This document shows, one piece after another, positions 1 through 64,000 of a stretch of 64,000 nt of DNA (its first letter is position 1; the number at the start of each line of letters is the position of its first letter). Source of the DNA: an uncultured Gemmatimonadales bacterium (GTDB taxonomy: Bacteria; Gemmatimonadota; Gemmatimonadetes; Palauibacterales; Palauibacteraceae). The DNA is taken from positions 20,135-84,134 of the forward strand of contig CAMYMV010000001.1 in NCBI GenBank assembly GCA_947259585.1, written 5' to 3'. The notes under the pieces are model-generated. The model had not been told where the DNA came from, did not search any database, and saw only the letters and a list, made by a program, of their open reading frames with translations. The position numbers and the translations under genes are program-made.

Positions 1-149
1 AGCGTCTCCAGAAGCGCGTCGGTGAAGCCGCGTCCGAGGCGACCGGTGGGCCACTCCTCCAGCTCACCCAGAGCCACCCTGAGTCGGATGACCGGAAAGC
101 GGGCATATAGGTTGGGCCCGAAGTAGACGGCCCGGTCGACGATCTTCAC
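1..149 (-). CDS. cphA: cyanophycin synthetase CphA, N-terminal fragment (gene continues beyond window start)
   Basis: Reverse-strand translation from a GTG at 149 reads VKIVDRAVYFGPNLYARFPVIRLRVALGELEEW..., which resembles the CphA N-terminus (MKIL..GPNYWS...). The GTG overlaps the cphB stop (GTGA). Only about 49 codons are in the window. Confidence 0.5.
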   Translation of the reverse strand, partial: MKIVDRAVYFGPNLYARFPVIRLRVALGELEEWPTGRLGRGFTDALLET

Positions 150-1006
150 AGGCCGGTGGGCGGCTCTGCGACGCGGGTGAACAGGTTGAACGTAGCGCCC
201 GCCACCAGGACGTGGACCTTCAGCCCGATGAGACAGACCGGCGCGTCCGCCTTGGCCGAGTCCATCGACGAGAACGACATGTCGGCGGGGTCCACGATCG
301 TAATCGCCCCGCTTCCGACCACCGTGAGCAGGTTGTCCCGGTCGATGACCGCCGCGGTGTCCTCATCCAGCCCCACGCCGACGCCGAACGGGTTGTAGGC
401 GAGGGCGGCGAGCAGCCGACCCAGACGGTCACGCTGCCGAAAGTGCTGATCGAGGATCACCTTCTTGAGCAGGCCGAGGCCCGGTGCCAGCGTGACCATG
501 TCCGCGCGGGGAGAGGGTCCCTCCTCCCCGAACGCGATCATGTGCTCGGACATGAACGCCGCTCCGGCGGACGTGCCGGCCACGGTCGTACCCGCCTCGT
601 TCAGGCGGCGCAGGGCGGCCGCCACCGGAGTTCCTCCCAACGTCGTGGAGAGCCGAAGCTGGTTTCCGCCCGTTAGAAAGACGCCATCCGCACGCTCCAG
701 CTCCTCGAGCCAATCCTGTCGCGTGCAGTCCTCTCGAGTCTCGAAGGGAAGCACGTGCACTTCGCCCGCGCCCAGCTCCCGGAACAGCTTACGGTACCTG
801 CGGCCCGTGGACTTCAACCTGGAGGCGGTGGGTATGACGACGACGTTGGCGCTGTCGCCGCCCGAGAGCGCGACAAAGCAGTTGAGGATCTCTGCGCCGG
901 GCAGCTTCTCCTCGGCGCCGCCGACGGGCATGATGCTCCCTCGATTCACGGTCGCTGAAGAAGCTGACGGAGGCGAGGGAGAGGGCTCTACGGCATATTC
1001 GCTCAT
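146..1006 (-). CDS. cphB: cyanophycinase (peptidase S51)
   Basis: 286-aa ORF with LTGGNQ and GTSAGA (serine nucleophile) motifs typical of cyanophycinase. It lies immediately upstream of the cphA start. Confidence 0.85.
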   Translation of the reverse strand: MSEYAVEPSPSPPSASSATVNRGSIMPVGGAEEKLPGAEILNCFVALSGGDSANVVVIPTASRLKSTGRRYRKLFRELGAGEVHVLPFETREDCTRQDWLEELERADGVFLTGGNQLRLSTTLGGTPVAAALRRLNEAGTTVAGTSAGAAFMSEHMIAFGEEGPSPRADMVTLAPGLGLLKKVILDQHFRQRDRLGRLLAALAYNPFGVGVGLDEDTAAVIDRDNLLTVVGSGAITIVDPADMSFSSMDSAKADAPVCLIGLKVHVLVAGATFNLFTRVAEPPTGL

Positions 1007-1254
1007 GGCGACTCTATCGCTCTGTGCTGGCTTCGGTTTTCGGTTGAATTGACCCGCTCACCGGCTCGGTGCGGAGGTGGTCCGCTCACCGGCCGGGGCC
1101 CCTGAAAACGACGGCCGGAAGCCGACGCGCGCAAGGCGTCTACAGGGGATTTCCGCGCGGCTCGAGTGGCCCCTCCAGCGGGCCCTGGCATCCCGCCCTG
1201 GGGCCGAGCACTTTTGGCCCTCGCAGTGGAAGAGCAACCAGGAGCAGCTCATCG

Positions 1255-2586
1255 ATGCCCGGATCACTTCGTCCAGCTCTCGCCCCCGCCACCCTCCTCC
1301 TTGGACTCGGACTCGTCGCCGGCGGGTCCGCCTCCGCGCAGAGCCTGACGCCGACGGAGGAGGCGATCGCCCGTTACGTGGACGAGCACACGGAGGAGGC
1401 GATCGCCTTCCTCGAGCGCGTCGTCAACATCAACAGCGGGACGATGAACCACGCCGGCGTGCGCGAGACCGGACGCGCGTTCGAGGCGGAGCTCGCGGCT
1501 CTTGGCTTCGATGTCCGTTGGATCGACATGCCCGCGGAGGTGAACAGAGCGGGCCACCTGTTCGCGGAGGTGGATGGAGGCGCCGGCCCTCGGGTGCTGC
1601 TCATCGGCCACCTGGACACCGTTTTCGAGGAGAACAGCCCCTTTCAGCGCTTCGAGCGTGACGGCCCGGTCGCCACCGGGCCAGGCGTCGAGGACATGAA
1701 GGGGGGGAACGTGGTCGTGCTGCTCGCCCTCCGGGCCCTCCATTCGGTCGGCGCCCTCGACGACGCGCGGATCGTCGTGGCCTTTACCGGAGATGAGGAG
1801 AAGCCGGGCCACCCCCTCGAGATCGCCCGGGCGGATCTTATCGATGCCGGGAGGCGGAGCGACGTGGCCCTCGGCTTCGAGGGCGGCGTGGACGGCACGA
1901 CGACGGCGACGGTCGCCAGACGCGGGTCGAGCGGCTGGACCCTCCGCGTCACGGGGGAGCGCGGCCATTCCTCGCAGGTTTTTGGAGAGAAGTACGGTGC
2001 GGGAGCGATCTTCGAGACCGCCCGGATACTCGCCGACTTCTACGACGAGGTGCGAGGCGAGGAATACCTCACGTTCAACCCCGGCATCATCCTGGGTGGC
2101 ACCGACGTGTCGTTCGACGAGGCGGACAGCGGGGGATCGGCGTTCGGGAAAACCAACGTGATCGCGCAGACCGTCGTCGTGGACGGCGGGTTGCGCTTCA
2201 TTTCAGGGGACCAGGAGGAGCGTACCCGCGCCGCGATGCGGAGGGTGGTCGAGCGGCATCTACCGAAGACGTCCGCCGACATCTCCTTCGAGGACGGGTA
2301 TCCCGCCATGCCGCCGAACGATGGCAACCTCGAGCTGCTCGGGGTGCTGGATCAGCTGAGCCGCGACCTCGGACTGGGACCGGTCGAAGCGGTGGATCCG
2401 GCGCGGCGCGGGGCGGCGGACATCTCCTTCGTCGCGTCCCACGTGGATGGCCTGGACGGCCTGGGGCTCGCGGGAGAAGGTAGCCACACGATCGAGGAAC
2501 TCGTGGACCTGAGCTCGCTTCCAATCGTGGCGAAGAGGGCGGCTCTCCTCATCCACCGTCTCACGAAGGCGGAGAGCGCCCGGTAG
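1255..2586 (+). CDS. secreted M20-family metallopeptidase (carboxypeptidase G2-like)
   Basis: HLDTVF, GVEDMKGG and GDEE motifs of the M20/CPG2 family. The ORF track starts at 1069, but the ATG at 1255 gives a classic signal peptide MPGSLRPALAPATLLLGLGLVAGGSASAQS. Confidence 0.8.
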   Translation: MPGSLRPALAPATLLLGLGLVAGGSASAQSLTPTEEAIARYVDEHTEEAIAFLERVVNINSGTMNHAGVRETGRAFEAELAALGFDVRWIDMPAEVNRAGHLFAEVDGGAGPRVLLIGHLDTVFEENSPFQRFERDGPVATGPGVEDMKGGNVVVLLALRALHSVGALDDARIVVAFTGDEEKPGHPLEIARADLIDAGRRSDVALGFEGGVDGTTTATVARRGSSGWTLRVTGERGHSSQVFGEKYGAGAIFETARILADFYDEVRGEEYLTFNPGIILGGTDVSFDEADSGGSAFGKTNVIAQTVVVDGGLRFISGDQEERTRAAMRRVVERHLPKTSADISFEDGYPAMPPNDGNLELLGVLDQLSRDLGLGPVEAVDPARRGAADISFVASHVDGLDGLGLAGEGSHTIEELVDLSSLPIVAKRAALLIHRLTKAESAR

Positions 2587-2649
2587 CCGTTCGAAAGTCC
2601 AGGCGGGTGGTGCCGCAGCCCTGACCTGCCTGTCTCTTCTAGCAGACGA

Positions 2650-2820
2650 TCAGACGAACCAGGCGTCCGCTTCGGTCTCTACCGCCATCTGAGCAGACTG
2701 AGTGCCCTGCATCGGCTCGTTGTCGTCGACCGGCTCTTCGGTCGCCCGCCGGCCGGCCAGAACCGCGGCCGCGACGCCGGCCACGAGCGTTACGATCGCA
2801 AGGCGAATCTCTAAGCGCAT
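2650..2820 (-). CDS. possible small membrane-anchored protein (56 aa), hypothetical
   Basis: ORF below the 60-aa track cut-off. It reads MRLEIRLAIVTLVAGVAAAVLAGRRATEEPVDDNEPMQGTQSAQMAVETEADAWFV, with a hydrophobic N-terminus and GC-rich third codon positions. It sits in the gap between the M20 peptidase and the transporter. Confidence 0.25.
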   Translation of the reverse strand: MRLEIRLAIVTLVAGVAAAVLAGRRATEEPVDDNEPMQGTQSAQMAVETEADAWFV

Positions 2821-3110
2821 GAACCCATCCTCCAGCAGCTTCTATACAGCTTGAAGCCCCCCTGTAACCACCAACTCCCTGCCTACGACTGTCGCACGAT
2901 CCGTGCTCGCGGCGAGCTCAGGGTAATGTGTTTGAAAATCAACGATTTACGGCAGGCGCTCCAACGCGTTGCCATCGTGTGTTTCCAGAGCGCAACGCAC
3001 TATGCAGGCCTTGACGCCGCAGCGCCAGGCCCCGTACGTCTCGGGCACGTCACAATCGTGCTGGAGCGCTGTGTCTCCATGTTTCACACCCAGATCTGGA
3101 GAGTCGAGAG

Positions 3111-4445
3111 ATGAACGAGGCGCCTCGAGAGCAGTGGGGCAGCCGTTTCGGCTTCGTGCTCGCCGCCGTCGGATCGGCGGTCGGCCTGGGCAACATGTGG
3201 CGCTTTCCGTACTTCGCCGCCGAGAACGGTGGGGCGGCCTTCGTATTCCTCTACATCATCATGGTGGCGCTGATCGGCCTGCCGATCATGCTGGCGGAGT
3301 TCGCTATCGGGCGGGGCTCGAAGAAGAGCCCGATCCTGGCGCTCGCCCACTTCGGCGGCAACGCCTGGAAGCCGCTTGGCGTCCTCTTCGTGCTCGGCGG
3401 CTTTCTCATCCTGTCGTACTACGCCGTGATCGCGGGCTGGACCCTCCGCTACGCGTGGAACGCGCTGTCCGTGGGCTTCGGCAGCGACCCGGCCGGCTTC
3501 TTTGGCGAGGTCTCGACCGGCGGAGATGCCGCACTCTGGCACCTGCTGTTCATGGCGGTCACGGTCCTCATCGTCGCCGGCGGGATTCGGGCGGGCATCG
3601 AGCGCAGCGCCATCATCCTGATGCCGCTCCTGGCCCTGATCGTCGTGGGCCTGGCCATCTTCGCCTCGACGCTGCCCGGGGCCGGAGCGGGCTACGCGTT
3701 CTATCTCAAGGCGGACTTCAGCGAACTCCTCTCGCTGAGCGTACTCACCGAGGCGACGAGCCAGGCTTTCTTCAGCCTGAGCCTGGGGATGGGCGCGATG
3801 CTCACCTACTCGAGTTACCTCTCGCGAGACGACAACATGCCCCGTGAAGCGGTGATCATCGCGGGATCCGACTTCATGATCGCCTTCCTCGCGGGCCTGA
3901 TGGTCTTTCCGCTCATCTTCGCCCTCGGCTTGTCGGACGAGCTGAGCGACAGCACGATCGGTGCATTGTTCATCAGCCTTCCGAACGCTTTCGGCGAGAT
4001 GGGCGCGGTCGGCAGGCCGGTGGGGATCCTCTTCTTCGTGGCGCTTCTGGTCGGCGCTCTCACGTCGGCCATCTCGCTGCTCGAGGTCGTCGTCTCCGCG
4101 ATCATCGACACCTGGAAGTGGCCTCGGAGGAAAGCGGCGCTGATCATGGGGGCCCTCATCACGATGGTCGGGATCCCATCGGCCCTCAGCATAGACTTCC
4201 TGGGTCTGGTGGATCAGCTGGCCGCCAACCTCTTCCTGGTCGTCGGCGCGTTCTCGCTCTCGATCTTCGTCGGGTGGGTGATGCCGGATCCGATCGGGGA
4301 GGTCAGCAAGGGGGCGGAGAACATACGCTGGCTGCCCTTGTGGTACGCGTTCATCCGCTACGTCGTGCCGCCTTTGCTCCTGTTCGTTCTCTACTTCACG
4401 GTGATCAACACCTGGAACATGGTCACGGGTCTGATCGGCGGCTGA
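3111..4445 (+). CDS. sodium-dependent transporter, neurotransmitter:sodium symporter (NSS/SNF) family
   Basis: GLGNMWRFPY hallmark near the N-terminus and multiple hydrophobic TM segments. There is a GGAGAG RBS before the ATG, and an approximately 280-bp lower-GC leader upstream. Confidence 0.9.
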   Translation: MNEAPREQWGSRFGFVLAAVGSAVGLGNMWRFPYFAAENGGAAFVFLYIIMVALIGLPIMLAEFAIGRGSKKSPILALAHFGGNAWKPLGVLFVLGGFLILSYYAVIAGWTLRYAWNALSVGFGSDPAGFFGEVSTGGDAALWHLLFMAVTVLIVAGGIRAGIERSAIILMPLLALIVVGLAIFASTLPGAGAGYAFYLKADFSELLSLSVLTEATSQAFFSLSLGMGAMLTYSSYLSRDDNMPREAVIIAGSDFMIAFLAGLMVFPLIFALGLSDELSDSTIGALFISLPNAFGEMGAVGRPVGILFFVALLVGALTSAISLLEVVVSAIIDTWKWPRRKAALIMGALITMVGIPSALSIDFLGLVDQLAANLFLVVGAFSLSIFVGWVMPDPIGEVSKGAENIRWLPLWYAFIRYVVPPLLLFVLYFTVINTWNMVTGLIGG

Positions 4446-4495
4446 GCGTCCGGCGTCCCCTCGCCCGATCGGGGCGAGCGGGGTAGTCCTGACGA

Positions 4496-4933
4496 TCAGG
4501 GCGAGGGCGGCAGCTCCCAGCGAATCGGGGCGGTGGTGTCCGGCGACGAAGAAGGTGCCATGTCGGGCAGATCGACGTACTCGGATCCGAGCTCGTTCCC
4601 GTCCAGGTCGACCGCTCTCAGCTTCAGCGGGTCAGATCCCACCCGAACCTCGATCCGAACGGAATCACCCGAGGCCACCGTGTCGAGCAGCACCTCGCCG
4701 GCACCGGCGCTCGCGTACACGATCACCGGGTAGACACGAGGGTTCACGAGTCTGAACGGGTAGGAGGGGAGACTCGCCGGGACGGTGGCGCCCGGCTCCG
4801 ATCCGCCGGACGCCGTCCGGCCGCTCGATGCGGAGCCGCGCGAGCCCGGACCCTCGTCGCAGGAGGAGAGCCCGACCAACACTCCGGCGACCATCAGAGA
4901 AGAGGCAAGCAGCCACGGGCCCGAGAGCCTCAT
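4496..4933 (-). CDS. hypothetical lipoprotein
   Basis: An internal ATG gives MRLSGPWLLASSLMVAGVLVGLSSC (lipobox LSSC). That ATG overlaps the glpD stop (ATGA). Confidence 0.5.
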   Translation of the reverse strand: MRLSGPWLLASSLMVAGVLVGLSSCDEGPGSRGSASSGRTASGGSEPGATVPASLPSYPFRLVNPRVYPVIVYASAGAGEVLLDTVASGDSVRIEVRVGSDPLKLRAVDLDGNELGSEYVDLPDMAPSSSPDTTAPIRWELPPSP

Positions 4934-6648
4934 GCGCCGCCTGCCTCGAGCTCGGCGCGGAAGATCTCGTTCCGCTGCCGAATGGCCTCGGCCCTTTCCA
5001 CCTCCGTCTCCTCGCGGATCGCGTCCCACTCCAGCTCCTCTCTCATGATCGCCGCGATGCGAGCCACTCCCGCGGCGAAGTCTTCCGTCTCCAAGCCCAG
5101 GCGCGTCCGCCGGAACGCGATGTCCTCGACGTGGACCGGCATCTCCTCTCGAACCGAGTACAGGATCTCGGCCGCGATGTTCGGGCGGTCCGCCACGACG
5201 CGCTCCCTCAGGTCGGGCCGCTCGGCGGCGAGATCCAGCACCTGTTCCGCCTTGGTGCCGTACGTCTCGGCCATCGGAGAGAGCGCCGAAGAATCGAGCC
5301 CGAGCGCCGTCCCCCGCTTCTCGAGAGAGCCGAGCAGGTCCTCGAGGCTTTCGAACTCCCCTCCCGGCAGCAGCCTATCGGCCGTGGCCGAGGGTGCGGG
5401 CTCGGCGGCCCCTTTCTCGACCAGGCTCTCGACCGCGCGATCCATGATCTCCTCCGCCATCGCTCGGTGGGAGGTGAGCTTCCCGCCAGCGATCGTGAGC
5501 AGACCGGGAAGCTCTTCGAGGATCACGTGCTCCCGGGAGACATCGTCCTCGTCCTCGCCCTCGCCCGCCTCGCCCGCCACGAGGGGACGCAGCCCCGCCC
5601 AGGCGCTGATCACGTCTTCCGCGGTCAGCTTCGCTTCCGGAAAGAGCCGATTGGTGGAATCCAGCAGGTAACGGACGTCGTCTCCGGTGGGGCGGACCGC
5701 CTCGGGGGGTCCCTCGTAATCCTCATCCGTCGTCCCGATCAGCGTGAGATCGCCCCACGGCAGCACGAACATAATCCGGCCGTCCAGCGCCGACTCGAAG
5801 ATGAGCGCCCGCTTGTGTCCGATGCGGTCCCGCCGGACGTGGATGTGGGTGCCGCGGGTGGGCCTCAGCAGGGGCTGCCGGGAGATCCCGCCCCGCCGGG
5901 CGGTCTCATCCGTCCACGGGCCGGTCGCGTTGACCACGACGTTCGCGCGGATCTCCCATTCCGACGCCCGGCCGGCCTCACCGGCGCGCCTGGCCTCGCC
6001 CGCCCGATCGGAGGACTGCGACGGAGGCGCCAGATCCCGCACGCTCACCCCACGTGCCTGTCCCTCCTCGACCAGCATCTCGGCCGCCACTCGGTTCGCG
6101 GCCGCCGCGCCCATCTCGACGGCAGAGCGCACGGTGGCGAGCACCAGGCGCGCGTCGTCCACCTGGGCGTCGAAATAGCGCGCGCCGCCGAGCAGACCGT
6201 CGCGAGAGAGCGTCGGCTCCCGCCACAGCACCTCCCCCTCATTCAGCATCTGGTGCCGCTCGATGTTCCGAAACAGGGACAGCGCGTCGTACAGCCACAT
6301 CCCCGCGGTCATCGTCAGCCGTCCGACCCGGCCCTCCCGGTAGAGGGGGAAGAGAAACTCCAGGGGGCGCACCATGTGAGGCGCGATTCGGAGGAGGGTT
6401 CGGCGCTCGCGGCTCGCCTCGAAGACCAGGTCGAGCTCGAACTGCTCCAGGTACCTGAGACCTCCGTGGATGAGACGGGATGATCGGCTGCTCGTCCCCT
6501 CGCCGAAGTCCCTCGCCTCGACGAGCGCCGTTCGCAGCCCCCGGCTGGCCGCGTCACGAGCGGTGGCCGCGCCGGTGATTCCGCCGCCGATGACCAGGAC
6601 GTCGAACGGCTCGGCACGCAGCCGGCGGATGCACTCCGCCCGATTCAC
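4930..6648 (-). CDS. glpD: FAD-dependent glycerol-3-phosphate dehydrogenase
   Basis: DVLVIGGGITGAATARDAA...LIHGGLRYLEQFE matches the GlpD dinucleotide-binding N-terminus. The likely GTG start at 6648 overlaps the stop of the upstream ADH (GTGA), so the 598-aa track ORF is over-extended. A low-complexity insertion (APPSQSSDRAGEARRAGEAGRASE) is present. Confidence 0.85.
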   Translation of the reverse strand: MNRAECIRRLRAEPFDVLVIGGGITGAATARDAASRGLRTALVEARDFGEGTSSRSSRLIHGGLRYLEQFELDLVFEASRERRTLLRIAPHMVRPLEFLFPLYREGRVGRLTMTAGMWLYDALSLFRNIERHQMLNEGEVLWREPTLSRDGLLGGARYFDAQVDDARLVLATVRSAVEMGAAAANRVAAEMLVEEGQARGVSVRDLAPPSQSSDRAGEARRAGEAGRASEWEIRANVVVNATGPWTDETARRGGISRQPLLRPTRGTHIHVRRDRIGHKRALIFESALDGRIMFVLPWGDLTLIGTTDEDYEGPPEAVRPTGDDVRYLLDSTNRLFPEAKLTAEDVISAWAGLRPLVAGEAGEGEDEDDVSREHVILEELPGLLTIAGGKLTSHRAMAEEIMDRAVESLVEKGAAEPAPSATADRLLPGGEFESLEDLLGSLEKRGTALGLDSSALSPMAETYGTKAEQVLDLAAERPDLRERVVADRPNIAAEILYSVREEMPVHVEDIAFRRTRLGLETEDFAAGVARIAAIMREELEWDAIREETEVERAEAIRQRNEIFRAELEAGGA

Positions 6649-7670
6649 GGCGTCAGGACGATCTTGCCGAACGCCTCGCCGGCCTCGAGACGCTCGTGCG
6701 CCTCGACGACCCGCTCCAGGGGCCACACGACGTCAACCACGGGCTCGAGGGAGCCGTCGAACACCAGCCCCATCACCTCCACGAACTCTGCGTGGCTGGC
6801 CATCGTGCTCCCGATGATCTGCAGCTGCTTCCAGAAGACCAGGCGAATGTCCTGGCAGCCTTCCGCACCGGTCGTGGCGCCGTACGTGACCAAACGGCCG
6901 TTCCGCGCCAGCGAGCCTACCGTGCTCTTCCAGGTCATCTCGCCGACGCTGTCCAGCGCCACGTCCACGCCGCGACGCTCGGTGAGCTCCCGCACGGCGG
7001 TCGAGGGATCCTCCAAATCACGGTCGATGACGTGGTCCGCTCCCATCGCCCGCACGGCCTCCACCCAGGGACCGCTGGTCACGGCGATGACCCTGGCCTC
7101 GAGCCGCCTGGCGATCTGAATGGCGGCGGTGGAGACACCGCCGGAGGCTCCGGTTACGAGGACCGTCTCCCCCGCTTTCAGCCGGGCTCTCCCGACGAGC
7201 GCCCGCCACGCGGTCTGGAAGACGAGAGGCGCGGCCGCGGCGTGGTGGGCGGGAAAACCTTCCGGCAGGCGAAGGAGGTTTCCGGAGGGCACTCGCACCC
7301 GCTCGGCCATGGCACCCGCCACGTGCTCGCCGAGGATGTGATATCGCTCGCAGAGGCTGTGCTCCCCCCGGAGGCACCACTCGCACTCGCCGCACCAGAG
7401 GCCGGGATTCGCCGTGACGCGATCACCCGCCCTCCACTCTTCCACCCCTCGTCCCACCTCCGAGACGGTTCCGGCGAAGTCCGAGCCGCCGACGTGGGGA
7501 AGGGCCACGTTCAGACCGGGCAGGCCGCGCCGCACCCACAGATCCAGGTGGTTGAGCGCGGCCGCCTCGACCTCCACGATCACCTCGCCCGGCCCGGGCT
7601 CGGGATCGGGAAGCTCGCCGACCACGAGAACGTCCGGCCCACCATGAGCGTCGAAGTATGCCGCCTTCAT
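6645..7670 (-). CDS. zinc-binding alcohol dehydrogenase / quinone oxidoreductase (MDR family)
   Basis: MKAAYFDAHGGPDVLVVGELPDPEPGPGEVIVEVEAAALNHLD... is an MDR-family N-terminus, with a GxGxxG-type VTGASGGVSTAA motif. The start is taken at the internal ATG at 7670. Confidence 0.8.
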   Translation of the reverse strand: MKAAYFDAHGGPDVLVVGELPDPEPGPGEVIVEVEAAALNHLDLWVRRGLPGLNVALPHVGGSDFAGTVSEVGRGVEEWRAGDRVTANPGLWCGECEWCLRGEHSLCERYHILGEHVAGAMAERVRVPSGNLLRLPEGFPAHHAAAAPLVFQTAWRALVGRARLKAGETVLVTGASGGVSTAAIQIARRLEARVIAVTSGPWVEAVRAMGADHVIDRDLEDPSTAVRELTERRGVDVALDSVGEMTWKSTVGSLARNGRLVTYGATTGAEGCQDIRLVFWKQLQIIGSTMASHAEFVEVMGLVFDGSLEPVVDVVWPLERVVEAHERLEAGEAFGKIVLTP

Positions 7671-7683
7671 GCCTCTGCACCCC

Positions 7684-8307
7684 TCACGTTGTCGTACTCT
7701 CCGGGGAGACGCGGCTTCGCGGCTCCCTCTCCAACACGAGCATCCGCATCCATCCTCCCGACAGCGTCTCCTCGACGAGTGTTCGAAGAGGAGCGGGCTC
7801 GACATAGGTGCGCGTGTCCCGGTTCCAGTGCTCGCCGACCAGCGGACCGGATATCCTCGTCAACAGGTCGGCCAACGTACCTGCGCCACCCGAGGGTCGC
7901 ACGTGATCGAGCATCACCATCCGGCCGGCGTCGGCGAGGGCATCGACCGCCTCCGCCACCGAGCGAACCGGATCGTCGACCTCGCACCAAACGAACGTCT
8001 CGACGACGGCCTCGAAGCAAGCGGCACGGAAAGGCAGCCGGTCGGCCTCCGCGGCCACCGCCAGCTCGAGCCCTCTCGAGCGTGCCCGCCGCAGGATGGC
8101 ACTGGATCGATCGACGCCGACCACCGTCCAGCCGGCCGGGTGATGGGGCCGGTTCCGTCCGCTGCCCACGCCAAGCTCGAGAAGGCGTCCCGACTCGCCC
8201 GGAGCGTCGAGCCCGTCCCAGAGCTTTCTCCGCAGGGCGGCGAAGCCGATTCGCTCCATGCCGGCGAGCAGGAGATCGGCAAGCCGGGCGTAGCCGTCAT
8301 GGCTCAA
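7684..8307 (-). CDS. class I SAM-dependent methyltransferase
   Basis: LELGVGSGRN motif I and a Methyltransf_11-like layout. It is the first gene of the MTase-ADH-glpD-lipoprotein string. Confidence 0.7.
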   Translation of the reverse strand: MSHDGYARLADLLLAGMERIGFAALRRKLWDGLDAPGESGRLLELGVGSGRNRPHHPAGWTVVGVDRSSAILRRARSRGLELAVAAEADRLPFRAACFEAVVETFVWCEVDDPVRSVAEAVDALADAGRMVMLDHVRPSGGAGTLADLLTRISGPLVGEHWNRDTRTYVEPAPLRTLVEETLSGGWMRMLVLEREPRSRVSPESTTT

Positions 8308-8339
8308 CCCGGCCCGCGCCGGCTCGAGGCGGGATCTTC

Positions 8340-8583
8340 TCCGGTGCCCGAGTGGTACTTGAGATCGAGTCTCAACGCTACTTGAAATCCATTCTCAACG
8401 AGCGTACCTTCGACGTAACTGATAATGGTTATCGATTTCGGCCGCTCGTCGGCCGTTTCGGCGCTATGGGACGGGCCGATGGCTTTGTTCGCCTGCCGTC
8501 GCCCGACTTCGATTCGACTTCAAAGTAGGGGCGGGTGCGGCCGTTCACGACGCCTTGCCACCCGTCAGACAGGATAGCCGGAG
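8340..8583 (+). promoter_or_regulatory. suf operon promoter/operator region with Fur-box-like palindrome and tandem 22-bp direct repeats
   Basis: AT-richer island. Two back-to-back 22-bp direct repeats lie at about 8356-8377 and 8379-8400 (TACTTGAgATCgAgTCTCAACG / TACTTGAaATCcAtTCTCAACG). tGATAATgGTTATCg at about 8420-8434 resembles the 7-1-7 Fur box TGATAATnATTATCA. The sufC ATG follows at 8584. Confidence 0.35.
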
Positions 8584-9372
8584 ATGCCAGACCATTTGCT
8601 CGAGATAAGCGACCTCCACGTCACCCTCGAGGGAGAGGGTGCGGAGATCCTCCGCGGCGTGGACCTCACGGTCGGCAGCAGCGAGATCCACGCCCTCATG
8701 GGCCCCAACGGTTCCGGGAAGAGCACTCTCGCCAAGGTCATCGCGGGCCATCCGGCCTACCAGGTGACCCGAGGGGAGATTCTCCTCAACGGCGAGAGCG
8801 TCCTGGAGCTCGAGCCGAACGAGCGCAGCCGGGCCGGGATCTTCATGGCCTTCCAGTATCCGGCCGAAATCCCGGGCGTGACGATCGCCAACTTCCTGCG
8901 CGCGTCGCTCAATGCCCGCCGGGAAGACGATGACGAGATCGACGTCTTTGCCTTCCATCAGCTTCTGCAGGAGAAGATGGCGCTTCTGGAGGTGGATCCG
9001 GACTTCTCCGCACGCTACGTCAACGACGGATTCAGCGGAGGCGAGAAGAAGCGAAACGAGATCCTCCAGATGGCCGTGCTGGAGCCCCAGCTGGCCGTGC
9101 TCGACGAGACGGACAGCGGCCTGGATATCGACGCGCTCAGGATCGTGTCGAACGGCGTCAACACGCTGGCCGAAGCGGATGAAAAGCTCGGCGTGCTCCT
9201 GATCACGCACTACAAGCGGATCCTCCAGTACATCAAGCCCGACCACGTGCACGTTTTGATAAGGGGCCGTGTGGCGGAAAGCGGCGGGGCGGACCTGGCC
9301 GACCACCTCGAGGAGCACGGGTACGACTGGCTGAAGGAAGAGACCGAGGCGGTCCCCGCTGGAGGTGCGTAG
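8584..9372 (+). CDS. sufC: Fe-S cluster assembly ATPase SufC
   Basis: Walker [13 protein letters not shown] signature LSGGEKKR and overall SufC length and layout. Confidence 0.95.
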
Positions 9373-9428
9373 GCCGCCCGATCGCACGTAACCGAGAGAC
9401 CGGATCGCACGTAGCCAAGAGAGAAGAT

Positions 9429-10838
9429 ATGCCGCGGAACGAGACCATCGCAGAGCTCGGGCTCGACGAGTACGGTTACGACTTCGTGACCGAGGACAAG
9501 CCGGTCTTCAAGTCCCGGAAGGGCTTGGATGAGGAGATCGTGCGCCAGATCTCGGCCCACAAGGAGGAGCCGGCGTGGATGCTGGAGTTCCGGCTGAAGG
9601 CTCTCGAAATCTACGAATCGAAGCCGATGCCGGAGTGGGGTGGCGATCTCGATCAGCTCGATCTGGACGAGATCTACTTCTACGTCCGACCCCAGGACCG
9701 GATGCAGCACTCCTGGGAAGACGTGCCCGATGAGATCAAGGACACGTTCGAGAAGCTCGGGATTCCCGAGGCCGAGCGTAAGGTCCTGGCGGGCGTCGGC
9801 GCCCAATACGAATCGGAGATGGTCTACCACTCGCTCAAGGAGGAGTGGGAGCAGCAGGGGGTGATCTTCGAGTCGATCGAGGACGGGCTCAAGAAGTATC
9901 CCGATCTGTTCAGGGAGTACTTCTCGACGGTCGTGCCGACGGCGGACAACAAGTTCGCGGCGCTGAACTCGGCCGTCTGGTCCGGCGGCTCGTTCGTGTA
10001 CATCCCCGAGGGCGTGAAGGTCGAGATCCCGCTTCAGGCCTACTTCCGCGTGAACGCCGAGCAGATGGGACAGTTCGAGCGTACGCTGATCATCGCCGAC
10101 GAGGGATCCGAGGCCCACTACATCGAGGGGTGCACGGCGCCGGTCTACACGACCGACTCGTTTCACTCGGGCGTGATCGAGATCGTCGTCAAGCCCAACG
10201 CCAGGTTCCGGTATACGACGATCCAGAACTGGTCGAACAACATGTACAACCTCGTCACGCAGCGGGCGCTCGTCGAAGAGGGGGCGTACATGGAGTGGCT
10301 GGACGGGAATCTCGGCTCGAAGCTGACGATGAAGTACCCGTCCTGCTTCCTGGTCGGCGAGGGAGCGCACGGGCAGATCCTGTCGATCGCCTACGCCAGC
10401 GACGGCCAGCACCAGGACACGGGCGGCAAGGTGGTCCACGTCGCGCCCAACACGACCTCGCAGATCACCTCGAAGTCGATCTCCAAGGGAGATGGGCGGG
10501 CGTCCTACCGGGGCCTGCTCAAGGTCTACGAGGGCGCGACCGCCGCGAAATCGAACGTGGAGTGCGACGCGCTCCTGCTGAGCGAGACGTCGCGGACGGA
10601 TACGTACCCGTACATCGAGATCGACGAGGAGACGGCGTCGATCGGCCACGAGGCGACCGTGTCGAAGGTAGGCGACGAGCAGCTGTTCTATCTCACCAGC
10701 CGCGGCATCTCCCAGGAGGAGGCGATGGCCATGGTGGTGCGCGGCTTCATAGAGCCGATCGCCAAGCAGCTTCCGCTCGAGTACGCGATCGAGCTCAACC
10801 GTCTGGTCGAGCTCGAAATGGAAGGCAGCGTCGGGTAA
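9429..10838 (+). CDS. sufB: Fe-S cluster assembly protein SufB
   Basis: 469 aa with a SufB-like sequence throughout (…[12 protein letters not shown]…), directly downstream of sufC. Confidence 0.95.
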
Positions 10839-10875
10839 GCCGGGCGTTGGCGGCGACTGGCGCGATAGAGAGAGG

Positions 10876-12309
10876 GTGGAGAGAGGATACGTGGGGAACG
10901 GAGCGACAAGCGTGAAGATAGATGCGACCGCGGGCGGAGCCGTGAGGGTGGATGACCCGGAACGCGCTCTTGCCGCCATCAACGGGCTGAACGAGCCAGA
11001 GACGCTCAGGCAGGCCCGGCGGCTGGCGCTGGAGCGCTTCCGGAAACTTCCCATGCCGAGCCGAAAGTCGGAGGAGTGGCGGTACACCGACATCGCGAAC
11101 CTCCGTCTCGAGGACTTCGAGCCCGCCATTCCCGGCCTCGACGGTGATCGACCGAAGGGCTCGGAGCCGGGCGGGCTGGACGAGCTGGAATCCGTCCCCG
11201 AGCCGGTACGCGAGGTTCTGGCCCGCTCACGGGAGCGAAGCGGCGTTTGGGTACAGGTGGACGGCGTCACCGTCTACCACCGGCTCGACGACGATCTGGC
11301 CGAGCGCGGTGTCGTCTTCGCGTCGATCTCGACGGTGGCGCGCGAGCGGCCCGATCTGCTCGAGAAGTACCTGTTCACGAGCCCGATTCCGGAGATGGAG
11401 GAGAAGCTCTGGGCGGCTCACGTGGCGCTGCTCTCGGAGGGCTTCGTGCTCCACGTGCCTCGTGGCGTGCGCCTTCCGACGCCGATTCACACGTTCCGCT
11501 GCATCACCAAGCCCGGTACCCTCGTCTCGACGCATTCCCTGGTAGCGGTGGAAGAGGGCGGCGAGGCCACCTGCATCGACGAGTTCATGTCACCCGATCT
11601 GCCCGAGACTTCCATCAACCTGGCCGGCGCGGAGCTCTTCGGCGGCCCCGAGGCGACGCTCCACTACATCGCGCTGCAGCGCTTCGGAACAGGCGTAAAG
11701 CACTTCGGTCTCCAGCACGTCACCTCTCAGCGGGACAGCCGGCTGGCCGGCGTAAACATAAGCCTGGGGGGTGATCTCTCGCGGGCTGACGTGACCAGCC
11801 ACCTGGAGGGATCGGGCAGCGAGAGCGAGATGCTGGCGCTGTGGTTCGGCGATCGGACGCAGCACTTCGACCACCACACCTTGCAGCACCATGCCGCGCC
11901 GAGCGCGCACAGCGACCTCCTGTACAAGGGCGCTCTGACGGATTCGGCGCACAGCGTCTTTCGCGGTCTCATTCGGGTGGAGCCGGAGGGTCAGCTGACG
12001 GACGCGTACCAGACCAACCGCAACCTCATCCTGAGCGAAAAGGCCAGCGCCCGCGCGCTTCCGAACCTCGAGATCAAGGCGGACGACGTCCGGTGCTCTC
12101 ACGGAGCGACGGTGGGCCAGGTGGACTCGAATCAGCTCTTCTACCTCATGAGCCGGGGGCTGAGCCGCCGACAGGCCGAAAGGCTCCTCGTCTTCGGATT
12201 CTTCGACGAGGTGCTGGGACGCATCCCCCTCGAGGGCGTGCGTGACCGGATCCGTGAGGCGATCGAAACGAAGATCGGCATCAGCACGTCGTCGCTGACG
12301 AGCGCCTGA
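10876..12309 (+). CDS. sufD: Fe-S cluster assembly protein SufD
   Basis: SufB/SufD-family C-terminal domain and its position after sufB. The exact start is uncertain. Confidence 0.85.
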   Translation: MERGYVGNGATSVKIDATAGGAVRVDDPERALAAINGLNEPETLRQARRLALERFRKLPMPSRKSEEWRYTDIANLRLEDFEPAIPGLDGDRPKGSEPGGLDELESVPEPVREVLARSRERSGVWVQVDGVTVYHRLDDDLAERGVVFASISTVARERPDLLEKYLFTSPIPEMEEKLWAAHVALLSEGFVLHVPRGVRLPTPIHTFRCITKPGTLVSTHSLVAVEEGGEATCIDEFMSPDLPETSINLAGAELFGGPEATLHYIALQRFGTGVKHFGLQHVTSQRDSRLAGVNISLGGDLSRADVTSHLEGSGSESEMLALWFGDRTQHFDHHTLQHHAAPSAHSDLLYKGALTDSAHSVFRGLIRVEPEGQLTDAYQTNRNLILSEKASARALPNLEIKADDVRCSHGATVGQVDSNQLFYLMSRGLSRRQAERLLVFGFFDEVLGRIPLEGVRDRIREAIETKIGISTSSLTSA

Positions 12310-12312
12310 CCC

Positions 12313-12621
12313 GTGAGTGATTTCACGACCGTGGCCAATCTGGCGGACGTCCCTGAGAACGGCTTGAAGACGGTGCAGGCGGATGGGGCCAACCTGGTCC
12401 TCGTGAAGCGCGACGGACGAGTCTACGCGCTCGAAGACCGCTGTTCCCACGAGGAGTTCCCGCTATCGGCGGGAGAGGTGACCGGCGACCAGATCACCTG
12501 CGCACTACACGGAGCCCGCTTCGACCTCGCATCGGGTACGCCGAAGGCGCTGCCCGCCGTCCTGCCCGTGCGCACGTTCGAGTGCCGCGTAGAGGGCGAC
12601 GAGGTCCAGGTCAGACTCTGA
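12313..12621 (+). CDS. Rieske (2Fe-2S) ferredoxin-like protein
   Basis: CSHEEFPL...CALHGARF is a Rieske CxH...CxxH pair. It is embedded in the suf operon. Confidence 0.85.
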   Translation: MSDFTTVANLADVPENGLKTVQADGANLVLVKRDGRVYALEDRCSHEEFPLSAGEVTGDQITCALHGARFDLASGTPKALPAVLPVRTFECRVEGDEVQVRL

Positions 12622-12641
12622 TCGCGATCGGCGCCGGCTCC

Positions 12642-13892
12642 ATGAAGACCGCGGTGGTCGCACCCCCGTACGATATCGACGCCGTCCGCCAGGACTTCCC
12701 CATCCTGCAGGAGAGGGTCAACGGGCAGCCGCTCGTTTACCTCGACAGCGCGGCCAGCTCACAGCGACCGCGCGCCGTCATCGACGCGATTCGCCAGCAC
12801 TACGAGACCTCCCACGCCAACGTGCACCGCGGTGCTCATGAGCTCAGCGTGCGAGCGACCGAGGCTTACGAGAACGCCCGCTCCTGCGTCGCGGCCCACA
12901 TCGGCGCGGAGGATGCCGCCGAGATCGTCTTCGTGAGAGGAACGACGGAGGCGATCAACCTCGTGGCGGGCAGCCTGGGGAGCACCCGCTTCGGCCCGGG
13001 CGACGAGATCCTGCTCACCAAGATGGAGCACCACTCGAACATCGTCCCCTGGCAGCTCCTGGCGGAGCGCACCGGGGCCACGCTGCGTTTCGTGGACGTC
13101 TCCCCCGAGGGACGGCTCGTGATGGACGATTACGGCCGGATGCTCTCGGAGCGGACGCGGCTGGTCGGTGTCACCCACATCTCCAACAGCCTCGGCGTCA
13201 TCAACCCGGTGAAGGAGATCGCCGCGCTCGCTCACGAGGCCGGCGCCCTCTGCCTCGTGGACGGCGCTCAGGCGGCCCCGCACCTCGCTCTCGACATGGG
13301 CGCCCTGGGATGCGATTTCTACGCTTTCAGCGGCCACAAGATGTGTGGGCCGACCGGGATCGGCGCCCTCTGGGGACGTCGCGCGATTCTCGAAGAGATG
13401 CCGCCCTACCAGGGGGGCGGCGAGATGATCGACTCCGTCACGCTCGAGGGATCCACCTGGGCGCCACTGCCTCACAAGTTCGAAGCGGGCACGCCGAACA
13501 TCGCCGGCGCCGTCGGCCTCGGTGCGGCGATCCGTTATCTGGAGGGCGTCGGTCTGGATGCCATCCGGCGGTACGAGACGGAGCTCGCGGGGTATGCTCT
13601 CGAACGACTCGGCGAGATCGAAGGGCTTCGGATCTACGGACCAGCCGACGGGCGCGTAGGTGTTCTGTCTTTCACGTACCGGGACGTCCACGCTCACGAC
13701 CTGGCGACGATCCTCGATCAGCGAGGCATCGCGATCCGGGCCGGCCATCACTGCAATCAACCGCTCATGGAGCACCTCGGAGTCGATGCGACCGCTCGTG
13801 CCAGCCTCTATCTGTACAACACGCCCCGGGAGGTCGACGCCCTCTGCGAGGCGCTCCACCTCGCCGGCGAGCTCTTCTGCCGCACCCATTGA
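12642..13892 (+). CDS. sufS: cysteine desulfurase SufS (class V aminotransferase)
   Basis: SufS-like sequence with HANVHRG, SGHKMCGPTGIGAL (PLP lysine) and RAGHHC (catalytic Cys loop). The start is taken at the internal ATG at 12642, rather than the track start at 12582 which overlaps the Rieske gene. Confidence 0.9.
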   Translation: MKTAVVAPPYDIDAVRQDFPILQERVNGQPLVYLDSAASSQRPRAVIDAIRQHYETSHANVHRGAHELSVRATEAYENARSCVAAHIGAEDAAEIVFVRGTTEAINLVAGSLGSTRFGPGDEILLTKMEHHSNIVPWQLLAERTGATLRFVDVSPEGRLVMDDYGRMLSERTRLVGVTHISNSLGVINPVKEIAALAHEAGALCLVDGAQAAPHLALDMGALGCDFYAFSGHKMCGPTGIGALWGRRAILEEMPPYQGGGEMIDSVTLEGSTWAPLPHKFEAGTPNIAGAVGLGAAIRYLEGVGLDAIRRYETELAGYALERLGEIEGLRIYGPADGRVGVLSFTYRDVHAHDLATILDQRGIAIRAGHHCNQPLMEHLGVDATARASLYLYNTPREVDALCEALHLAGELFCRTH

Positions 13893-13919
13893 GCGAACGC
13901 TGCCCCTTACGGCGCACTC

Positions 13920-14444
13920 ATGAGTGAACACGCTGACACCCCGGATGGGAAGCCGATCGACCGGTCTATCCCGAGCGCCCTCGCCGATCTGTTTCAAGAG
14001 GTCATCCTGGACCATTACAGACGTCCCAGGAACAAGGGATCGCTCGAGGAGCCCACGCATACCATCACGATGAACAACCCGCTGTGCGGGGACGTCATCG
14101 AGCTGTCGCTCTCCGTAAAGGCCGACCGGATCGACGACGTGCGCTACGAGGGCAGAGGCTGCTCGATCAGCCAGGCCGCCGTCTCCATGATGACCGAGCG
14201 GCTCAAGGGAGCGAAGCTCGGGGAGGCTCGAGCCCTGTCGGAGAAGTTCACCCGTCTTCTCCACGGCGAGGAAGATCTACAACGGGATGAAAAGCTGGGC
14301 GATCTGCGGGCCCTGGCGGGCGTCTCGAAGTTCCCGGTACGGATCAAGTGCGCCCTGCTGGGCTTCAACTGCCTCGATGAGCTGGTCGGAGAGCCCGCGG
14401 CCGGGGATCGCGAGCCCGGAAGCGGGCAGGGAGAGCAGCGGTAG
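13920..14444 (+). CDS. sufU: SufU/IscU-type Fe-S scaffold (SUF system NifU family)
   Basis: NPLCGDVIEL and GRGCSISQAA contain the conserved Cys residues of SufU. Confidence 0.85.
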   Translation: MSEHADTPDGKPIDRSIPSALADLFQEVILDHYRRPRNKGSLEEPTHTITMNNPLCGDVIELSLSVKADRIDDVRYEGRGCSISQAAVSMMTERLKGAKLGEARALSEKFTRLLHGEEDLQRDEKLGDLRALAGVSKFPVRIKCALLGFNCLDELVGEPAAGDREPGSGQGEQR

Positions 14445-14463
14445 TCATCTCCGGAGCCGTCGG

Positions 14464-15369
14464 GTGAGCGCGCAGACCGAGGGCCGCGTGCTCAGGAGTG
14501 CGGGCGGGGTGTATTCGGTGGATTGCGGCGACCGGATCCTCGACTGCGCGGTTCGAGGACGGCTGAAGCTGGACGAGGAACAGATCAACCCGGGAGACTT
14601 CGTGCTCCTGGAGCATCTCTCCGACGGAAGCTGCCGGATCGAAGGCCTCCTGCCCCGCAGCACCAAGCTCTCGCGGCGCGCCGTCGCCGGCAGCCGAGAG
14701 CAGGTGATCGTCGCCAACGTGGATCAGCTGGCCGCGGTCTTCGCGGCGGGGGAGCCCGCGCCCGACTTCCGGCTTCTGGACCGGTTCCTGGTGCTGGCGG
14801 AGTTGAACGAGCTCTCGGCGTTCATCGTCCTCAACAAGACCGACCTCCCGAGCGACGACCGAGCGATGCGCGCCTTCGACGTCTACCGCGAGGCCGGCTA
14901 CGACATCCTCCCGACGAGCGCCCACCGAGGCGACGGCATCTCGGAGCTCAGCCGCCGGCTCGGAGATCACGCGACCGTTTTCGCCGGGCCTTCCGGCGTC
15001 GGCAAGTCCAGCCTCCTCAACCTCCTGCTTCCCGAGCAGGAGCTGAAGGTCCGCGAGGTGAGCAGGAAGCGGGGACGGGGAAGGCATACGACCGTCGGAT
15101 CCACCTTCTACCGGCTACCGGGCGGGGGATACGTCGCGGACACCCCCGGGCTGCAGCTGCTGGTTCTCTGGGACCTGTCGCCGGACGAGCTCGCGGGAGC
15201 GTTTCCGGAGTTCAGCTCGGCGATCGGCGGCTGCCGCTTCAACGACTGCCGTCACGTACTCGAGCCGGATTGCGCGGTGCGTAGCCTCATCGAGGCCGGC
15301 TCGGCGAGCGAAGCGCGCTACGGCAGCTACCGCGCCCTGCTGGATGAGGCCAGGCAGGAAGGTCCGTGA
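14464..15369 (+). CDS. rsgA: ribosome small-subunit biogenesis GTPase RsgA
   Basis: N-terminal OB region followed by a GTPase with FAGPSGVGKSSLLN and the C-terminal zinc-finger motif CRFNDCRH. A GTG start is chosen at 14464; the track ORF start at 14287 would overlap sufU. Confidence 0.8.
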   Translation: MSAQTEGRVLRSAGGVYSVDCGDRILDCAVRGRLKLDEEQINPGDFVLLEHLSDGSCRIEGLLPRSTKLSRRAVAGSREQVIVANVDQLAAVFAAGEPAPDFRLLDRFLVLAELNELSAFIVLNKTDLPSDDRAMRAFDVYREAGYDILPTSAHRGDGISELSRRLGDHATVFAGPSGVGKSSLLNLLLPEQELKVREVSRKRGRGRHTTVGSTFYRLPGGGYVADTPGLQLLVLWDLSPDELAGAFPEFSSAIGGCRFNDCRHVLEPDCAVRSLIEAGSASEARYGSYRALLDEARQEGP

Positions 15370-15980
15370 CCGGGGTGAAAGACTTTTCGGGCTTCCTCCA
15401 GGATCGCTTCTCCGAGTATGAAGCGCGACGCGCGGACCCGCCGGAAGGAACCACGCGAGCCGCCGTGGTTCTTGTGCTCAGGGCCGGTGAGATCCAGCCG
15501 GAGGCTCTCTTCGTGGTGAGGGCCACGCACGAGCGGGACCCATGGTCGGGGCACGTGGCGCTCCCCGGAGGACGCGAAGAGCAGGTGGACCGTGACCTCG
15601 TGGACACGGCGCTTCGGGAGCTTCACGAGGAGACGGGCCTGGACCTGGACAGGAAGGAGATCGTGGGTCGTCTGGACGATCTGCACCCCGTGAGCCGCCA
15701 CATCCCGCGTATCGCGATCAGCCCTTTCGTGGCGTGGCGGCCCCGTCTGGGGGGAGTGCGCCGAAACGCCGAGATCGACGGGCACTTCTGGGTTCCGGTA
15801 TCGGAGCTCGAGACGCCGGCCCGACGCTCCTCTCTTACGCTCCAACGAGACGGAGACACCTTTCGATTCCCTACGATCGAGTTCGGCGGGCACACGGTTT
15901 GGGGACTCACCTACTCGATCATTCAGAACTTCCTCGAGCTTCTGGGAGACGCCGCGGATCGGCCGGCCGCCGGCCCTTGA
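15366..15980 (+). CDS. Nudix hydrolase (CoA pyrophosphatase-like)
   Basis: Nudix box GGREEQVDRDLVDTALRELHEETGL. Confidence 0.8.
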   Translation: MTGVKDFSGFLQDRFSEYEARRADPPEGTTRAAVVLVLRAGEIQPEALFVVRATHERDPWSGHVALPGGREEQVDRDLVDTALRELHEETGLDLDRKEIVGRLDDLHPVSRHIPRIAISPFVAWRPRLGGVRRNAEIDGHFWVPVSELETPARRSSLTLQRDGDTFRFPTIEFGGHTVWGLTYSIIQNFLELLGDAADRPAAGP

Positions 15981-16864
15981 AGGCGCTTATCGCGGGCTGC
16001 GGCTACACGGGCCTTCGCCTGGCAGCGAGACTGCTCGCCGACGGCGTCGAAGTCATCGGCACGATCCGCGAGTCGAGCGGTGCTTCCAGGCTGGAGGCGG
16101 CCGGAATCCGGCCGCTCATCGTCGATGCGGATGACCCGAGATCGACCCTCACGCTCGAGACGGTCGCTCCGCACGTCTGCTTCTTTCTCATCCCTCCCGC
16201 CCCGCTGGAGGAGGATCCGGCCGCCGCTCGTCTCTCCAGGGTCGTGGGGGCGCTTCGTCGAGCGCCGCTCGAGTGCTTCGTCTACGCCAGCAGCACCGGG
16301 GTGTACGGCGATCGAGGCGACGAGACGGTCTCCGAGAGGACCGTACCGCAACCGGCTTCGGCGAAGGGAGAGGCACGGCTCGCCGCCGAGCGCAAGGTAC
16401 TGGAGCTGGGCTGGCGGCTGGATTCCAGGCCTCGCGTCGCGAGAATCGCCGGAATCTACGGGCCTCGGCGGACCCTCGGGCCGGCGATCCGTGAGGGGCG
16501 CTATCAGCTGATCGCCGGACGGGAAAGCTGGTCGAGCCGCGTTCACGTGGACGATCTGGTGACCGCGCTGATCGCCGTCTGGCGAGCCGGCGCGAGCGGA
16601 AGGGTCTACAACGTGTGCGACGACGAGCCGCACCTCTCCTCGGAGTACGCGCGCCTCACCGCTTCCCTGCTCGGCCTGGACCTGCTGGAGATCAGCGAGG
16701 ATGCGGCCAGCTCCCTCTACAATCCCGACCGGCTCGCGCGGGTGCTGGCCAGCCGAAGGGTGTCGAACCGGCGCCTGCGCGGGGAGCTGGGTGTGAGCCT
16801 TGCCTACCCTTCCATCCGGGAGGGCCTTCCGGCGGCGCTTCGGGAGGAGGGCTCGATCAGGTGA
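15977..16864 (+). CDS. NAD-dependent epimerase/dehydratase family protein (SDR)
   Basis: LKALIAGCGYTGLRLAARLLADGVEVIGTIR is a Rossmann-type N-terminus. A TTG start overlaps the Nudix stop (TTGA). Confidence 0.7.
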   Translation: MKALIAGCGYTGLRLAARLLADGVEVIGTIRESSGASRLEAAGIRPLIVDADDPRSTLTLETVAPHVCFFLIPPAPLEEDPAAARLSRVVGALRRAPLECFVYASSTGVYGDRGDETVSERTVPQPASAKGEARLAAERKVLELGWRLDSRPRVARIAGIYGPRRTLGPAIREGRYQLIAGRESWSSRVHVDDLVTALIAVWRAGASGRVYNVCDDEPHLSSEYARLTASLLGLDLLEISEDAASSLYNPDRLARVLASRRVSNRRLRGELGVSLAYPSIREGLPAALREEGSIR

Positions 16865-16942
16865 CGTGATCCGGGTCTGGCGAGCCGACGCCGCCGGACG
16901 AGGCGTCGGACGCAACCGCGGCTCCCGACCTGCAACGGCGGC

Positions 16943-17233
16943 CTAGTCGGTGCTAGCCAGCTCCTCGAGGATCGTCTCGCGGAGCTCGTCGATGATGTCC
17001 GGCCACCCGACGTCATCCTCCTTCGTCACCGTGACGAAGTTGTCCGCCAGGAACAGTGCCCGGACACCACGAACCTGGAAGATCCGCTCCGCCAGCCGGT
17101 CCTCGCCGGGGGCTGGCGGCTCGAAGTAGGAGCGGCCCTCTTCATCGAAGATTGCCCGCTCCACCACGAACTTGGCCGCGTTCGGGTTGGGGGTTCCCGT
17201 TATCCGAATCTTCGGCTCATCGCCGACAGCCAA
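16943..17233 (-). CDS. Nfu/NifU N-terminal-domain Fe-S scaffold-like protein
   Basis: KIRITGTPNPNAAKFVV...FVTVTKEDDVGWPDIIDE matches the Nfu_N domain pattern (TPNPN...FITVTK). The probable TTG start at 17233 is preceded by GGAGGG. Confidence 0.7.
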   Translation of the reverse strand: MAVGDEPKIRITGTPNPNAAKFVVERAIFDEEGRSYFEPPAPGEDRLAERIFQVRGVRALFLADNFVTVTKEDDVGWPDIIDELRETILEELASTD

Positions 17234-17314
17234 GTGTGACCCTCCGGCCCTCGATGGGGCCTCCGCGGTTCGAGATGATCGCTGCAAGTCTTAGGGTAGA
17301 CGACACCTCCGGGA

Positions 17315-18658
17315 TCAGCAAGAGGATAGAAGCGTCGCCTCGCACGCCGCCAGAACCTCGTCCACGCCTTCCACCGCCAGGTCCAGGAGGTCACGCCCGA
17401 TCGCCAGAGGAGGGGACAGCGAGAGGACATCGCCCTCCACTCCCGAGCCGAGGAGAATCCAGCCCCGCTTCAGGCCTTCCACGAGCGCCTTCGCGGTGAT
17501 CCGGTGGCTCGGCACCCTGCCGGCCGGGTCTTCCAGCTGGATGCCTATCATCATGCCTCGCCCACGCACCTCGCGGACCACCGAACGGCCGCTCGCCATC
17601 TCTCGCAGCTCATCGAGCCAGCGCGCACCTTCCTCGCGAGCCCGCTCCGCCAGGCGGAGCTCCTCGATCAAGCCGATCGAAGCGAGGGCGGCGGCGCAGG
17701 AGATCGGGTGGCCCATGAAGGTCGAGGTGTGCATCGCCTCTCCGGCCGACTCGGGCCAGGCGGACATGGCCTCCGCCGACCCGATACAGGCGGATATCGG
17801 CATCCCCCCGGACATGGCTTTGCCGACGCACAACAGGTCGGGAACGACCCCTTCGGCGTCACACGCGAGCCGCGAGCCGGTGCGGCCGAAGCCGGTGAAG
17901 ATCTCGTCCGCGATCAGCAACGCCCCGTGCGCCCGGCAGAGCCGCGCCAGACCGGGAAGGAATCCCGCCGCGGGAAAGATATCCCCCCCGCGGCCGAGCG
18001 CCGGCTCGACGATCACGGCTCCGATCCCGCCTTCGGGCGCCGAGAGAAGCCTCTCCACCTGGTGGAGAGCCGCCGAGGCATCGCCGGCGCCTTCGGCGGG
18101 ATAGGGTGCACGAACGACATTGGGGTTGAGCTGCGCGCGGAACGGCTGGCGAAACAGCGAGCGGTCGGTGACCGAGAGGGCCCCGTACGTGACGCCGTGG
18201 TACGCCCCCGAGAAAGTCAGCCAGCCGGGCCGGCCGGTGTAGAGGGTCGCCGTCTTGAGGGCTATCTCCACGGCTTCGGAGCCCGAGGTACCGAGAACGA
18301 CTCTCGATCCGGGCGGCCCCAGCGCGGCGAGACGCTCGAGCAGCTCTACCCGCGCCTCGGACGGATGCACATCTCCCATCGTGTGCAGCAGCTCCTGGGA
18401 CTGTGACCGGATCGCCTCCTGTATCACCGGATGCCGGTGTCCAGCCGCCGCCACGCCGAACGCCGCCGTCAGGTCCACGTAGCGGTTGCCGTCCGCATCC
18501 CACACGTTGCTTCCCAACGCGGTTCGCCAGAAGACGGGGAAGTCGCGGGAGATGAAGGTGACGTTCCGGGACTCGACGCCCGCCAGTCGGGCAGCGAGCG
18601 CGGCCGATCGGGGTCCGGGAGCGGGACCTGTCAGAAGCGGTGGCTGAGAATTCAGCAT
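17315..18658 (-). CDS. class III (acetylornithine/GABA-type) aminotransferase
   Basis: DEIFTGFGRTGSRLACD...GKAMSGGMPI are class III PLP motifs. The start is taken at the internal ATG (MLNSQPPLL) at 18658; the 150-codon upstream extension in the track ORF is unlikely to be real. Confidence 0.85.
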   Translation of the reverse strand: MLNSQPPLLTGPAPGPRSAALAARLAGVESRNVTFISRDFPVFWRTALGSNVWDADGNRYVDLTAAFGVAAAGHRHPVIQEAIRSQSQELLHTMGDVHPSEARVELLERLAALGPPGSRVVLGTSGSEAVEIALKTATLYTGRPGWLTFSGAYHGVTYGALSVTDRSLFRQPFRAQLNPNVVRAPYPAEGAGDASAALHQVERLLSAPEGGIGAVIVEPALGRGGDIFPAAGFLPGLARLCRAHGALLIADEIFTGFGRTGSRLACDAEGVVPDLLCVGKAMSGGMPISACIGSAEAMSAWPESAGEAMHTSTFMGHPISCAAALASIGLIEELRLAERAREEGARWLDELREMASGRSVVREVRGRGMMIGIQLEDPAGRVPSHRITAKALVEGLKRGWILLGSGVEGDVLSLSPPLAIGRDLLDLAVEGVDEVLAACEATLLSSC

Positions 18659-18710
18659 CGGTCGAGCGGCATCCGGCAGCGACGGAACATGCGCGTTCGA
18701 GTTCCGTTGC

Positions 18711-18920
18711 CTACCAGTTGTAGACGGTCCAGCATGCGCATTCGGGCGACGGGCAGATGAGGCGGACGCGGAACGGGCTCCCATCCGACCGGGGAGCCGG
18801 GTGCTCTTCCACGTGGCGCGCCATGCGCGTGGAGCAAGCGGGACACTCGGGCTCGCCGCCCGCCGTCGGGTGCTCGCGATCCAGCCGCTCGAGCTCGGTG
18901 GCTTGCTCATGCTCGAGCAT
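18711..18920 (-). CDS. small zinc-ribbon protein, hypothetical (about 69 aa)
   Basis: MLEHEQATELERLDREHPTAGGEPECPACSTRMARHVEE...ICPSPECACWTVYNW contains two CxxC pairs. It is the first gene upstream of the aminotransferase on the minus strand. Confidence 0.35.
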   Translation of the reverse strand: MLEHEQATELERLDREHPTAGGEPECPACSTRMARHVEEHPAPRSDGSPFRVRLICPSPECACWTVYNW

Positions 18921-19057
18921 GCGTCCGAGATTGTCGTCCTGTTCCACGCCCTTGTTCCCGCCGATCGGTTGATCTGTCGAGAGGATCGCCCGACGAAGCC
19001 GGCCGATCGCACCCACGGAGAGGATAGGATGCCGACCGCGGGCACCATCACGCCAGC

Positions 19058-20221
19058 ATGAGCGAGCGCGGCGAGCCTTCCGGGCGCGGCGGAGACCCTC
19101 TCGGGCACTACCGGCAGGAGTTCCCGATCCTCGAGCGGAAGGTCTATCTGAACTCCAACTCTCTCGGTGCCCTCTCACGCCGGTCGATCTCGCACCGGCG
19201 TGAGTTCGAGCGCGACTGGAACGAGCTGGGTGCCAGCGCGTGGTACGATCGCTGGCTCGGCAAGCTCGAGCGCGTGCGGGCAGCCTTCGGGCGCACCGTG
19301 GGAGCGGGACCCGCCACGATCGCCCTCCTGCCCAGCATCTCCGCCGGACTGGCGGCCGTCGCGGGATCCGTGGACTTTCGCCGCCGCAACCGGGTGGTGG
19401 TTACGGAGCTCGACTTCCCGACGCTCTGTTACCAGTTCCTCTCGCGGGAGCCGACGGGCCTGGAGGTCGTGATGGTCGAGAGCCCCGACGGCATCGAAGT
19501 GCCGCTGGACCGGATCGAGGCCGCCGTGGATGACCGGACCGCGATCCTCGCGACGTCGCACGTCTTCTTCTCCTCCGGCGCCATCCAGGAGGTGGAGGAG
19601 CTGGCGAGCATAGCCCATCGGCACGGCGCTCTCCTGCTTCTTGATGCGTATCAATCGACCGGCCAGATCGCGGTGGACGTTGGAGCGTGGGGGGTGGATA
19701 TCCTCCTGTCGGGAGCCCTCAAGTGGCTGTGCGGCGGCCCCGGCCTCGCCTTCCTCTACGTGACGCCCGACCTCGACCTGCAGCCCACGACGCTCAGCTG
19801 GTTCGGCGTGGAGAACCAGTTCTCCTTCGACCCCAGGGCCGCCCGGCCGCACGCCGACGCACGCCGCTTCGAGCTCGGCACCCCGGCCGTGAGCGCCGCC
19901 TTTACGGCCGCCGGCGGCCTCGAGATCATCGAAGAAGTCGGAATCGACCGGATTCGAGATCGAAACCGGATGCTGGCCGCCGACCTGATCGACCGTCTCT
20001 CGGATGCCGGCTTCCGGCCCCACGTAGCGCGGGATCCGGCTTGCCGTTCAGCGGTCGTCCTCGCGGACCACCCCGATGCCGCCTCCGCCGTCGGAAGCCT
20101 GGCCGAGAGCGGGATCATCATCGACTACAGGAAGGACCGGGTACGGCTCTCCCCGCATTTCTACAACACGGTCGAGGAGAACCGGCTCGCCGTGGAAGCT
20201 CTGGCGGCGTGCCGGCCGTGA
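19058..20221 (+). CDS. kynureninase-like class V PLP-dependent enzyme
   Basis: YLNSNSLGAL near the N-terminus and the LSGALKWLCGGPGLAFLYV motif resemble kynureninase signatures. Confidence 0.7.
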   Translation: MSERGEPSGRGGDPLGHYRQEFPILERKVYLNSNSLGALSRRSISHRREFERDWNELGASAWYDRWLGKLERVRAAFGRTVGAGPATIALLPSISAGLAAVAGSVDFRRRNRVVVTELDFPTLCYQFLSREPTGLEVVMVESPDGIEVPLDRIEAAVDDRTAILATSHVFFSSGAIQEVEELASIAHRHGALLLLDAYQSTGQIAVDVGAWGVDILLSGALKWLCGGPGLAFLYVTPDLDLQPTTLSWFGVENQFSFDPRAARPHADARRFELGTPAVSAAFTAAGGLEIIEEVGIDRIRDRNRMLAADLIDRLSDAGFRPHVARDPACRSAVVLADHPDAASAVGSLAESGIIIDYRKDRVRLSPHFYNTVEENRLAVEALAACRP

Positions 20222-20246
20222 ATCGGTGCCGCGTCGCGGCCGTGAG

Positions 20247-22043
20247 TCAGTGCTCCAAACCTATGACGGCGTAGCCCTTCTCGTCACTGATCCATGCCAG
20301 GTAGACGTTGGCGGGTCGCGGCCGCGGTGTCGCCGTCGGCCCCAACCTCTCGGCCCGGACGCGTAGCACGGCGAGCCGTTCGGCCGACACGTCCGTGTAT
20401 CCGGCAGATGGTGCTTCCACGGCGGAAGCGGGCCGGCACGCGTCGATCGCATCCGGCGGCGCTACGTGGAGCTTCGACGGGCCTGCGCCTGGCGGGACGC
20501 TCGATCCCTTCCAGTGGCGCCCGCGACCCTCGTCCCGCAGCTCCCACTCGTAGCGCGTATCGGAACGGTATCGCGCCCCGACGGCGATGCCGAGATCCTC
20601 GAAGCTCACACCGAAGCCGGGGCCCGAGGCATCCGTGCACTCGACCAGGACGCCCTCGATCGGCGACACGCGACCGAACCAGTAGTCCACCGTCTTGTCC
20701 CGGCGAGCGATGAGGATCGCCGCGAGCGTGTCGGCGGCGCGCCGATCGGGAAGCTCGCCGGCCTCGACCGCGGCTCGAATCAGCCCGTCGCTGAACCGGG
20801 CGACGATCTTCGCCGCCCAATACCCATCGGCGGCCGTGGCCGATCGGAACGCGGCGTTCGGCCAGTTCGGCTTCCACGCGCCGGGCCGGTAGCTGTCGAC
20901 GGGGATCCAGCCGATCGACGGGTCGATGACCTCGAACTCCTTTTCCTCCCAACCCACCTGGTAGAAACCGAAGGTTGGCAGGCGGGCGAGGAAGGCCCAG
21001 ACGTCGAAGTTGTACTCCATGCCCTCTCTGGGATTGTGGGGGCGAATCGTGCCGCTTCCGAGCGTGGCCCCGAAGTCCTGCAGGTAGTGCCGCAGATAAC
21101 CCGGAGGGTCGATCCAGACATCCATGGTGTTGGCGAAGCGCATGTCTACGTGATTGGTCCAGGCGGAGATCACATAGAGTCCTCTCAGCTCGCGTCTGTT
21201 CTGGTGCAGGTAATAGTCGTTCGGGTCGTCCTTGCGGGTCCCTCGGAAACGGAAGGGACCCTTGGGCGGCCCAGGCAGCAGCTTGCTGGCGATCGCCCGG
21301 TATCGGCCGTCGGCCAGCGGGGAGGTCTGCTCGAGGACCTCCTGCACCTCTTCCTCCGTGGGAGACTCCTGCTCCTCCGCGGGCGTCTCATCGTCCCCCG
21401 TGGGCGTCTCCCCTTCCCCCGCGGGCGCCTCCTCGTCCCCCGAGATTACGAGGAACGTCGGGTCGAAGGTCACCAGGTAGTCCTCGGGCGCGTGGAAGCC
21501 CGCCGCCCAGAAGAGTCGGTTGGAGATCGTGTTCGCGGCGCTCGCCAGATAGAGGTTCTCGGGCGGATCGAACTTGAACAGGTAGACGTCGCCCTTGCCG
21601 TCCTCGACCCAGAAGCCGGGCGAGATCCCCGCCCCCTTCAGCCGAGTGACGGTGAAGGGGGGACGGGGCCGGCCTTCGAGAGAGGTGGGTCCAAGCCTCA
21701 TCTCCTCCTCCGAGAGATCGCGCCGCGTGATCCGATGCTCGAACCACGCCGAGCTCACGACCTCGTCGAAGTGTGTGACGTTCAACGCCTCGTTCCGGTA
21801 GATCCAGTCGTCCGGATCGAAGGGCTGCCCCAACTCTCCAACCGTCGACTCCCGGATGAGGGGCCAGATCTCCGCCGGCTCCCTCTCCTCGGGCTCGTGG
21901 ATCGGGAGCGTATCCGCGAAGGGGATCGGCTGCGGGCGAAGCGCGAGCGGCGGAAGACTGCCTCCTCGCGAGCATCCGGAGAGCGCAACCGCCCCCAGGG
22001 CCAGGGCCAGCGCCGCCGCCAGCGGCCGATCCCTGCCGAGCAT
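20247..22043 (-). CDS. large hypothetical lipoprotein with acidic Glu/Pro/Thr repeat region
   Basis: The internal start MLGRDRPLAAALALALGAVALSGC has lipobox LSGC. The ATG overlaps the stop of the upstream Omp85-like gene (ATGA). It contains an EEAPAGEGETPTGDDETPAEEQESPTEEE low-complexity block. Confidence 0.65.
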   Translation of the reverse strand: MLGRDRPLAAALALALGAVALSGCSRGGSLPPLALRPQPIPFADTLPIHEPEEREPAEIWPLIRESTVGELGQPFDPDDWIYRNEALNVTHFDEVVSSAWFEHRITRRDLSEEEMRLGPTSLEGRPRPPFTVTRLKGAGISPGFWVEDGKGDVYLFKFDPPENLYLASAANTISNRLFWAAGFHAPEDYLVTFDPTFLVISGDEEAPAGEGETPTGDDETPAEEQESPTEEEVQEVLEQTSPLADGRYRAIASKLLPGPPKGPFRFRGTRKDDPNDYYLHQNRRELRGLYVISAWTNHVDMRFANTMDVWIDPPGYLRHYLQDFGATLGSGTIRPHNPREGMEYNFDVWAFLARLPTFGFYQVGWEEKEFEVIDPSIGWIPVDSYRPGAWKPNWPNAAFRSATAADGYWAAKIVARFSDGLIRAAVEAGELPDRRAADTLAAILIARRDKTVDYWFGRVSPIEGVLVECTDASGPGFGVSFEDLGIAVGARYRSDTRYEWELRDEGRGRHWKGSSVPPGAGPSKLHVAPPDAIDACRPASAVEAPSAGYTDVSAERLAVLRVRAERLGPTATPRPRPANVYLAWISDEKGYAVIGLEH

Positions 22044-23455
22044 CAGAAGTCCGAGATGAGGCGGAAGCCGAACCGGAAACCCTCGTCGCCCCAGGCGAAG
22101 AAGAAGTGGGCGCCGGGACCGGTCTGGGTGGCGAAGCGGAGCCCGAAGCCCCAGTCGTTCCTGAGGGAGGTGATCTCGCTGATGCTGGGCATCACCGTAC
22201 CGGAGTCCCAAAACACGAACCACTCCGCCCGCGACCGGTCCTGCAGCTCGCGCCATGCCTCGTAACGCCACTCCACCGTCCAGGTGAGCCTGTCCCTGTC
22301 GCGGAAGCGGGCGGTCGTGAAGCCGCGCAGATTCTGATCGCCCCCCAGCTCCGCAAGGTAGTAGAAGGGCACGCCCTGTCCCCAACCGGGGTTGCTCTCG
22401 ACGAGGGCGCGGAGAGCGAACGATTGCCGCTGGTTGAAGGGGATGTAGCCCTGGACCTCGCCCTGCAGGCGTAGAAAGTCGGAGTCCGTGGACCCGGTGC
22501 CGCCGTAGTAGAAGGCCTCGCCGATGAATCGCACGCCTCGTGGCTGCAGGATGTCGATGTGCGAGAAGTCGACGGTCGCTTTCGTCCCGGCGACGACGTA
22601 GTTGACGACGTCGAGCGATCCGTACAGGGAGTCGGGATCGAAGGTCTCACGTATGTCGGGCAGATCGTCGTTCTGCCCGGCGCCCGTACGGTTCGTCTCC
22701 CATCCCGCGACGCTGTTGAAGGTCAAGTGATCGGAGACCTCCGCCTTCCATAGTCCCCCCAGCTGAATCTGCTCCCACTCGTAGTTGGATTTGTCGTCCT
22801 CCCTCGAGTCGATACCAACGCCCCAGAACTGGGCTTCGGTGAGCCTCCGGAACTTGGCGCCGGCATCGGTCAGCCTGTCCTCCGTCGTCACTCCGAAGGC
22901 AACGTACGCAGCACCGGGAGACTGGATCAGCGAGACGGCCCCTTCGATGAAAGCCGGGGCGAAACGGGTAAGGCGAAGCTGTATGCCGTCGCCCGCGTTG
23001 TATCCCAGCGACTCGACGGAGGGCTCCAGCCCCCACTCGACCATCCTGTCGTAAATGTTCGGTCCTTTGCCCTCGGGCAGCAGCTGGCTGATGCCTGCCG
23101 CCGCGACGCCGACCCCGGCAGCCAGCAGACGGAGCGGCAGCATCGCGAGCGCGAGGGGCAGTCCGACGTAGTCGCGAGCATCCGGCGGATGGCGGGCGGG
23201 AGGCCGCTGGAGGAGGGCCCGGATCTTGTCGGCGCTGTCGGGGGAAACCGGGCCACCCCGCTCCTGCGCCATGGTAGCCCGGATCGGCGCTTCGGCGGCG
23301 TAACGTGCGGGGATGGAGTCGCCGGCCTGCGCCTGGAGCGCCTCCGGACGAGCCATCAGAGGAGCGAAGATGAGAAGCCACAGCCCCACGGCTACCCGAG
23401 AGGGGTATGCAACCGTGTGACGAGAGTGGGATTTGGAGCTAAAGTACCCAAACAT
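22043..23455 (-). CDS. Omp85/BamA-superfamily outer-membrane beta-barrel protein (about 470 aa)
   Basis: C-terminal aromatic-rich alternating strands ending FRLISDF (terminal Phe). GGDQNLRGF matches the Omp85 loop-6 VRGF/Y motif. The N-terminal signal-like segment is VAVGLWLLIFAPLMA. The start is chosen at the MFGYF ATG and is uncertain. Confidence 0.65.
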   Translation of the reverse strand: MFGYFSSKSHSRHTVAYPSRVAVGLWLLIFAPLMARPEALQAQAGDSIPARYAAEAPIRATMAQERGGPVSPDSADKIRALLQRPPARHPPDARDYVGLPLALAMLPLRLLAAGVGVAAAGISQLLPEGKGPNIYDRMVEWGLEPSVESLGYNAGDGIQLRLTRFAPAFIEGAVSLIQSPGAAYVAFGVTTEDRLTDAGAKFRRLTEAQFWGVGIDSREDDKSNYEWEQIQLGGLWKAEVSDHLTFNSVAGWETNRTGAGQNDDLPDIRETFDPDSLYGSLDVVNYVVAGTKATVDFSHIDILQPRGVRFIGEAFYYGGTGSTDSDFLRLQGEVQGYIPFNQRQSFALRALVESNPGWGQGVPFYYLAELGGDQNLRGFTTARFRDRDRLTWTVEWRYEAWRELQDRSRAEWFVFWDSGTVMPSISEITSLRNDWGFGLRFATQTGPGAHFFFAWGDEGFRFGFRLISDF

Positions 23456-23786
23456 TGGCGCCGTTTCGTGTGAGCTTCGGACCGTTGCGTCCTCCAGCCC
23501 GTTCCCGGCGGCTCGAAGGGCGTCCATTCTGTCACTACCTGAACGTCAGGACCAGTCGTGGCGGTTTCATGCCGCGTTGGCCGACGGCGCCGACAGGACC
23601 GCACACATCGGGTGCCATATAGGCGGACAGCGCCTCATCGGGCACCCGCGAGTGGGCCCGGATCGTGCACTGGATCTCGCCCAGGCGCCCCCGGGTCCGA
23701 GCTGATGGAGTCGACCGTGGGCACACGACGAATGCACGAGAGGTGAGCTGAAATCGGTGCTCGCACCGCATAAATCGGGAGCTGGA

Positions 23787-26432
23787 ATGAGCGAAGAGGA
23801 CAGGACTCTCAACGACCGACTGGACGACGGTAACGAGTCGGATGGCGACGTGGTGGAGACCGGCGCGGACGACGACCGGCCCGAACGCACCCGCCTTCCG
23901 GTGGTCCCGCTTCGGGGCACCGTCACCTTCCCCGCGGTGGCGGCGCCGATCGCCGCCGGCCGGGAGATGACGCTCAAGGCGATCGAAGCCGCGGTCGCCG
24001 GCGACAAGCGCATCTTCGCCGTCGCTCAGAAAGACGCCGAGGTCGAAGAGCCCGATGCCGATGATCTGTATCGGGTCGGAACCGTCGCCCGGATCGCGCA
24101 GATGCAGAGAGTGCCCGGTGGGGTGCAGATGGTCATCCAGGGCGAAGAGCGCGGGGCCGCGCTCGAGTACTCCGTCCGGGATGGCTTCGTGGAGGTCGTC
24201 AGCAGGCGCATGGAGGACATGCCGCCGCTGGACCCAGAGGAATCGGCTTTCGCTGCCCTCTACAAAGAGGTACGCGAGCGAGCGGCCGAGCTGAGTCGGC
24301 TCCGCGGCGTCCCGAAGGAGATCGTCGATCATCTGCTGGGCGGAATCTCCACGCCCGGCGAGCTGGCCGATCTCGTCGCCTTCTACACCGAGCTCGATAC
24401 CGATGAGAAGCAGGAGCTTCTGGAGACCCTGTCCGTCGAGGACCGCCTGCGGAAGCTGCTTATCCACCTGCAACGGCAGATCGGCGTCTTGGAGGCGCAG
24501 GAACAGATCCGATCGAAGGTCCAGGAGGAGCTCGGCGAGCGGCAACGCGAGATCTTCCTGCGCGAGCAGCTGAAGGCGATCCACAAAGAGCTGGGGGAGG
24601 ACGTCGACAGCCAGGAAGCCGAGGAGCTCCGTGAGCGCCTCGAAGCGCTTCACATTCCGGAGGAGGCTCGCAAGGAGGTCGACCGCGAGCTGCGCAGGCT
24701 GGAGCGAATCCCCCGAGAGACCGCAGAGGCACAGGTGATTCGCACCTACCTGGAGATCGTGGCGGACCTGCCCTGGTCGAAGAAGACGGAGAGCCGGCTG
24801 GACTTGAAGGCGGCGGAAGTGATCCTCGAGCGGGACCACTACGGACTTCAGGACGTCAAGGACCGTGTGCTGGACTTCCTCGCGGTGCGGAAGCTCCACG
24901 AGGAGAAGAACGGGGTGGCCGAAGCCGAGCCGCCGACCGATGGCCCCGTTGTGACCGAAGGTAAGGGCGGGAACGGCCTCGCCGACGAGCCAAAAGCGGC
25001 GGAGGTCGAAGATGCCGGCGAGAACGACGAGCCGGACGCGCCGCTAGCGGAGCACATCGGGCACACGGATGACCGAACGGGCTCCACGCTCCTGTTCGTG
25101 GGACCACCGGGCGTCGGCAAGACATCGATCGCCAAGTCCATCGCGGAGGCGATGGGCCGCAAGTACGTGCGCGTTTCACTCGGCGGTGCCAGGGACGAGG
25201 CGGATATCAGGGGTCACCGGCGGACCTACGTCGGCGCGCTTCCAGGCCGCATCGTCGAAGGCCTCAAGCGAGCCGGAACCCGGAATCCGGTCTTCCTCCT
25301 CGACGAGGTCGACAAGCTGGGCGTCTCTTTTCAGGGTGATCCGTCGGCCGCCCTCATGGAGGTGTTGGATCCGGCGCAGAACAACGCCTTCGTGGATCAC
25401 TACCTCGGCGTGCCGTTCGATCTCTCGGACGTCTTCTTCATCGCCACGGCCAACTTCTGGGACCAGATTCCCGGACCCCTGCGCGACCGAATGGAAGCGA
25501 TCGAGTTCCTGGGCTATACGGAGGGCGAGAAGCTGGAGATCGCCAAGCGCTTTCTGCTGCCGCGCCAGGTCGAGGAGAGCGGCCTCGAGAGAGACCAGAT
25601 CGACGTCGCGGACGAGGCCATTCGAGACGTGATTGCCAGCTATACCCGGGAGGCGGGCGTCCGCAACCTCGAGCGCGAGCTCGGAGCGATCGCGCGAAAG
25701 TCAGCGCGAAAGGTCGCGTCCGGAGACGCGGAGAGCGTGACCGTCGGGGCCGATGACCTGCGCGACCTCCTCGGTCAGCCCAAGGTCCACCCGGAGCGGA
25801 TGCTCGAGAAGGACAGGATCGGCATAGCGACCGGCATGTCGTATACCCCGGCTGGGGGCGACATCATGGTCGTCGAGACCTTTGTGCGCGCCGGCAAGGA
25901 GGAGCTCCAACTGACGGGCCACCTCGGCGATGTCATGAAGGAGAGCGCCCAGGCCGCATTGACATACGCTCTCGGCCACGCCGACGAGCTTGACATCCCG
26001 GACAACGAGATGCGTTCGATTCACGTGCATGTGCCCGCGGGCGCCGTGCCCAAGGAGGGGCCGTCGGCCGGTATCGCCATGGCGGCCTCGCTGGTGAGCG
26101 CGCTCAGCGGCCGGCCGGTTCGACACGACGTGGCGATGACCGGAGAGATCACGCTCACCGGCCGGGTCCGTGCGATCGGGGGTGTGAAGGAGAAGGTGCT
26201 CGGTGCGTACCGGGCCGGCATTCGCGAGATCATCCTTCCGCGGGACAACGAGGGAGACCTTGAGGAGCTGCCCGACCGCGTCAGGGAGCAGACGACCTTC
26301 CACCTGGTCGACAGGCTCGGGGAGGCGATGGCGGTGGCGATTCCGAGCGGAGCTTCGGCGGCATCGACCGATGCGGGAGACGGGAAGCCGTCCGCGAAGC
26401 CGAAACCGAAAAAGAAGGCCGTCGCGACCTAG
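23787..26432 (+). CDS. lon: ATP-dependent Lon protease
   Basis: Lon N-domain, Walker A GPPGVGKTS, and protease domain with PKEGPSAGIAM (catalytic Ser). GGGAG RBS before the ATG at 23787. An acidic insertion of about 50 aa precedes the Walker A. Confidence 0.95.
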   Translation: MSEEDRTLNDRLDDGNESDGDVVETGADDDRPERTRLPVVPLRGTVTFPAVAAPIAAGREMTLKAIEAAVAGDKRIFAVAQKDAEVEEPDADDLYRVGTVARIAQMQRVPGGVQMVIQGEERGAALEYSVRDGFVEVVSRRMEDMPPLDPEESAFAALYKEVRERAAELSRLRGVPKEIVDHLLGGISTPGELADLVAFYTELDTDEKQELLETLSVEDRLRKLLIHLQRQIGVLEAQEQIRSKVQEELGERQREIFLREQLKAIHKELGEDVDSQEAEELRERLEALHIPEEARKEVDRELRRLERIPRETAEAQVIRTYLEIVADLPWSKKTESRLDLKAAEVILERDHYGLQDVKDRVLDFLAVRKLHEEKNGVAEAEPPTDGPVVTEGKGGNGLADEPKAAEVEDAGENDEPDAPLAEHIGHTDDRTGSTLLFVGPPGVGKTSIAKSIAEAMGRKYVRVSLGGARDEADIRGHRRTYVGALPGRIVEGLKRAGTRNPVFLLDEVDKLGVSFQGDPSAALMEVLDPAQNNAFVDHYLGVPFDLSDVFFIATANFWDQIPGPLRDRMEAIEFLGYTEGEKLEIAKRFLLPRQVEESGLERDQIDVADEAIRDVIASYTREAGVRNLERELGAIARKSARKVASGDAESVTVGADDLRDLLGQPKVHPERMLEKDRIGIATGMSYTPAGGDIMVVETFVRAGKEELQLTGHLGDVMKESAQAALTYALGHADELDIPDNEMRSIHVHVPAGAVPKEGPSAGIAMAASLVSALSGRPVRHDVAMTGEITLTGRVRAIGGVKEKVLGAYRAGIREIILPRDNEGDLEELPDRVREQTTFHLVDRLGEAMAVAIPSGASAASTDAGDGKPSAKPKPKKKAVAT

Positions 26433-26471
26433 GCGAGGCGCCGCGCCGCACGAACGCGGCGGAGGGTGGAC

Positions 26472-27107
26472 CTAGAGCAGCAGCTCGGCGACCTCGGCGG
26501 GCCGGGCGAGCCAGTAGTCAGGCTCCCCCGCCTCGAGGTCGTCCCTTCCGAACGGCCCCCACAGCGCGGCAGCGGTCAACGTTCCGGCCGCGCGGCCGGC
26601 CATCAGATCCCAGATCGCATCGCCGACGAAGAGCGCCCGCCCGGCGTCGCCGACGCTCGCCCGATCAAGCGCCAACGTGACCGGACCCGGATCCGGCTTG
26701 TGCGGAACGGGGTCGTCGGCAGTGACAAAGGCATCGAACCACTCGAGGCTGAGGCCGCAGGACTCCAATCCGCGAAGCGCCATGTCACCCAGCTTGCTGG
26801 TGACGACGCCGAGTCGGTAGCCCGCGGCCCGGAGCCGCCTCAGCGTGTCATCCATGCCTGGAAACGGCCGGAGAGCGTCGTCGTGGGTTCTGGCGTTGTG
26901 CCGGCGGTAGGTCTCCATCATCGACAGGGCCTGATTCTCGTCGCTCGCGAAGCCTCTGAGTTGAATGACCAGCGGCTTGCCCATGTTCACGAGCCAGGCC
27001 TCGTCGGGAGGTACCCAGCCCAGGTGGGCCTCCATCGTATGACGGTAGGAGCCCAGGATGAGCTCGCGCGAATCGATCAGGGTGCCGTCGAGGTCGAACA
27101 GGACCAT
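26472..27107 (-). CDS. HAD-superfamily hydrolase (phosphoglycolate phosphatase-like)
   Basis: MVLFDLDGTLIDS is HAD motif I (DxDGT), with a downstream GDAIWD motif. The start is taken at the internal ATG. Confidence 0.75.
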   Translation of the reverse strand: MVLFDLDGTLIDSRELILGSYRHTMEAHLGWVPPDEAWLVNMGKPLVIQLRGFASDENQALSMMETYRRHNARTHDDALRPFPGMDDTLRRLRAAGYRLGVVTSKLGDMALRGLESCGLSLEWFDAFVTADDPVPHKPDPGPVTLALDRASVGDAGRALFVGDAIWDLMAGRAAGTLTAAALWGPFGRDDLEAGEPDYWLARPAEVAELLL

Positions 27108-27159
27108 CTCCACCGACCCGAATCCCCTCTCGGGCCGCAGATCCTCGCTCACCGCGGCC

Positions 27160-28422
27160 TCAGACCGGCGCCCACGGCTTCGCCACTCTCTCGAATTCTG
27201 CCTTGAAGCTGGCCGCGCTGATTCCGCATACGGCGGCCAGCTCCTCGAGCCGGCGCGGTGATTCGAAGTCCCTGTCACGGAGTCGAATCATGTAGCGTTG
27301 GGCGATCCGGAACCTGGTGGATTCCGTGTCCACCATTCGGACCGCCATCCGGCCCGTCTCGGAATCCAGAAGATCAAGCAGGGGCACCGGCAGGAAGCTG
27401 CCTCCCTGCATGGTGATAAGGACGCCGCTGCCGCCGTCGCTCAGACACCTGGAAGCGCAGAACCCCAGGTCTCTCGTGTACTCCAGATCGTATGGGATCG
27501 GGTCCGCGCAGCGCAGCTCGTAGCCGATGTTCTTGGCCACTATGGTGGGCTGGATGCCGAAGGCCGCCAGTCGCGCTTTCACTCCCTGCTTCAGGATTCC
27601 GCCGACGTCCACTTCCGCCAGCCTCACGTGACCGTGATCATCGCGCTCGACGCCATCCAGCACTGCGAGCTGCCCCTCGGAGAGCCCGAGAATCACCCCC
27701 TCCGCCACGACCGCCACCCCGTCCGATCTTCCATCTGCCAGCCGCTTGATGATCGACCCCGTCAGCGTGTCGACGATCGAATCCAGTTTGGCGCTCCCGT
27801 CGCCGAACTCCTCCGGGGTGAGGGTGATCGTCGCGGCGGCCGCCTTGCCGATCCCGAGGGCCAGGTGGCCGGCCTTGCGCCCCATCGCGACGGCGAAGTA
27901 CCAGCGGGCGGTCGTCTGCGCGTCGGTCATCAGGGTCTTCACCACCCGAACGCCGGCGTGACGTGCGGTCTGGTAGCCGAAGGTGTCGCAGTCCGGCGGA
28001 AGGGCGAGATCGTTGTCGATCGTCTTGGGCACGTGCACCACGCGGATGGACCCTGCCGCCCGCTCCGCCACCCTGGTGGCGGAGTACGCAGTATCGTCGC
28101 CTCCGATCGTGATGAGGCCCGTGATGCCGAGATCCGTCAGTGTTTGAACGACGCGATCCAGTGACGTGGCATCGGTCGTCGGGTTGGCTCGCGAAGTCCG
28201 CAGGCACGATCCGCCGGAGAAGTGGATCCGACTCACGTCCTCGATCGTCAACCGCGCCACGTGTTGATCGTTCCCCCGCATCAGCCACTTGAAGCCGTCG
28301 AAGATGCCCACCACGTCGACGCCGTCCAGCACGCTGCGTATCGTTGCCGCCCCGATCACGCTGTTGATGCCGGGAGCGGGCCCCCCTCCGACGAGTATTC
28401 CGAAACGTTCCTTAGCGTTCAT
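27160..28422 (-). CDS. pfp: 6-phosphofructokinase, predicted pyrophosphate-dependent type (about 420 aa)
   Basis: GGGPAPGINSVI, TIGGDDTAYSA and PKTIDNDL. The Asp in GGDD and Lys in PKTIDND are the residues associated with PPi-dependent PFKs (positions 104/124 in E. coli numbering). Confidence 0.8.
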   Translation of the reverse strand: MNAKERFGILVGGGPAPGINSVIGAATIRSVLDGVDVVGIFDGFKWLMRGNDQHVARLTIEDVSRIHFSGGSCLRTSRANPTTDATSLDRVVQTLTDLGITGLITIGGDDTAYSATRVAERAAGSIRVVHVPKTIDNDLALPPDCDTFGYQTARHAGVRVVKTLMTDAQTTARWYFAVAMGRKAGHLALGIGKAAAATITLTPEEFGDGSAKLDSIVDTLTGSIIKRLADGRSDGVAVVAEGVILGLSEGQLAVLDGVERDDHGHVRLAEVDVGGILKQGVKARLAAFGIQPTIVAKNIGYELRCADPIPYDLEYTRDLGFCASRCLSDGGSGVLITMQGGSFLPVPLLDLLDSETGRMAVRMVDTESTRFRIAQRYMIRLRDRDFESPRRLEELAAVCGISAASFKAEFERVAKPWAPV

Positions 28423-28516
28423 CTTGGGACTCCGAACCGAGTATTCGCGGAGGATGCCTCCGCCGCTCGAGCACTTAGATTAGCACTTTGACCGGATCAC
28501 TTCACGTGAGAGCCGA

Positions 28517-29659
28517 ATGGCCGAAACCAGAACCGAGCCAGAGGGGTCCACCGCCGCGAGCGAAGGGATTCGCCGGCTCGCCATCAACACCGGCGGCGGC
28601 GACGCACCGGGACTCAACGCTGTCATCAGGGCCGCCGTCCTCGCGGCCAGCCGACGCGGCTGGGAGATCGTGGGCATCGAGAACGGATACGCGGGACTCT
28701 TCCCGGACGCCCCGGGCGACATCGTGCCTTTGACGCCCAGCGACGTGCGGGGGATCACACACCTCGGCGGCACGATCCTCGGATCCACCAATCGAGGCAA
28801 TCCGATGGACTGGCCCTGCCAGCTCTCGGATGGGACCATCGAGCGCCGGGATCGGTCGCAGGAGGTCCTGGCCGCATTCGAGCGGCTGGAGCTCGACGCG
28901 CTCATCGCGATCGGCGGGGATGGGAGCCTCCGCATCGCGGCGAGGATGGCTTCCCTCGGGCTGCCGGTCGTGGGCGTGCCGAAAACCATCGACAACGACC
29001 TGGCCGCAACCACGGTTACTTTCGGATTCCATACGGCCGCGGAGACAGCCACGGAGGCGATCGGCCGGCTCCACTCCACCGCCGAGAGCCACGGCCGCGT
29101 GTTCGTCGTCGAAGTGATGGGAGCGACCGCCGGATGGATCGCGCTCTTCAGTGGCGTGGCCGGTACAGCGGACGTCATCCTCATCCCCGAGATCCCCTAC
29201 GACATCGCCAAGGTCTGCGACAAGATCATGGAGCGCGAACGATCGGGGAGGCGCTTCAGCATCGTCTGCGTCGCCGAGGGAGCGAAGCCTCTGGGTGGCG
29301 AAGTGACGATGAAGACGGTGCCGTCCGGATCGGAACGGCAGCCGAGACTCGGCGGCATCGGTGATCAGCTGGCGCAGCAGATCGCGGAGAGGACCGGAAA
29401 GGAGACGCGCGCCCTGGCCCTCGGACACCTGCAGCGTGGTGGACCGCCCACCGCCTACGACCGCCTCATCGCTCTTCGTTTCGGCGCGGCCGCGGTCCGT
29501 TGCGTGGCCGATCGGGAGTTCGGCTGCATGGTGGCCCTGGACCCTCCTCATGTCCTGGCTGTGCCGCTGGACGACGCGGTGCGAGAGGTGAAGACCGTGC
29601 CGATCGACAGCGACATCATCGCCACGGCCCGTGCCCTCGGGACCAGCTTCGGCGACTGA
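28517..29659 (+). CDS. pfkA: 6-phosphofructokinase (PfkA family, GDG/K hybrid signature)
   Basis: INTGGGDAPGLNAVIRA, IGGDGSLRIA and VPKTIDNDL. It is divergently transcribed from the other PFK, with about 95 bp between the starts. Confidence 0.85.
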   Translation: MAETRTEPEGSTAASEGIRRLAINTGGGDAPGLNAVIRAAVLAASRRGWEIVGIENGYAGLFPDAPGDIVPLTPSDVRGITHLGGTILGSTNRGNPMDWPCQLSDGTIERRDRSQEVLAAFERLELDALIAIGGDGSLRIAARMASLGLPVVGVPKTIDNDLAATTVTFGFHTAAETATEAIGRLHSTAESHGRVFVVEVMGATAGWIALFSGVAGTADVILIPEIPYDIAKVCDKIMERERSGRRFSIVCVAEGAKPLGGEVTMKTVPSGSERQPRLGGIGDQLAQQIAERTGKETRALALGHLQRGGPPTAYDRLIALRFGAAAVRCVADREFGCMVALDPPHVLAVPLDDAVREVKTVPIDSDIIATARALGTSFGD

Positions 29660-29698
29660 CCTCCGCTCATCGAGGTTCCACCGAGCCCAGGCGGAAGC

Positions 29699-30682
29699 CT
29701 AAGCCGCGATCTCCTTGAGGGCGCGCCTCACCAACACCGGTACCATCGCCCTGCGCCAATCGGTGTCCACGATGATGTTCTCGAGCGGGTGGCACTGGCG
29801 GAACGCCTGTTCCGCGACCGCGTCGATGACGGATGGAGTGAGAGGATTCCCGACCGCGGCTTCCTCCACCTTCCCGACGCGCCTCGGATAGGAGCCGAGA
29901 GCCGACATCGCCATCCGCAGCTCCGTCACGAGTCCCTCGTCATCCATGCGGGCGGCGACGGCGAGGTTCAGGAGTGGAAAGTCGATGGACGCGCGAGGTC
30001 GGAGCTTCTGGAAGCTCATACGCAGACCGGGCTCCGGCAGGGGGATGTGAACGGCCACCAGGACCTCGTTCGACTCCATCCGCCGGTTCCAGATGCCGTC
30101 CGAGGTGAAGAGGTTCGATACGGGGAGCGTGCGGACCCCGGCAGTTCCCGCGATCTCGACGCTTGCATCCAGGCTCATGAGCACTGGCGGCGTGTCGGCA
30201 GAATGAGCGGCGACACAGCGCGTACCGCCGGGCACGACGTGACAGATCTCGCCGTCCTTTTTCAGGCAGTACCCGAGCGCCTTCCTCCAGAACAGCGTCT
30301 GGTTGTAGTAGGTGCAGCGGGTGTCCAGGCAGATGTTGCCGCCGATCGTTCCCATCCGGCGGAGCTGCGGGCTCGAGACCTCTGAGCAGGCGGTGGCCAG
30401 GGCAGGCACGTGCTCCAGGATGGCCGGGTGTCCCGAGATGGCATGGAGAGACTCGGCCGCTCCGACACGAAGCCGCTGATCCACGACCTCGATCCCCTTC
30501 AACTCGTCGAGGCGGCTCAGGGCGACGAGATGGCCTGGCGTGAAGAGCTTGTGCTTCATGTTGGGCACCAGATCGGTGCCGCCGGCGATCGGAAGGACGT
30601 CGCCGGCATGCCGGTCCAGCAGCTCCAGCGCCGCGTCGAGGTCCGCGGGACGATGATAGATGTAGGGATGAAGTCTGAGCAT
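29699..30682 (-). CDS. xanthine dehydrogenase-family FAD-binding subunit (CoxM-like)
   Basis: MLRLHPYIYHRPADLDAALELLDRHAGDVLPIAGGTDLVPNMK is the FAD_binding_5 N-terminus of molybdopterin dehydrogenases. Confidence 0.8.
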   Translation of the reverse strand: MLRLHPYIYHRPADLDAALELLDRHAGDVLPIAGGTDLVPNMKHKLFTPGHLVALSRLDELKGIEVVDQRLRVGAAESLHAISGHPAILEHVPALATACSEVSSPQLRRMGTIGGNICLDTRCTYYNQTLFWRKALGYCLKKDGEICHVVPGGTRCVAAHSADTPPVLMSLDASVEIAGTAGVRTLPVSNLFTSDGIWNRRMESNEVLVAVHIPLPEPGLRMSFQKLRPRASIDFPLLNLAVAARMDDEGLVTELRMAMSALGSYPRRVGKVEEAAVGNPLTPSVIDAVAEQAFRQCHPLENIIVDTDWRRAMVPVLVRRALKEIAA

Positions 30683-30688
30683 CGCCGC

Positions 30689-31816
30689 TCAAGATACGCT
30701 TTGTGCGGCGTAGGCCTCCAGGGCCTCGCCGATGCAGGCAAGCGCTTCAACGAGCTCTGCCTCTTCTCCTCCGAAGCCGATGCGCAGGAAGCCGTCCAGT
30801 CCGAAGTGGTCTCCCGGGACGACGAGAACGCTCCATTCGCTCCGAAGATGTTCCGCGAGCTCGGAGGAGTTCGCGCCGACGTCGTACGGCACCATGCCGA
30901 TCGCACCGGCCCGTGGCAGGATCCAGGGGCCGAGTGCTTCGCGGCCAGCCAACCACTCGTCGACGATCGCGCGGTTTCGCAACAGGATGTCCCTGGTGCG
31001 GGCGAGGACTCGTCGGCGAGTCTCGGGCCGAAGCACCCTAGCCGCGAGGGCATCGGACGCGGCGGAGGGAGAGATGGTCGTGTAGTCCTTGCGAGCCCAC
31101 AGCTCCTCCATCTCCGCGGTCGGACCGAGGAGCCAGCCAAGCCGGAGCCCTGGGAGCCCGTACGCCTTGGATAGCGATCCCGTCACGAGCGTCCGCTCGT
31201 AGCGGCCCCAGAAGCTGGGGGTCTCGGTGCCCTCCGCCTCGGCGCCCACGTAGACCTCGTCGGCCAGCAGCCAAGCACCGCTGCGCTCGCAGGCACTCAG
31301 GATCTCGTCGACCGCCTCCGCGCTCAGCGTCGAGCCGGTCGGATTCGCGGGGTTGGTGACGACCACCAGCCGCGTGTCCGGCGTGATCGTCGCCTCGGCG
31401 GCTCCGGGATACGGCTGCCAGGAGAGGCTCTCCTCGAGAGCGAAGGTGGCGACCTGTGCCCCAAGCCCCTCTGCCAGGCCCGGCGTCTGCCAATACGTGG
31501 GAACGAGCACGACCGCACGGTCTCCGGGCTCCAGCAGGCGCCAGAGGGTCACGAAGTTGGCTTCGGCGCTCCCGGCGGTGATCAGCACGTTCTCCGGAGC
31601 CGCATCCTCGTACAGCCCGGAGACAGCCTCCCGCAACTCGTTGGAGCCGTTGGTCTGCGGATAGCCCAGAGAGACGTCGGCCGGAGCCAGATCGGTCCAT
31701 TCCAACAGCTCGGCCAGTGAGAACGGCAGCACTCCGCTCTCCGACAGGTTGTAGCGGACGTGATGTTCGTGGTGCGACTGCCAGCGTTCCATGGCGAAGT
31801 TGGGGACTCTCATCAC
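30689..31816 (-). CDS. class I/II PLP-dependent aminotransferase
   Basis: 375 aa with aminotransferase-like organisation (SLSKAYGLPGLRLGW, the PLP-Lys region). Confidence 0.8.
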   Translation of the reverse strand: MMRVPNFAMERWQSHHEHHVRYNLSESGVLPFSLAELLEWTDLAPADVSLGYPQTNGSNELREAVSGLYEDAAPENVLITAGSAEANFVTLWRLLEPGDRAVVLVPTYWQTPGLAEGLGAQVATFALEESLSWQPYPGAAEATITPDTRLVVVTNPANPTGSTLSAEAVDEILSACERSGAWLLADEVYVGAEAEGTETPSFWGRYERTLVTGSLSKAYGLPGLRLGWLLGPTAEMEELWARKDYTTISPSAASDALAARVLRPETRRRVLARTRDILLRNRAIVDEWLAGREALGPWILPRAGAIGMVPYDVGANSSELAEHLRSEWSVLVVPGDHFGLDGFLRIGFGGEEAELVEALACIGEALEAYAAQSVS

Positions 31817-32055
31817 CGCTGCCTCTGTGCTCGATTCATCCTGACGGGCCCTGTCGCCGGCGAGCGCGCCCCGGCATCATGACCTGTCTTCCGGAAGGGT
31901 TCGCCGACGGCGGGCCGTTTCCGGCGGTTCATCACTCCCGAAGGGTAATCGCACCCTGCACGAGAGCACCACCCGCCCACTCTCGCGTCGCGAATTCGCC
32001 AAGCGTGCCGGGACGGAGGCGCCGATCACGTGGAGGAGAGAACGAGGATGGAACG

Positions 32056-32589
32056 ATGAGGAATCGTAAACCGAGAGACCCACTACCGGCCCGTCTGCTG
32101 TCGCTGACCTGCCTGCTCGCGATCGCATGCGGGCCGGGTGAGACGGCTGCTACACAGGAAGCGGGCGAGAGCCAGGGCGAAACAGCAGGCGTCCGGAGCG
32201 CGGAGTCGGATGCCGATCAGATCTTCGCCGCGGACGAGGCGTTCAACCGGGTGACGGGAGAGCTGGGCGCTGCCGGATGGGTCGACTTCTTCGCACCCGA
32301 CGGGCGGATGGTCGTGAACGGCGAGGAGATCACCGGCAAAGCCGCCGTCCAGGAGGCGATGGAGCCCTATCTGTCGGCTGTCCGACTAGAATGGAGCCCG
32401 ACCCGAGCCGCCGCGCGAGCCGGCTCAGATCTGGGCTACACGGTGGGACGCTTTCGCGCGACGCCCAGGGAGAATCCTGACTCGGTGATCGCCACCGGCA
32501 CCTATGTGACTATCTGGGAGCGCCAGGCGGACGGCAGCTGGAAGGTCGCGCTCGATATCGGGAGTCCCCACCCGGAGCCACGGCCCTAG
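32056..32589 (+). CDS. lipoprotein with SnoaL-like/DUF4440-like domain
   Basis: The start MRNRKPRDPLPARLLSLTCLLAIACG has a lipobox, and a GGAGAG RBS precedes it. The C-terminal ...VTIWERQADGSWKVALDIGS is typical of DUF4440/NTF2-like folds. Confidence 0.6.
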   Translation: MRNRKPRDPLPARLLSLTCLLAIACGPGETAATQEAGESQGETAGVRSAESDADQIFAADEAFNRVTGELGAAGWVDFFAPDGRMVVNGEEITGKAAVQEAMEPYLSAVRLEWSPTRAAARAGSDLGYTVGRFRATPRENPDSVIATGTYVTIWERQADGSWKVALDIGSPHPEPRP

Positions 32590-32619
32590 CGCCGGCTTGG
32601 AGCGAGCGCGGGAGTGCGG

Positions 32620-32973
32620 CTACAGGATCTCCATCTTGTCCGGGCCGTTCGGCACGACACAAAGGAACTCGAACGGCTCGTCACCCAGGGCCTCATACCA
32701 GTGCGGGATGCCCGCCGGGATGAAAAGAACGTCGTCCTTCGACACCTCGACAACCTCGTCCCCGAGCCCGATCCGTGCCCTGCCACGAAGCACGTACTGC
32801 TCGTGCTCCACCGTATTGGTGTGGGGCGGCATCCCTCCGCCGGGGGCCATGCGGAAGCGCCGCAGCGCGAAGTTGGGAGCCTCGTCCGGTCCGATCAGGA
32901 TCTGTCGCGAGGTGTGCGCGCCCGCCGGGACATCTTCGGCAGGCACGGCGTCGGCACGTCTGACTCTATCCAC
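32620..32973 (-). CDS. cupin-domain protein
   Basis: G(X)5HxH...E-like cupin motifs (MPPHTNTVEHEQYVLRGRARIGLGDEVVEVSKDDVLFIPAGIPH). Confidence 0.7.
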   Translation of the reverse strand: MDRVRRADAVPAEDVPAGAHTSRQILIGPDEAPNFALRRFRMAPGGGMPPHTNTVEHEQYVLRGRARIGLGDEVVEVSKDDVLFIPAGIPHWYEALGDEPFEFLCVVPNGPDKMEIL

Positions 32974-32993
32974 CCACCTTCTCCTTTGATCGG

Positions 32994-33347
32994 CTAGTCG
33001 GCGGAATCGACGAGCTCGAGGAGCTTCTCGGGCGGACGGCCCAACACGGCGCGATCCCCGAGGACTCCAATGGGACGCTGGAGAAGCGTCGGATGCTCGG
33101 CCAGCAGCTCGATGAGCCGCTCCTCCGACTCCTCGCCCGTCATTCCGAGCTGCCGGAAGGCTCGATCCCTGCGGCGCAGGACCTCTTCGGGCGTCACCCC
33201 CAGACGTCGCACCGTGCTCCGGATCTCCGCCTCCGAGAGGGGCTCCTTCTTGTAGTCGCGGTATCTGAAGGCGATGCCGCGCTTCTCGAGCAAGGCGACC
33301 GCCTTGCGGCAGGTGCCTCAGGTGCGTGTACAGATAAGCTCGATCAT
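32994..33347 (-). CDS. ArsC/Spx-family thiol-disulfide oxidoreductase-like SELENOPROTEIN (in-frame TGA at 33318-33320 read as Sec)
   Basis: The track ORF (TTG start, 99 aa) lacks the N-terminal redox motif. Extending upstream in frame reaches an ATG at 33347 with a GAGG SD, only 10 nt after the pckA stop. The conceptual product is MIELICTRT-U-GTCRKAVALLEKRGIAFRYRDYKKEPLS..., where the TGA sits exactly where Spx/ArsC proteins carry the first Cys of the CxxC motif (Spx C-T-S-C-RKA). The rest aligns with Spx/ArsC, including the EHPTLLQRPI region. Confidence 0.6.
33294..33317 (-). promoter_or_regulatory. candidate bSECIS-like hairpin immediately 3' of the UGA
   Basis: The mRNA after UGA reads GGC ACC UGCCGC AAG GCGGUC GCC. 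A GCCGC/GCGGU stem with an AAG loop is extended by GGC/GCC outer pairs. The spacing is consistent with bacterial SECIS placement, but no covariance model was run. Confidence 0.3.
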
Positions 33348-33357
33348 TCGGCCTCGC

Positions 33358-34950
33358 TCAGCCCGCCACGGCAGGCGCTCCGGGTCCGGCCTCGCGGACC
33401 TCGGGCTCGCAGTGATCGGCGTACTTCTCGAAGTTCTCGCGAAACAGGCCGGCCAGCCTTTGTGCCGTCGCGTCGTAGGCCTCTTTGTCCGCCCAGGTGT
33501 CGCGCGGCTTGAGGATCTCGGACGGGACGCGAGACACCTCCGTGATCATCTGAACGCCGAAGACCGGATCCGGCTCGGTGGGAGCGCTCTCCAGCTCGCC
33601 GCTGTGGATGGCGTCGATGATGGCCCGCGTGTAGGGCAGATTGATCCGCGAGCCGACCCCGTAGGCCCCGCCGCTCCACCCGGTGTTCACCAGCCAGACG
33701 TCGGTCCCGTGCTCCCGCATCTTCCTGGCCAGCATCTCGGCGTAAACGGCCGGATGCCAGACGAGGAACGGGGCGCCGAAGCAGGCGGAGAAGGTCGTCT
33801 CGGGGTCGGTGACGCCGACCTCGGTTCCCGCCACCTTCGCCGTATACCCGCTGATGAAGTGGTACATCGCCTGCGCTTCGGTCAGCTTGCTCACCGGAGG
33901 CAGCACGCCGAAGGCATCGCAGGTGAGGAAGATCACGTCGGTCGGATGGCCCGCAACGCAGGGGATCTTGGCGTTCGCAATGAACGTGATCGGGTAAGCC
34001 CCTCGCGTGTTCTGAGTGATCGTGTCATCCGAGTAATCGACTTTTCGGCGCTCGTCCAGGACGACGTTCTCCAGCACGGCACCGAAGCGGAGCGCCTGGA
34101 AGATGTCGGGCTCCCACTCCATGCTCAGGTCGATCGTCTTCGCGTAGCAACCACCTTCGATGTTGAAGATGCCCTCGTTCGTCCAGCAGTGCTCGTCGTC
34201 CCCGATCAGGAAACGCTTGGGATCGGCGGATAGTGTGGTCTTCCCGGTGCCCGAGAGACCGAAGAGAAGCGAAGAGCGATCGGTCTCCTGATCCGCCGTT
34301 GCCGAGCAGTGCATGGAGAGGACGCCCTGCTTCGGCATCAGGTAGTTCATGATCGTGAAGACGCCCTTCTTCATCTCCCCGGCGTACTCCGTGCCCAGGA
34401 TCACGACCTCGCGGTCCTCGAAGCTCAGATCGACCGTGGTGGGCGAGAGGCCGGTGGTCTCGTGGGCGGCCGGAAACTGGCCGGCGTTGTAGATCACGTA
34501 GTCCGGATCGCCGAAGCTCTCGAGCTCCTCCGTGGTCGGCCTGATGAGCATGTCGTACATGAAGAGGGCATGGTACGGGCGCGAGCAGATGATTCTGACC
34601 TTGATCTGGTACTTCGGGTCCCAGCCGGCGAAGCCGTCGATGCAGAAGATCGGGTCGCAGAGATTGAGGAGGTCTCGCGCCCGCTCCCTGTTGAGCTTGA
34701 ACAGCTCGGGCTCGATCGGAAAGTTGACGGGCCCCCACCAGACCTCGCCCTCCGAATCGACGTGCTTGACCAGATGCTTGTCCATCGGAGAACGGCCGGT
34801 CTTCTTCCCGGAATAAGCCACGAGGGCGCCGTTGGCCGCGATGGCCGAATCCTCCTCGCGCCTGATCGCTGACTCGTACAACGCCGCCGGAGGCGGATTG
34901 TGGCGCACGTCCTCGACGGTGATGCCATGCTGGCTGAGATCGAAGCTCAT
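33358..34950 (-). CDS. pckA: phosphoenolpyruvate carboxykinase (ATP)
   Basis: PckA sequence with a P-loop-like GLSGTGKTTLS and characteristic C-terminal domains. The start is taken at the MSFDLSQHGI ATG at 34950. Confidence 0.9.
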   Translation of the reverse strand: MSFDLSQHGITVEDVRHNPPPAALYESAIRREEDSAIAANGALVAYSGKKTGRSPMDKHLVKHVDSEGEVWWGPVNFPIEPELFKLNRERARDLLNLCDPIFCIDGFAGWDPKYQIKVRIICSRPYHALFMYDMLIRPTTEELESFGDPDYVIYNAGQFPAAHETTGLSPTTVDLSFEDREVVILGTEYAGEMKKGVFTIMNYLMPKQGVLSMHCSATADQETDRSSLLFGLSGTGKTTLSADPKRFLIGDDEHCWTNEGIFNIEGGCYAKTIDLSMEWEPDIFQALRFGAVLENVVLDERRKVDYSDDTITQNTRGAYPITFIANAKIPCVAGHPTDVIFLTCDAFGVLPPVSKLTEAQAMYHFISGYTAKVAGTEVGVTDPETTFSACFGAPFLVWHPAVYAEMLARKMREHGTDVWLVNTGWSGGAYGVGSRINLPYTRAIIDAIHSGELESAPTEPDPVFGVQMITEVSRVPSEILKPRDTWADKEAYDATAQRLAGLFRENFEKYADHCEPEVREAGPGAPAVAG

Positions 34951-35081
34951 GTCGGTCCTGCCCTCTGAAGTCGCGCTGGCCGGGAGTCGGGTCCGTCGTG
35001 TGGAGAGCGAACGCGCCGCCCTCGACGGGCGGCGCCCTGCCAAGCTATTGAGTACGGAGCGGGCTCACCACCGGTGGCAGC

Positions 35082-35543
35082 CTATGCCACCGGGTCGGTA
35101 GGGGGCTTGGAGCGGCCACTCCTCACCCCGGCTCCGATCAGTACGCCGATGGCGCCGAGCAGCGGGTTCAGCAGCGCCACCCAGGCGGGTTGCTGGGCGT
35201 TTTGCATCGCGACGGTGTTGCTGACATCCCCCTCGCGTGGCGCCGACGGCGAGGTGGTGGTGAGAACCGGGACGGCGAAGGCGAATCCGAGGAGAAGAAC
35301 CAGGACCGCCAGCAGCTTGGGCGCTCTCTCATCGCGGGCGATCGCCTCGCACACGTACCCGCCGAGAATCGCCCCCGCCAGCCCGAGCATGAAGCTCGTC
35401 ACGATCCACAGGTTGGTGACGTCGAAGACGCCGGGCTGAAAGGCCCTGTCCGCGCCCATGACCCGGTAGGCGATCGAGAAGGAGAGGAAGACGAAGGCCA
35501 CCATCATCAGGTAGCCGAGGATCACGCCTCCGAAGGTCTTCAT
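35082..35543 (-). CDS. hypothetical integral membrane protein
   Basis: MKTFGGVILGYLMMVAFVFLSFSIAYRV..., with about 4 predicted hydrophobic helices. The start is taken at the internal ATG. Confidence 0.5.
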   Translation of the reverse strand: MKTFGGVILGYLMMVAFVFLSFSIAYRVMGADRAFQPGVFDVTNLWIVTSFMLGLAGAILGGYVCEAIARDERAPKLLAVLVLLLGFAFAVPVLTTTSPSAPREGDVSNTVAMQNAQQPAWVALLNPLLGAIGVLIGAGVRSGRSKPPTDPVA

Positions 35544-35689
35544 CGTTTCGCTCCGTCTCCTTGTTCGCGCATCGCCGCCTCGAAAGCCGCCCCTCTCCCA
35601 ACTCCAGAAATACCGGACTCCCCCGGCTCGGGCCAGCCGTAAGGCAGTTCTGCCGGGCGGGCGAGCCTCTCCGCAGCCGGGAGCCCGGG

Positions 35690-36079
35690 TCAGGCACCTT
35701 CCGGCTCGGCAGCGGCCGGCTGCCAAAGCTCGATCTTCGTCCCCGCGGGATCGATGAACCAGCCGAAGCGACCGTAGTCGTACTCCTCGATCTCGCCCAC
35801 TACCTTCGCGCCTCCCTCCTCCACCTGCCTCAACGCACCATCGAGATCGTCAACAACGAGGTTGACCATGAACGGCTTGCCGGAGGGATCGAAGTAGGCC
35901 GTCGAATCGTCGAACGGCCCCCAGACGCAGAACGCGGTCTCCGGAAGATGGCTCACGTCGAAACCGACGCTGCCGTAATCGTCGAACTCGAAGCCCAGGT
36001 GCTCCCCGTACCAGGCCTCCAGCTCTTTCTTGTCGGCGCACTTGAAGAAGACGCCTCCGATCCCGATCGCTTTGGCCAC
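35690..36079 (-). CDS. VOC (glyoxalase/bleomycin-resistance) family protein
   Basis: 129 aa with a GGVFFKCAD...GWFIDPAGTKIEL pattern typical of VOC-fold proteins. Confidence 0.75.
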   Translation of the reverse strand: MAKAIGIGGVFFKCADKKELEAWYGEHLGFEFDDYGSVGFDVSHLPETAFCVWGPFDDSTAYFDPSGKPFMVNLVVDDLDGALRQVEEGGAKVVGEIEEYDYGRFGWFIDPAGTKIELWQPAAAEPEGA

Positions 36080-36250
36080 GTTTCCCTCCCGAGGTCCGGG
36101 TTGTTCTCACGACCGAGTCAATCTCTGAACCGGATGCCGGGTCCGGCAACCGGCGGCGGCGAGTGAGCATCCCGGGCAACCCTGCCTTTGCCTCCGGCAT
36201 CTCACTGTCGGGCCGGGCGGTGTTCTCCTCACCCTCTCATGGCTGGCGAC

Positions 36251-37252
36251 ATGATCAGGTGCGCGCGGTGTCTCGTTCTGCTGACTCATTGCCTCCTGGC
36301 CCTTCCCCGACTCATCCAGGCCCAGGAGCTGGCGCACGCTGACCGGATTCGAATCGCGGAGGCGTTTCGCCTCGCCGACGCGGTCGAGCAGCTGTGGCCC
36401 GGTTGGTCGGAGGTGCCGTTCGCCGTTCTGCTCGTGACTTCCGAGCATGAATTCCTCATCCGGCACCCACACCCTACCGACGATTTCGAGTCGTTGGGTC
36501 GCGACGCGATCCTCGACGAAGAGGTCCTCGCTCGGCCGCGAGTCTTCGAGCCGGACCTACGGGCAACCTTCCCGGCGGTGGCGGGTGTGCCGACCCTCGT
36601 GATCGGCACCTCCGAGGCCACCGGGCTCTCGTCCACACAATGGGTCCTAACGGCGCTCCACGAGCACTTCCATCAACTCCAGATGTCGGACGCCGAGTAC
36701 CATCCGGCGACCAGCGATCTCGACCTGAGCGGCGGGGACGAGAGCGGGATGTGGATGCTCGACTACCCGTTTCCGTACGATTCCCCGGACGTGGCGGCGG
36801 CCCTCGAGAAGCTCGGTCGAACCGGCAGGCGAGCTCTTGACTCGATCGGGTCGCGCTCATCCAGGCAGGTCCTGGCCGACTACCTGGCCCTACGCGACAG
36901 GCTGCCGGACCTCCTCGCCGAAAAGGATTACCGATACCTTTCGTTCCAGATCTGGCAGGAAGGGCTCGCCCGTTACACTCAACTCGCAGTAGCAGCCAAG
37001 GCCGCGGCCGGCTACGAGCCGCTGCGAGAATTCGAGGCGCTGCAGGACTACATCCCCTACTCCCAGGCCGCCGCGGAGCTGCGTGAGACGGTACGGAGCG
37101 AGCTGGAGAACGAGCTGCCCGAGCTCAGACGGGTGTTCTTCTACCCGCTGGGCGCGGTCGAGGGACTCTTGCTGGATGAGTTCAGGCCCGGCTGGCGAGA
37201 GCTGTATCTGGCCCGGAAGTTCTACGTCGAGCGTTACTTCGCGGACCGGTAG
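36251..37252 (+). CDS. secreted hypothetical protein with HExxH motif (possible zinc metallopeptidase)
   Basis: Signal peptide MIRCARCLVLLTHCLLALPRLIQAQE and an ALHEHFHQLQ (HExxH) motif. No family was recognised. Confidence 0.5.
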   Translation: MIRCARCLVLLTHCLLALPRLIQAQELAHADRIRIAEAFRLADAVEQLWPGWSEVPFAVLLVTSEHEFLIRHPHPTDDFESLGRDAILDEEVLARPRVFEPDLRATFPAVAGVPTLVIGTSEATGLSSTQWVLTALHEHFHQLQMSDAEYHPATSDLDLSGGDESGMWMLDYPFPYDSPDVAAALEKLGRTGRRALDSIGSRSSRQVLADYLALRDRLPDLLAEKDYRYLSFQIWQEGLARYTQLAVAAKAAAGYEPLREFEALQDYIPYSQAAAELRETVRSELENELPELRRVFFYPLGAVEGLLLDEFRPGWRELYLARKFYVERYFADR

Positions 37253-37276
37253 AAATCTGGGCAGGCGCCTACAGCC

Positions 37277-37783
37277 TCATGACTCGGCGCGTACCTCCCG
37301 GTATATCCGCTTCAGCAGCTGAATCTGTCCGACGTGATAGGCGTCGTGCATGACGATGCCGTGCAGGAGATCCGCGCACCGGTGGGCGGTGCTGCCCGGG
37401 GCCATCTCGTCGAGGCGCTCGGGATCGAGCGATCTGGCGGCGGCGTTGAGCAGCTCGTGCTCGGACTTGAGGAGGGCGCGATCCTCCTTCCACGAGGCGT
37501 CGTCGGGCGAGGCCGGCTGCCTTGGCCAATTGGAGGGCGTGCGCGGGAAACCACCCTTCGGCCCGCCTTCGAGAATCCGCCGGACGGCGTACTTCCAGTA
37601 GGCGATGTGAAGCGTGAGCTCCCAGATGCTGTGCCGGTCGGGCGCCGGCCTCCAGACCGCGGCATCGACCGAGACGCCGCGCAGACATCCGAGCGGAGAG
37701 GCTCCACCGAACCAGAGCCGCTGGCCGGGCTCCGGATCTAGCATTCGAACCAGCTCGGCCAGGCGGGGGTCGTTCATCCGCAA
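37277..37783 (-). CDS. DinB/YfiT-family (DinB_2) protein
   Basis: HDAYHVGQIQLL is the characteristic C-terminal motif of the DinB superfamily. Confidence 0.75.
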   Translation of the reverse strand: MRMNDPRLAELVRMLDPEPGQRLWFGGASPLGCLRGVSVDAAVWRPAPDRHSIWELTLHIAYWKYAVRRILEGGPKGGFPRTPSNWPRQPASPDDASWKEDRALLKSEHELLNAAARSLDPERLDEMAPGSTAHRCADLLHGIVMHDAYHVGQIQLLKRIYREVRAES

Positions 37784-37789
37784 GGACCG

Positions 37790-38443
37790 TCAGTTCCCGA
37801 GGTTCCAGACCTCCGCGGCCGTCGAACGCACCCCGCGACGATACACCTGTACGCCCTCCTTGGCGTGGTACAGGAGGAATCTGGCACCGCTCCCGCCTCG
37901 GCGTCGCATGACGTCGTGCATGATCGGCGTTTCGCCCTCCCAGGGGAACGCGAAGACGAGATCGAAGTCTTCCAGGGAGCGCCCCAGCTCGGGGTAGCCC
38001 GAGGCGCCTCGGCCGATGGTGCCGAGACGTGGATCGCCGGTCTCGGAGATCCACTCGTAGCCGTCTGGCAGGAAGCTGCCTGCCGCGAAACGGGCGTCCG
38101 ACCCGGATCTCTCGGCCAGACCGCGCGCGATATCGACGAGCTCGGGGTCGATCTCGATCCCGTACGCCTCGAAGCCGAGAAGATCGGCCATGATGGTGAT
38201 GACGCCGGTCGCCGAGCCCCACTCCAGAAACCGCAAGCCCGGCCCTCGCAGCATCAGAAGAGCTCGGAGTACGCGCTCGTAGTCACAGGGGACGAAAGGG
38301 TGGAATCTGCGCTGGCGCACATCGCTGTCAAAGCGGTTCCAGATCGCACGGCCTTCCTCGCGCAGCGAAGTCATGCGGTCGCCGAGGAGGTCGTCCATCT
38401 CCAGTTCTCGGAAGAGCGCGTCCGGGTTCACGGTCTTCCTCAT
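37790..38443 (-). CDS. class I methyltransferase-fold protein, hypothetical
   Basis: LEWGSATGVITIMADLLGFEAYGIEIDPELVDIAR is a Rossmann-like MTase core. The start overlaps the stop of the upstream small ORF (ATGA). Confidence 0.55.
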   Translation of the reverse strand: MRKTVNPDALFRELEMDDLLGDRMTSLREEGRAIWNRFDSDVRQRRFHPFVPCDYERVLRALLMLRGPGLRFLEWGSATGVITIMADLLGFEAYGIEIDPELVDIARGLAERSGSDARFAAGSFLPDGYEWISETGDPRLGTIGRGASGYPELGRSLEDFDLVFAFPWEGETPIMHDVMRRRGGSGARFLLYHAKEGVQVYRRGVRSTAAEVWNLGN

Positions 38444-38664
38444 TCGCGATCAGAGCCGCTCTCCCGGTCCTGATCGTCGAACGAAGTTTCTTCTTCGGAC
38501 CCCGAGCTTTCATCGCCATCCGCCACGGCGCCTGCCTCGCCCGAAGCCTCCAGGATCTTTGCCTCCTTTCGCAATCTCCTCTTTTCGGCTTTCGCTTCCT
38601 GCTTTTTCTTTTTCTTGAGCTCCTTTTGTCTTTTTTCAAAGCTGTAGTTTGTTCGTCTTCCCAC
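38440..38664 (-). CDS. small Lys-rich/acidic-tailed protein, hypothetical (about 74 aa)
   Basis: The GTG start is preceded by AAGGAG. The product reads GRRTNYSFEKRQKELKKKKKQEAKAEKRRLRKEAKILE..SGSEEETSFDDQDRESGSDRE, and the gene is translationally coupled to the downstream MTase-like gene. Confidence 0.4.
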   Translation of the reverse strand: MGRRTNYSFEKRQKELKKKKKQEAKAEKRRLRKEAKILEASGEAGAVADGDESSGSEEETSFDDQDRESGSDRE

Positions 38665-38843
38665 ACTATCTCCTTGCCATGGCACCACCTGGCGCGACTC
38701 CCTCGAGCCGCAGCCGGTCGATCCCGTTAACGTGTATCGTCGCCGGCCCTTGCCGCCGGGTCCTAGAAGCCTACCCAGCCCGGGTCGGTTTCGATCCTAT
38801 GGAGCTTATGCCGCGCCGGCCAGCAGACGTGCGCGAAGCGATG

Positions 38844-41261
38844 CTAGGCCACCTCTGCCGCGCTCTTCGCCGCCTCGGCTTCCCGGATGGCGCGCCACAC
38901 CCGATCGGGCGTGAAGGGTAGGCTGTCGATCCGGATCCCGATCGCGTCGTAGATGGCGTTGGCGATGGCGGGCAGTGATGGATGGAGCGGCCCCTCGCCG
39001 GCTTCCTTCGCCCCGTAGGGCCCCTCCGGGTCGATCGATTCCACGATGAGCGGCACGAACTCCGGACAGTCGAGCGAGGTGGGGATCCGGTAGTCCAGGA
39101 GGGAGGGGGCGTCGTGGAGCGCGCCCTGGTGCTCACCGGTCTTGTACGTCTGCTCCTCGAGAATCGCCTCGGCACAGCCCATATACGCGGAGCCCTCGAT
39201 CTGTCCCTCCACCAGCATCGGGTTGAGGGCGCGACCGCAATCGTGCGCCACCCAGATCGTCTTGACCTCGACGAATCCGCTCTCGGGATCCACCTCGACC
39301 TCGGCCACGTGGGCGGTGAAGCTGTAGGCGGGCGAGGCGCCGATCGTCCCGCCCCGATACTCGCCGTGCACCCCCTCCTTCGGCGTGTTGTAGTGGCCGA
39401 CGGCTCCCAGCGTGCCGTACCCGGCCTCCGCGAGCTGGAAGGCCTGCGCGATCGGCATGCGGCGTTCGGGGCTGGCGGGATCTGCGCTGTCGAACGCCCA
39501 GCCACCGGCCAACCGAACCTGGGACGACTCGATCCCCCATTCACTCGCGACGCTGCCCCGCACCTGCTCGCCGATTTGCCGACAGGCCATCACGCAGGCG
39601 TTCCCCACCATCACGGTCTCGCGAGAGGAGTACGCTCCGAGGTCCACCGGAACGAGATCGGTATCGGCCGAGAAGACCCGCACGTAGTCGAGGGGAACGC
39701 CGAGCTCTTCGCAGGCGATGTATGCCATCGTCGAGTCGGAGCCCTGGCCGATCTCCGAAGCTCCATGGAGAACGGTCACTCGGCCCGAGCGCTCCACCTG
39801 GACCTGAACCGCCGCCTGGGGCATGGGGTTGGGATAGATCGGATAGTTGGTGCCGGAGATGTAGCAGGATCCCGCCACGCCGATTCCCCTGCCGTAGCCC
39901 ATCTTCCGGAACTTGTCCTTCCACCCGCTCTCCGATTCAACCGACTCGAGGCACTCCAGGAAGCCGTTCGACCGTACCCGGAACTCGTTAACCGTGCGGC
40001 CGGTCCCCATGAAGACGCCACGCCTGAACTCGATCGGGTCCAGGTCCAGCTCCTCGGCCACCTTGTCGAGCGAGATCTCGAAGGCGAAGCGCGGCTGCAC
40101 GGAGCCATGCCCGCGCTTGGGCCCGCACGGGGCCTTGTTGGTGTAGACCCGCGTGGAATCGAAGCGGTAGGAGTCGATCTCGTACGGCGCGGTCAGGAGC
40201 TGCCCGCTGTAGTAGGTCGTGACGAGCCCGAACGAGGCGTACGCGCCCCCATCCAGGATCGTCTTCGCATCCACGGCGAGGATCCGGCCATCTCTGGATG
40301 CCCCAACCCGGTACGTCATCTTCATCGGATGCCGGCCGCGGTGGGAGTAGAAGACCTCCTCCCGCGTGTAGAGGATCTTCACCGGCCGGCCAGTGCGCAC
40401 GGCGAGAAGCGCCACGCAGAACTCGAGATCGAAGGGCTCGGACTTCCCGCCGAACGCTCCACCCACCGCGGGCTGAACGACGCGCACCTTGGCGACGTCC
40501 AGGCCGAGCACGCGGGCGATCTCGCGGTGCAGGTAGTGCGGCACCTGCGTCGCCGACCACACCTCCAGCAGGCCGTTCTGGTTCATTCGCGAGATCGCGC
40601 AGTGGGGCTCGATCGGCGTGTGGGTCGTCCCGTGGAAGAAGTACTCGCCCTGCACGAGGACATCGGCCTTCGCCATCTTCTCGTCGACCGGCCCGAACTC
40701 GAGCTGCACGCGCTTGAGGACGTTGCCGTTGTGGCCTGGCTTGCGAGGCTCGTGGATCGGGTTCTCGGCGGCTTCCTCCGCGAGCGCTTCCTGCGGATCC
40801 AGGTAGTAGGGAAGCGGCTCGTACACGACCTCGATCAGCTCCAGGGCCGCGGTCGCCGTCTCCTCGTCGATCGCCGCCACGCAGGCGACCGCATCGCCGA
40901 CGAAGCGCACCTTCTCCAGGGCGAGGGCGTGCTCATCCGGCGTCCATGGGATGATGCCGTAGGGAGTCGGCAGCTCCTTCCCGGTGATGACGTCGTAGAC
41001 GCCCGGGAGCGCGAGCGCCTTCGTCGGGTCGATCGAGAGGATCCTCGCGTGCGGCTCCGTGCTTCTCAGGATCTTTGCGTGGAGCATGCCGGGGAAGGTG
41101 ATGTCGTCGGTGTAGACGGCCTTTCCCGTCGACTTGAACAAGCCGTCTGTGCTCCGGTTCCGGCCGCCGATCGTCCGGTACTCGGCCTCCGCCACTTCCC
41201 GAAGCCGTTCCGGCTCGTCCGCCGTGACCTCCTGCAGCGGGAGAAGGTCTTCGTTACGCAT
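38844..41261 (-). CDS. xanthine dehydrogenase-family molybdopterin-binding large subunit (CoxL/aldehyde oxidase-like)
   Basis: 805 aa from the MRNEDLLPLQEV start. Ald_Xan_dh_C and molybdopterin-binding regions are recognisable (GGAFGGK, YDVITGKELP). The start overlaps the coxS-like 3' end by 8 bp. Confidence 0.85.
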   Translation of the reverse strand: MRNEDLLPLQEVTADEPERLREVAEAEYRTIGGRNRSTDGLFKSTGKAVYTDDITFPGMLHAKILRSTEPHARILSIDPTKALALPGVYDVITGKELPTPYGIIPWTPDEHALALEKVRFVGDAVACVAAIDEETATAALELIEVVYEPLPYYLDPQEALAEEAAENPIHEPRKPGHNGNVLKRVQLEFGPVDEKMAKADVLVQGEYFFHGTTHTPIEPHCAISRMNQNGLLEVWSATQVPHYLHREIARVLGLDVAKVRVVQPAVGGAFGGKSEPFDLEFCVALLAVRTGRPVKILYTREEVFYSHRGRHPMKMTYRVGASRDGRILAVDAKTILDGGAYASFGLVTTYYSGQLLTAPYEIDSYRFDSTRVYTNKAPCGPKRGHGSVQPRFAFEISLDKVAEELDLDPIEFRRGVFMGTGRTVNEFRVRSNGFLECLESVESESGWKDKFRKMGYGRGIGVAGSCYISGTNYPIYPNPMPQAAVQVQVERSGRVTVLHGASEIGQGSDSTMAYIACEELGVPLDYVRVFSADTDLVPVDLGAYSSRETVMVGNACVMACRQIGEQVRGSVASEWGIESSQVRLAGGWAFDSADPASPERRMPIAQAFQLAEAGYGTLGAVGHYNTPKEGVHGEYRGGTIGASPAYSFTAHVAEVEVDPESGFVEVKTIWVAHDCGRALNPMLVEGQIEGSAYMGCAEAILEEQTYKTGEHQGALHDAPSLLDYRIPTSLDCPEFVPLIVESIDPEGPYGAKEAGEGPLHPSLPAIANAIYDAIGIRIDSLPFTPDRVWRAIREAEAAKSAAEVA

Positions 41262-41835
41262 GTGAGGCGCCCGTGGAGGATCCGGCCGTGTGTTCGGCGG
41301 GTCGCATGGAGCTGGACGGGAAGGCGAGATCGTAGCGCTCGGCGACGATGTCCCGCGGGTCCGTCCCGGTACGAAGGCTCTCGGCTGCGATCTCGACCGC
41401 CTCGAAGATCTTCGTGTATCCGGTGCAGCGGCACAGGTTGCCGGAGAGGGCCTGCCGGATCTCATCCCGGCTCGGATCGGGGTTCTCGGCCAGCAAGCCG
41501 TAGGCGCTGCACAGGATGCCGGGCGTGCAGAAGCCGCACTGAGCCGCGCCGCAGAGGTCGAAGGCATCCTGGAGGGGGTGGGGGACTCGTCTCTCAGCCA
41601 GCCCTTCCACCGTCGTGATCTGGCGCCCGATCGCCTCGTAAACCGGCATGATGCAGGCGAGATGCGGCCTGCCGTCGAGCAGAACGGTGCAGGCGCCGCA
41701 GTCGCCCTTGTCACAGCCCTGCTTCGAGCCGGTCAAGCCGAGGGCATAGCGGAGCGTCTCGAGCAGGGTGAAGTGGGTGGGGACTCCCACTTCGACCTCG
41801 TCGCCGTTGATGTGAAGCGTGATGACGTCCTTCAT
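41254..41835 (-). CDS. xanthine dehydrogenase-family (2Fe-2S)-binding small subunit (CoxS-like)
   Basis: MKDVITLHINGDEVEV...CDKGDCGACTVLLDG...CGFCTPG...CRCTGY contains the two [2Fe-2S] cysteine clusters. GGAG RBS. The long upstream part of the track ORF is a GC artefact. Confidence 0.85.
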   Translation of the reverse strand: MKDVITLHINGDEVEVGVPTHFTLLETLRYALGLTGSKQGCDKGDCGACTVLLDGRPHLACIMPVYEAIGRQITTVEGLAERRVPHPLQDAFDLCGAAQCGFCTPGILCSAYGLLAENPDPSRDEIRQALSGNLCRCTGYTKIFEAVEIAAESLRTGTDPRDIVAERYDLAFPSSSMRPAEHTAGSSTGASHA

Positions 41836-42012
41836 GCCTGCTCCGCGCGATCGTGGGCCTGACTCGCTGGGCCAGAGGGTAAGATAATACGTCCGCCGGC
41901 GAAGCCGGTTCAAACCGAACCGCGCGCGGCGGCCAGGGTACGGTGGGTTCGTGGACACGGAGGTTCCGAGAGCGTGGAGGCACGAAGGGAAATGCCAAGC
42001 CGACCGAGATCG

Positions 42013-43605
42013 ATGAAGTCCGGAGGAGCCGCCGGCATCCGGCTGGCGACGACCCTCCGGATAACGGGGACCCTGCTCTTCGTGGCCGTTGGCCCGATCA
42101 TGGGCCAGGAGCGCCCGATAGATCGCTGGCTTCTTTCCCGTCCCTTCCCCGCCGCCTCCATGGGGGAGGAAGGACCCCTGCCCACCGTCCGGGAGCTGAA
42201 CCCCCTGTTCCAACCAGGGGCCGTCCTGCCCCCTACTCCGACGCAACTCGAGGAGGACCTCGCCAGGGCGGATTCTCTCGCGGGAAGACCCTCCAATCCC
42301 CAGCTGGATGAGGCGTTGGGACGGAGGCCTCCGCGGCGACCCCCGCAGGGCGGCGGCCCGCTTCCCGGCCTTCGACCCGGCTGGATGGTGCGCCGCGATT
42401 CGGTTCTCTTCCCTGAGAGAGGCACACGTGTCGGCGCGACCTTCTGGACGCTGGTTCGGCAGGACGGGAACCCGGTGTTCGATCTCGACACCCTCGTGAA
42501 TCGGTCTGGAGCGACGGCCACCTTCGCGCACGCCTACCTCCGGCCGGTCGCCGATCAGACCGTGACGCTCCGCTTCTCGGGTCTGGGGTGCACCGATGTG
42601 TCGGCGAAGCTGAACGAGCAGCCTCTGCCGTTGGAGGCCGACGCCGGCGCCACGGATTGTGCGGGCGCCCCGACGACGGCCTCGGCGGCGGTGCGACTGG
42701 CGGGCGGATGGAACGCGCTTCTCGTCAGGGTGGAGGGCGACGAGGAGCCCTATGGATTCGCGGTCACCGTTTCGCCCGGACCAGGCGGGGAGTCCGTCGA
42801 GGAGCTGCGGATCCAGGCCTCGAGACCGCCGGGCGTCCAACCGATCCGTCCGCGAGCCTCGATCGACGTCATGGCCATCCGGGTGCCCGGACTTCAGTGG
42901 CGTGGAGGGGATCTCTCGGCCGAGGTGGTGGTCGACTTTCGTCTCTGGGGTGGCTCCGCACCGCCGGATGCCAAGGCCAAGCTGGAGATCGGCGGCGAGA
43001 AGGCGGAGTACCGTTTCGGCCAGACGCCCGACGGAGGCGAGAGCATCGAGTCGGTCTTCGAGCTCGTACCGATGGAGAAGCTTCGCGCGGTGGCGCTCGG
43101 CGAGGGTGTGTCGGTCCGGCTCGAGTGGGAGGACCACGACGAGGAGATGGCCCGCAGCCTGGCGGCGGATGGCATCCTGAGGGTCTTCCACGAGCCGATC
43201 CAGCTGCGGGGCTGGACGGGTGCCGGCGGCAACCTGCCACGAGCCGGCGTGGAGCTGGCGGGCCAGTGGAAGGTGCCGGGCTGGCTCTCCGGCTTTACGC
43301 TCGAGCTGCTTGCTGAAGAGGCGCCCGGGAACTACACGCTCGACGGCCAACCGCTCGAGCTCGAGGAGGGAAGAGCCGTTCTGTGCAGCGACTGTCCGAA
43401 GAACGCCCGCCTACGGCTCGAGGCCGCGGCTACCGACGGTTGGTCCTCACTGCCGAAAGTGCGGATCTCCGGGCCCGGCTACGCCGACGTCGCCGCTGTC
43501 GAGGGAGCCCCTCCACCCGAGCGATGGCTGCGGGCCCTGGAGAAGGATGGCAGCGAGGAGTACCGGAAGCTGCTGAGCGAGCACGCGGGCGGAGACGGGT
43601 CCTAG
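42013..43605 (+). CDS. secreted hypothetical protein (about 530 aa)
   Basis: Signal-like MKSGGAAGIRLATTLRITGTLLFVAVGPIMG. Composition and length are protein-like and there is no recognisable family. Preferred over the antisense ORF 41836-43350. Confidence 0.5.
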   Translation: MKSGGAAGIRLATTLRITGTLLFVAVGPIMGQERPIDRWLLSRPFPAASMGEEGPLPTVRELNPLFQPGAVLPPTPTQLEEDLARADSLAGRPSNPQLDEALGRRPPRRPPQGGGPLPGLRPGWMVRRDSVLFPERGTRVGATFWTLVRQDGNPVFDLDTLVNRSGATATFAHAYLRPVADQTVTLRFSGLGCTDVSAKLNEQPLPLEADAGATDCAGAPTTASAAVRLAGGWNALLVRVEGDEEPYGFAVTVSPGPGGESVEELRIQASRPPGVQPIRPRASIDVMAIRVPGLQWRGGDLSAEVVVDFRLWGGSAPPDAKAKLEIGGEKAEYRFGQTPDGGESIESVFELVPMEKLRAVALGEGVSVRLEWEDHDEEMARSLAADGILRVFHEPIQLRGWTGAGGNLPRAGVELAGQWKVPGWLSGFTLELLAEEAPGNYTLDGQPLELEEGRAVLCSDCPKNARLRLEAAATDGWSSLPKVRISGPGYADVAAVEGAPPPERWLRALEKDGSEEYRKLLSEHAGGDGS

Positions 43606-43612
43606 GGCCGGT

Positions 43613-44152
43613 TCAACTGGCCCGCTCGGGGCCTTTTTCCTTGTCGGTCGGTTCGTCCGTCTCCTCCGGGGCGGCGTCCGCCGTCTCCGAGCTATCGTCC
43701 GCCGTCTCCGAGCTATCGTCCGCCGTCTCCGAGCTATTGTCCGCTTCCTCCGCCGTCACGCCCGAAGCCTCGTCCGCGCTCGCGGTCTCGGGCTCGGTCC
43801 GCGCGGCTGCTCGCGGCTCCGATGGAGAGGCCATCGCGGCGGCCAGAGGCGTGGGCAACGCGGAGACGGATGACTCGGACGTCGGTGCCTTCGACGCGGT
43901 CGTGGCGGCGGAGCCAGTCTTCGCGGCCGGGGCGGCCGAGCCGGTCTTCGCGGCCGGGGCGTCGGGATCGATCTTCGCCGCTCGCTCTACCTCTTGGAGC
44001 TCTCGCTGGATCTCGTTGAGGCCGCGGCGAAACTCCCGCAGAGCACCTCCGACCGCGCGGCCGATCTCCGGCATCCGACGGGGGCCGAAGAAGATCAGCA
44101 CCAGCATGGCGATGATGAGTATTTCCGAGAACCCGAAGTTGCCGAAGCTCAT
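43613..44152 (-). CDS. tatA: twin-arginine translocase TatA/TatE-family protein with long repetitive acidic C-terminal extension
   Basis: MSFGNFGFSEILIIAMLVLIFFGPRRMPEIGRAVGGALREFRRG is a canonical TatA TM plus amphipathic helix (FGP hinge). It is followed by about 120 aa of Ala/Glu/Asp/Ser/Thr-rich tail with peptide repeats. Confidence 0.75.
   Translation of the reverse strand: MSFGNFGFSEILIIAMLVLIFFGPRRMPEIGRAVGGALREFRRGLNEIQRELQEVERAAKIDPDAPAAKTGSAAPAAKTGSAATTASKAPTSESSVSALPTPLAAAMASPSEPRAAARTEPETASADEASGVTAEEADNSSETADDSSETADDSSETADAAPEETDEPTDKEKGPERAS
43676..43738 (+). repeat. 3 x 21-bp perfect/near-perfect tandem repeat inside tatA tail (encodes SSETADD x3)
   Basis: gtccgccgtctccgagctatc repeated three times; the third copy ends in ...tatt. 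Confidence 0.8.
43911..43964 (+). repeat. 2 x 27-bp tandem repeat inside tatA tail (encodes AAPAAKTGS x2)
   Basis: gagccagtcttcgcggccggggcggcc / gagccggtcttcgcggccggggcgtcg. Confidence 0.75.
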
Positions 44153-44182
44153 GGTGAGCGCCGCGGAGCGGCCCGGTACTCT

Positions 44183-44737
44183 TTAGGATCCGGTGGTGAG
44201 AGCGCTGAGGATCTCTTCCCCGTAGAACATCCCGATGTACCTGGCCTGAATCGGTGTGACACTGCGTACGGCCCAGATCAGCTGAACGTGGTTCGGCTCG
44301 TGAGGCTCCGCGCGTAGCTTCAGGCCGCACTCCTCGGGAAGCCGGTTACCTTTGCGGAGGTTGCAGCGGCTACAGGCGGTGACGACGTTCGTCCAGCCGT
44401 TCCCCCCGCCGCGGGAGATCGGAACGAGGTGGTCCCGGGTGAGGGATTCCCTGTATCCCAGCTCGCGGCGGTGGCGACTGCAGTACTGGCATCTGTACTC
44501 GTCGCGGGCGAAGAGAAACGTGTTGGTGACCTGCCTGCGGAACCTGCGGGGCACATGGATGAACCGGACGAGCCTGATGACGACGGGGGCAGCGTAGTGG
44601 GCTCGCTCCGAGCGAAACGGACGCTCGTCGTCCACCTCGAGCGCTTCGGCTTTTCGGTCTATGACCAGCCGAACCGCTCGCCGGACGGGTATGATCGTCA
44701 GCGGCTCATACGACGCGTTCAGCGCGAGACAGCCCAT
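44183..44737 (-). CDS. HNH endonuclease-family protein
   Basis: CQYCSRH...DHLVPISRGGGNGWTNVVTACSRCNLRKG is an HNH motif with a zinc-binding Cys quartet. Confidence 0.75.
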   Translation of the reverse strand: MGCLALNASYEPLTIIPVRRAVRLVIDRKAEALEVDDERPFRSERAHYAAPVVIRLVRFIHVPRRFRRQVTNTFLFARDEYRCQYCSRHRRELGYRESLTRDHLVPISRGGGNGWTNVVTACSRCNLRKGNRLPEECGLKLRAEPHEPNHVQLIWAVRSVTPIQARYIGMFYGEEILSALTTGS

Positions 44738-44781
44738 GTGCTCAGCCCTCCTGGCTGGGCGAGAATTCTAGGCCTCCGCGG

Positions 44782-47085
44782 ATGGACAAGTCAAGCAACG
44801 GCGCGCGGATGACCCGATCCGCGCCTACCTGCGAGGTCGCCCTTCCAAGGCCGGTCTACCAGACTTTTACCTACATCCTTCCCGAGGAGATCCATCGCCG
44901 CGCGAGGCCCGGGATGCGCCTCCGGGTTCCGTTCGGCAAGCGCGAGGCGATCGGGTGCATAGATACCGTGAGCGAGGGTGAGCCGTCCGGGCGAGTTCGT
45001 TCGGCTTTGGAGCTGCTGGATCCGGAGCCGATCCTCTCGCCCGAGCTTCTCGATATCTGCCGTTGGGTCGCCAGGTACTACGTCGCCCCCCTGGGGCTCG
45101 TGTTTCGGGCGGCGCTCCCACCCGGTCTGCTCGCCGAGAGCGCCGACGAGTCGGACGGAGGAGGGCTCGTTCGCAAGGTCCTGCGGCTCAGCCAGCATCT
45201 GCCCACGCTCGAGGAGAGGGAGAGGGTCTTCGGGCGTGCCATTCGACAGCGGGAGGCGTTCGAGGCGCTGGAGGAGCTGGGCGGCGCCTCCACCCTCGTG
45301 GAGCTGGAGGGCCAGGGCTTCAGCCGCTCGGTTCTGGGCGGCCTCGTGAAGCGTGGCGTGGCCGACCTGTCGGAGGAGCGCGTGGAGCGCGATCCCTTCC
45401 GGGGTCTCGAACCGTCGGCCGAGCCGAGGCATCAGCCGACACCCGAGCAGGCTCACGTCATCGAGCACCTGACCGGCATGCTCGGGGAATCGGCACCCGG
45501 GTCGGCACTCCTGAGAGGCGTCACCGGCTCCGGCAAGACGCTCGTCTACGTTCGGCTGATCGAGAGGGCGCTCGAGAGCGGACGCGGAGCGATCCTCCTC
45601 GTGCCGGAGATATCTCTCACGCCCCAGACCGTGCAGCGCTTCCGCGCCGCCTTCGGCGACGCCGTCGCGGTGTTGCATTCCGGGCTGTCGGCCGGAGAGC
45701 GCCTCGACGCCTGGCAGTCCTTGCGGGACGGACGCAAGCGCATCGCGATCGGCGCGCGGTCCGCGGTCTTCGCGCCCATCCACGATCTCGGGGTGATCAT
45801 CCTCGACGAGGAGCACGAGGGCAGCTACAAGCAGTCGGAGACGCCCCGATATCACGCGAGGGCCGTGGCCGCCGTCCGATGCCAGCGGGAGGCCGCGCTC
45901 TGCCTACTGGGATCTGCCACACCCTCGCTGGAGAGCTGGAGCAACGCCCAGTCGGGGCGCTATACGCTTCTCGAGCTTCCGAAGCGGGTCACCGATCACC
46001 CGCTCCCCCACGTCCAGCTGGTCGATATTCGCGGCGGCGAGTCGCCGCGCTCGAACGGCGGATCAGGGACGCGCGCTCCCGGTGGGCCGGCGCTGTCGGG
46101 CCCGCTGCGCGAGGCGATCGAAGGGCGCCTGGAGAAGGGGGAGCAGTGCATCGTGCTTCTGAACCGGCGCGGTTTCGCCACCTTCGTTCAGTGCGAGAAC
46201 TGCGGGAAGGTCTGGAGCTGCGAGCACTGCAATGTCTCGCTCACCTACCATCGCCGGCAGCAGACGATCATCTGCCATCATTGCGGCTTCCGGGAACGGC
46301 CGCCGGTTCACTGCGATGAGTGCGAGACCCGGATCTCCTACTCGGGGATCGGCACGGAGCAGGTGGAGCAGCGGCTCGGCGATGCCTTCCCGGCCGCCAG
46401 GATCGCGCGGATGGATCTGGACACGACGGCCACCAAGTGGTCGCACTTCCGGATTCTCGAGCGGATGCGCCAGCGAGAGGTGGACATCCTCCTCGGAACC
46501 CAGATGATAGCGAAGGGACTCGATTTCCCGGAGGTCACTCTGGTCGGAGTCATCAACGCGGACGTCGGTCTCAACCTGCCGGACTTCCGCGCGAGCGAGC
46601 GGACGTTCCAGCTTCTCTCGCAGGTGGCGGGAAGAGCCGGTCGGGGTGCGGAACCCGGCGAAGTCATCGTCCAAACGTCGCGGCCGGGCCATTTCGCCCT
46701 TCGGGCAGCCGTCGAGCACGACTACATGGGCTTCGCCGGGCGCGAGCTGGATGACCGTCTCGAGCCCGGCTACCCGCCACACCGCCGGCTGGCGAACGTC
46801 GTCGTCTCGGGAAGATCAGAGACGCGGGTGACGGACCTGGCCGGGCTCCTGGCCGACTGGACCAGAGGTCTGATACGGTCTCGGTCCCTCGACGGCGTCG
46901 ACGTGGTGGGCCCCGCCCCCTGTCCCATCGACCGGCTCAGGGGCCGCTGGAGGTGGCACTTCCTGCTGAAGTCCGACGGTCCGCGCCGGTTGGGCTCCGT
47001 ATTGCGCTATCTGGCTGTCCACCACGGGCAGCCCTCGGGCGACCTGCGGATCGAGATCGACCGGGACCCGGAGTCACTCCTGTAG
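44782..47085 (+). CDS. priA: primosomal protein N-prime / replication restart helicase PriA
   Basis: Walker A GVTGSGKT, DEEH box, and the cysteine-rich zinc-binding region CENCGKVWSCEHCNVSLTYH...CHHCG...CDEC typical of PriA. Confidence 0.9.
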   Translation: MDKSSNGARMTRSAPTCEVALPRPVYQTFTYILPEEIHRRARPGMRLRVPFGKREAIGCIDTVSEGEPSGRVRSALELLDPEPILSPELLDICRWVARYYVAPLGLVFRAALPPGLLAESADESDGGGLVRKVLRLSQHLPTLEERERVFGRAIRQREAFEALEELGGASTLVELEGQGFSRSVLGGLVKRGVADLSEERVERDPFRGLEPSAEPRHQPTPEQAHVIEHLTGMLGESAPGSALLRGVTGSGKTLVYVRLIERALESGRGAILLVPEISLTPQTVQRFRAAFGDAVAVLHSGLSAGERLDAWQSLRDGRKRIAIGARSAVFAPIHDLGVIILDEEHEGSYKQSETPRYHARAVAAVRCQREAALCLLGSATPSLESWSNAQSGRYTLLELPKRVTDHPLPHVQLVDIRGGESPRSNGGSGTRAPGGPALSGPLREAIEGRLEKGEQCIVLLNRRGFATFVQCENCGKVWSCEHCNVSLTYHRRQQTIICHHCGFRERPPVHCDECETRISYSGIGTEQVEQRLGDAFPAARIARMDLDTTATKWSHFRILERMRQREVDILLGTQMIAKGLDFPEVTLVGVINADVGLNLPDFRASERTFQLLSQVAGRAGRGAEPGEVIVQTSRPGHFALRAAVEHDYMGFAGRELDDRLEPGYPPHRRLANVVVSGRSETRVTDLAGLLADWTRGLIRSRSLDGVDVVGPAPCPIDRLRGRWRWHFLLKSDGPRRLGSVLRYLAVHHGQPSGDLRIEIDRDPESLL

Positions 47086-47093
47086 GGAGACGC

Positions 47094-48128
47094 TCAGGCC
47101 GGTCGTAGGAAAACGCCCAGGCCCGGCTCGTCGCCGAGGACGATTCTGGCCCCCTCCAGGTGTGGCCCGCCGAACGGATCGGTCTTCAGTAGAGCTGCTC
47201 CGTCCAGATCCGCGTAGTCCACCAGCGGCGAGAGGTGGGCCGCGGGAGCGATTCCGAGGCTGCTCTCGATCATGCAGCCGAGCATGACCTTCAGCCCGCA
47301 GGCGCGGGCCGTATGGATCATCCGAAGGGCCTCTCGCGGACCGCCGCACTTCGCCAGCTTGATGTTGATGCCGTGAGCACGGCCCACGAGCCCCGGGATG
47401 TCCGAGGAGACTATGCTCGACTCGTCGAGGATGATCGGGAGGGGCGAGCCCTCGAAAACCTTTCGCAGCCCTTCGCGATCGGTCGGGGGCAGCGGCTGCT
47501 CGACGAACTCGACACCGTAATCCGCCAGGAGGGGGAGTCGAGCCAGCGCCTCTTCGGCACTCCAGGCCGCGTTCGCGTCCACCCGCAGCGTCGCCTCGGG
47601 CGCTTCGCTACGCACTATCTCGAGGGTCTCCTCGTCCCGGTCCGTGCCCACCTTGATCTTCAGGATCGGGTAGTCGCGGGCGTGCCGGACCTTCTCGGCC
47701 ACGATATCGGGCTCATCGATCCCGATCGTGAACGAGCTGAGTGGCGCTTCCGCCGGCTCCAGGCCCCAGAGCTTCCAGAGCGGACGCTCGAGGACCTTCC
47801 CCTGGAGGTCGTGAAGGGCGGCGGAGATCGCGGCCCGCGCGGAGCCGTTCCCGCTCAGCCGCACCTCCAAGGCGCGCTCGAGCCGTTCGATCGACTCGGG
47901 ACCGACCGGCTCCTCCACGCCCTCGATCACCGAGCGGTAGGCCTCGAAAGCGGCGACGACGGTCTCGGCACTCTCCCCGTAGAAGGCCGAGGGATCGGCC
48001 TCTCCCCAACCCTCCAGGCCCTCGGCCTCGATGCGGACCCAGACGACCGTCTCGCTGTCCCGGGTCGATCGGCTGATGGTGAAGGGGTACTCCAGCTCCA
48101 GCCGCAGCTTCTCCCAGCTGAGTCTCAA
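47094..48128 (-). CDS. dipeptide epimerase (enolase superfamily, L-Ala-D/L-Glu epimerase-like)
   Basis: MRLSWEKLRLELEYPFTISRSTRDSETVVWVRIEAEGLEGWGEADP is the capping domain. The KVGT...D...E...D metal ligands in the barrel are consistent with the MR/MLE family. Confidence 0.8.
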   Translation of the reverse strand: MRLSWEKLRLELEYPFTISRSTRDSETVVWVRIEAEGLEGWGEADPSAFYGESAETVVAAFEAYRSVIEGVEEPVGPESIERLERALEVRLSGNGSARAAISAALHDLQGKVLERPLWKLWGLEPAEAPLSSFTIGIDEPDIVAEKVRHARDYPILKIKVGTDRDEETLEIVRSEAPEATLRVDANAAWSAEEALARLPLLADYGVEFVEQPLPPTDREGLRKVFEGSPLPIILDESSIVSSDIPGLVGRAHGINIKLAKCGGPREALRMIHTARACGLKVMLGCMIESSLGIAPAAHLSPLVDYADLDGAALLKTDPFGGPHLEGARIVLGDEPGLGVFLRPA

Positions 48129-48165
48129 GGCCTTCTCCCGACCCGGACGCGGCGGCGGGCCCTAC

Positions 48166-49356
48166 TCAGCCGCGCCAGGGCTCGGATTGGACGCCCCGGG
48201 TCGTCACGTCGGGGCCATCGGATCGCATAAAGACGTTTATCTCGGACCTGATCCCGAAGCGGTCCTGCAGATAGACTCCCGGTTCCACGGAGAAGCCGAT
48301 GCCGGGGATGAGCTCCCGCTCTTCCCTCGTCTCCACTGAATCCAGATTGGGTCCGAAGCCGTGCAGCGCCCTGTCCATCCCGTGCCCGAGGCGATGCTGC
48401 AGGAACTCCCCGAATCCCGCTTTCTCCAGGATCCGCCGCGACACGATGTCCACCTCGGCGCCCGTAATCCGCTCCCCGGCGCCGGCTCGGTCCCGAATGA
48501 ACTCCACGGCACCGTCACGTGCAGCACGCACCGCCTCCCAGGCTTCGTCGAAGCCCGGAGGCCCCTCGGCGCCGAGCACGCCCATCCAGGTCTGGTCGGC
48601 GAATACCGCGTCCGGATCGTCCTCGATCCTCCCCCAGAGGTCGATGAGAAGGACGCCGCCGGGCTCGAGAACCGCCGCCTCACCGGCCACGGGCTCGTAG
48701 TGCGGGCTCGCGCTGTTCGGACCCGTCCCCACGATCGTCCCTCCCTCGGCCAGACCGGCCGAACCGATCTCCGAGAGTATCCACTCGGCCAGATCGTGCT
48801 CGGTCATTCCGAGCCCCTCATCCGCCGACCGGAGGGCGCTGTGAAACGCCGTCTCCGCGATCGCCCCGATCCGCGCCCCGGCCAGCGTGTGCGTCTCGTA
48901 CCCGCGGTCCCCCCACTGCGCGTACGTCCCCGAGATGAGCGGAGCCGAGCTGACGACTCGCGGGCCGAGGCTCTCGATGAGCTCCACGACACCCGATGGC
49001 ACCTGGTCGACGAACGGTACGGCGTCCCGCTCCGAAACCTCCATCGCCACGACCTGACAGCCCGCCAGCAACCGTCGGAGAGCGTCTTCCATCTCCTCCC
49101 AACCCACGTACGCCTCGACCTCGCCCTCCCAGTCGCTCCACGGATCCATCTCGATCTTGTGCGCCAGCGCGGCGGGTCTGGCGCCGGGCCGCAGGAGCAG
49201 GAAGATCCTCCTCGAGGGCCCATCGCCGAGCCCCAACAACTCGCACATGACTCGGTTCCGACCCTCCAGGTCGAACAGCAGCCAGCCGTCGATCGCGTTC
49301 CGTTGCAGCTCCTTGGCGGCGGCCTCCGCGAAGCCCTGCGGCAGACGTACCTTCAT
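48166..49356 (-). CDS. M24-family metallopeptidase (Xaa-Pro aminopeptidase/creatinase-like)
   Basis: Creatinase N-domain plus a pita-bread C-domain with HGMGH-like and E..E metal ligands ([27 protein letters not shown]). Confidence 0.85.
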
Positions 49357-50366
49357 AGCCCGGCGTCCTCCGTCTCTTGCTGCTCTACTCGGCGCGGCCG
49401 GCTGTCGTGCAACCGGGCAAGCGCCCCGATGTGGGCTACGACGTTGCGGCCCAATTCCTCCGGATTGTACCCCCCCTCGAGCGCGGAGACGATCCGCCCC
49501 GCGGCGCTCGGGCGCGTCCGCTCTTCCAGCCCGGAGGTCAATTGCGAGAAGTGCTCTTCACGAAGCGTGAAGCCTCCGAGAACGTCTTCCGCGGCCGCAT
49601 CGAAGCCGGCGGAGATCAGGACGAGCTCCGGACGAAAGGCCGCAGCCTGCTCGATCCCGGCGAGCATCTGGTCGACGTACTGCTCGGGCGGCAGGCCGGG
49701 AGGCAGGGGAAGATTGAGCGTGGTTCCCTCTCCCGGGCCCTCTCCGGTCTCATCCCGCGCCCCCGTGCCCGGATAGAAGGGGCTCTGGTGCATGGAGAGG
49801 TAAAAGACGTCGGGATCGCGGTAGAAGATGTCCTGGGTCCCGTTCCCGTGGTGGACGTCCCAATCCACGATCAAGACGCGAGAGGCCAGTCGGGATTCCA
49901 GCGCGTGACGAGCGGCGACCGCGACCGAGTTGAATAGGCAGAATCCCATCGCGCGGCTCGCGGTGGCGTGGTGTCCTGGCGGGCGGACCATGCAGAAAGC
50001 GTTGGCGTACCGTCCATCCGTGACGGCATCGACCGCACCGACGAGACAACCCGCGGCGGCGGTCGCGGCTTCCCAGGAGGCCCCGGAGACGACGGTATCG
50101 GGATCCAGGCTCACGAGGAGTCCCTCGGCGAGAGCGGCGTCGGCCGCGCTCCGCACGTAACGCACGTGCTCCGGCGTGTGGGCGAGCTCCAGGCTGGCAT
50201 CGTCGACCGGCGAGCCGAGCACGGGCTCGGCGCCGGGTGACAAAGCGGGCAGCGCCTTCTCGAGCGCGCTCGTCACGGCGCGCAACCGGCCCTGGTGCTC
50301 CGGATGGTGCCAGCCGGTGTCGTGTCGGGCGCAAGCGGGATGGTTGTATATCGCGGTCTTCGTCAA
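49353..50366 (-). CDS. histone deacetylase-family amidohydrolase (AcuC/HDAC-like)
   Basis: [18 protein letters not shown] and [15 protein letters not shown] motifs. A probable TTG start at 50366 is preceded by GAGAGAG. It overlaps the M24 gene start (ATGA). Confidence 0.8.
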
Positions 50367-50583
50367 CTCGTCGCTCTCTCCTCGGCCCCCATCGGCTCGA
50401 TCGGTCGCCGAGCCGCGCGACCGCCGTCCGCCTGCCCTTGCACCGACGGTGGCGCTCGAAGACCAACTTAGCCCGCTCCAGAGACGCCAGCGACAGCTCT
50501 TCAAGGCTCCGCTCGGATCTTGTTGCCGGGCCGCTCGTCCGACACCTACCTTGCCGCCGTCGCCCTGATAGAGACCGACCCTC

Positions 50584-51639
50584 ATGCGAGCCTCGATGAT
50601 CGGAACGCCCGAACGGCACACGGCCCGAACCCTCCGCCTGGGTGGCACCGCCCTTGCCCTCCTCCTCGTGAGCGCGGCTTGCGAGGTACAGTGGGGCGGC
50701 GGACGGTTGGCGCTCGAGGATCCCTCTCCGCCCGAGCCCGAGCCGGCGGCCGAGGAGGGAGAGCCGGCACCGGCCCCCCTGCCGGAAGCGCCGCTTCTCT
50801 ATCTGGTCCGCCTGGGTGGCGCCGGTCAGGGGCACCTGGCAGCGATCGCACGGATAGCCGGAGACAGCCTCGCTCCGCTGGAGTTCCCCGCACCGATACC
50901 GGGAGAGTTCAGGGCGCGGTTCGAGCAGTCGTTCCTGCCAGCCGGAAGGGAGTTGGCGCTGGTCGTCGGCGGGAAGCGAATCGGGAGCGTCGTCGTAGGA
51001 GAGCCGGCGTCCGACAGGGCGAACTGTCTCTCCGTCGCCAGCGTTCAGGCGATTGTACCGCCCGGCACCCCCGTCCCCGAGATCGGCTTCGCCGTGCCGC
51101 TCGAGCTCTCCCCCGTCCGTATCGGCCGCGCGACCGATCGGGGTCCGTCCAACCGCATGGTCACCTTCGGACCCGTGTTGGCCGAACAGCTGCTGCGGGC
51201 GGAGGGCGTGGCTCGACCATTCCTCGCCCAGCGGATGGCTCTGGAGGCCGTGGCCGGTCCGGACACGCTGCTGGAGATGGCGGCCACCTACCTGATCAAC
51301 GACAGCCTCGCGTCCGGCCCTCCGCGGGGCGACGCCGCATCGCTTTTCTTTCTGGCGCGCCGGGAGCCGACACGGGGCTATCTGCCGCTGTGGAGCGAGG
51401 TGCGGACATACGGGACCGCCGAGCGCAAGGAGGCGTTCGCCTACCTCGAGTGGCTCGAGCTGAACGGCTCCCGGTTCGACTTCGTCAAAGCGGTCCGAGG
51501 ATCCAACGAGGGGCTCTCGGCGAGTCGCGCTCCGGAGGATTGGCGCACGAGTTTGAGCCTGAGCGAGCGGCGATTCGTGTGGACGGAGGCGCCCGAGTGT
51601 CCGACGCTCGAGCTTCTGAACGAAGCGATATCCGGCTGA
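50584..51639 (+). CDS. hypothetical lipoprotein
   Basis: N-terminal [10 protein letters not shown] lipobox followed by a Pro/Glu-rich linker ([24 protein letters not shown]). Confidence 0.55.
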
Positions 51640-51666
51640 GGTCGAGCCGAGTGATGGCGGCCTGAA

Positions 51667-52566
51667 TCAGGCCGCGAAGCTCCTCAGGACCTGACCGGCC
51701 GACCCGCTCCGGAGCTCTCTGAGGGCGCGATCCCGCAGCTGCCGCACGCGCTCCCTGGTGACTCCGAGCACCTGACCGATCTGCTCGAGCGTGTGCTCTT
51801 CCTCTCCCTGAAGCCCGTAATAGAGACGAACGACGCGCGCATCCCGAGGCTTGAGCTCCTGGAGCGCCCTAGCGATCTGCTCCCTCAGCAGCTTGTTCTC
51901 GAGCGACTCCTCGGTGCTCGATTCGTCGACGAGAAACCGGTCCACGAGCTGGTTGTCGTCACCGGTGCCCACCGGAGCGTCCAGTCGCACTTCGGCGACG
52001 TTCAACGCCTGGAGCATCTCGACGGTGGCGGTGTCCAGCTCCGCGATCTCGGCGATCTCCTCGGAGCTGGGCTCCCGGCTGAGACTCTGCTTGAGGTCCT
52101 CCCGAACCCGGATGACGCGCGCCAGCTCGGTGGCTCGGTTGAGCGGCAGGCGTACTGCACGGCTCTGTTTGGCCAGCGCGGCGAGAATAGCCTGGCGGAT
52201 CCACCAGACCGCGTAGCTGATGAACTTCACGCCCTGGTCGGGATCGAACTTCCGCGCGGCAGTCACCAGACCGACGTTCCCCTCCTGGATCAGGTCCGAG
52301 AAGGGCATTCCCCGGTTCTGATACTTTTTCGCCACCGATACGACGAAACGGAGGTTGGCTCGGACCAGCTTGTCGAGGGCCACGCTATCGCCGGTGCGCG
52401 CGAGGCGCGCGACTCGATCCTCGTCCTCGGCGGCAAGGAGAGGATAGCGGCTCAGCTCGTCCAGGTAGAGGTCGAGAGAACTCGACAACTCGTCGGCCGG
52501 TATCTGACCGTTCGTGATTCGAGTCGCCATCTCACTCTCTCGAGGGTCTTTCTCCGTGCGGATCAT
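51667..52566 (-). CDS. RNA polymerase sigma factor, sigma-70 family (regions 1.2 to 4 present, RpoD/RpoS-like)
   Basis: LDLYLDEL (region 1.2), DLIQEGNVGLVTAARKFDP and FISYAVWWIRQAI (region 2), and the HTH in region 4 (TLEQIGQVLGVTRERVRQL). Confidence 0.85.
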   Translation of the reverse strand: MIRTEKDPRESEMATRITNGQIPADELSSSLDLYLDELSRYPLLAAEDEDRVARLARTGDSVALDKLVRANLRFVVSVAKKYQNRGMPFSDLIQEGNVGLVTAARKFDPDQGVKFISYAVWWIRQAILAALAKQSRAVRLPLNRATELARVIRVREDLKQSLSREPSSEEIAEIAELDTATVEMLQALNVAEVRLDAPVGTGDDNQLVDRFLVDESSTEESLENKLLREQIARALQELKPRDARVVRLYYGLQGEEEHTLEQIGQVLGVTRERVRQLRDRALRELRSGSAGQVLRSFAA

Positions 52567-52664
52567 GCTGCCGGTGCGGCCGGCCCTTCCTGTGAGGGTG
52601 CAAGGTAAACTGGCCCCCTACGCGGGTCTAGTCGCCTCGACCCCGTAGGCGGCGCTTCGCTCGA

Positions 52665-53459
52665 TCAATGCCGGCCCCGACGTCTCTCCTTGGCCGGGAG
52701 AGCCTCCAGGCACGTGGTCCACCAGCCGGTCAGGATGGTCTCCACGAATTCCGCCGGCAGGTCTTCATCCTGCATTTCGCGCGCCAACCGCTCATGGTCG
52801 TACCCCAGCGACACGATCTCGACATCCACACCCGGACGATCGCCGCTCGCCGACAAAAGCGCGTACTCGACCTCTGTCCGCCCGTCGTTGGCGGGACGGC
52901 CGAGAACTCCGACGTTCGCGAAAGCGCGCCCGCCCTGAAGCTCCCGTCTCCAGTACAGCCCCGTATGCGTCGCCAGGATGACGTCCGCCTCATACTCCCG
53001 CGTCAACCAGTCGAGGAAGTCGCTCGAGGTCGTCGATTCCCAGAGAAACTCGTTGGTGCGACGCGGGCTGCCGTGGCACATGAGCACTCTCTTCCCTCCG
53101 AGCAAGATCCGTCGCTCGGGCGGGAGCTCACGCATCCACGACCGCCACCGGTCGCTCGTGTTTCGCAGGGTGTACTCGTAGGAGATTCGAGCGAAGTGGT
53201 TGTCCCGCGGGTCGGTGTACCCGCATTGGCAGTCGGCGAGTCCTTGCCCGATCGCGTGATCGTAGTTGCCCTGCACAACCTTCACATCCGCTTCGCGCAA
53301 CAGGGGAAAGACCCGATCCGGGTGCGGGCCGAAGCCCCCGAGGTCTCCGAGACAGTAGAGAGCCTGGGCGCCACGCGCCCCAGCGTCCTCCAGAGCTGCC
53401 TCGAGGGCCAGGTGATTGCTGTAGATGCCGCCGAACACGGCGACGCGCTCAGGTCGCAT
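52665..53459 (-). CDS. metallophosphoesterase (calcineurin-like phosphoesterase) family protein
   Basis: From the MRPERVAVFGGIYSNHLALEA start, with GDLGGFGP, GNYDH and MCHGSP motifs (the MPE motif set). The start overlaps the radical SAM stop by about 11 bp. Confidence 0.75.
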   Translation of the reverse strand: MRPERVAVFGGIYSNHLALEAALEDAGARGAQALYCLGDLGGFGPHPDRVFPLLREADVKVVQGNYDHAIGQGLADCQCGYTDPRDNHFARISYEYTLRNTSDRWRSWMRELPPERRILLGGKRVLMCHGSPRRTNEFLWESTTSSDFLDWLTREYEADVILATHTGLYWRRELQGGRAFANVGVLGRPANDGRTEVEYALLSASGDRPGVDVEIVSLGYDHERLAREMQDEDLPAEFVETILTGWWTTCLEALPAKERRRGRH

Positions 53460-54387
53460 TCCGGCCGATATCCCCATGGTTGCTACAGATCGCACCATGG
53501 TGCCAGCAGGTGAAACAGGCCCGGTGGCGAAGCTCGAAGGGTCTGAACGCGTCCTCCAGCGTCGGGCCCATGAGCGAATCGGGGTGGTCGACCAGAATCG
53601 GACATACGTGCGCTCCACGGCTCGTCACGATACGGCTGTTGGAGCACAGCAGCTGTGCCCTGTCGTAGGAATCGAGCATCTCCTCCGTTACCAGGTGATG
53701 CCGGTCGTATCCTCCCGTGCGGAGAGTTTCCCGACCGATGCGGAGCGACGGCAGGATCTTCAGGCGGGGTCTCTCGCAGCCGACGTCGCGAAGGGCGGCG
53801 AAGAACTGCTCGCGTACCGTCTCCTCGTCGGCGAGATCCCATACACGTGCCGCCGTCAGGATCGGCAGGAACCCGTGGCCCAGCAGTTTCCGAATTCCCT
53901 CCATCGCACGCTCGAACGTCCCCTCTCCCCGGATCGGGTCGTTGGTCTCCGGACTCGGGCCGTCGATGCTCACCCTGAGCTCGAGAGAGTAGTCGCTGGC
54001 CGCCTCGGCCGCCGCCAGCCTGGTGAGCACCGGTTCGGTAAACAGGGTCCCGTTGGTGAGCACGGTCACCGGCCCGCACCGGAGAATCGCCTCGAGCATT
54101 CCGGGCAGGTCCGAGTGCATGAAGGGCTCGCCTCCTGTGACGTAGTACTCCTTGACCCCGTGCCGGCGGGCGAGCTCGAGCCAGCCGATAACCGTCTCGA
54201 GCGAGAGAAAGCCCAGGGTGTCGTTATCGGGGGCGCAGCTGATGAAGCAGTGGGCGCACCGGAGATTGCACACGGTCCCCGTCACCTGGAGCCACAGAGC
54301 GTCCAGATGTTCGAGCGCGATCGCCGGCCCGGAGTCGGCGAGTCGTGATGCTTCCGCGGAGATCGCAGGCGAACTGGCGGAGTTCAT
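53449..54387 (-). CDS. radical SAM protein with Cys-rich C-terminal domain (SPASM/DUF3641-like; possibly ArsS/TIGR04167-like)
   Basis: The CNLRCAHC (CX3CX2C) cluster is followed by FISC. C-terminal cysteines are CSNS...HVCPIL...RACFTCWHHGAICS. AAGGAG RBS. The family assignment beyond radical SAM is tentative. Confidence 0.8.
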   Translation of the reverse strand: MNSASSPAISAEASRLADSGPAIALEHLDALWLQVTGTVCNLRCAHCFISCAPDNDTLGFLSLETVIGWLELARRHGVKEYYVTGGEPFMHSDLPGMLEAILRCGPVTVLTNGTLFTEPVLTRLAAAEAASDYSLELRVSIDGPSPETNDPIRGEGTFERAMEGIRKLLGHGFLPILTAARVWDLADEETVREQFFAALRDVGCERPRLKILPSLRIGRETLRTGGYDRHHLVTEEMLDSYDRAQLLCSNSRIVTSRGAHVCPILVDHPDSLMGPTLEDAFRPFELRHRACFTCWHHGAICSNHGDIGRNAT

Positions 54388-54495
54388 GAACGGCTTCTAT
54401 TCTCCTTCTTCCCGTCGGCGGAGCCGTTGCGAAGCCGCCGGCGCGGCGCCCGGCTGGAGCCCGTCTCGAAGAAGCCTACCATCGGGAACATCGCG

Positions 54496-55236
54496 ATGCC
54501 ACTTAGCCTTCGGCACGCCGCCGCGACCCATATCGGCCGCGTGCGTCAGGGCAACGAGGACAGTTTCTACGCCGACGACGATGCCAGCGTCTTCATCGTC
54601 GCCGATGGGATGGGTGGGCACGCGGCTGGCGAGGTGGCCGCCCAGATCGCGGCGAGCAAAGTCGGCGAAGCCCTCTCCGGTGCCGTCGGCACGCAGCCGG
54701 CGGCCGAGCTCTCCCAAACGCTGGAAGCGGCGATCGCCGAGGCCAACCGCCGCATCCTCTCGTGCGCCGAGGATGACCCTGACTGCTACGGCATGGGCAC
54801 GACCATCACGGCGCTGTGCGTCCTGGACGCCTCCTTCCTCATCGGCCACGTAGGGGACAGCCGGGCCTACCGCCTCCGCGGCGGCAGCCTCGAGCGGATC
54901 ACGCGAGATCATACCCTCGTCCAACAGGAGGTGGATCGCGGTACACTCACCGATGAACAAGCTCGGGTCCACCCGAGATCCAACGTGCTGACCCGGGCCT
55001 TGGGAATCCCCGGTGGGTTCGCGACGGATCTCTTCGGGGGGATCCTCGAGGCCGGCGACCGCATCCTCCTGGCAACGGACGGACTGAGCGCGATGCTCCC
55101 GGATGCCGAGATCGAACGAATCCTCGCCGCGACGACGGATGTGGAGGAGACGGCCGGACAACTGGTGGAAGGGGCGAACGCCGCCGGCGGGCTAGATAAC
55201 ACGACGGTGATCGTCATAGACGTGCTGGCGACCTAG
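54496..55236 (+). CDS. PP2C-family serine/threonine protein phosphatase
   Basis: FIVADGMGGHAAGEVAA and DNTTVIVIDV are PP2C motifs. The start is taken at the internal ATG MPLSLRH. Confidence 0.8.
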   Translation: MPLSLRHAAATHIGRVRQGNEDSFYADDDASVFIVADGMGGHAAGEVAAQIAASKVGEALSGAVGTQPAAELSQTLEAAIAEANRRILSCAEDDPDCYGMGTTITALCVLDASFLIGHVGDSRAYRLRGGSLERITRDHTLVQQEVDRGTLTDEQARVHPRSNVLTRALGIPGGFATDLFGGILEAGDRILLATDGLSAMLPDAEIERILAATTDVEETAGQLVEGANAAGGLDNTTVIVIDVLAT

Positions 55237-55242
55237 TCTACA

Positions 55243-56586
55243 CTAAGCCGGGTAGAGCGCCGCCCCCCCCCGCAGCCTCGCCGAAACCTCTTCGGCTCCT
55301 GCCCCCAGAAGCTCCAGAAGCGGTCTCGGATCGGGCGCCAGCCGCTCTCCGAGCACGAAGACCCGGAACACCCTCGCGGCGTGATGAAGCGATCGGCTCA
55401 GGCGCGGCAGGTCGATCAGGCCTTCGGCGCCCTCCTCGGTGAGCCTCTGCACGTCACCGGTCCGGCGAACCAGCAGGATGTCCAGCTGTAGCATGTCCGG
55501 ATAGCTCGGGTAGTCGACGAACACGCTCCCCGCCGGTACCGACCACTCCTGGGCCAGCCGATCTTCCAGCCCGCGGACCAGATCCGATCTCTCCTGAAGC
55601 CAGGAGCCTATTCCCGCCGGGACGGCGTCGCCGAAAACCTCGACCGCGCGCTTCGGCAGGCGACGGTTCTCCAGACGGTCGACAAGCTTCCCGACCACGG
55701 CGGCGGCGCCGTCTCCGGGGATATCCGCCGCTCGCCGCGCGAGCAGGCCCAGCAGCTCCTCATCGGTTCTTCCAGGAAGCTCCTCGGGCTCGACGAGTCC
55801 AGCCGAGCCCGCCCGCTCTACCACCGACCTGAAGACGACCGAGGCGGCCCGGACGGCGTGGTGCCAATAGACGTTCCGGAACATCTGGTACTTGGAGAAG
55901 AGCAGTGATTCCAGCGCGCTCAGCCCTTTTTCAGAGACCGCTAGCTCCACCTCGAACCCGCTCCCCTGACTGGCCAACGTGAGCGCCTCGAGCAGCCGGT
56001 CCACATCCACGGTTCCGTACGGAACGCCGCAGAAGAAGCTGTCCCGCTGCAGGTAATCGACCTTGTCCAGGTCCAGGGATCCTGCGATCAGCCCTTGGAG
56101 CGGATGTGGAGAGGTACCCTGGATCAGCTCGGCGATGATCTCGGGCCCATCGGGATCCACGCCCCGAAGAGGGCCTCGAATCGGATCCGCCCCGAGGAAC
56201 AGGGAGGCCATCTGCTCGTGATGGCCGGGAATGGTGCCGGGACCGACCTCCTCCATCGCGTGCGAAAAGGCGTAATGACCGACGTCGTGCAGCAGGGCGG
56301 CGAGCGGGATGAGTGGCAGGCGCTGGCGATCGGTCTCGGAGAGCAGATCGAGGGAGCCGCTCCAGGCCAGGCTCGCGAGGGCCCGGCGCGTCAGCCCGTA
56401 GACGCCGATCGCATGATTGAAACGGGTGTGGACGGCGCCGGGGTAGACGAGGTGCGCGAACCCGAGTTGCTTGACCCTGCGCAGACGCTGGAACTGAGGC
56501 GTGTCGATGACCGCCGCCGCGGCCGCATCCAGCCGGACGTTGTTCCAGACCGGATCACGAACTACTCGGCCCGACGGCTTGCCCAT
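55243..56586 (-). CDS. HD-domain phosphohydrolase (dGTPase-like)
   Basis: HTRFNHAIGVYGL...LLHDVGHYAFSH is an HD motif. The start is taken at the internal ATG MGKPSGRVV at 56586; the 260-codon upstream extension in the track ORF is judged spurious. Confidence 0.75.
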   Translation of the reverse strand: MGKPSGRVVRDPVWNNVRLDAAAAAVIDTPQFQRLRRVKQLGFAHLVYPGAVHTRFNHAIGVYGLTRRALASLAWSGSLDLLSETDRQRLPLIPLAALLHDVGHYAFSHAMEEVGPGTIPGHHEQMASLFLGADPIRGPLRGVDPDGPEIIAELIQGTSPHPLQGLIAGSLDLDKVDYLQRDSFFCGVPYGTVDVDRLLEALTLASQGSGFEVELAVSEKGLSALESLLFSKYQMFRNVYWHHAVRAASVVFRSVVERAGSAGLVEPEELPGRTDEELLGLLARRAADIPGDGAAAVVGKLVDRLENRRLPKRAVEVFGDAVPAGIGSWLQERSDLVRGLEDRLAQEWSVPAGSVFVDYPSYPDMLQLDILLVRRTGDVQRLTEEGAEGLIDLPRLSRSLHHAARVFRVFVLGERLAPDPRPLLELLGAGAEEVSARLRGGAALYPA

Positions 56587-56730
56587 CGCTACCTCCCCGT
56601 GCAGCGGAGAAGATGCCCGGCTGATGCGGCGGCGGCAATCGGGCCTGCTTGACACGTTCGGCGAAGCTCCTGACTTTGACCCGACCCGATCCCTCAACGG
56701 CCTGTTTTCGGCCCCGATCCTGGAGGTACC

Positions 56731-57117
56731 GTGGAGATCAAGCCGGGCCGCATGGTCCATCTCGGCTACGGGAAGTTCTGGCGTTCCGACGAGATCGTCG
56801 GACTGCTCCCGATCGAGGACGGCCGAGGCCCCGGCCGCCGTACCGAGGTCTACGCCGCCACGGTCGGTGAGCCCATCGTCGCGTCGCGCTCCGAGCAGAC
56901 GATTCTTCAGGAGATGGCGACCCTGCCGGACGACGTCGCCCGGGCGACCGAGGCGCTCTCGGCGGCCGAGGATCTTCTCGACGCCATACAGGAGTTCAAC
57001 CCCGTCCTCAGGCGGATGCTGAAGAGCGAAGAGAGCTTCGACGTCGACTACTGGATACGGCGGCTCAAGGGACTCGCCGAGATGCCGGAAGAAGACGACC
57101 AGGAGGAGCTCTTCTAG
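56731..57117 (+). CDS. DUF370 (RemA/YlzA-like) family protein with acidic C-terminal tail
   Basis: MEIKPGRMVHLGYGKFWRSDEIVGLLPIED...GRRTEVYAATVGEPIVASRSEQTILQEM parallels the RemA pattern IKLINIGFGN...SIVSPES...[25 protein letters not shown]. Confidence 0.55.
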   Translation: MEIKPGRMVHLGYGKFWRSDEIVGLLPIEDGRGPGRRTEVYAATVGEPIVASRSEQTILQEMATLPDDVARATEALSAAEDLLDAIQEFNPVLRRMLKSEESFDVDYWIRRLKGLAEMPEEDDQEELF

Positions 57118-57187
57118 CAGACGGCGCTCGCTCGCCGGCTCGCTCAGCACCGGAACGCGCCGCTCCCCGGGCAGTATTCTCCCACAC

Positions 57188-59266
57188 ATGTCCGTGCTGA
57201 CGCGACGCGCTTCGCCGTTCCCGACCGTGGGCTTCATGGCTCCCGCATGCGCTCGACTTGCGGCCCTGTCCGTGCTGCTCGGGAGCCCACCCATCCTGGC
57301 GGCGCAGGATGTGGCCGAAACCACGCCCGAGTGGAACGACGACCGGTCGATGGAGATCGTCCGTGCGGCCATGCGGACCCGGCATCACACGTTCTCCGAC
57401 AGCTCTCTCAAGAACTTCGAGGTCGAGTCGGAGGGACACGTCTACCTGCTTACGGATATCGAGGGACAGGAGCGTCTGGTGCGGGCGGATCAGATCGCGC
57501 TTCGCATCATCTGGGAGGCGCCCAACAACATCTCTCAGACAATCGTAGGCCGGCGCTTCGATCAGAACCTGCCCTCGCGGATACGCTATCACGTGGACCA
57601 CCTGGCGATCACGGTCGATAACTTCGGAAACTCCATCCGCATGGGCGAGGGAGACGAAGTGGCTGGCGTGAGGCATCCGATCTGGCGCGGCGCCGAGCGC
57701 CACTACGACTACCGGCTCGTCGACTCCACGGAGGTCCGCTTCTCCGGGGGACGTGCGCGTGTCTACGAGGTCGACGTGCGTCCGGTTCGCTTCGATCGAC
57801 CCGGGTTGATCGGGACGCTCTACATCGACCGGGACACCTGGGCGATCGCTCGCATGTCATTCACCTTCACCCCGATTTCGTACCGGGATCCCCGGCTCAC
57901 CGGGCTGGACGTGGACATCGAGAACGCGCTCTGGGACGGCCGCTACTGGCTGCCCGTGCGGCAGGTGGTCGAGGTTAGGAGGTCCTCTCTCTGGCTCAGC
58001 TTTCCGATCAGCGCCACGATCCGCACCGAGCACCTGATCGGACCCTACCGGATCAACCTGGAGCGCGCCGGTCGGATCCCGCCGGGCGAGAAGATCGCCT
58101 CCGTGTCGCCGGAGCGTCTGAAGGCGTTCGACGAGTGGAGCACGGACCTGCTCGACGGGCCGGTCGAACAGGCCGACACGGCGGCGATCGACATGGAGAG
58201 GATCCGCACGAGGGCGAGGGAGATCGCGGGCCGTCGCGTCGTCCCCACCGGACGTTTCAGGGTATGGCTGCAGGGCATCTCCAGCTTCATCCGCAGCCGC
58301 CGGGCGGAAGGGTTCCTGCTCGGCGCGGGTGGCGAGTACTCCCTGCCGACCGGGAGCGCTCGTGCATGGGTCGGCTACCCGTTCGGCCATCAGCTGGCCG
58401 AGCTGACGGTCGAGTTGGACTTCGACCTGGGATCGAACCGGCTCCGGCTCGAAGGCTATCGGCAGCGGCTTACCGACATCGGGCCGATCCAGGCCGCTTC
58501 CGGCGTCACCTCGACCGCCTCGCTGGGGATCAACGGCGAGGATTTCACCGATCCCTACTTCCGCGACGGAGCGCGGGCGACGTTCTTCTTTCCCTGGGCC
58601 GATGGCAGGAGCTCCATCTCGGCCGGGTGGGAGCGGCAGGAGAGCGCCCTCCTCTCCACCGGCGTCGATGACGCGCGGCCGATCAGGCCGATCCGGGATG
58701 GCGACATGTGGAGCACGACGGCCTCGCTCCGTCCCCGATTGCCCGGCCTTCTGGGAGCGCGGGTCACGGGTCGCCTCGACGCCGAGGGCGGAATCCTCGA
58801 TGGCGACGGCTATGCCCGCTGGCTGTTCGGCGTCGAGCTCGACGGCCGGCGCCTGGGCTCGCCCTGGGGCTGGGAGGCAGAGATCGGGGGCGCTCTCGCC
58901 GCGGGCACTCTCCCGCCACAGCGGCTGGTGCTCCTCGGCGGGCGGGGTACGGTTCCCGGCTACACCTTCCGCGGCTGGGGCGGCGATCAGGCCTTCTTCG
59001 TGAGGCTCCTCGGTTCCCGGAAGGTGATCGGTCGGTGGCTGAACCTGCGGGCCTTCGCCACCGCGGGAACGGTGGGCGTCACTGCCGTCTCGGCGGGAGC
59101 CGCCGAGTTCTTCGGCGCCTCGGCCAGCGGCGGCCTGCGGCCGTCGCTCGGCGCCGGCATCGGGGTGGTGAACGACTTCTTGCGGGTGGACGTGGCCCGA
59201 GGCCTCGACGACGGCGTGTGGGAGTGGATGGTCTCCTTCAACAAGGATCTGTGGCCGATGATGTGA
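57188..59266 (+). CDS. large secreted hypothetical protein (about 690 aa)
   Basis: N-terminal signal-like MAPACARLAALSVLLGSPPILAAQD and a long ORF with protein-like composition. No family recognised. The antisense ORF 57857-59299 is rejected. Confidence 0.5.
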   Translation: MSVLTRRASPFPTVGFMAPACARLAALSVLLGSPPILAAQDVAETTPEWNDDRSMEIVRAAMRTRHHTFSDSSLKNFEVESEGHVYLLTDIEGQERLVRADQIALRIIWEAPNNISQTIVGRRFDQNLPSRIRYHVDHLAITVDNFGNSIRMGEGDEVAGVRHPIWRGAERHYDYRLVDSTEVRFSGGRARVYEVDVRPVRFDRPGLIGTLYIDRDTWAIARMSFTFTPISYRDPRLTGLDVDIENALWDGRYWLPVRQVVEVRRSSLWLSFPISATIRTEHLIGPYRINLERAGRIPPGEKIASVSPERLKAFDEWSTDLLDGPVEQADTAAIDMERIRTRAREIAGRRVVPTGRFRVWLQGISSFIRSRRAEGFLLGAGGEYSLPTGSARAWVGYPFGHQLAELTVELDFDLGSNRLRLEGYRQRLTDIGPIQAASGVTSTASLGINGEDFTDPYFRDGARATFFFPWADGRSSISAGWERQESALLSTGVDDARPIRPIRDGDMWSTTASLRPRLPGLLGARVTGRLDAEGGILDGDGYARWLFGVELDGRRLGSPWGWEAEIGGALAAGTLPPQRLVLLGGRGTVPGYTFRGWGGDQAFFVRLLGSRKVIGRWLNLRAFATAGTVGVTAVSAGAAEFFGASASGGLRPSLGAGIGVVNDFLRVDVARGLDDGVWEWMVSFNKDLWPMM

Positions 59267-59318
59267 GCCGGAACCCGCCCGGTGCGCCGGCTTCGTCACA
59301 CCGGCGCCGTCCTTTCTT

Positions 59319-61211
59319 CTAGCGGAGCACCTTCAGATCCAGATAGGTGGCGCGGTCGGGCGAGTGATACACCCGCTGGGTCGCCTCGATGAAGTCCTCC
59401 TCCGTCGCGTTGAAGATGTTGGGTACGTAGCTCTGCGGGTTCCGGTCGATGAGCGGGAACCAGGTGCTCTGGATCTGCACCATGACCCGGTGGCCCTTCT
59501 TGAAGGTGTGGAACACGTCCTGCAGCGGCAGCCGCACCGTCGTCGGCTCGCCGGGCACGAACGGATCGGGGTGCTCGTAGCTGTTCCGGAACCTCCCGCG
59601 GATCACCTCGCTGCGCACCATCATCTCGTAGCCGCTGAGCTCCACCCCCTCCGGCGTGTGCTCGTGGTTCGGCTCGTCGTCCGGGTAGACGTCGATGAGC
59701 TTGACGATCCAGTCGGAGGCGGTCCCGGTGGTCGAGACCTCGAGGTGGGCGATGATGTCGCCGGCCAGCGTCAGGTCCTCATCCAGCACGTCCGTCTGGA
59801 ACTCGATCACATCGGGGCGGCGGCTCGCGAACCGCTGGTCCTCGTTCATGTAGCGGCGGGGGGTGAACACGACGCGGATGGCATCGGTGTACGGAACGGG
59901 CTCGTTCGGGTCGCTGACGTACTCCGTGTGCCCGGGCTCGCTCGCGACGGGCGGCCCGGCGGACAGGTCGCCTCCGCCGCGCAGGTACAGCCGCTCCGCG
60001 CGGGCAGCCGCAGGCGGCCAGGCGTCGAACTCCTTCCACTCGTTCCGGCCCGTGTCGAAGACCAGTGCCTCGAACTCAGGGGGCTCCCCCTCCCCCTTCA
60101 GGAAGTGGCGGAAGAAGGGGGCCTCCACCTCCCGCTGGTACCAGCCGGAGATGTCCTCGCCGAAGTAGATGTCGCCGACCATGTGCGGCGCGCGGGCGCG
60201 TGACCAGCCGCCGTGGGTCCACGGACCCATGACGAGGACGTTGAAGGCATCGGGGCTCTCTCGCTCGAGGGTGCGGTAGATGTTGAGCGGGCCGTACAGA
60301 TCCTCGGCGTCGTACCAGCCGCCGACCGTCATCACGGCGTGGCCCACCCCTTCGAGGTGAGGGAGGATGTTCCGCCGCTGCCAGAATTCGTCGTAGTTCG
60401 GGTGCTCCACGATCTGGCGCCAGAAGAAGTTGTCCTCGCCGTACGAGTCGGAGAGCCGGTCGAATCCCATGTAGAACTTGTAGCCGTCGCGCGTGGGAGG
60501 CCGCTGCATCGGGAACCAGCTGTCCGTCGTCGGCTCCGTCTTCTGGTAGCCGAACACCGGCGTGATCAGCCAGTAGCTCAGCAGGTATGCGCCGTGGTGG
60601 TGGAAGTCGTCGAAGAAGAAATCGGCGATCGGCGCCTGCGGGGAGGACGCGACGAGGGCGGGGTGCGCCTCGGGAAGAGCGGCGGCCGCGTAGAAACCCG
60701 GGTAGGAGATCCCCCACATCCCGACCTTGCCGTTGTTCCGCGGCACGTTGGCGAGCAGCCACTCTATCGTGTCGTACGTGTCGGAGCTCTCGTCGATCGT
60801 CGAATCCCCTGCTACGTGAGGCCGCATGTTGTCGTACTGCCCTTCCGACATGTAGCGACCCCGCACGTCCTGGCAGGCGAAGATGTAGCCCTCCTCCTCC
60901 ATGAGCCGTGAGGGACCGATCCGCCTCGGAAAGCCGTTCGTTCCATAGGGACCGCAGCTGTACGGGGTCCGGCGCAACAGGATCGGGTACTCGCGCGTCG
61001 TGTCCCGCGGCAGGAAGACGGCCGTGTGAAGCTCGACCCCGTCCCGGACCTCGATCCGGTATTCCCGCTTCTCGTATGCCGCGGCGTGGTCGACCGACTC
61101 GAGATCGGCGGTGGATGGCTCCCGGGCCGCAGGCTCGGCGCTGCAGCCGGCGCCGAGAACGAGGCAGAGGATTCCGAGCCACCCGGGCACTGCCGACGCT
61201 GTCCTCTTCAT
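59319..61211 (-). CDS. CocE/NonD-family hydrolase (Xaa-Pro dipeptidyl-peptidase, S15), lipoprotein
   Basis: Lipobox LVLGAGC at the N-terminus, the GISYPGFYAAAAL (GxSYxG nucleophile elbow) motif, and a C-terminal beta-sandwich domain. Confidence 0.8.
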   Translation of the reverse strand: MKRTASAVPGWLGILCLVLGAGCSAEPAAREPSTADLESVDHAAAYEKREYRIEVRDGVELHTAVFLPRDTTREYPILLRRTPYSCGPYGTNGFPRRIGPSRLMEEEGYIFACQDVRGRYMSEGQYDNMRPHVAGDSTIDESSDTYDTIEWLLANVPRNNGKVGMWGISYPGFYAAAALPEAHPALVASSPQAPIADFFFDDFHHHGAYLLSYWLITPVFGYQKTEPTTDSWFPMQRPPTRDGYKFYMGFDRLSDSYGEDNFFWRQIVEHPNYDEFWQRRNILPHLEGVGHAVMTVGGWYDAEDLYGPLNIYRTLERESPDAFNVLVMGPWTHGGWSRARAPHMVGDIYFGEDISGWYQREVEAPFFRHFLKGEGEPPEFEALVFDTGRNEWKEFDAWPPAAARAERLYLRGGGDLSAGPPVASEPGHTEYVSDPNEPVPYTDAIRVVFTPRRYMNEDQRFASRRPDVIEFQTDVLDEDLTLAGDIIAHLEVSTTGTASDWIVKLIDVYPDDEPNHEHTPEGVELSGYEMMVRSEVIRGRFRNSYEHPDPFVPGEPTTVRLPLQDVFHTFKKGHRVMVQIQSTWFPLIDRNPQSYVPNIFNATEEDFIEATQRVYHSPDRATYLDLKVLR

Positions 61212-61226
61212 CTCGCGCACCCCGTA

Positions 61227-62513
61227 TCAGAACCTGTCGGCCCGCATCGCGCCCAGGTCCATCGATGGCTTGCCGTCGAGGATCCACTCGGCGACGAGCT
61301 GGCCGGTGACCGGACCCAGCGTCAGCCCCAGCATCGCGTGGCCTGTCGCGAGGTAGAGTCCCTCGGGAGCGGACAGCGGCCCGACGATCGGCAGCCCGTC
61401 GGGCGTGCAGGGGCGAAGGCCACACCACTCGGAGGTGGACTCGACATCTCCGACGCCCTCGAGGAAGCTGTCCGCCGCTTTCGTGAGCTGGGCTATTCGA
61501 GCCCCACGAATCTCGTGGTTGACTCCGGAGAACTCCATGGTGCCGGCGAAGCGTACAAACCCGTCCATAGGAGAGCAGAGCACGTAGTATTCGCGCAGAA
61601 TACACGCGATGTTCAGCGGTGGCGCGCCTCCGGTCGCCGGATCGCGGTCCCGGTGGTAACCCTTGCCGGCCTGGACCGGCAACCGGCACCCGAACCTCAT
61701 CGCCAGGTCCAGGCTGTAGGCACCCGTGGCCAGGACCACGCGGTCGCCCTCCCGGATCTCCCCATCCCGCGTCCGCACGCCAGTCACCCGACCCTCCTGC
61801 GTCAAAACCTCTACGGCCTCGGAGCCCGTAACGACCTCTCCACCGTAGCCCCGGATCCGCCCGGCCAGCTCCTGAACGAAGCGGAGCGGATTACAGGTTG
61901 CCGCCTCCGGATAGAAGGCGCCGCCGAGGAGACCGCTCTTGAGGGCCGGCTCGCGCTCCCGCAGCGCCTCCGGCGGAAGGAACTCCGTCCGAAAACCCGC
62001 CGCCCGCGCCATCGCCGCCTCAGCCTCCACCTCTTCCCGCCCCTGCTCCGTTCGGAAGATCTCGTAGTACCCGCCTGGCCTGTAGTCGCAGTCGAGCTCC
62101 TCCTCCTCCACCAGCCGCTCGAACAGCGGCCCGGTGGCGTGACCGAGGGGCCCGAGAACGCGCATGTTCGCCTCCAGCCGCTCCTGCGTGGAGTTGGAGC
62201 GGAAGTCCCTCAGCCACTTCACTAGGCCCGGGTCCCACCTGGCCGGGATGTAGAGCGGGCTTACGGGGTCCACGAGCCACCTGACCGCCTTCCTGAGGGC
62301 CACCGGACGGTTCATGGGCGGGTGGCCGGGCGAGATCGTGCCGGCGTTGCCGAAGGACGCGCCGCTGCCGATCTCGTCCTTCTCCAGCACCGTCACGGGC
62401 GATCCGCGCCTGGCGAGGAAATAGGCGCAGCACACGCCGATCACGCCCCCGCCGACGACGATCGTACGCTCCTTCAAACGCTCACTCCCCCTTGCACGAG
62501 TACCAACTGTCAC
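61227..62513 (-). CDS. FAD-dependent oxidoreductase (D-amino-acid dehydrogenase/DadA-like)
   Basis: IVVGGGVIGVCCAYFLARRGSPVTVLEKDE is a Rossmann GxGxxG motif with DAO-family layout. The start may be later than the track start, since it overlaps the polA 3' end by 32 bp. Confidence 0.75.
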   Translation of the reverse strand: MTVGTRARGSERLKERTIVVGGGVIGVCCAYFLARRGSPVTVLEKDEIGSGASFGNAGTISPGHPPMNRPVALRKAVRWLVDPVSPLYIPARWDPGLVKWLRDFRSNSTQERLEANMRVLGPLGHATGPLFERLVEEEELDCDYRPGGYYEIFRTEQGREEVEAEAAMARAAGFRTEFLPPEALREREPALKSGLLGGAFYPEAATCNPLRFVQELAGRIRGYGGEVVTGSEAVEVLTQEGRVTGVRTRDGEIREGDRVVLATGAYSLDLAMRFGCRLPVQAGKGYHRDRDPATGGAPPLNIACILREYYVLCSPMDGFVRFAGTMEFSGVNHEIRGARIAQLTKAADSFLEGVGDVESTSEWCGLRPCTPDGLPIVGPLSAPEGLYLATGHAMLGLTLGPVTGQLVAEWILDGKPSMDLGAMRADRF

Positions 62514-64000
62514 CGATGCCGATATCGACCTTGAGAGGGACGTCCAGATCGGCCGCGCTCTCCATCTCCTCCGTCACGACCCGCGCGATCTCCTCCGTGA
62601 GGTCCGAGCGAACCTCGAACAGCAGCTCGTCGTGCACCTGGAGGAGCATGCGCGCCGCACCCTCGTGGTCGGAAAGCAGGCGCTGGTGAAGGCGGATCAT
62701 CGCCATCTTGATGAGGTCGGCCGCCGTGCCCTGGATCGGCGAGTTCGTCGCGGTGCGCTCCCCGTAGCCACGCACGCCGGGGTTCTTCGCGCGGACCTCC
62801 GGAATGTATCGCCGCCGGCCGTTCAGCGTCTCCACGTAGCCCTGCGTGCGGGCGCGCTCCTTCATCTCCTCGAGGTAGTCGCGCACACCGCTGAAGCGCT
62901 CGAAGTAGGCGTCGATGAACTCGCGCGCCTCCGTGCGGCCTATTCCCAGCTGAGCCGCCAGCGCCACCGGTCCCTGTCCGTAGATCGTGGCGAAGTTGAT
63001 CGTCTTCGCCCTACCTCTCATCTCCGGCGTCACCGCGGCGGACTCCACTCCGAAGATCAGGGCCGCCGTCTCGCGGTGGATGTCCCGATCCTCGCTGAAC
63101 GCTCGCACGAACGCGGGATCGGCCGAGAGATGGGCCATCACCCGGAGCTCGATCTGCGAGTAGTCCGCACCGACGAAGAGCCAGCCGTCCTCCGGCACGA
63201 ATCCCTTCCGGATCTCGCGACCAAGCGTGCTCCGGATCGGGATGTTCTGCAGGTTCGGATCGTAGGAAGCGAGGCGGCCGGTGGTCGCGACGACCTGGCT
63301 GAAGTTGGTGTGGAGTCGCCCGGTCTCGGGATCGACCAGTTGAGGCAGCTTGGAGACGTAGGTGCCATCCAGCTTGTCCAGCTCCCGATGCTCGACGATC
63401 AACCGGGGGATCTCGTGGCCCTGCTCGGCCAGGGCCATGAGGACGCTCTCGTCGGTGGAAGGACCCGTCTTCGTGCGCTTCAGGACCGGCAGCTCGAGTC
63501 TGTCGAACAGGAACTCCCTGAGCTGCGGGACCGATCGGAGGTTCACCTCCTCGCCCGCGATCTTGAAGATCTCCTCCCGGATCAGGTCGATGTCCCGGCG
63601 CAGCTTGCTGGAGAGCGCCTCGAAGAACGGCGGGTCGATGAGTATCCCCTCGCTCTCCATCGCTGCCAGAACGGGAACCAGGGGAATCTCGATCGTCTCG
63701 CAGAGCTCGAGCATCTCGTGCAGTCGGAGGTCTTCTTCCAGGACATCCGCCAGCCGAAGCGCGTAGTCCGCTTCCTCTGCGGCCGCCGGTCCGAGCTCCT
63801 CCACCGGCGACTCGGCGAGGTCCGCCCCGGCCCGCCGGCCACCGGAGGTCAGCGTGTGGCCGAATCGCTCCATGACCAGGAGGTCCAGGTCGTGTTGGCG
63901 CTTGCCCGGATCCAGGCAGTAGGAGGCCAGCGAGGTGTCCATGGCGAGCCCATCGGGCGGCGCTCCCGCTCGCTCCAGGAGGTGGAGGGCGTACTTGAGG
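62482..64000 (-). CDS. polA: DNA polymerase I, C-terminal polymerase domain (gene continues beyond window end)
   Basis: The frame stays open through the window edge (…LKYALHLLERAGAPPDGLAMDTSLASYCLDP, compare E. coli PolI …FDTMLESYILNS). Motifs A (LVGADYSQIELR), B (RRRAKTINFATIYG) and C (LLQVHDELLFE) of family A polymerases are present. Confidence 0.9.
   Translation of the reverse strand, partial: LKYALHLLERAGAPPDGLAMDTSLASYCLDPGKRQHDLDLLVMERFGHTLTSGGRRAGADLAESPVEELGPAAAEEADYALRLADVLEEDLRLHEMLELCETIEIPLVPVLAAMESEGILIDPPFFEALSSKLRRDIDLIREEIFKIAGEEVNLRSVPQLREFLFDRLELPVLKRTKTGPSTDESVLMALAEQGHEIPRLIVEHRELDKLDGTYVSKLPQLVDPETGRLHTNFSQVVATTGRLASYDPNLQNIPIRSTLGREIRKGFVPEDGWLFVGADYSQIELRVMAHLSADPAFVRAFSEDRDIHRETAALIFGVESAAVTPEMRGRAKTINFATIYGQGPVALAAQLGIGRTEAREFIDAYFERFSGVRDYLEEMKERARTQGYVETLNGRRRYIPEVRAKNPGVRGYGERTATNSPIQGTAADLIKMAMIRLHQRLLSDHEGAARMLLQVHDELLFEVRSDLTEEIARVVTEEMESAADLDVPLKVDIGIGDSWYSCKGE

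Follow-up and report, generated by a model that had tools for sequence, protein, structure and literature searches.

Two overlapping genes in a Gemmatimonadales genome encode an outer-membrane barrel of the Omp85 superfamily and a lipoprotein with a predicted protein-kinase-like domain. The pair is conserved across many soil bacteria, which points to an undescribed enzyme complex that may carry out phosphorylation outside the cytoplasm. The barrel homolog is adjacent to the lipoprotein gene in 73 of 73 loci that could be scored in Gemmatimonadota, KSB1 and Acidobacteriota (Bryobacterales included), far beyond chance expectation, and in 22 of 23 loci of a second subfamily in which the gene order is reversed. 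The lipoprotein has no match in Pfam or NCBIfam at their thresholds. Its predicted fold and invariant residues (Lys157, Asp300-x4-Asn305, Asp323-Phe-Gly) indicate a new protein-kinase-like family on the HipA/CtkA/PI4K branch, followed by an Ig-like domain.

Organisation of the gene pair

The window analysed is a stretch of 64,000 nucleotides from an uncultured Gemmatimonadales bacterium (GCA_947259585.1 CAMYMV010000001.1:20135-84134). Both open reading frames lie on the minus strand, and the pair comprises the following features.

23456-23756, strand not assigned: 301-nt divergent spacer between the barrel gene and Lon, the presumed promoter region
22043-23455, minus strand: gene for a POTRA-less ('noNterm') Omp85-superfamily outer-membrane barrel, 470 aa plus stop
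23324-23455, minus strand: predicted Sec signal peptide of the barrel (aa 1-44, ending LQAQA)
23036-23323, minus strand: N-terminal periplasmic region of the barrel (aa 45-140), with the conserved motif GPVSPDSADxIRAxLxRPPAxxPxDAxDxV and a hydrophobic helix, without a POTRA fold
22046-23035, minus strand: 16-stranded beta-barrel (aa 141-470) ending in a C-terminal Phe
22319-22345, minus strand: loop-6 motif GGDQNLRGF (aa 371-379); its lid-lock partner FWDSG (FxDxG, aa 415-419) lies at 22199-22213
22041-22045, minus strand: gene junction TGATG
20247-22043, minus strand: gene for a 598-aa lipoprotein with a predicted kinase-like core
21972-22043, minus strand: lipoprotein signal peptide with lipobox LSG|C (aa 1-24)
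21747-21971, minus strand: tether (aa 25-99) containing invariant P39, D44-T-L-P47 and P51, a candidate docking motif
20676-21746, minus strand: predicted protein-kinase-like domain (aa ~100-456), with a GISPG loop (aa 139-143), Lys157 in FKFDP (21564-21578), DDPND (21216-21230), RRELRG, the putative catalytic loop HVDMRFAN (21129-21152) and DFG (21069-21077)
21347-21442, minus strand: strain-specific acidic tandem repeat of 7-aa units (PAGEGET/PTGDDET/PAEEQES/PTEEEVQ), inserted in a variable loop of the kinase-like domain
20250-20666, minus strand: predicted C-terminal Ig/FN3-like beta-sandwich (aa 460-598) ending in the conserved VIGLEH

The barrel protein scores 38.6 bits (E 1.2e-9) against the Pfam Omp85 profile PF01103, above the cut-off of 24, and its closest homologs are also 470 aa long. 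The signal peptide was read from the sequence as a hydrophobic stretch followed by AQA, and its cleavage site is inferred. The AF2 model of the protein contains 16 main strands between aa 143 and 467, with pLDDT mostly 82–97. A Foldseek search matches this model to the TamA barrels 8us4 and 4n74 at TM 0.69, followed by BamA and Sam50, all at a probability of 1.00. The loop-6 motif includes LRGF at aa 376-379, and the lid-lock motif FxDxG belongs to beta-13. The loop-6 and lid-lock columns are conserved in three alignments (A2, A3 and A4), following the motif definitions of PMC11358297, and the protein ends in ISDF. The region N-terminal to the barrel yields no POTRA hit in Pfam and only low-confidence helices in the model, whereas its motif is conserved in alignments A2 and A3. 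The protein therefore fits the definition of the noNterm Omp85 subfamily, an Omp85 barrel with no recognisable N-terminal periplasmic domain (PMC4104836).

The stop codon of the barrel gene (22045-22043) overlaps the ATG of the lipoprotein gene (22043-22041) by one base, the junction reading TTC TGA TG. The spacer upstream of the barrel gene shows no sigma-70 consensus, which is uninformative for this phylum; in many relatives its position is occupied by a metallophosphoesterase or TLC-HEAT gene.

The lipoprotein has more than 390 full-length homologs, and its family comprises 3,187 cluster representatives (50% identity) at E<=1e-3. The lipobox LSGC, which fits the consensus [LVI][ASTVI][GAS]C, lies at aa 21-24; its Cys is conserved in at least 90% of the sequences in A1, an alignment of the lipoprotein, and a lipobox was found in most loci. 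Lipid anchoring is inferred from this motif. The tether is predicted with pLDDT below 50 at aa 24-43 and 87-96, and the docking role of its residues, invariant in A1, is likewise inferred. The C-terminal domain is modelled as strands from 462 to 597 and draws FN3 and cytokine-receptor Foldseek hits; G595, L596 and H598 are nearly invariant in A1.

The assignment of the central domain to a kinase-like fold rests on a predicted structure and on sequence motifs, not on the three-dimensional placement of the putative catalytic residues. The AF2 model (pTM 0.81) follows the order beta1-3(Lys), alphaC, alphaE, catalytic loop, DFG and flexible segment, which matches a kinase fold. Foldseek hits include CtkA 3akk (probability 1.0, TM 0.56), FAM20C and PI4KIIa. 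K157, D300, N305 and D323 are invariant in A1 and sit on the expected secondary-structure elements. K157, D300 and D323 are also conserved in at least 90% of A6, an alignment of 50 sequences down to 25% identity, and are retained in the second subfamily, although the His preceding the putative catalytic Asp is not conserved there. At the level of sequence, no homology to any kinase reaches significance. The window protein has no hit to a kinase-like family in Pfam or NCBIfam, profile searches of the PDB return only spurious armadillo hits, and hhalign against a Hanks-type kinase gives a probability of 0.04. The only recurrent Pfam hits among the 50 relatives are HipA_2 (7 of 50), HipA_C (5 of 50) and PI3_PI4_kinase (1); these hits, in 13 of 50 relatives, are co-linear with the N-lobe and catalytic loop but remain below threshold, with a best E of 0.021.

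The observation made in the first-pass annotation is confirmed by these results, with small corrections. The annotation placed the overlap in a four-base ATGA, whereas the junction is the one-base TGATG. It described an imperfectly repeated acidic block, which is real—at the DNA level it is an imperfect tandem repeat with a 21-nt period, 4.6 copies and 77% matches (TRF)—but is not a feature of the family. The block (aa 204-232) contains a 21-residue insertion absent from relatives that are 90–92% identical, and it is predicted to be disordered, with pLDDT below 50 at aa 207-224. The absence of a recognisable domain in the lipoprotein holds for Pfam and NCBIfam at their thresholds, but the predicted fold is kinase-like, and the protein is not a featureless acidic-repeat protein.

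Conservation of the pairing, fusions and recurrent partners

The coupling of the two genes extends well beyond the window. In 63 of 64 related loci a start codon lies within -13 to +14 nt of the barrel stop, and in 43 the two overlap. In the second subfamily the barrel gene is found downstream, in 22 of 23 loci, and among more distant loci a barrel lies upstream in 11 of 15. A barrel outside the Omp85 family by HMM, or a pairing not conserved in related genomes, had been set beforehand as refuting the annotation, and neither is the case.

Natural fusions join the kinase-like domain to several partners. A fusion with the Omp85 barrel occurs as an identical 1005-aa ORF on contigs from two samples, with the kinase-like domain placed N-terminal to the barrel, where POTRA domains sit in other Omp85 proteins. 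A fusion with an inner-membrane PAP2 phosphatase is accompanied by a barrel gene overlapping its start by 4 nt. A fusion with a TLC/NTT-type putative nucleotide transporter was found as a TLC plus kinase-like ORF in three assemblies.

Two partners, this transporter and a phosphoesterase lipoprotein, recur in relatives but are absent from this window, which contains only the core pair. The TLC-type transporter is adjacent in 14 of 55 Gemmatimonadota loci and in 16–17 of 28 loci of the second subfamily. The transporters of the two clades are homologous to each other and are distant relatives of NTT proteins: they match Pfam TLC above its threshold, but score far below the NTT family cut-off. A lipoprotein resembling purple acid phosphatases, a metallophosphoesterase (PF00149), is adjacent in 25 plus 19 loci.

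Proposed periplasmic enzyme complex and alternative readings

The explanation we favour, and consider somewhat more likely than not, is a translationally coupled operon encoding an outer-membrane complex. In this view, the barrel is inserted into the outer membrane after Sec export, and the partner, lipid-anchored through the lipobox Cys, hangs in the periplasm on a tether of ~75 residues carrying the invariant DTLP motif. The barrel would act as the docking or assembly scaffold for the kinase-like enzyme and, in many relatives, also for the purple-acid-phosphatase-like lipoprotein. The enzyme would transfer a phosphoryl (or a nucleotidyl) group to an unidentified envelope substrate, and in related lineages the co-encoded TLC/NTT-type inner-membrane transporter plausibly supplies the nucleotide. 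The analysis itself establishes both genes and their motifs, membership of the barrel in Omp85, the absence of POTRA, the conservation of adjacency and coupling, the fusions and the recurrent partners. The kinase-like fold, the physical complex, the periplasmic topology, catalysis and its substrate, nucleotide binding and use, and ATP supply are inferences from these data. The periplasm is not known to contain ATP, and the absence of both the transporter and the phosphoesterase from this window also weighs against the model, as do the lack of significant sequence homology to any kinase, the unconserved His in the second subfamily and the low scores of the TLC proteins against the NTT family.

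The interpretation offered in the first-pass annotation is only partly supported. Its proposals that the barrel belongs to Omp85, that it is short of POTRA domains, and that the coupled pair does not correspond to the standard Bam, Tam or TpsAB arrangements all hold. Its suggestion of a dedicated surface-lipoprotein export pair—in which the barrel would translocate or flip its partner to the cell surface, as Slam, TpsB or type Vd (PlpD) systems do, and the kinase-like domain would act outside the cell—is disfavoured and appears unlikely, a judgement resting on indirect evidence. The near-obligate adjacency and coupling are compatible with export, and the fusion with the domain N-terminal to the barrel resembles the passenger-then-barrel order of PlpD (PMC4104836). 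In Leptospira, noNterm Omp85 genes are followed by lipoprotein genes, the product of one of which is reported as surface-exposed, and a translocase role has been speculated (PMC11358297). However, the fusions to integral inner-membrane PAP2 or TLC modules, still coupled to a barrel, present a topology impossible for a surface-exposed domain, and only a periplasmic location fits all of the fusions. In addition, the barrel is TamA/BamA-like and retains the lid-lock motifs that close the barrel, no TpsB-type structure is found among its top 50 structural matches, it has no POTRA domain, TPS domain or DUF560, and an ATP-dependent enzyme would have no donor on the cell surface. An assembly or docking pair, the other possibility named in the annotation, remains a fair description.

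The recurrent partners also invite a reading of the locus as a module for scavenging nucleotides or organophosphates, which we regard as unlikely. Here the barrel would admit or tether external nucleotides or phosphoesters, the two lipoproteins would process them in the periplasm, and the transporter would import the nucleotide products, the canonical NTT direction. This is suggested by the recurrence of a phosphoesterase and an NTT-type transporter, by the origin of the contigs from soil and rhizosphere samples, environments in which phosphorus scavenging is common, and by the import of nucleotides by all characterised NTTs (PMC5381601). On the other hand, Omp85 barrels are not known to act as solute channels, and a kinase-like enzyme has no obvious role in scavenging without a phosphoryl donor. 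The invariant core of the module is the barrel with the kinase-like protein, while the phosphatase and the transporter are dispensable, as in this window.

Less likely still is a non-catalytic role for the lipoprotein as a structural or regulatory subunit, comparable to BamB-E, of a specialised Omp85 insertase assembling particular outer-membrane proteins, with the kinase-like fold serving only as a binding scaffold (a pseudokinase). BamA-type barrels work with lipoprotein partners (PMC3359395), the barrel retains insertase-like motifs, and both the lack of known ATP in the periplasm and the lack of a kinase match at the sequence level agree with this reading. Against it stand the conservation of Lys157, Asp300 and Asp323 in A6, the invariance of Asn305 in A1 and the invariance of the DDPND/H/RR signature in A6, which are atypical of pseudokinases. 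The association with a nucleotide-transporter family and a phosphoesterase across clades points to phosphate chemistry.

A more far-reaching possibility, not excluded by the data but tentative, is that the pair forms the core of a previously unrecognised envelope phosphorylation system, in which a TLC/NTT-type inner-membrane exchanger exports ATP to feed the docked enzyme and the purple-acid-phosphatase-like lipoprotein opposes it. This would amount to reversible, ATP-dependent phosphorylation of an outer-membrane or periplasmic substrate in free-living bacteria. It would also assign a function to noNterm Omp85 barrels and to the NTT proteins of free-living bacteria, both currently unexplained. 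The periplasm is generally regarded as lacking ATP, and our literature searches returned no periplasmic or outer-membrane protein-kinase-like enzyme system. The large and completely unannotated family described here, extracytoplasmic by its signal peptide and lipobox, with a predicted kinase fold, an Omp85 barrel coupled to it at nearly all scored loci, and frequent links to an ATP/ADP-carrier-like transporter and a phosphoesterase, thus provides a testable hypothesis on the roles of these barrels, on those of NTT and NTT-HEAT transporters, and on whether bacteria carry out nucleotide-dependent chemistry beyond the inner membrane. Even on the conservative reading, the pair defines a new domain family and a new class of Omp85 partner, abundant in Gemmatimonadota and Acidobacteriota from soil.

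Comparison with known systems

The noNterm Omp85 paralogs of Leptospira (LIC12252/12254/12258) likewise lack POTRA domains, retain the loop-6 and FxDxG lid-lock motifs and have a lipoprotein gene directly downstream (PMC11358297). Their partners, however, are DUF1566 or Big-domain adhesin-like lipoproteins rather than kinase-like ones, and no association with a transporter or phosphoesterase is reported there. The Leptospira subset carries DUF5982, a motif covering the first two strands, which is not detected in our barrel at E<=1.

TamA and BamA provide the best structural matches and share the 16 strands, the (L/V)RG(F/Y) loop-6 motif and a C-terminal aromatic residue. The barrel is nevertheless neither of the two: it lacks the five POTRA domains of BamA and the three of TamA, scores only 19.8 against the BamA equivalog model TIGR03303 (cut-off 297) and 10.3 against the TamA model NF047950 (cut-off 625), and has no TamB or BamB-E partner in the locus. 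Nor is it a TpsB protein, a barrel with two POTRA domains whose partner carries an N-terminal TPS domain, as neither member of the pair has ShlB, POTRA_2 or TPS hits in Pfam. It differs from Slam, a 14-stranded DUF560 barrel with N-terminal TPR repeats, in being a 16-stranded PF01103 barrel without DUF560 or TPR hits.

Omp85 barrels combined with N-terminal enzyme domains have precedents in PlpD (patatin, type Vd) and the Omp85-PF00149 'Metallo' subfamily (PMC4104836). The pair resembles them through the kinase-like-domain-plus-barrel fusion of its relatives and the recurrent PF00149 neighbour. In this window, however, the enzyme-like protein and the barrel are encoded by separate genes, unlike the single polypeptide of type Vd secretion, ordered passenger, POTRA, Omp85 barrel; there is no POTRA domain, whereas PlpD has one—the fused relatives P0270 and P0294 also show no POTRA hit—and the enzyme is kinase-like rather than a lipase or phosphoesterase. 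The fusions seen here argue for a periplasmic rather than a secreted location.

The NTT-HEAT and TLC nucleotide transporters of free-living bacteria (PMC5381601) compare with the transporter found next to the pair in relatives, which carries HEAT repeats in its Gemmatimonadota versions and whose only PDB relatives are ADP/ATP carriers. No such gene is present in this window, and a link of these transporters to a periplasmic kinase-like protein or an Omp85 barrel did not turn up in our literature searches. FAM20C and CotH, kinase-fold enzymes working outside the cytosol, offer a functional analogy only: FAM20C is among the fold hits, but there is no detectable homology, those enzymes act in compartments that contain ATP (the Golgi; the mother cell during sporulation), and they have no outer-membrane barrel partner.

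The closest kinase relatives by predicted fold are the HipA-like kinases, H. pylori CtkA and type II PI4-kinases (PKL superfamily), with which the lipoprotein shares a Lys in beta3, an Asp-x4-Asn motif in the putative catalytic loop and a DFG-like putative Mg-binding Asp; a two-lobed kinase-like fold is indicated by the predicted structure alone. Apart from matching these families only below every threshold, it differs in its signal peptide and lipobox, which make it extracytoplasmic, in the family-specific invariant DDPND and H-x2-RR-x2-R motifs, in its C-terminal Ig-like domain, and in its obligate Omp85 partner.

The barrel and its lipoprotein partner

Both open reading frames of the first-pass annotation are present on the minus strand as described, and its observation of a closely coupled Omp85-family barrel and lipoprotein pair holds, with corrections to the junction and to the acidic repeat. 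The features of the window referred to below are:

22043-23455, minus strand: gene for the Omp85 barrel, 470 aa
20247-22043, minus strand: gene for the lipoprotein, 598 aa
21347-21442: acidic tandem repeat within the lipoprotein gene
20250-20273: conserved C-terminal strand of the lipoprotein, aa 591-598
23456-23756: 301-nt spacer between the barrel gene and Lon
23757-26432, plus strand: Lon protease gene
23535-24899, minus strand: 454-aa shadow ORF antisense to Lon
23567-24025, minus strand: shadow ORF antisense to the 5' part of Lon
17315-19108, minus strand: class-III aminotransferase ORF, 597 aa

The closest homologs of the barrel protein are also 470 aa long. The protein starts with a signal-peptide-like N-terminus ending in AQA, contains GGDQNLRGF at residues 371-379 and ends in ISDF. 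The lipoprotein begins MLGRDRPLAAALALALGAVALSGC. The junction of the two genes reads TTC TGA TG, and the stop and start therefore overlap by one base (TGATG) rather than by the four-base ATGA given in the first-pass annotation. A scan for sigma-70 promoters and terminators was uninformative. The 454-aa ORF upstream of the barrel and the shorter ORF at 23567-24025 are shadow ORFs of a high-GC genome. The aminotransferase ORF is probably listed with a start too far upstream, since its Pfam domain begins only at residue 190 and the syntenic homolog in the related locus L003 is 413 aa long.

The barrel protein matches Pfam Omp85 (PF01103) above the threshold, at 38.6 bits against a cut-off of 24, with no POTRA hit, and its scores against the BamA and TamA equivalog models are negligible. 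A further homolog search with the barrel alignment, the third of its kind, returned no new proteins. The AlphaFold2 model, built from a 22-sequence alignment (mean pLDDT 72.7, with the barrel region mostly 82-97), displays 16 strands between residues 143 and 467, while the N-terminal ~130 residues form only low-confidence helices. The best structural matches are TamA barrels (8us4 and 4n74, TM 0.69), followed by BamA, Sam50 and Toc75, all at probability 1.00; no TpsB-type translocator appears among the top 50. Both halves of the Omp85 lid-lock are retained, LRGF in loop 6 and FWDSG (FxDxG) on beta-13, following the motif definitions of PMC11358297. The protein therefore fits the noNterm Omp85 class of Heinz and Lithgow (PMC4104836) but, unlike the Leptospira noNterm proteins, lacks DUF5982. 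Its N-terminal region carries a family-conserved motif, GPVSPDSADxIRAxLxRPPAxxPxDAxDxV, followed by a hydrophobic segment.

The lipoprotein has no match in Pfam or NCBIfam, but it is far from an orphan. More than 390 full-length homologs were found, all annotated as hypothetical and mostly from Gemmatimonadota; most of those listed share 47-50% identity with the window protein. A profile search of 1.84 billion cluster representatives found 3,187 relatives at E<=1e-3 and 1,004 at E<=1e-30. The acidic block reported in the first-pass annotation (aa 204-232) corresponds to an imperfect 21-nt tandem repeat of 4.6 copies and reads as the 7-residue units PAGEGET, PTGDDET, PAEEQES and PTEEEVQ. In relatives with 90-92% identity the unit (P-x-x-E/D-x-E-T/S) is present once, and the three extra copies form a 21-residue insertion unique to this window. 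This looks like a recent slippage-type tandem expansion inside a surface loop of the kinase-like domain. We rejected the idea that the repeat is functionally central, as it is strain-specific and predicted to be disordered.

The invariant columns of the lipoprotein alignment look like a protein-kinase active site: a GISPG loop, Lys157 in FKFDP, His298-x-Asp300-x4-Asn305 and Asp323-Phe-Gly/Ala. The AlphaFold2 model (pTM 0.81, core pLDDT 85-96) places these residues on the elements expected of a kinase, in the order of three N-lobe strands with the Lys on the third, a long helix, two more strands, a helix equivalent to alphaE, the catalytic loop, two short strands, DFG and a low-confidence activation-segment-like stretch, followed by a helical C-lobe and a C-terminal beta-sandwich. 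Foldseek against the PDB gives weak E-values, at or above 5e-3, although the only hits spanning the central domain are kinase folds: H. pylori CtkA (probability 1.00, TM 0.56 normalised to the target), FAM20C, PI4KIIalpha, IRE1 and a Rio-type chain. The C-terminus matches FN3 and cytokine-receptor sandwiches.

Sequence-profile methods failed to link the family to any kinase. PDB searches with a narrow and a diverse lipoprotein profile returned only designed-armadillo artefacts, which come from a 29-residue chance match summed over repeats, and hhalign of the narrow alignment against a Hanks-type kinase from the related locus L001 found nothing (probability 0.04). When 50 very diverse members were scanned individually at a permissive threshold, the only recurring Pfam families were HipA_2 (7 members), HipA_C (5) and PI3_PI4_kinase (1). 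These weak hits are co-linear with the model: HipA_2 profile positions 1-73 align to the N-lobe, and the PI3_PI4_kinase catalytic segment aligns to the region containing the Asp-x4-Asn loop and DFG. Across the same 50 sequences, which extend down to 25% identity, K157, D300 and D323 stay at or above 90% conservation, and a family-specific signature, DDPND...H-x2-RR-x2-R, is invariant. The extreme C-terminus is a conserved strand ending in (Y/F)xV(V/I)GLEH, or GLER in a second subfamily, which leads directly into the linker in the barrel fusion described below and may be a recognition or beta-augmentation element.

Conservation of the pair and fusions of the kinase-like domain

We examined 80 loci from one genome per species and three loci obtained through homolog look-ups. 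In every one of the 73 loci with upstream sequence, a barrel homolog (E<=1e-55) lies immediately upstream on the same strand; these include a KSB1 locus and a Bryobacterales locus, and the 10 loci without a barrel are all truncated at the contig end. Chance adjacency is excluded. In 63 of 64 scorable loci a plausible lipoprotein start lies within -13 to +14 nt of the barrel stop, and in 43 the two overlap, although this estimate takes the start codon nearest the stop and is biased toward small gaps. Two of the contigs, L037 (labelled as an Akkermansiaceae MAG) and L082 (labelled as an Alphaproteobacteria MAG), carry Gemmatimonadota-type copies of the locus with 48-56% identity, typical of the spread of that phylum, and are probably binning contaminants.

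A second subfamily, about 30% identical to the window protein, was sampled from soil and rhizosphere metagenomes. Here the barrel lies immediately downstream of the kinase-like gene in 22 of 23 scorable loci. The single exception, the soil-metagenome contig L085, has two tandem copies of the kinase-like gene (946-2568 and 2777-4402) followed by the contig end. More distant loci again have the barrel upstream, in 11 of 15. The flanking genes differ between clades, so the pair itself is the conserved unit. In L024 (5674-6540) and about 24 other Gemmatimonadota loci, an NlpC/P60 peptidoglycan hydrolase gene with SH3 domains lies immediately downstream of the lipoprotein gene on the opposite strand, which may reflect clade synteny or an envelope-related association. 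A Hanks-type Ser/Thr protein kinase gene lies a few kb upstream of the module in two unrelated clades (L001:690-2297 and L150:1614-2849), in L150 next to an FHA/sigma-54 activator gene; this may be coincidence or a regulatory link.

Several relatives carry the kinase-like domain fused to another module. The proteins P0270 and P0294 consist of a signal peptide, the kinase-like domain, the Ig-like domain, a linker and an Omp85 barrel ending in Phe, and an identical 1005-aa ORF occurs on contigs from two separate samples. In the protein P0260 the kinase-like domain is fused to a C-terminal PAP2 membrane phosphatase, and the gene overlapping its start by 4 nt is a barrel homolog (E 4e-30). P0289, P0297 and L109 are single ORFs, occurring in three assemblies, that join a 12-TM TLC-type transporter to the kinase-like domain. 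These ORFs retain a lipobox-like signal sequence internally and could be adjacent genes merged into one reading frame, in which case they still demonstrate adjacency. The domain is thus found tethered by an outer-membrane lipid anchor, by an outer-membrane barrel, by an inner-membrane PAP2 domain or by an inner-membrane transporter, and the only compartment compatible with all four is the periplasm. This is the main argument against the surface-export role proposed in the first-pass annotation, which we regard as unlikely. The earlier interpretation is supported in part: the Omp85 identity of the barrel and the conserved pairing are supported, whereas the proposed export function is disfavoured and an assembly or docking pair remains a fair description.

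Recurrent neighbours in relatives and the inferred mechanism

A TLC/NTT-type transporter lies directly upstream of the barrel on the same strand in 14 of 55 Gemmatimonadota loci, where it carries HEAT repeats, and upstream of the kinase-like gene in 16-17 of 28 loci of the second subfamily. The transporters of the two clades are homologous across the whole membrane domain (30% identity over 424 residues, E 2e-28). They pass the Pfam TLC threshold, while their best NCBIfam match, the NTP/NDP exchange transporter superfamily, falls far below its cut-off; their only PDB relatives are chloroplast and bacterial ADP/ATP carriers (9j3j, E 1e-6). NTT-HEAT proteins are widespread in free-living bacteria and have no known function (PMC5381601).

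The second recurrent neighbour is a purple-acid-phosphatase-like metallophosphoesterase (PF00149 plus Pur_ac_phosph_N) with its own lipobox. It lies immediately upstream of the barrel on the same strand in 25 Gemmatimonadota loci and borders the module in 19 loci of the second subfamily. Independent gene calls on a 247-kb contig show the compact arrangement of a TLC-kinase-like ORF, an Omp85 barrel 8 nt later and a convergent metallophosphoesterase. Heinz and Lithgow described an Omp85 subfamily fused to PF00149 whose barrels resemble noNterm barrels (PMC4104836), which fits the idea that this barrel type serves as a scaffold for periplasmic phospho-enzymes. An alternative role of the module in nucleotide or organophosphate scavenging appears improbable.

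Neither neighbour is present in this 64-kb window. A metallophosphoesterase profile hit on the ORF at 23567-24025 just upstream of the barrel looked like a gene remnant but was an artefact, matching only the part of the stop-to-stop ORFs of related loci that reads through into antisense-Lon sequence. In many Gemmatimonadota relatives a metallophosphoesterase lipoprotein gene or a TLC-HEAT transporter gene sits between Lon and the barrel, whereas here there is only the 301-nt spacer, so this clade seems to have lost, or never gained, the accessory genes at this site. Synteny suggests that the clade has only the core pair between Lon and an aminotransferase gene.

While the genes, their pairing, the fusions and the recurrent neighbours are observed directly, the kinase-like fold is predicted, and the mechanism, including export, periplasmic topology, complex formation, catalysis and nucleotide supply, is inferred. 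In this view, both proteins would be exported by the Sec system and the barrel inserted in the outer membrane. The lipoprotein has Ser at position +2 after the lipidated Cys and would probably be sorted to the outer membrane, although the sorting rules for this phylum are unknown. Translational coupling suggests 1:1 production and a stable complex, for which the candidate contact elements are the invariant DTLP motif in the otherwise disordered tether, the conserved C-terminal strand VIGLEH and the conserved N-terminal motif of the barrel. The kinase-like domain would then catalyse phosphoryl or nucleotidyl transfer on an envelope substrate; where present, the phosphoesterase lipoprotein would reverse or complement this reaction, and the TLC-type exchanger would supply the nucleotide. 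The PAP2 fusion, together with fatty-acid hydroxylase (PF04116) genes divergently adjacent to the kinase-like-barrel fusion gene on both of its contigs (L151:2185-3577 and L152:391-954), hints at a lipid or LPS substrate, but this hint is weak. That the lipoprotein is instead a non-catalytic accessory subunit of a specialised insertase is the most doubtful of the alternatives.

Comparison with described Omp85 systems

Literature searches for a link of Omp85 to kinases, or for periplasmic ATP supply, found no prior description, in a library that omits most subscription journals. A categorically new, ATP-fed periplasmic phosphorylation system is possible but less likely than not. The barrel is a new member of the known noNterm Omp85 class, and the arrangement of a noNterm Omp85 gene followed by a lipoprotein gene has a published precedent in Leptospira, where its function is unknown (PMC11358297). 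What appears to be new is the partner, a large, unannotated family with a predicted kinase fold, together with its obligate coupling across phyla and gene orders, the fusions that constrain its topology, and the recurrence of the module with an NTT-type transporter and a phosphoesterase lipoprotein.

Follow-up and report, generated by a model that had tools for sequence, protein, structure and literature searches.

A probable selenocysteine-encoding TGA in an ArsC-like gene between pckA and a cupin gene of a Gemmatimonadales bacterium

Introduction

Selenoproteins of the ArsC superfamily have been described on several occasions. In particular, an 'Arsenate reductase, UxxS' selenoprotein was reported from the Sargasso Sea (PMC1088965), an 'ArsC-like' selenoprotein was described in deltaproteobacterial genomes (PMC1794560), and the GOS selenoproteome of Zhang & Gladyshev (2008) listed both an 'Arsenate reductase 1 (UxxS)' and an 'Arsenate reductase 2 (UxxC)' (PMC2398784). 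A 2026 review pairs the UxxS form with the model TIGR00014 and the UxxC form, as 'Arsenate reductase-like protein, UxxC', with NF041106 (PMC13188914). Because the replacement of Cys by selenocysteine (Sec) in proteins of this superfamily has been catalogued since 2005-2008, the biology of a further case would not surprise a specialist.

Here we analyse a locus in a 64,000-nucleotide stretch of DNA from an uncultured Gemmatimonadales bacterium (hereafter the window), for which an initial annotation made from the letters alone had proposed a Sec-containing gene of the ArsC/Spx family. On the evidence of sequence comparison and covariation we consider it very probable (roughly 0.92) that the region encodes a 117-residue oxidoreductase of the ArsC fold that uses Sec, inserted via a recoded TGA, as its active-site nucleophile. 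The proposal that the TGA is read as Sec is strongly supported by the pairing of Cys and Sec at one alignment column, by the recurrence of TGA at that column and by a candidate SECIS hairpin just downstream.

Results

A single in-frame TGA interrupts an ArsC-like reading frame

Upon re-reading the minus strand, we confirmed every coordinate that had been proposed for the start, the TGA, the stop, the spacer, the GAGG motif and the neighbouring pckA and cupin genes (Table 1). Nine sense codons, ATG ATC GAG CTT ATC TGT ACA CGC ACC (MIELICTRT), precede the TGA, which is followed by GGC ACC TGC CGC AAG GCG GTC GCC TTG CTC..., encoding the peptide GTCRKAVALLEKRGIAF..., in a frame that stays open up to the TAG. 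A listing of open reading frames yields solely a 99-aa fragment with a TTG start (32994-33293), just as the initial annotation had said.

The gene upstream encodes PEP carboxykinase (Pfam PEPCK_ATP, 701 bits) and the gene downstream a cupin (Pfam Cupin_2). The resulting row, pckA followed by the ArsC-like gene and the cupin gene, is operon-like and confined to this lineage; elsewhere the ArsC-like gene stands alone. A scan for promoters and terminators around the ArsC-like gene returned nothing meaningful.

Table 1. Positions in the window of the predicted selenoprotein gene and its associated features.
Feature	Position	Strand	Remarks
ArsC-like selenoprotein CDS (predicted)	32994..33347	-	117 sense codons including Sec10, plus TAG stop; from translation, Pfam ArsC match and alignment with Cys-form homologs
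pckA stop TGA	33360-33358	-	direct reading
GAGG, Shine-Dalgarno-like motif	33352..33355	-	4 nt upstream of the ATG; direct reading
pckA stop-to-ATG spacer	between 33358 and 33347	-	10 nt, GCGAGGCCGA
ATG start	33345..33347	-	10 nt downstream of the pckA stop
In-frame TGA, predicted Sec10	33318..33320	-	aligns with Cys12 (R773 ArsC) and Cys10 (Spx)
SECIS core hairpin (candidate)	33290..33307	-	GCAAGGC-GGUC-GCCUUGC, inside the codons for R14-L20
TTG taken as start by ORF callers	33291..33293	-	Leu19 of the full-length frame, in the 3' arm of the SECIS stem
Cys13 codon TGC	33309..33311	-	+3 partner in U-G-T-C; presumed resolving thiol; invariant, 84/84
Cys6 codon TGT	33330..33332	-	4 residues before Sec; family-specific; invariant, 84/84
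Arg58 codon	33174..33176	-	Arg60 of R773 ArsC by alignment
Arg91 codon	33075..33077	-	Arg94 of R773 ArsC by alignment
Arg104 codon	33036..33038	-	Arg107 of R773 ArsC by alignment
Stop TAG of the ArsC-like gene	32996-32994	-	direct reading

The predicted protein resembles ArsC proper, with an active-site motif of its own

With Cys put in for the TGA, the read-through product matches the Pfam family ArsC (PF03960) over residues 9-111 with 59.4 bits, against a cut-off of 24, and also gives a weak match to Glutaredoxin. Among NCBIfam models the top match is TIGR00014 (glutaredoxin-type arsenate reductase arsC), with 87.1 bits and thus under its trusted cut-off of 106.05, followed by TIGR01617 (Spx/MgsR; 64.4 bits, under the cut-off of 75.05) and then by the Spx and YffB models. 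Matches in the PDB come in the order arsenate reductases 3F0I and 3RDW, Spx, R773 ArsC and YffB; with sequence matches at E = 1e-13, the predicted fold is fixed as that of ArsC. Assignment of the protein to the Spx/ArsC/YffB group therefore stands as far as the ArsC superfamily is concerned, but within it the protein lies nearer to glutaredoxin-type ArsC than to Spx, as the top rank of TIGR00014 and the presence of the Arg triad indicate.

When the product was aligned to R773 ArsC (using a reference sequence 100% identical to PDB 1I9D), U10 fell on Cys12, R58 on Arg60, R91 on Arg94 and R104 on Arg107. The triad formed by Arg60, Arg94 and Arg107 is essential for ArsC and is missing from YffB (PMC3169414). 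The TGA thus sits, as had been proposed, at the site of the first Cys of the redox motif, which becomes U-G-T-C. Across the family, C6, T9, U/C10, C13, R58, R91, R104, H85 and P86 are invariant in 84/84 conceptual translations, and R14 is kept in 83/84. As judged from these alignments, the window protein is ArsC-proper-like, with a predicted Sec nucleophile, a Cys rather than a Ser at the +3 position and an extra invariant Cys6.

The likeness to ArsC (R773/E. coli, 1I9D; TIGR00014) extends to the fold, the top-scoring family and the equivalents of Cys12 and the Arg triad, and the GRPPE motif of 3F0I and 3RDW is identical to that of the window protein. Unlike the window protein, with its U-x-T-C motif, ArsC and the UxxS selenoproteins have Ser at +3 (C/U-G-T-S); moreover, R773 ArsC carries a C-terminal extension of ~24 residues that is missing here, and has His where the window protein has Cys6, a position at which Spx has Thr. 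The window gene also differs from glutaredoxin-type ArsC genes in its surroundings, since neither it nor the 78 loci that we compared has an arsR or arsB/acr3 context.

Spx/MgsR (1Z3E, TIGR01617) shares with the window protein a C-x-x-C-RKA motif at the same N-terminal position, and Spx chains of the B. subtilis type are similar to it over residues 1-104 (E = 5e-12 to 7e-12). However, Spx has Tyr (VGY) where the window protein has Arg104 (LGR), and Spx chains comprise 131-132 aa as compared with 117 here, the Spx C-terminal tail being absent from the window protein. Spx is a regulator of Firmicutes, whereas the clade described here belongs to Gemmatimonadota, Acidobacteriota and Myxococcota.

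Members of the clade are present in the 2008 GOS listing

The initial annotation placed an ArsC-like family among the prokaryotic selenoproteins already described, and reads of the very same clade in the GOS supplement bear this out. In particular, a peptide search of supplement file 3 found two same-clade reads, JCVI_READ_1093018614276 and JCVI_READ_2161197, both named there under 'Arsenate reductase 2 (UxxC)' (PMC2398784). The former, MLTLICKRTUTTCRKAVALL...HPTLLQRPIGVLGDQAVLGRP, shares 59% identity with the window protein across 113 residues (E = 2e-48), and the latter reads MQLICTKTUSACRKAVALL...; a same-clade read scores 80.3 bits against TIGR00014. These reads resemble the window protein in the pattern M-x-x-LIC-x-x-T-U-x-x-C-RKAVALL ... 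HPTLLQRPIG ... GRP.

The GOS UxxC group is nevertheless heterogeneous, and most of its reads (WYYMRGGUTTC...) belong to the NF041106 subfamily, a typical member scoring 116 bits. NF041106 (ArsC_rel_Se_1), a curated selenoprotein model, also describes an ArsC-superfamily selenoprotein with UxxC at the same structural position, but reads of that type do not have the RPI and GRP arginine motifs, one of them aligns with the window protein over 38 residues only (29% identity), and the window protein scores 17.2 bits against the NF041106 cut-off of 85. The LIC-x-x-T-U clade was not singled out in that listing, nor was it assigned to its hosts in Gemmatimonadota, Acidobacteriota and Myxococcota. It was thus found in 2008 but grouped together with another subfamily, and it is without a dedicated model. 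Given that selenoproteins of this group are already contained in that listing, the locus represents an annotation gap and not a new kind of selenoprotein.

TGA recurs at the predicted Sec column in most of the family

A protein search for homologs returned 478 at E <= 1e-5. The best 120 of the 478 are bimodal in length, one set measuring ~94-107 aa (75-85% query coverage) and the other ~109-130 aa (94-98%). The long homologs carry Cys exactly at the TGA column (..[IL]ELIC[TK][RK]TC[GS]TCRKAVALL..), such that in full-length alignment the Cys forms place the first residue of their CxTC motif on the TGA of the window.

At the DNA level, scanning a single genome for each GTDB species gave 79 loci, in 77 of which the column could be read. 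TGA occupies it in 72/77 and TGC in 5/77, and related and distant taxa alike therefore mostly have TGA, in line with the Sec assignment first put forward. In the whole family set the corresponding figures are 74/84 for TGA and 10/84 for TGC or TGT, the 74 TGA sequences being the window, the 72 species-representative genomes and one read-through contig. By their labels, the hosts include Gemmatimonadota (with Longimicrobiales), Acidobacteriota (Thermoanaerobaculia, Vicinamibacteria), Polyangiaceae, Nannocystaceae and Calditrichaceae. The TGA form is present in the complete genomes OZ252109.1, OZ243123.1 and CP011806.1, and the cultivable Acidobacteria bacterium Mor1 is among the carriers. Even behind a short database protein (P0058, on a 3.99-Mb contig), the DNA has an ATG, nine codons and then a TGA as well.

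The codons ahead of the TGA are equally well kept. Nine positions upstream, 71/73 Sec forms have a start-type codon (ATG in 55, GTG in 13 and TTG in 3), and at codons -6, -5, -4 and -1 the variation is purely synonymous (Leu as CTG/CTC/TTG, Ile as ATC/ATT, Cys as TGC/TGT and Thr as ACC/ACG/ACT). By this comparison, purifying selection acts at the protein level on the nine codons that precede the TGA. A TGA at one and the same column in 72 other species-level genomes, taken together with the kept upstream peptide and a start nine codons before it, rules out chance.

These data bear on the possibility that a nonsense mutation from TGY to TGA killed an ordinary Cys-form ArsC-like gene. A single transition or transversion does turn TGC or TGT into TGA, Cys forms do exist and the 64-kb window holds no Sec machinery, yet 72 further species-level genomes, spread over several phyla, have the TGA too, in frames that are otherwise open and with the nine codons ahead of it under purifying selection, and a covarying candidate SECIS hairpin lies downstream of it (see below). 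Because it is not credible that one codon acquired the same nonsense mutation independently so many times, a pseudogene is effectively refuted at the level of the family and is extremely unlikely for the window. The earlier argument against a pseudogene, namely that the TGA falls on the catalytic Cys in an otherwise intact frame, is accordingly upheld by the 72 other genomes.

The same alignments speak to where the protein begins. ORF callers and public databases give products of 94-100 aa, which would suit a true product of 99 aa initiated at the TTG at 33293, with the stretch upstream serving as a leader or regulatory element. However, such a product would lack strand beta-1 as well as the catalytic residue, its match to the ArsC profile beginning at position 14, a truncation that the initial annotation had recognized; full-length Cys-form homologs are collinear with the upstream codons, where variation is synonymous; and the supposed TTG start, which in the full-length frame encodes Leu19 in the stem, is replaced in 5 Sec forms by CTG, a non-start codon. 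We accord this shorter product next to no probability.

A TGA might also be read as Trp, Gly or Cys, by reassignment or near-cognate read-through, instead of as Sec, and two database proteins do show Trp at the Sec column. The DNA of one of these reads ACC TGA GGC, and the Trp residues in both are an artefact of the gene callers' translation of TGA. Moreover, TGA is the commonest stop in the window, where it ends 26/43 coding-like ORFs, including well-supported genes such as pckA just upstream, which excludes codon reassignment, and the hairpin downstream has the spacing and the GGUC loop of a SelB-binding SECIS. Decoding as a standard residue is thus vanishingly improbable.

Recent divergence likewise points to a gene in use. 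The closest relative, on the Gemmatimonadota MAG contig JBDHIM010000024.1 (locus L002), is collinear with the window over 11.7 kb at 88-92% nucleotide identity. Within the gene 30 codons differ, 17 of them synonymously (including the stop, TAG to TAA) and 13 non-synonymously; both changes upstream of the TGA are synonymous, and codons 10-21 are without any change. This ratio, with codons 10-21 unchanged, argues for continuing selection on a translated, and probably recoded, gene.

A covarying hairpin with the properties of a bacterial SECIS lies just downstream of the TGA

Beginning 10 nt past the UGA, the transcript could form a hairpin with a perfect 7-bp stem and a GGUC loop. The 18-nt core has a predicted free energy of -11.1 kcal/mol (z = -4.2), and 0/200 shuffled sequences were equally stable; longer stretches about the TGA, of 61 nt and 121 nt, gave unremarkable folds (z = -1.65 and -0.59, respectively). 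Significance is thus confined to the 18-nt core, where it is backed by the comparative data below. The candidate satisfies all constraints of the published bSECIS model (Table 2), answering the suggestion in the initial annotation that a SECIS be sought at this place.

Table 2. The candidate hairpin set against the limits of the bSECIS model (PMC13188914, Fig. 2).
Property	Model	Here
Apical loop	3-9 nt	4 nt
Upper stem	4-16 bp	7 bp
G in the first two loop positions	required	GG
UGA-to-loop spacing	16-37 nt	17 nt
MFE	at most -7.5 kcal/mol	-11.1 kcal/mol

In E. coli, the SECIS of fdhF is a hairpin that closely follows the UGA on its 3' side within the coding sequence, its stem set off from the UGA by ~10-11 nt and its loop reading GGUC. 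By analogy, the candidate described here would be of the same kind, for it shares the location, the GGUC loop and the ~10-11 nt distance; unlike that of fdhF, its stem lacks a bulged U and forms a short helix of 7 uninterrupted base pairs.

Codons +4 to +9 are nearly frozen in the 73 Sec forms (CGC in 72, AAG in 66, GCG in 73, GTC in 73, GCC in 72 and TTG in 68), whereas at the third positions of the flanking codons the majority base accounts for only ~50%. In genomes of ~67% G+C, the TTG of the stem is seldom used for Leu. In an alignment of 71 sequences, 99.8% of the cells are paired and three pairs show compensatory double changes, a result that 0/500 shuffles reached; control stems slid along the same alignment were 29-57% paired. 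The compensations run in both directions: A-U is replaced by G-C in five genomes (AAGG/CCUU to AGGG/CCCU), and G-C by A-U (AAGG/CCUU to AAAG/CUUU) in locus L059 and again in L083, the counted alignment holding one such case, to which L083 is additional.

Cys forms of the gene provide a control. The exact hairpin is intact in 72/73 Sec forms as against 2/10 Cys forms (Fisher p = 1e-8). In the other 8/10 Cys forms it is degraded, by a TTG to CTG change without compensation and/or by loss of the first G of the loop (GCG to GCC or GCA), although these forms still encode the same RKAVAL peptide. That the hairpin is broken in 8/10 Cys forms despite an unchanged peptide indicates an RNA constraint specific to the TGA forms. 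As the hairpin overlaps the strongly conserved RKAVAL, its conservation is in part a matter of protein constraint; an added constraint at the level of RNA is nonetheless indicated by the freezing of synonymous sites and by the comparison with Cys forms. The near-invariant 18-nt candidate SECIS, together with Cys forms in which it has or has not decayed, constitutes a clean natural experiment on a sequence that is constrained both as protein and as RNA.

A scan of the window with Rfam at gathering cut-offs gave 0 matches. With Rfam at E <= 10, the region 33150-33450 produced an IMPDH-RNA match, which lies on the other strand and which we attribute to chance.

Sec machinery and genomic context

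We looked for Sec machinery within the sequence at hand. Pfam searches of 42 further ORFs of the 64-kb window did not find selA, selB or selD, and tRNA-Sec was not found by ARAGORN in the window and 60 loci or by Rfam in the window. A tblastn search with E. coli SelA and SelD, for which the window and 1.34 Mb of locus sequence served as targets, found none either. Together these searches amount to a weak negative, given how little sequence they sample in comparison with a genome. With neither sel genes nor tRNA-Sec inside the window, the Sec competence of the host genome is something that we infer; our literature search found nothing specific on Sec use in Gemmatimonadota or Acidobacteriota.

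These results leave some room for a genuine Sec-family gene whose lineage has lost Sec decoding, so that the locus would be a recent relic or would yield only a 9-residue peptide. The Sec trait is often lost in bacteria (PMC1794560), and the 64 kb searched holds no sel genes. Nevertheless, the TGA, the hairpin, the start and the downstream frame are all intact both in the window and in its relative L002, at 88-92% identity, and we regard such a loss as very unlikely.

Across the neighbourhoods of 78 loci, no gene family is common to more than 6, there are no ars genes and no functional clue emerged. Without ars genes or a conserved neighbour at these loci, arsenate as the substrate draws no support from genomic context.

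Pairs of ORFs in the same frame separated by a TGA occur elsewhere in the window, and these are ordinary adjacent genes: sufS and sufU, an aminotransferase and an FAD subunit gene, and genes for DAO and a peptidase S15. An ORF without database matches followed in the same frame by a DinB_2 gene likewise represents ordinary neighbours and not a selenoprotein.

Discussion

Our findings suggest a model in four steps for how the Sec-containing product would be made and used. The gene runs from the ATG at 33347 through the TGA at 33320-33318 to the TAG at 32996-32994. During its translation the GGUC hairpin, acting as a SECIS, would recruit SelB-GTP-Sec-tRNA(Sec), such that the UGA is decoded as Sec and termination does not take place; sequence and covariation argue for the recoding, and the mechanism is taken over from the established bacterial Sec pathway. 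Since Sec10 occupies the site of Cys12 and equivalents of the Arg60/Arg94/Arg107 triad are present, Sec10 would be expected to attack a bound oxyanion, for which arsenate is the best guess, held by R58, R91 and R104; here the residue correspondence is read from the alignment and we infer the chemistry. Cys13 of the U-x-T-C motif may then resolve the adduct or oxidised selenol as a selenenylsulfide, with Cys6 possibly joining in or acting as a relay, and a thioredoxin- or glutaredoxin-type system would re-reduce the enzyme.

More tentatively, the LIC-x-x-T-U-x-T-C clade could be a distinct enzyme that combines the Arg triad of ArsC with a Spx-like U-x-x-C motif and Cys6, works, perhaps on some oxyanion different from arsenate, through an intramolecular selenenylsulfide/disulfide relay coupled to thioredoxin, and is encoded by a stand-alone housekeeping gene in Gemmatimonadota, Acidobacteriota and Myxococcota. 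We offer this as a conjecture that is rather doubtful at present. If this is true, few selenoproteins of these phyla of soil and sediment would be more widespread than this enzyme, which current annotation models miss.

The practical consequence concerns annotation. Members of this clade stay below the cut-off of every NCBIfam model, and gene callers consequently shorten them. A model built for the clade would give many genomes of Gemmatimonadota, Acidobacteriota and Myxococcota back an intact redox enzyme and would, in addition, mark the genomes that carry it as Sec users. Among the best 120 of the 478 database clusters, about two thirds are fragments of 94-107 aa that do not contain the active site; one such shortened entry is a 97-aa NCBI protein named 'arsenate reductase (glutaredoxin)'.

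Cys-form and Trp-annotated homologs of the selenoprotein gene

Among the 10 homologs in which the TGA at the Sec column is replaced by a Cys codon, two, locus L071 (around position 10028, codon TGC) and locus L082 (around position 1028, codon TGT), contain the whole SECIS hairpin, including its GGUC loop; in the remaining 8 Cys forms the hairpin has decayed. Judged from these sequences, the SECIS in L071 and L082 looks like a "fossil" that would have been left by a recent conversion of Sec to Cys.

Trp occupies the Sec column in database proteins P0045 and P0101. The DNA of L083, a homologous locus on a TARA scaffold (positions 61–402), has TGA at the Sec column, and this codon is followed by a compensated version of the hairpin (GCAAAGC-GGUC-GCUUUGC). 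The database proteins show Trp at this position because a gene caller rendered TGA as Trp.

We also observed that a 'Candidatus Multivoradales' contig (L030) harbors the selenoprotein gene twice, at 10028 and at 16616, with 6.6 kb between copies whose first 40 residues are identical. This arrangement could be either a duplication or an assembly repeat.

Other genes and features of the window

Positions 24711–36435 of the window are collinear with locus L002, from the Gemmatimonadota MAG BHB10-2_Bin_296 (JBDHIM010000024.1), at 88–92% nucleotide identity, which assigns the source organism to Gemmatimonadota. The tRNA-Ser(GGA) that ARAGORN called (listed below) sits within the coding region of a HAD_2 hydrolase (ORF 26475–27287, domain residues 62–240), an Rfam scan of the window at gathering cutoffs returned no tRNA, and the call is probably a false positive. 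When ARAGORN was run on 60 homologous loci (L001–L060, about 0.95 Mb in total), it reported 0 tRNA genes, which is below expectation for that amount of bacterial DNA and may reflect chance or the behavior of ARAGORN with multiple sources.

Features of the window outside the selenoprotein gene
Feature	Position	Strand	Source
suf Fe-S cluster operon, complete	8578-14441	+	
tRNA-Ser(GGA), probable false positive	26718-26799	-	ARAGORN call
Phosphofructokinase-family gene	27163-28479	-	
Phosphofructokinase-family gene	28484-29656	+	
Molybdenum hydroxylase (xanthine or CO dehydrogenase-type), FAD-binding subunit	29702-30688	-	
Molybdenum hydroxylase (xanthine or CO dehydrogenase-type), molybdopterin-binding subunit	38847-41732	-	

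The suf operon comprises a sufC-like gene for an ABC ATPase, two SufB/D-core genes, a sufS-like gene for a class-V aminotransferase and a sufU-like NifU_N gene. The in-frame TGA separating the sufS-like and sufU-like genes is an ordinary stop between two neighboring genes. The two phosphofructokinase-family genes lie back to back and are divergent, and one is far the weaker match (160 versus 337 bits). Some molybdenum hydroxylases of the xanthine or CO dehydrogenase type use a labile selenium cofactor; here, the genes for the FAD-binding and molybdopterin-binding subunits are separated by 8 kb.
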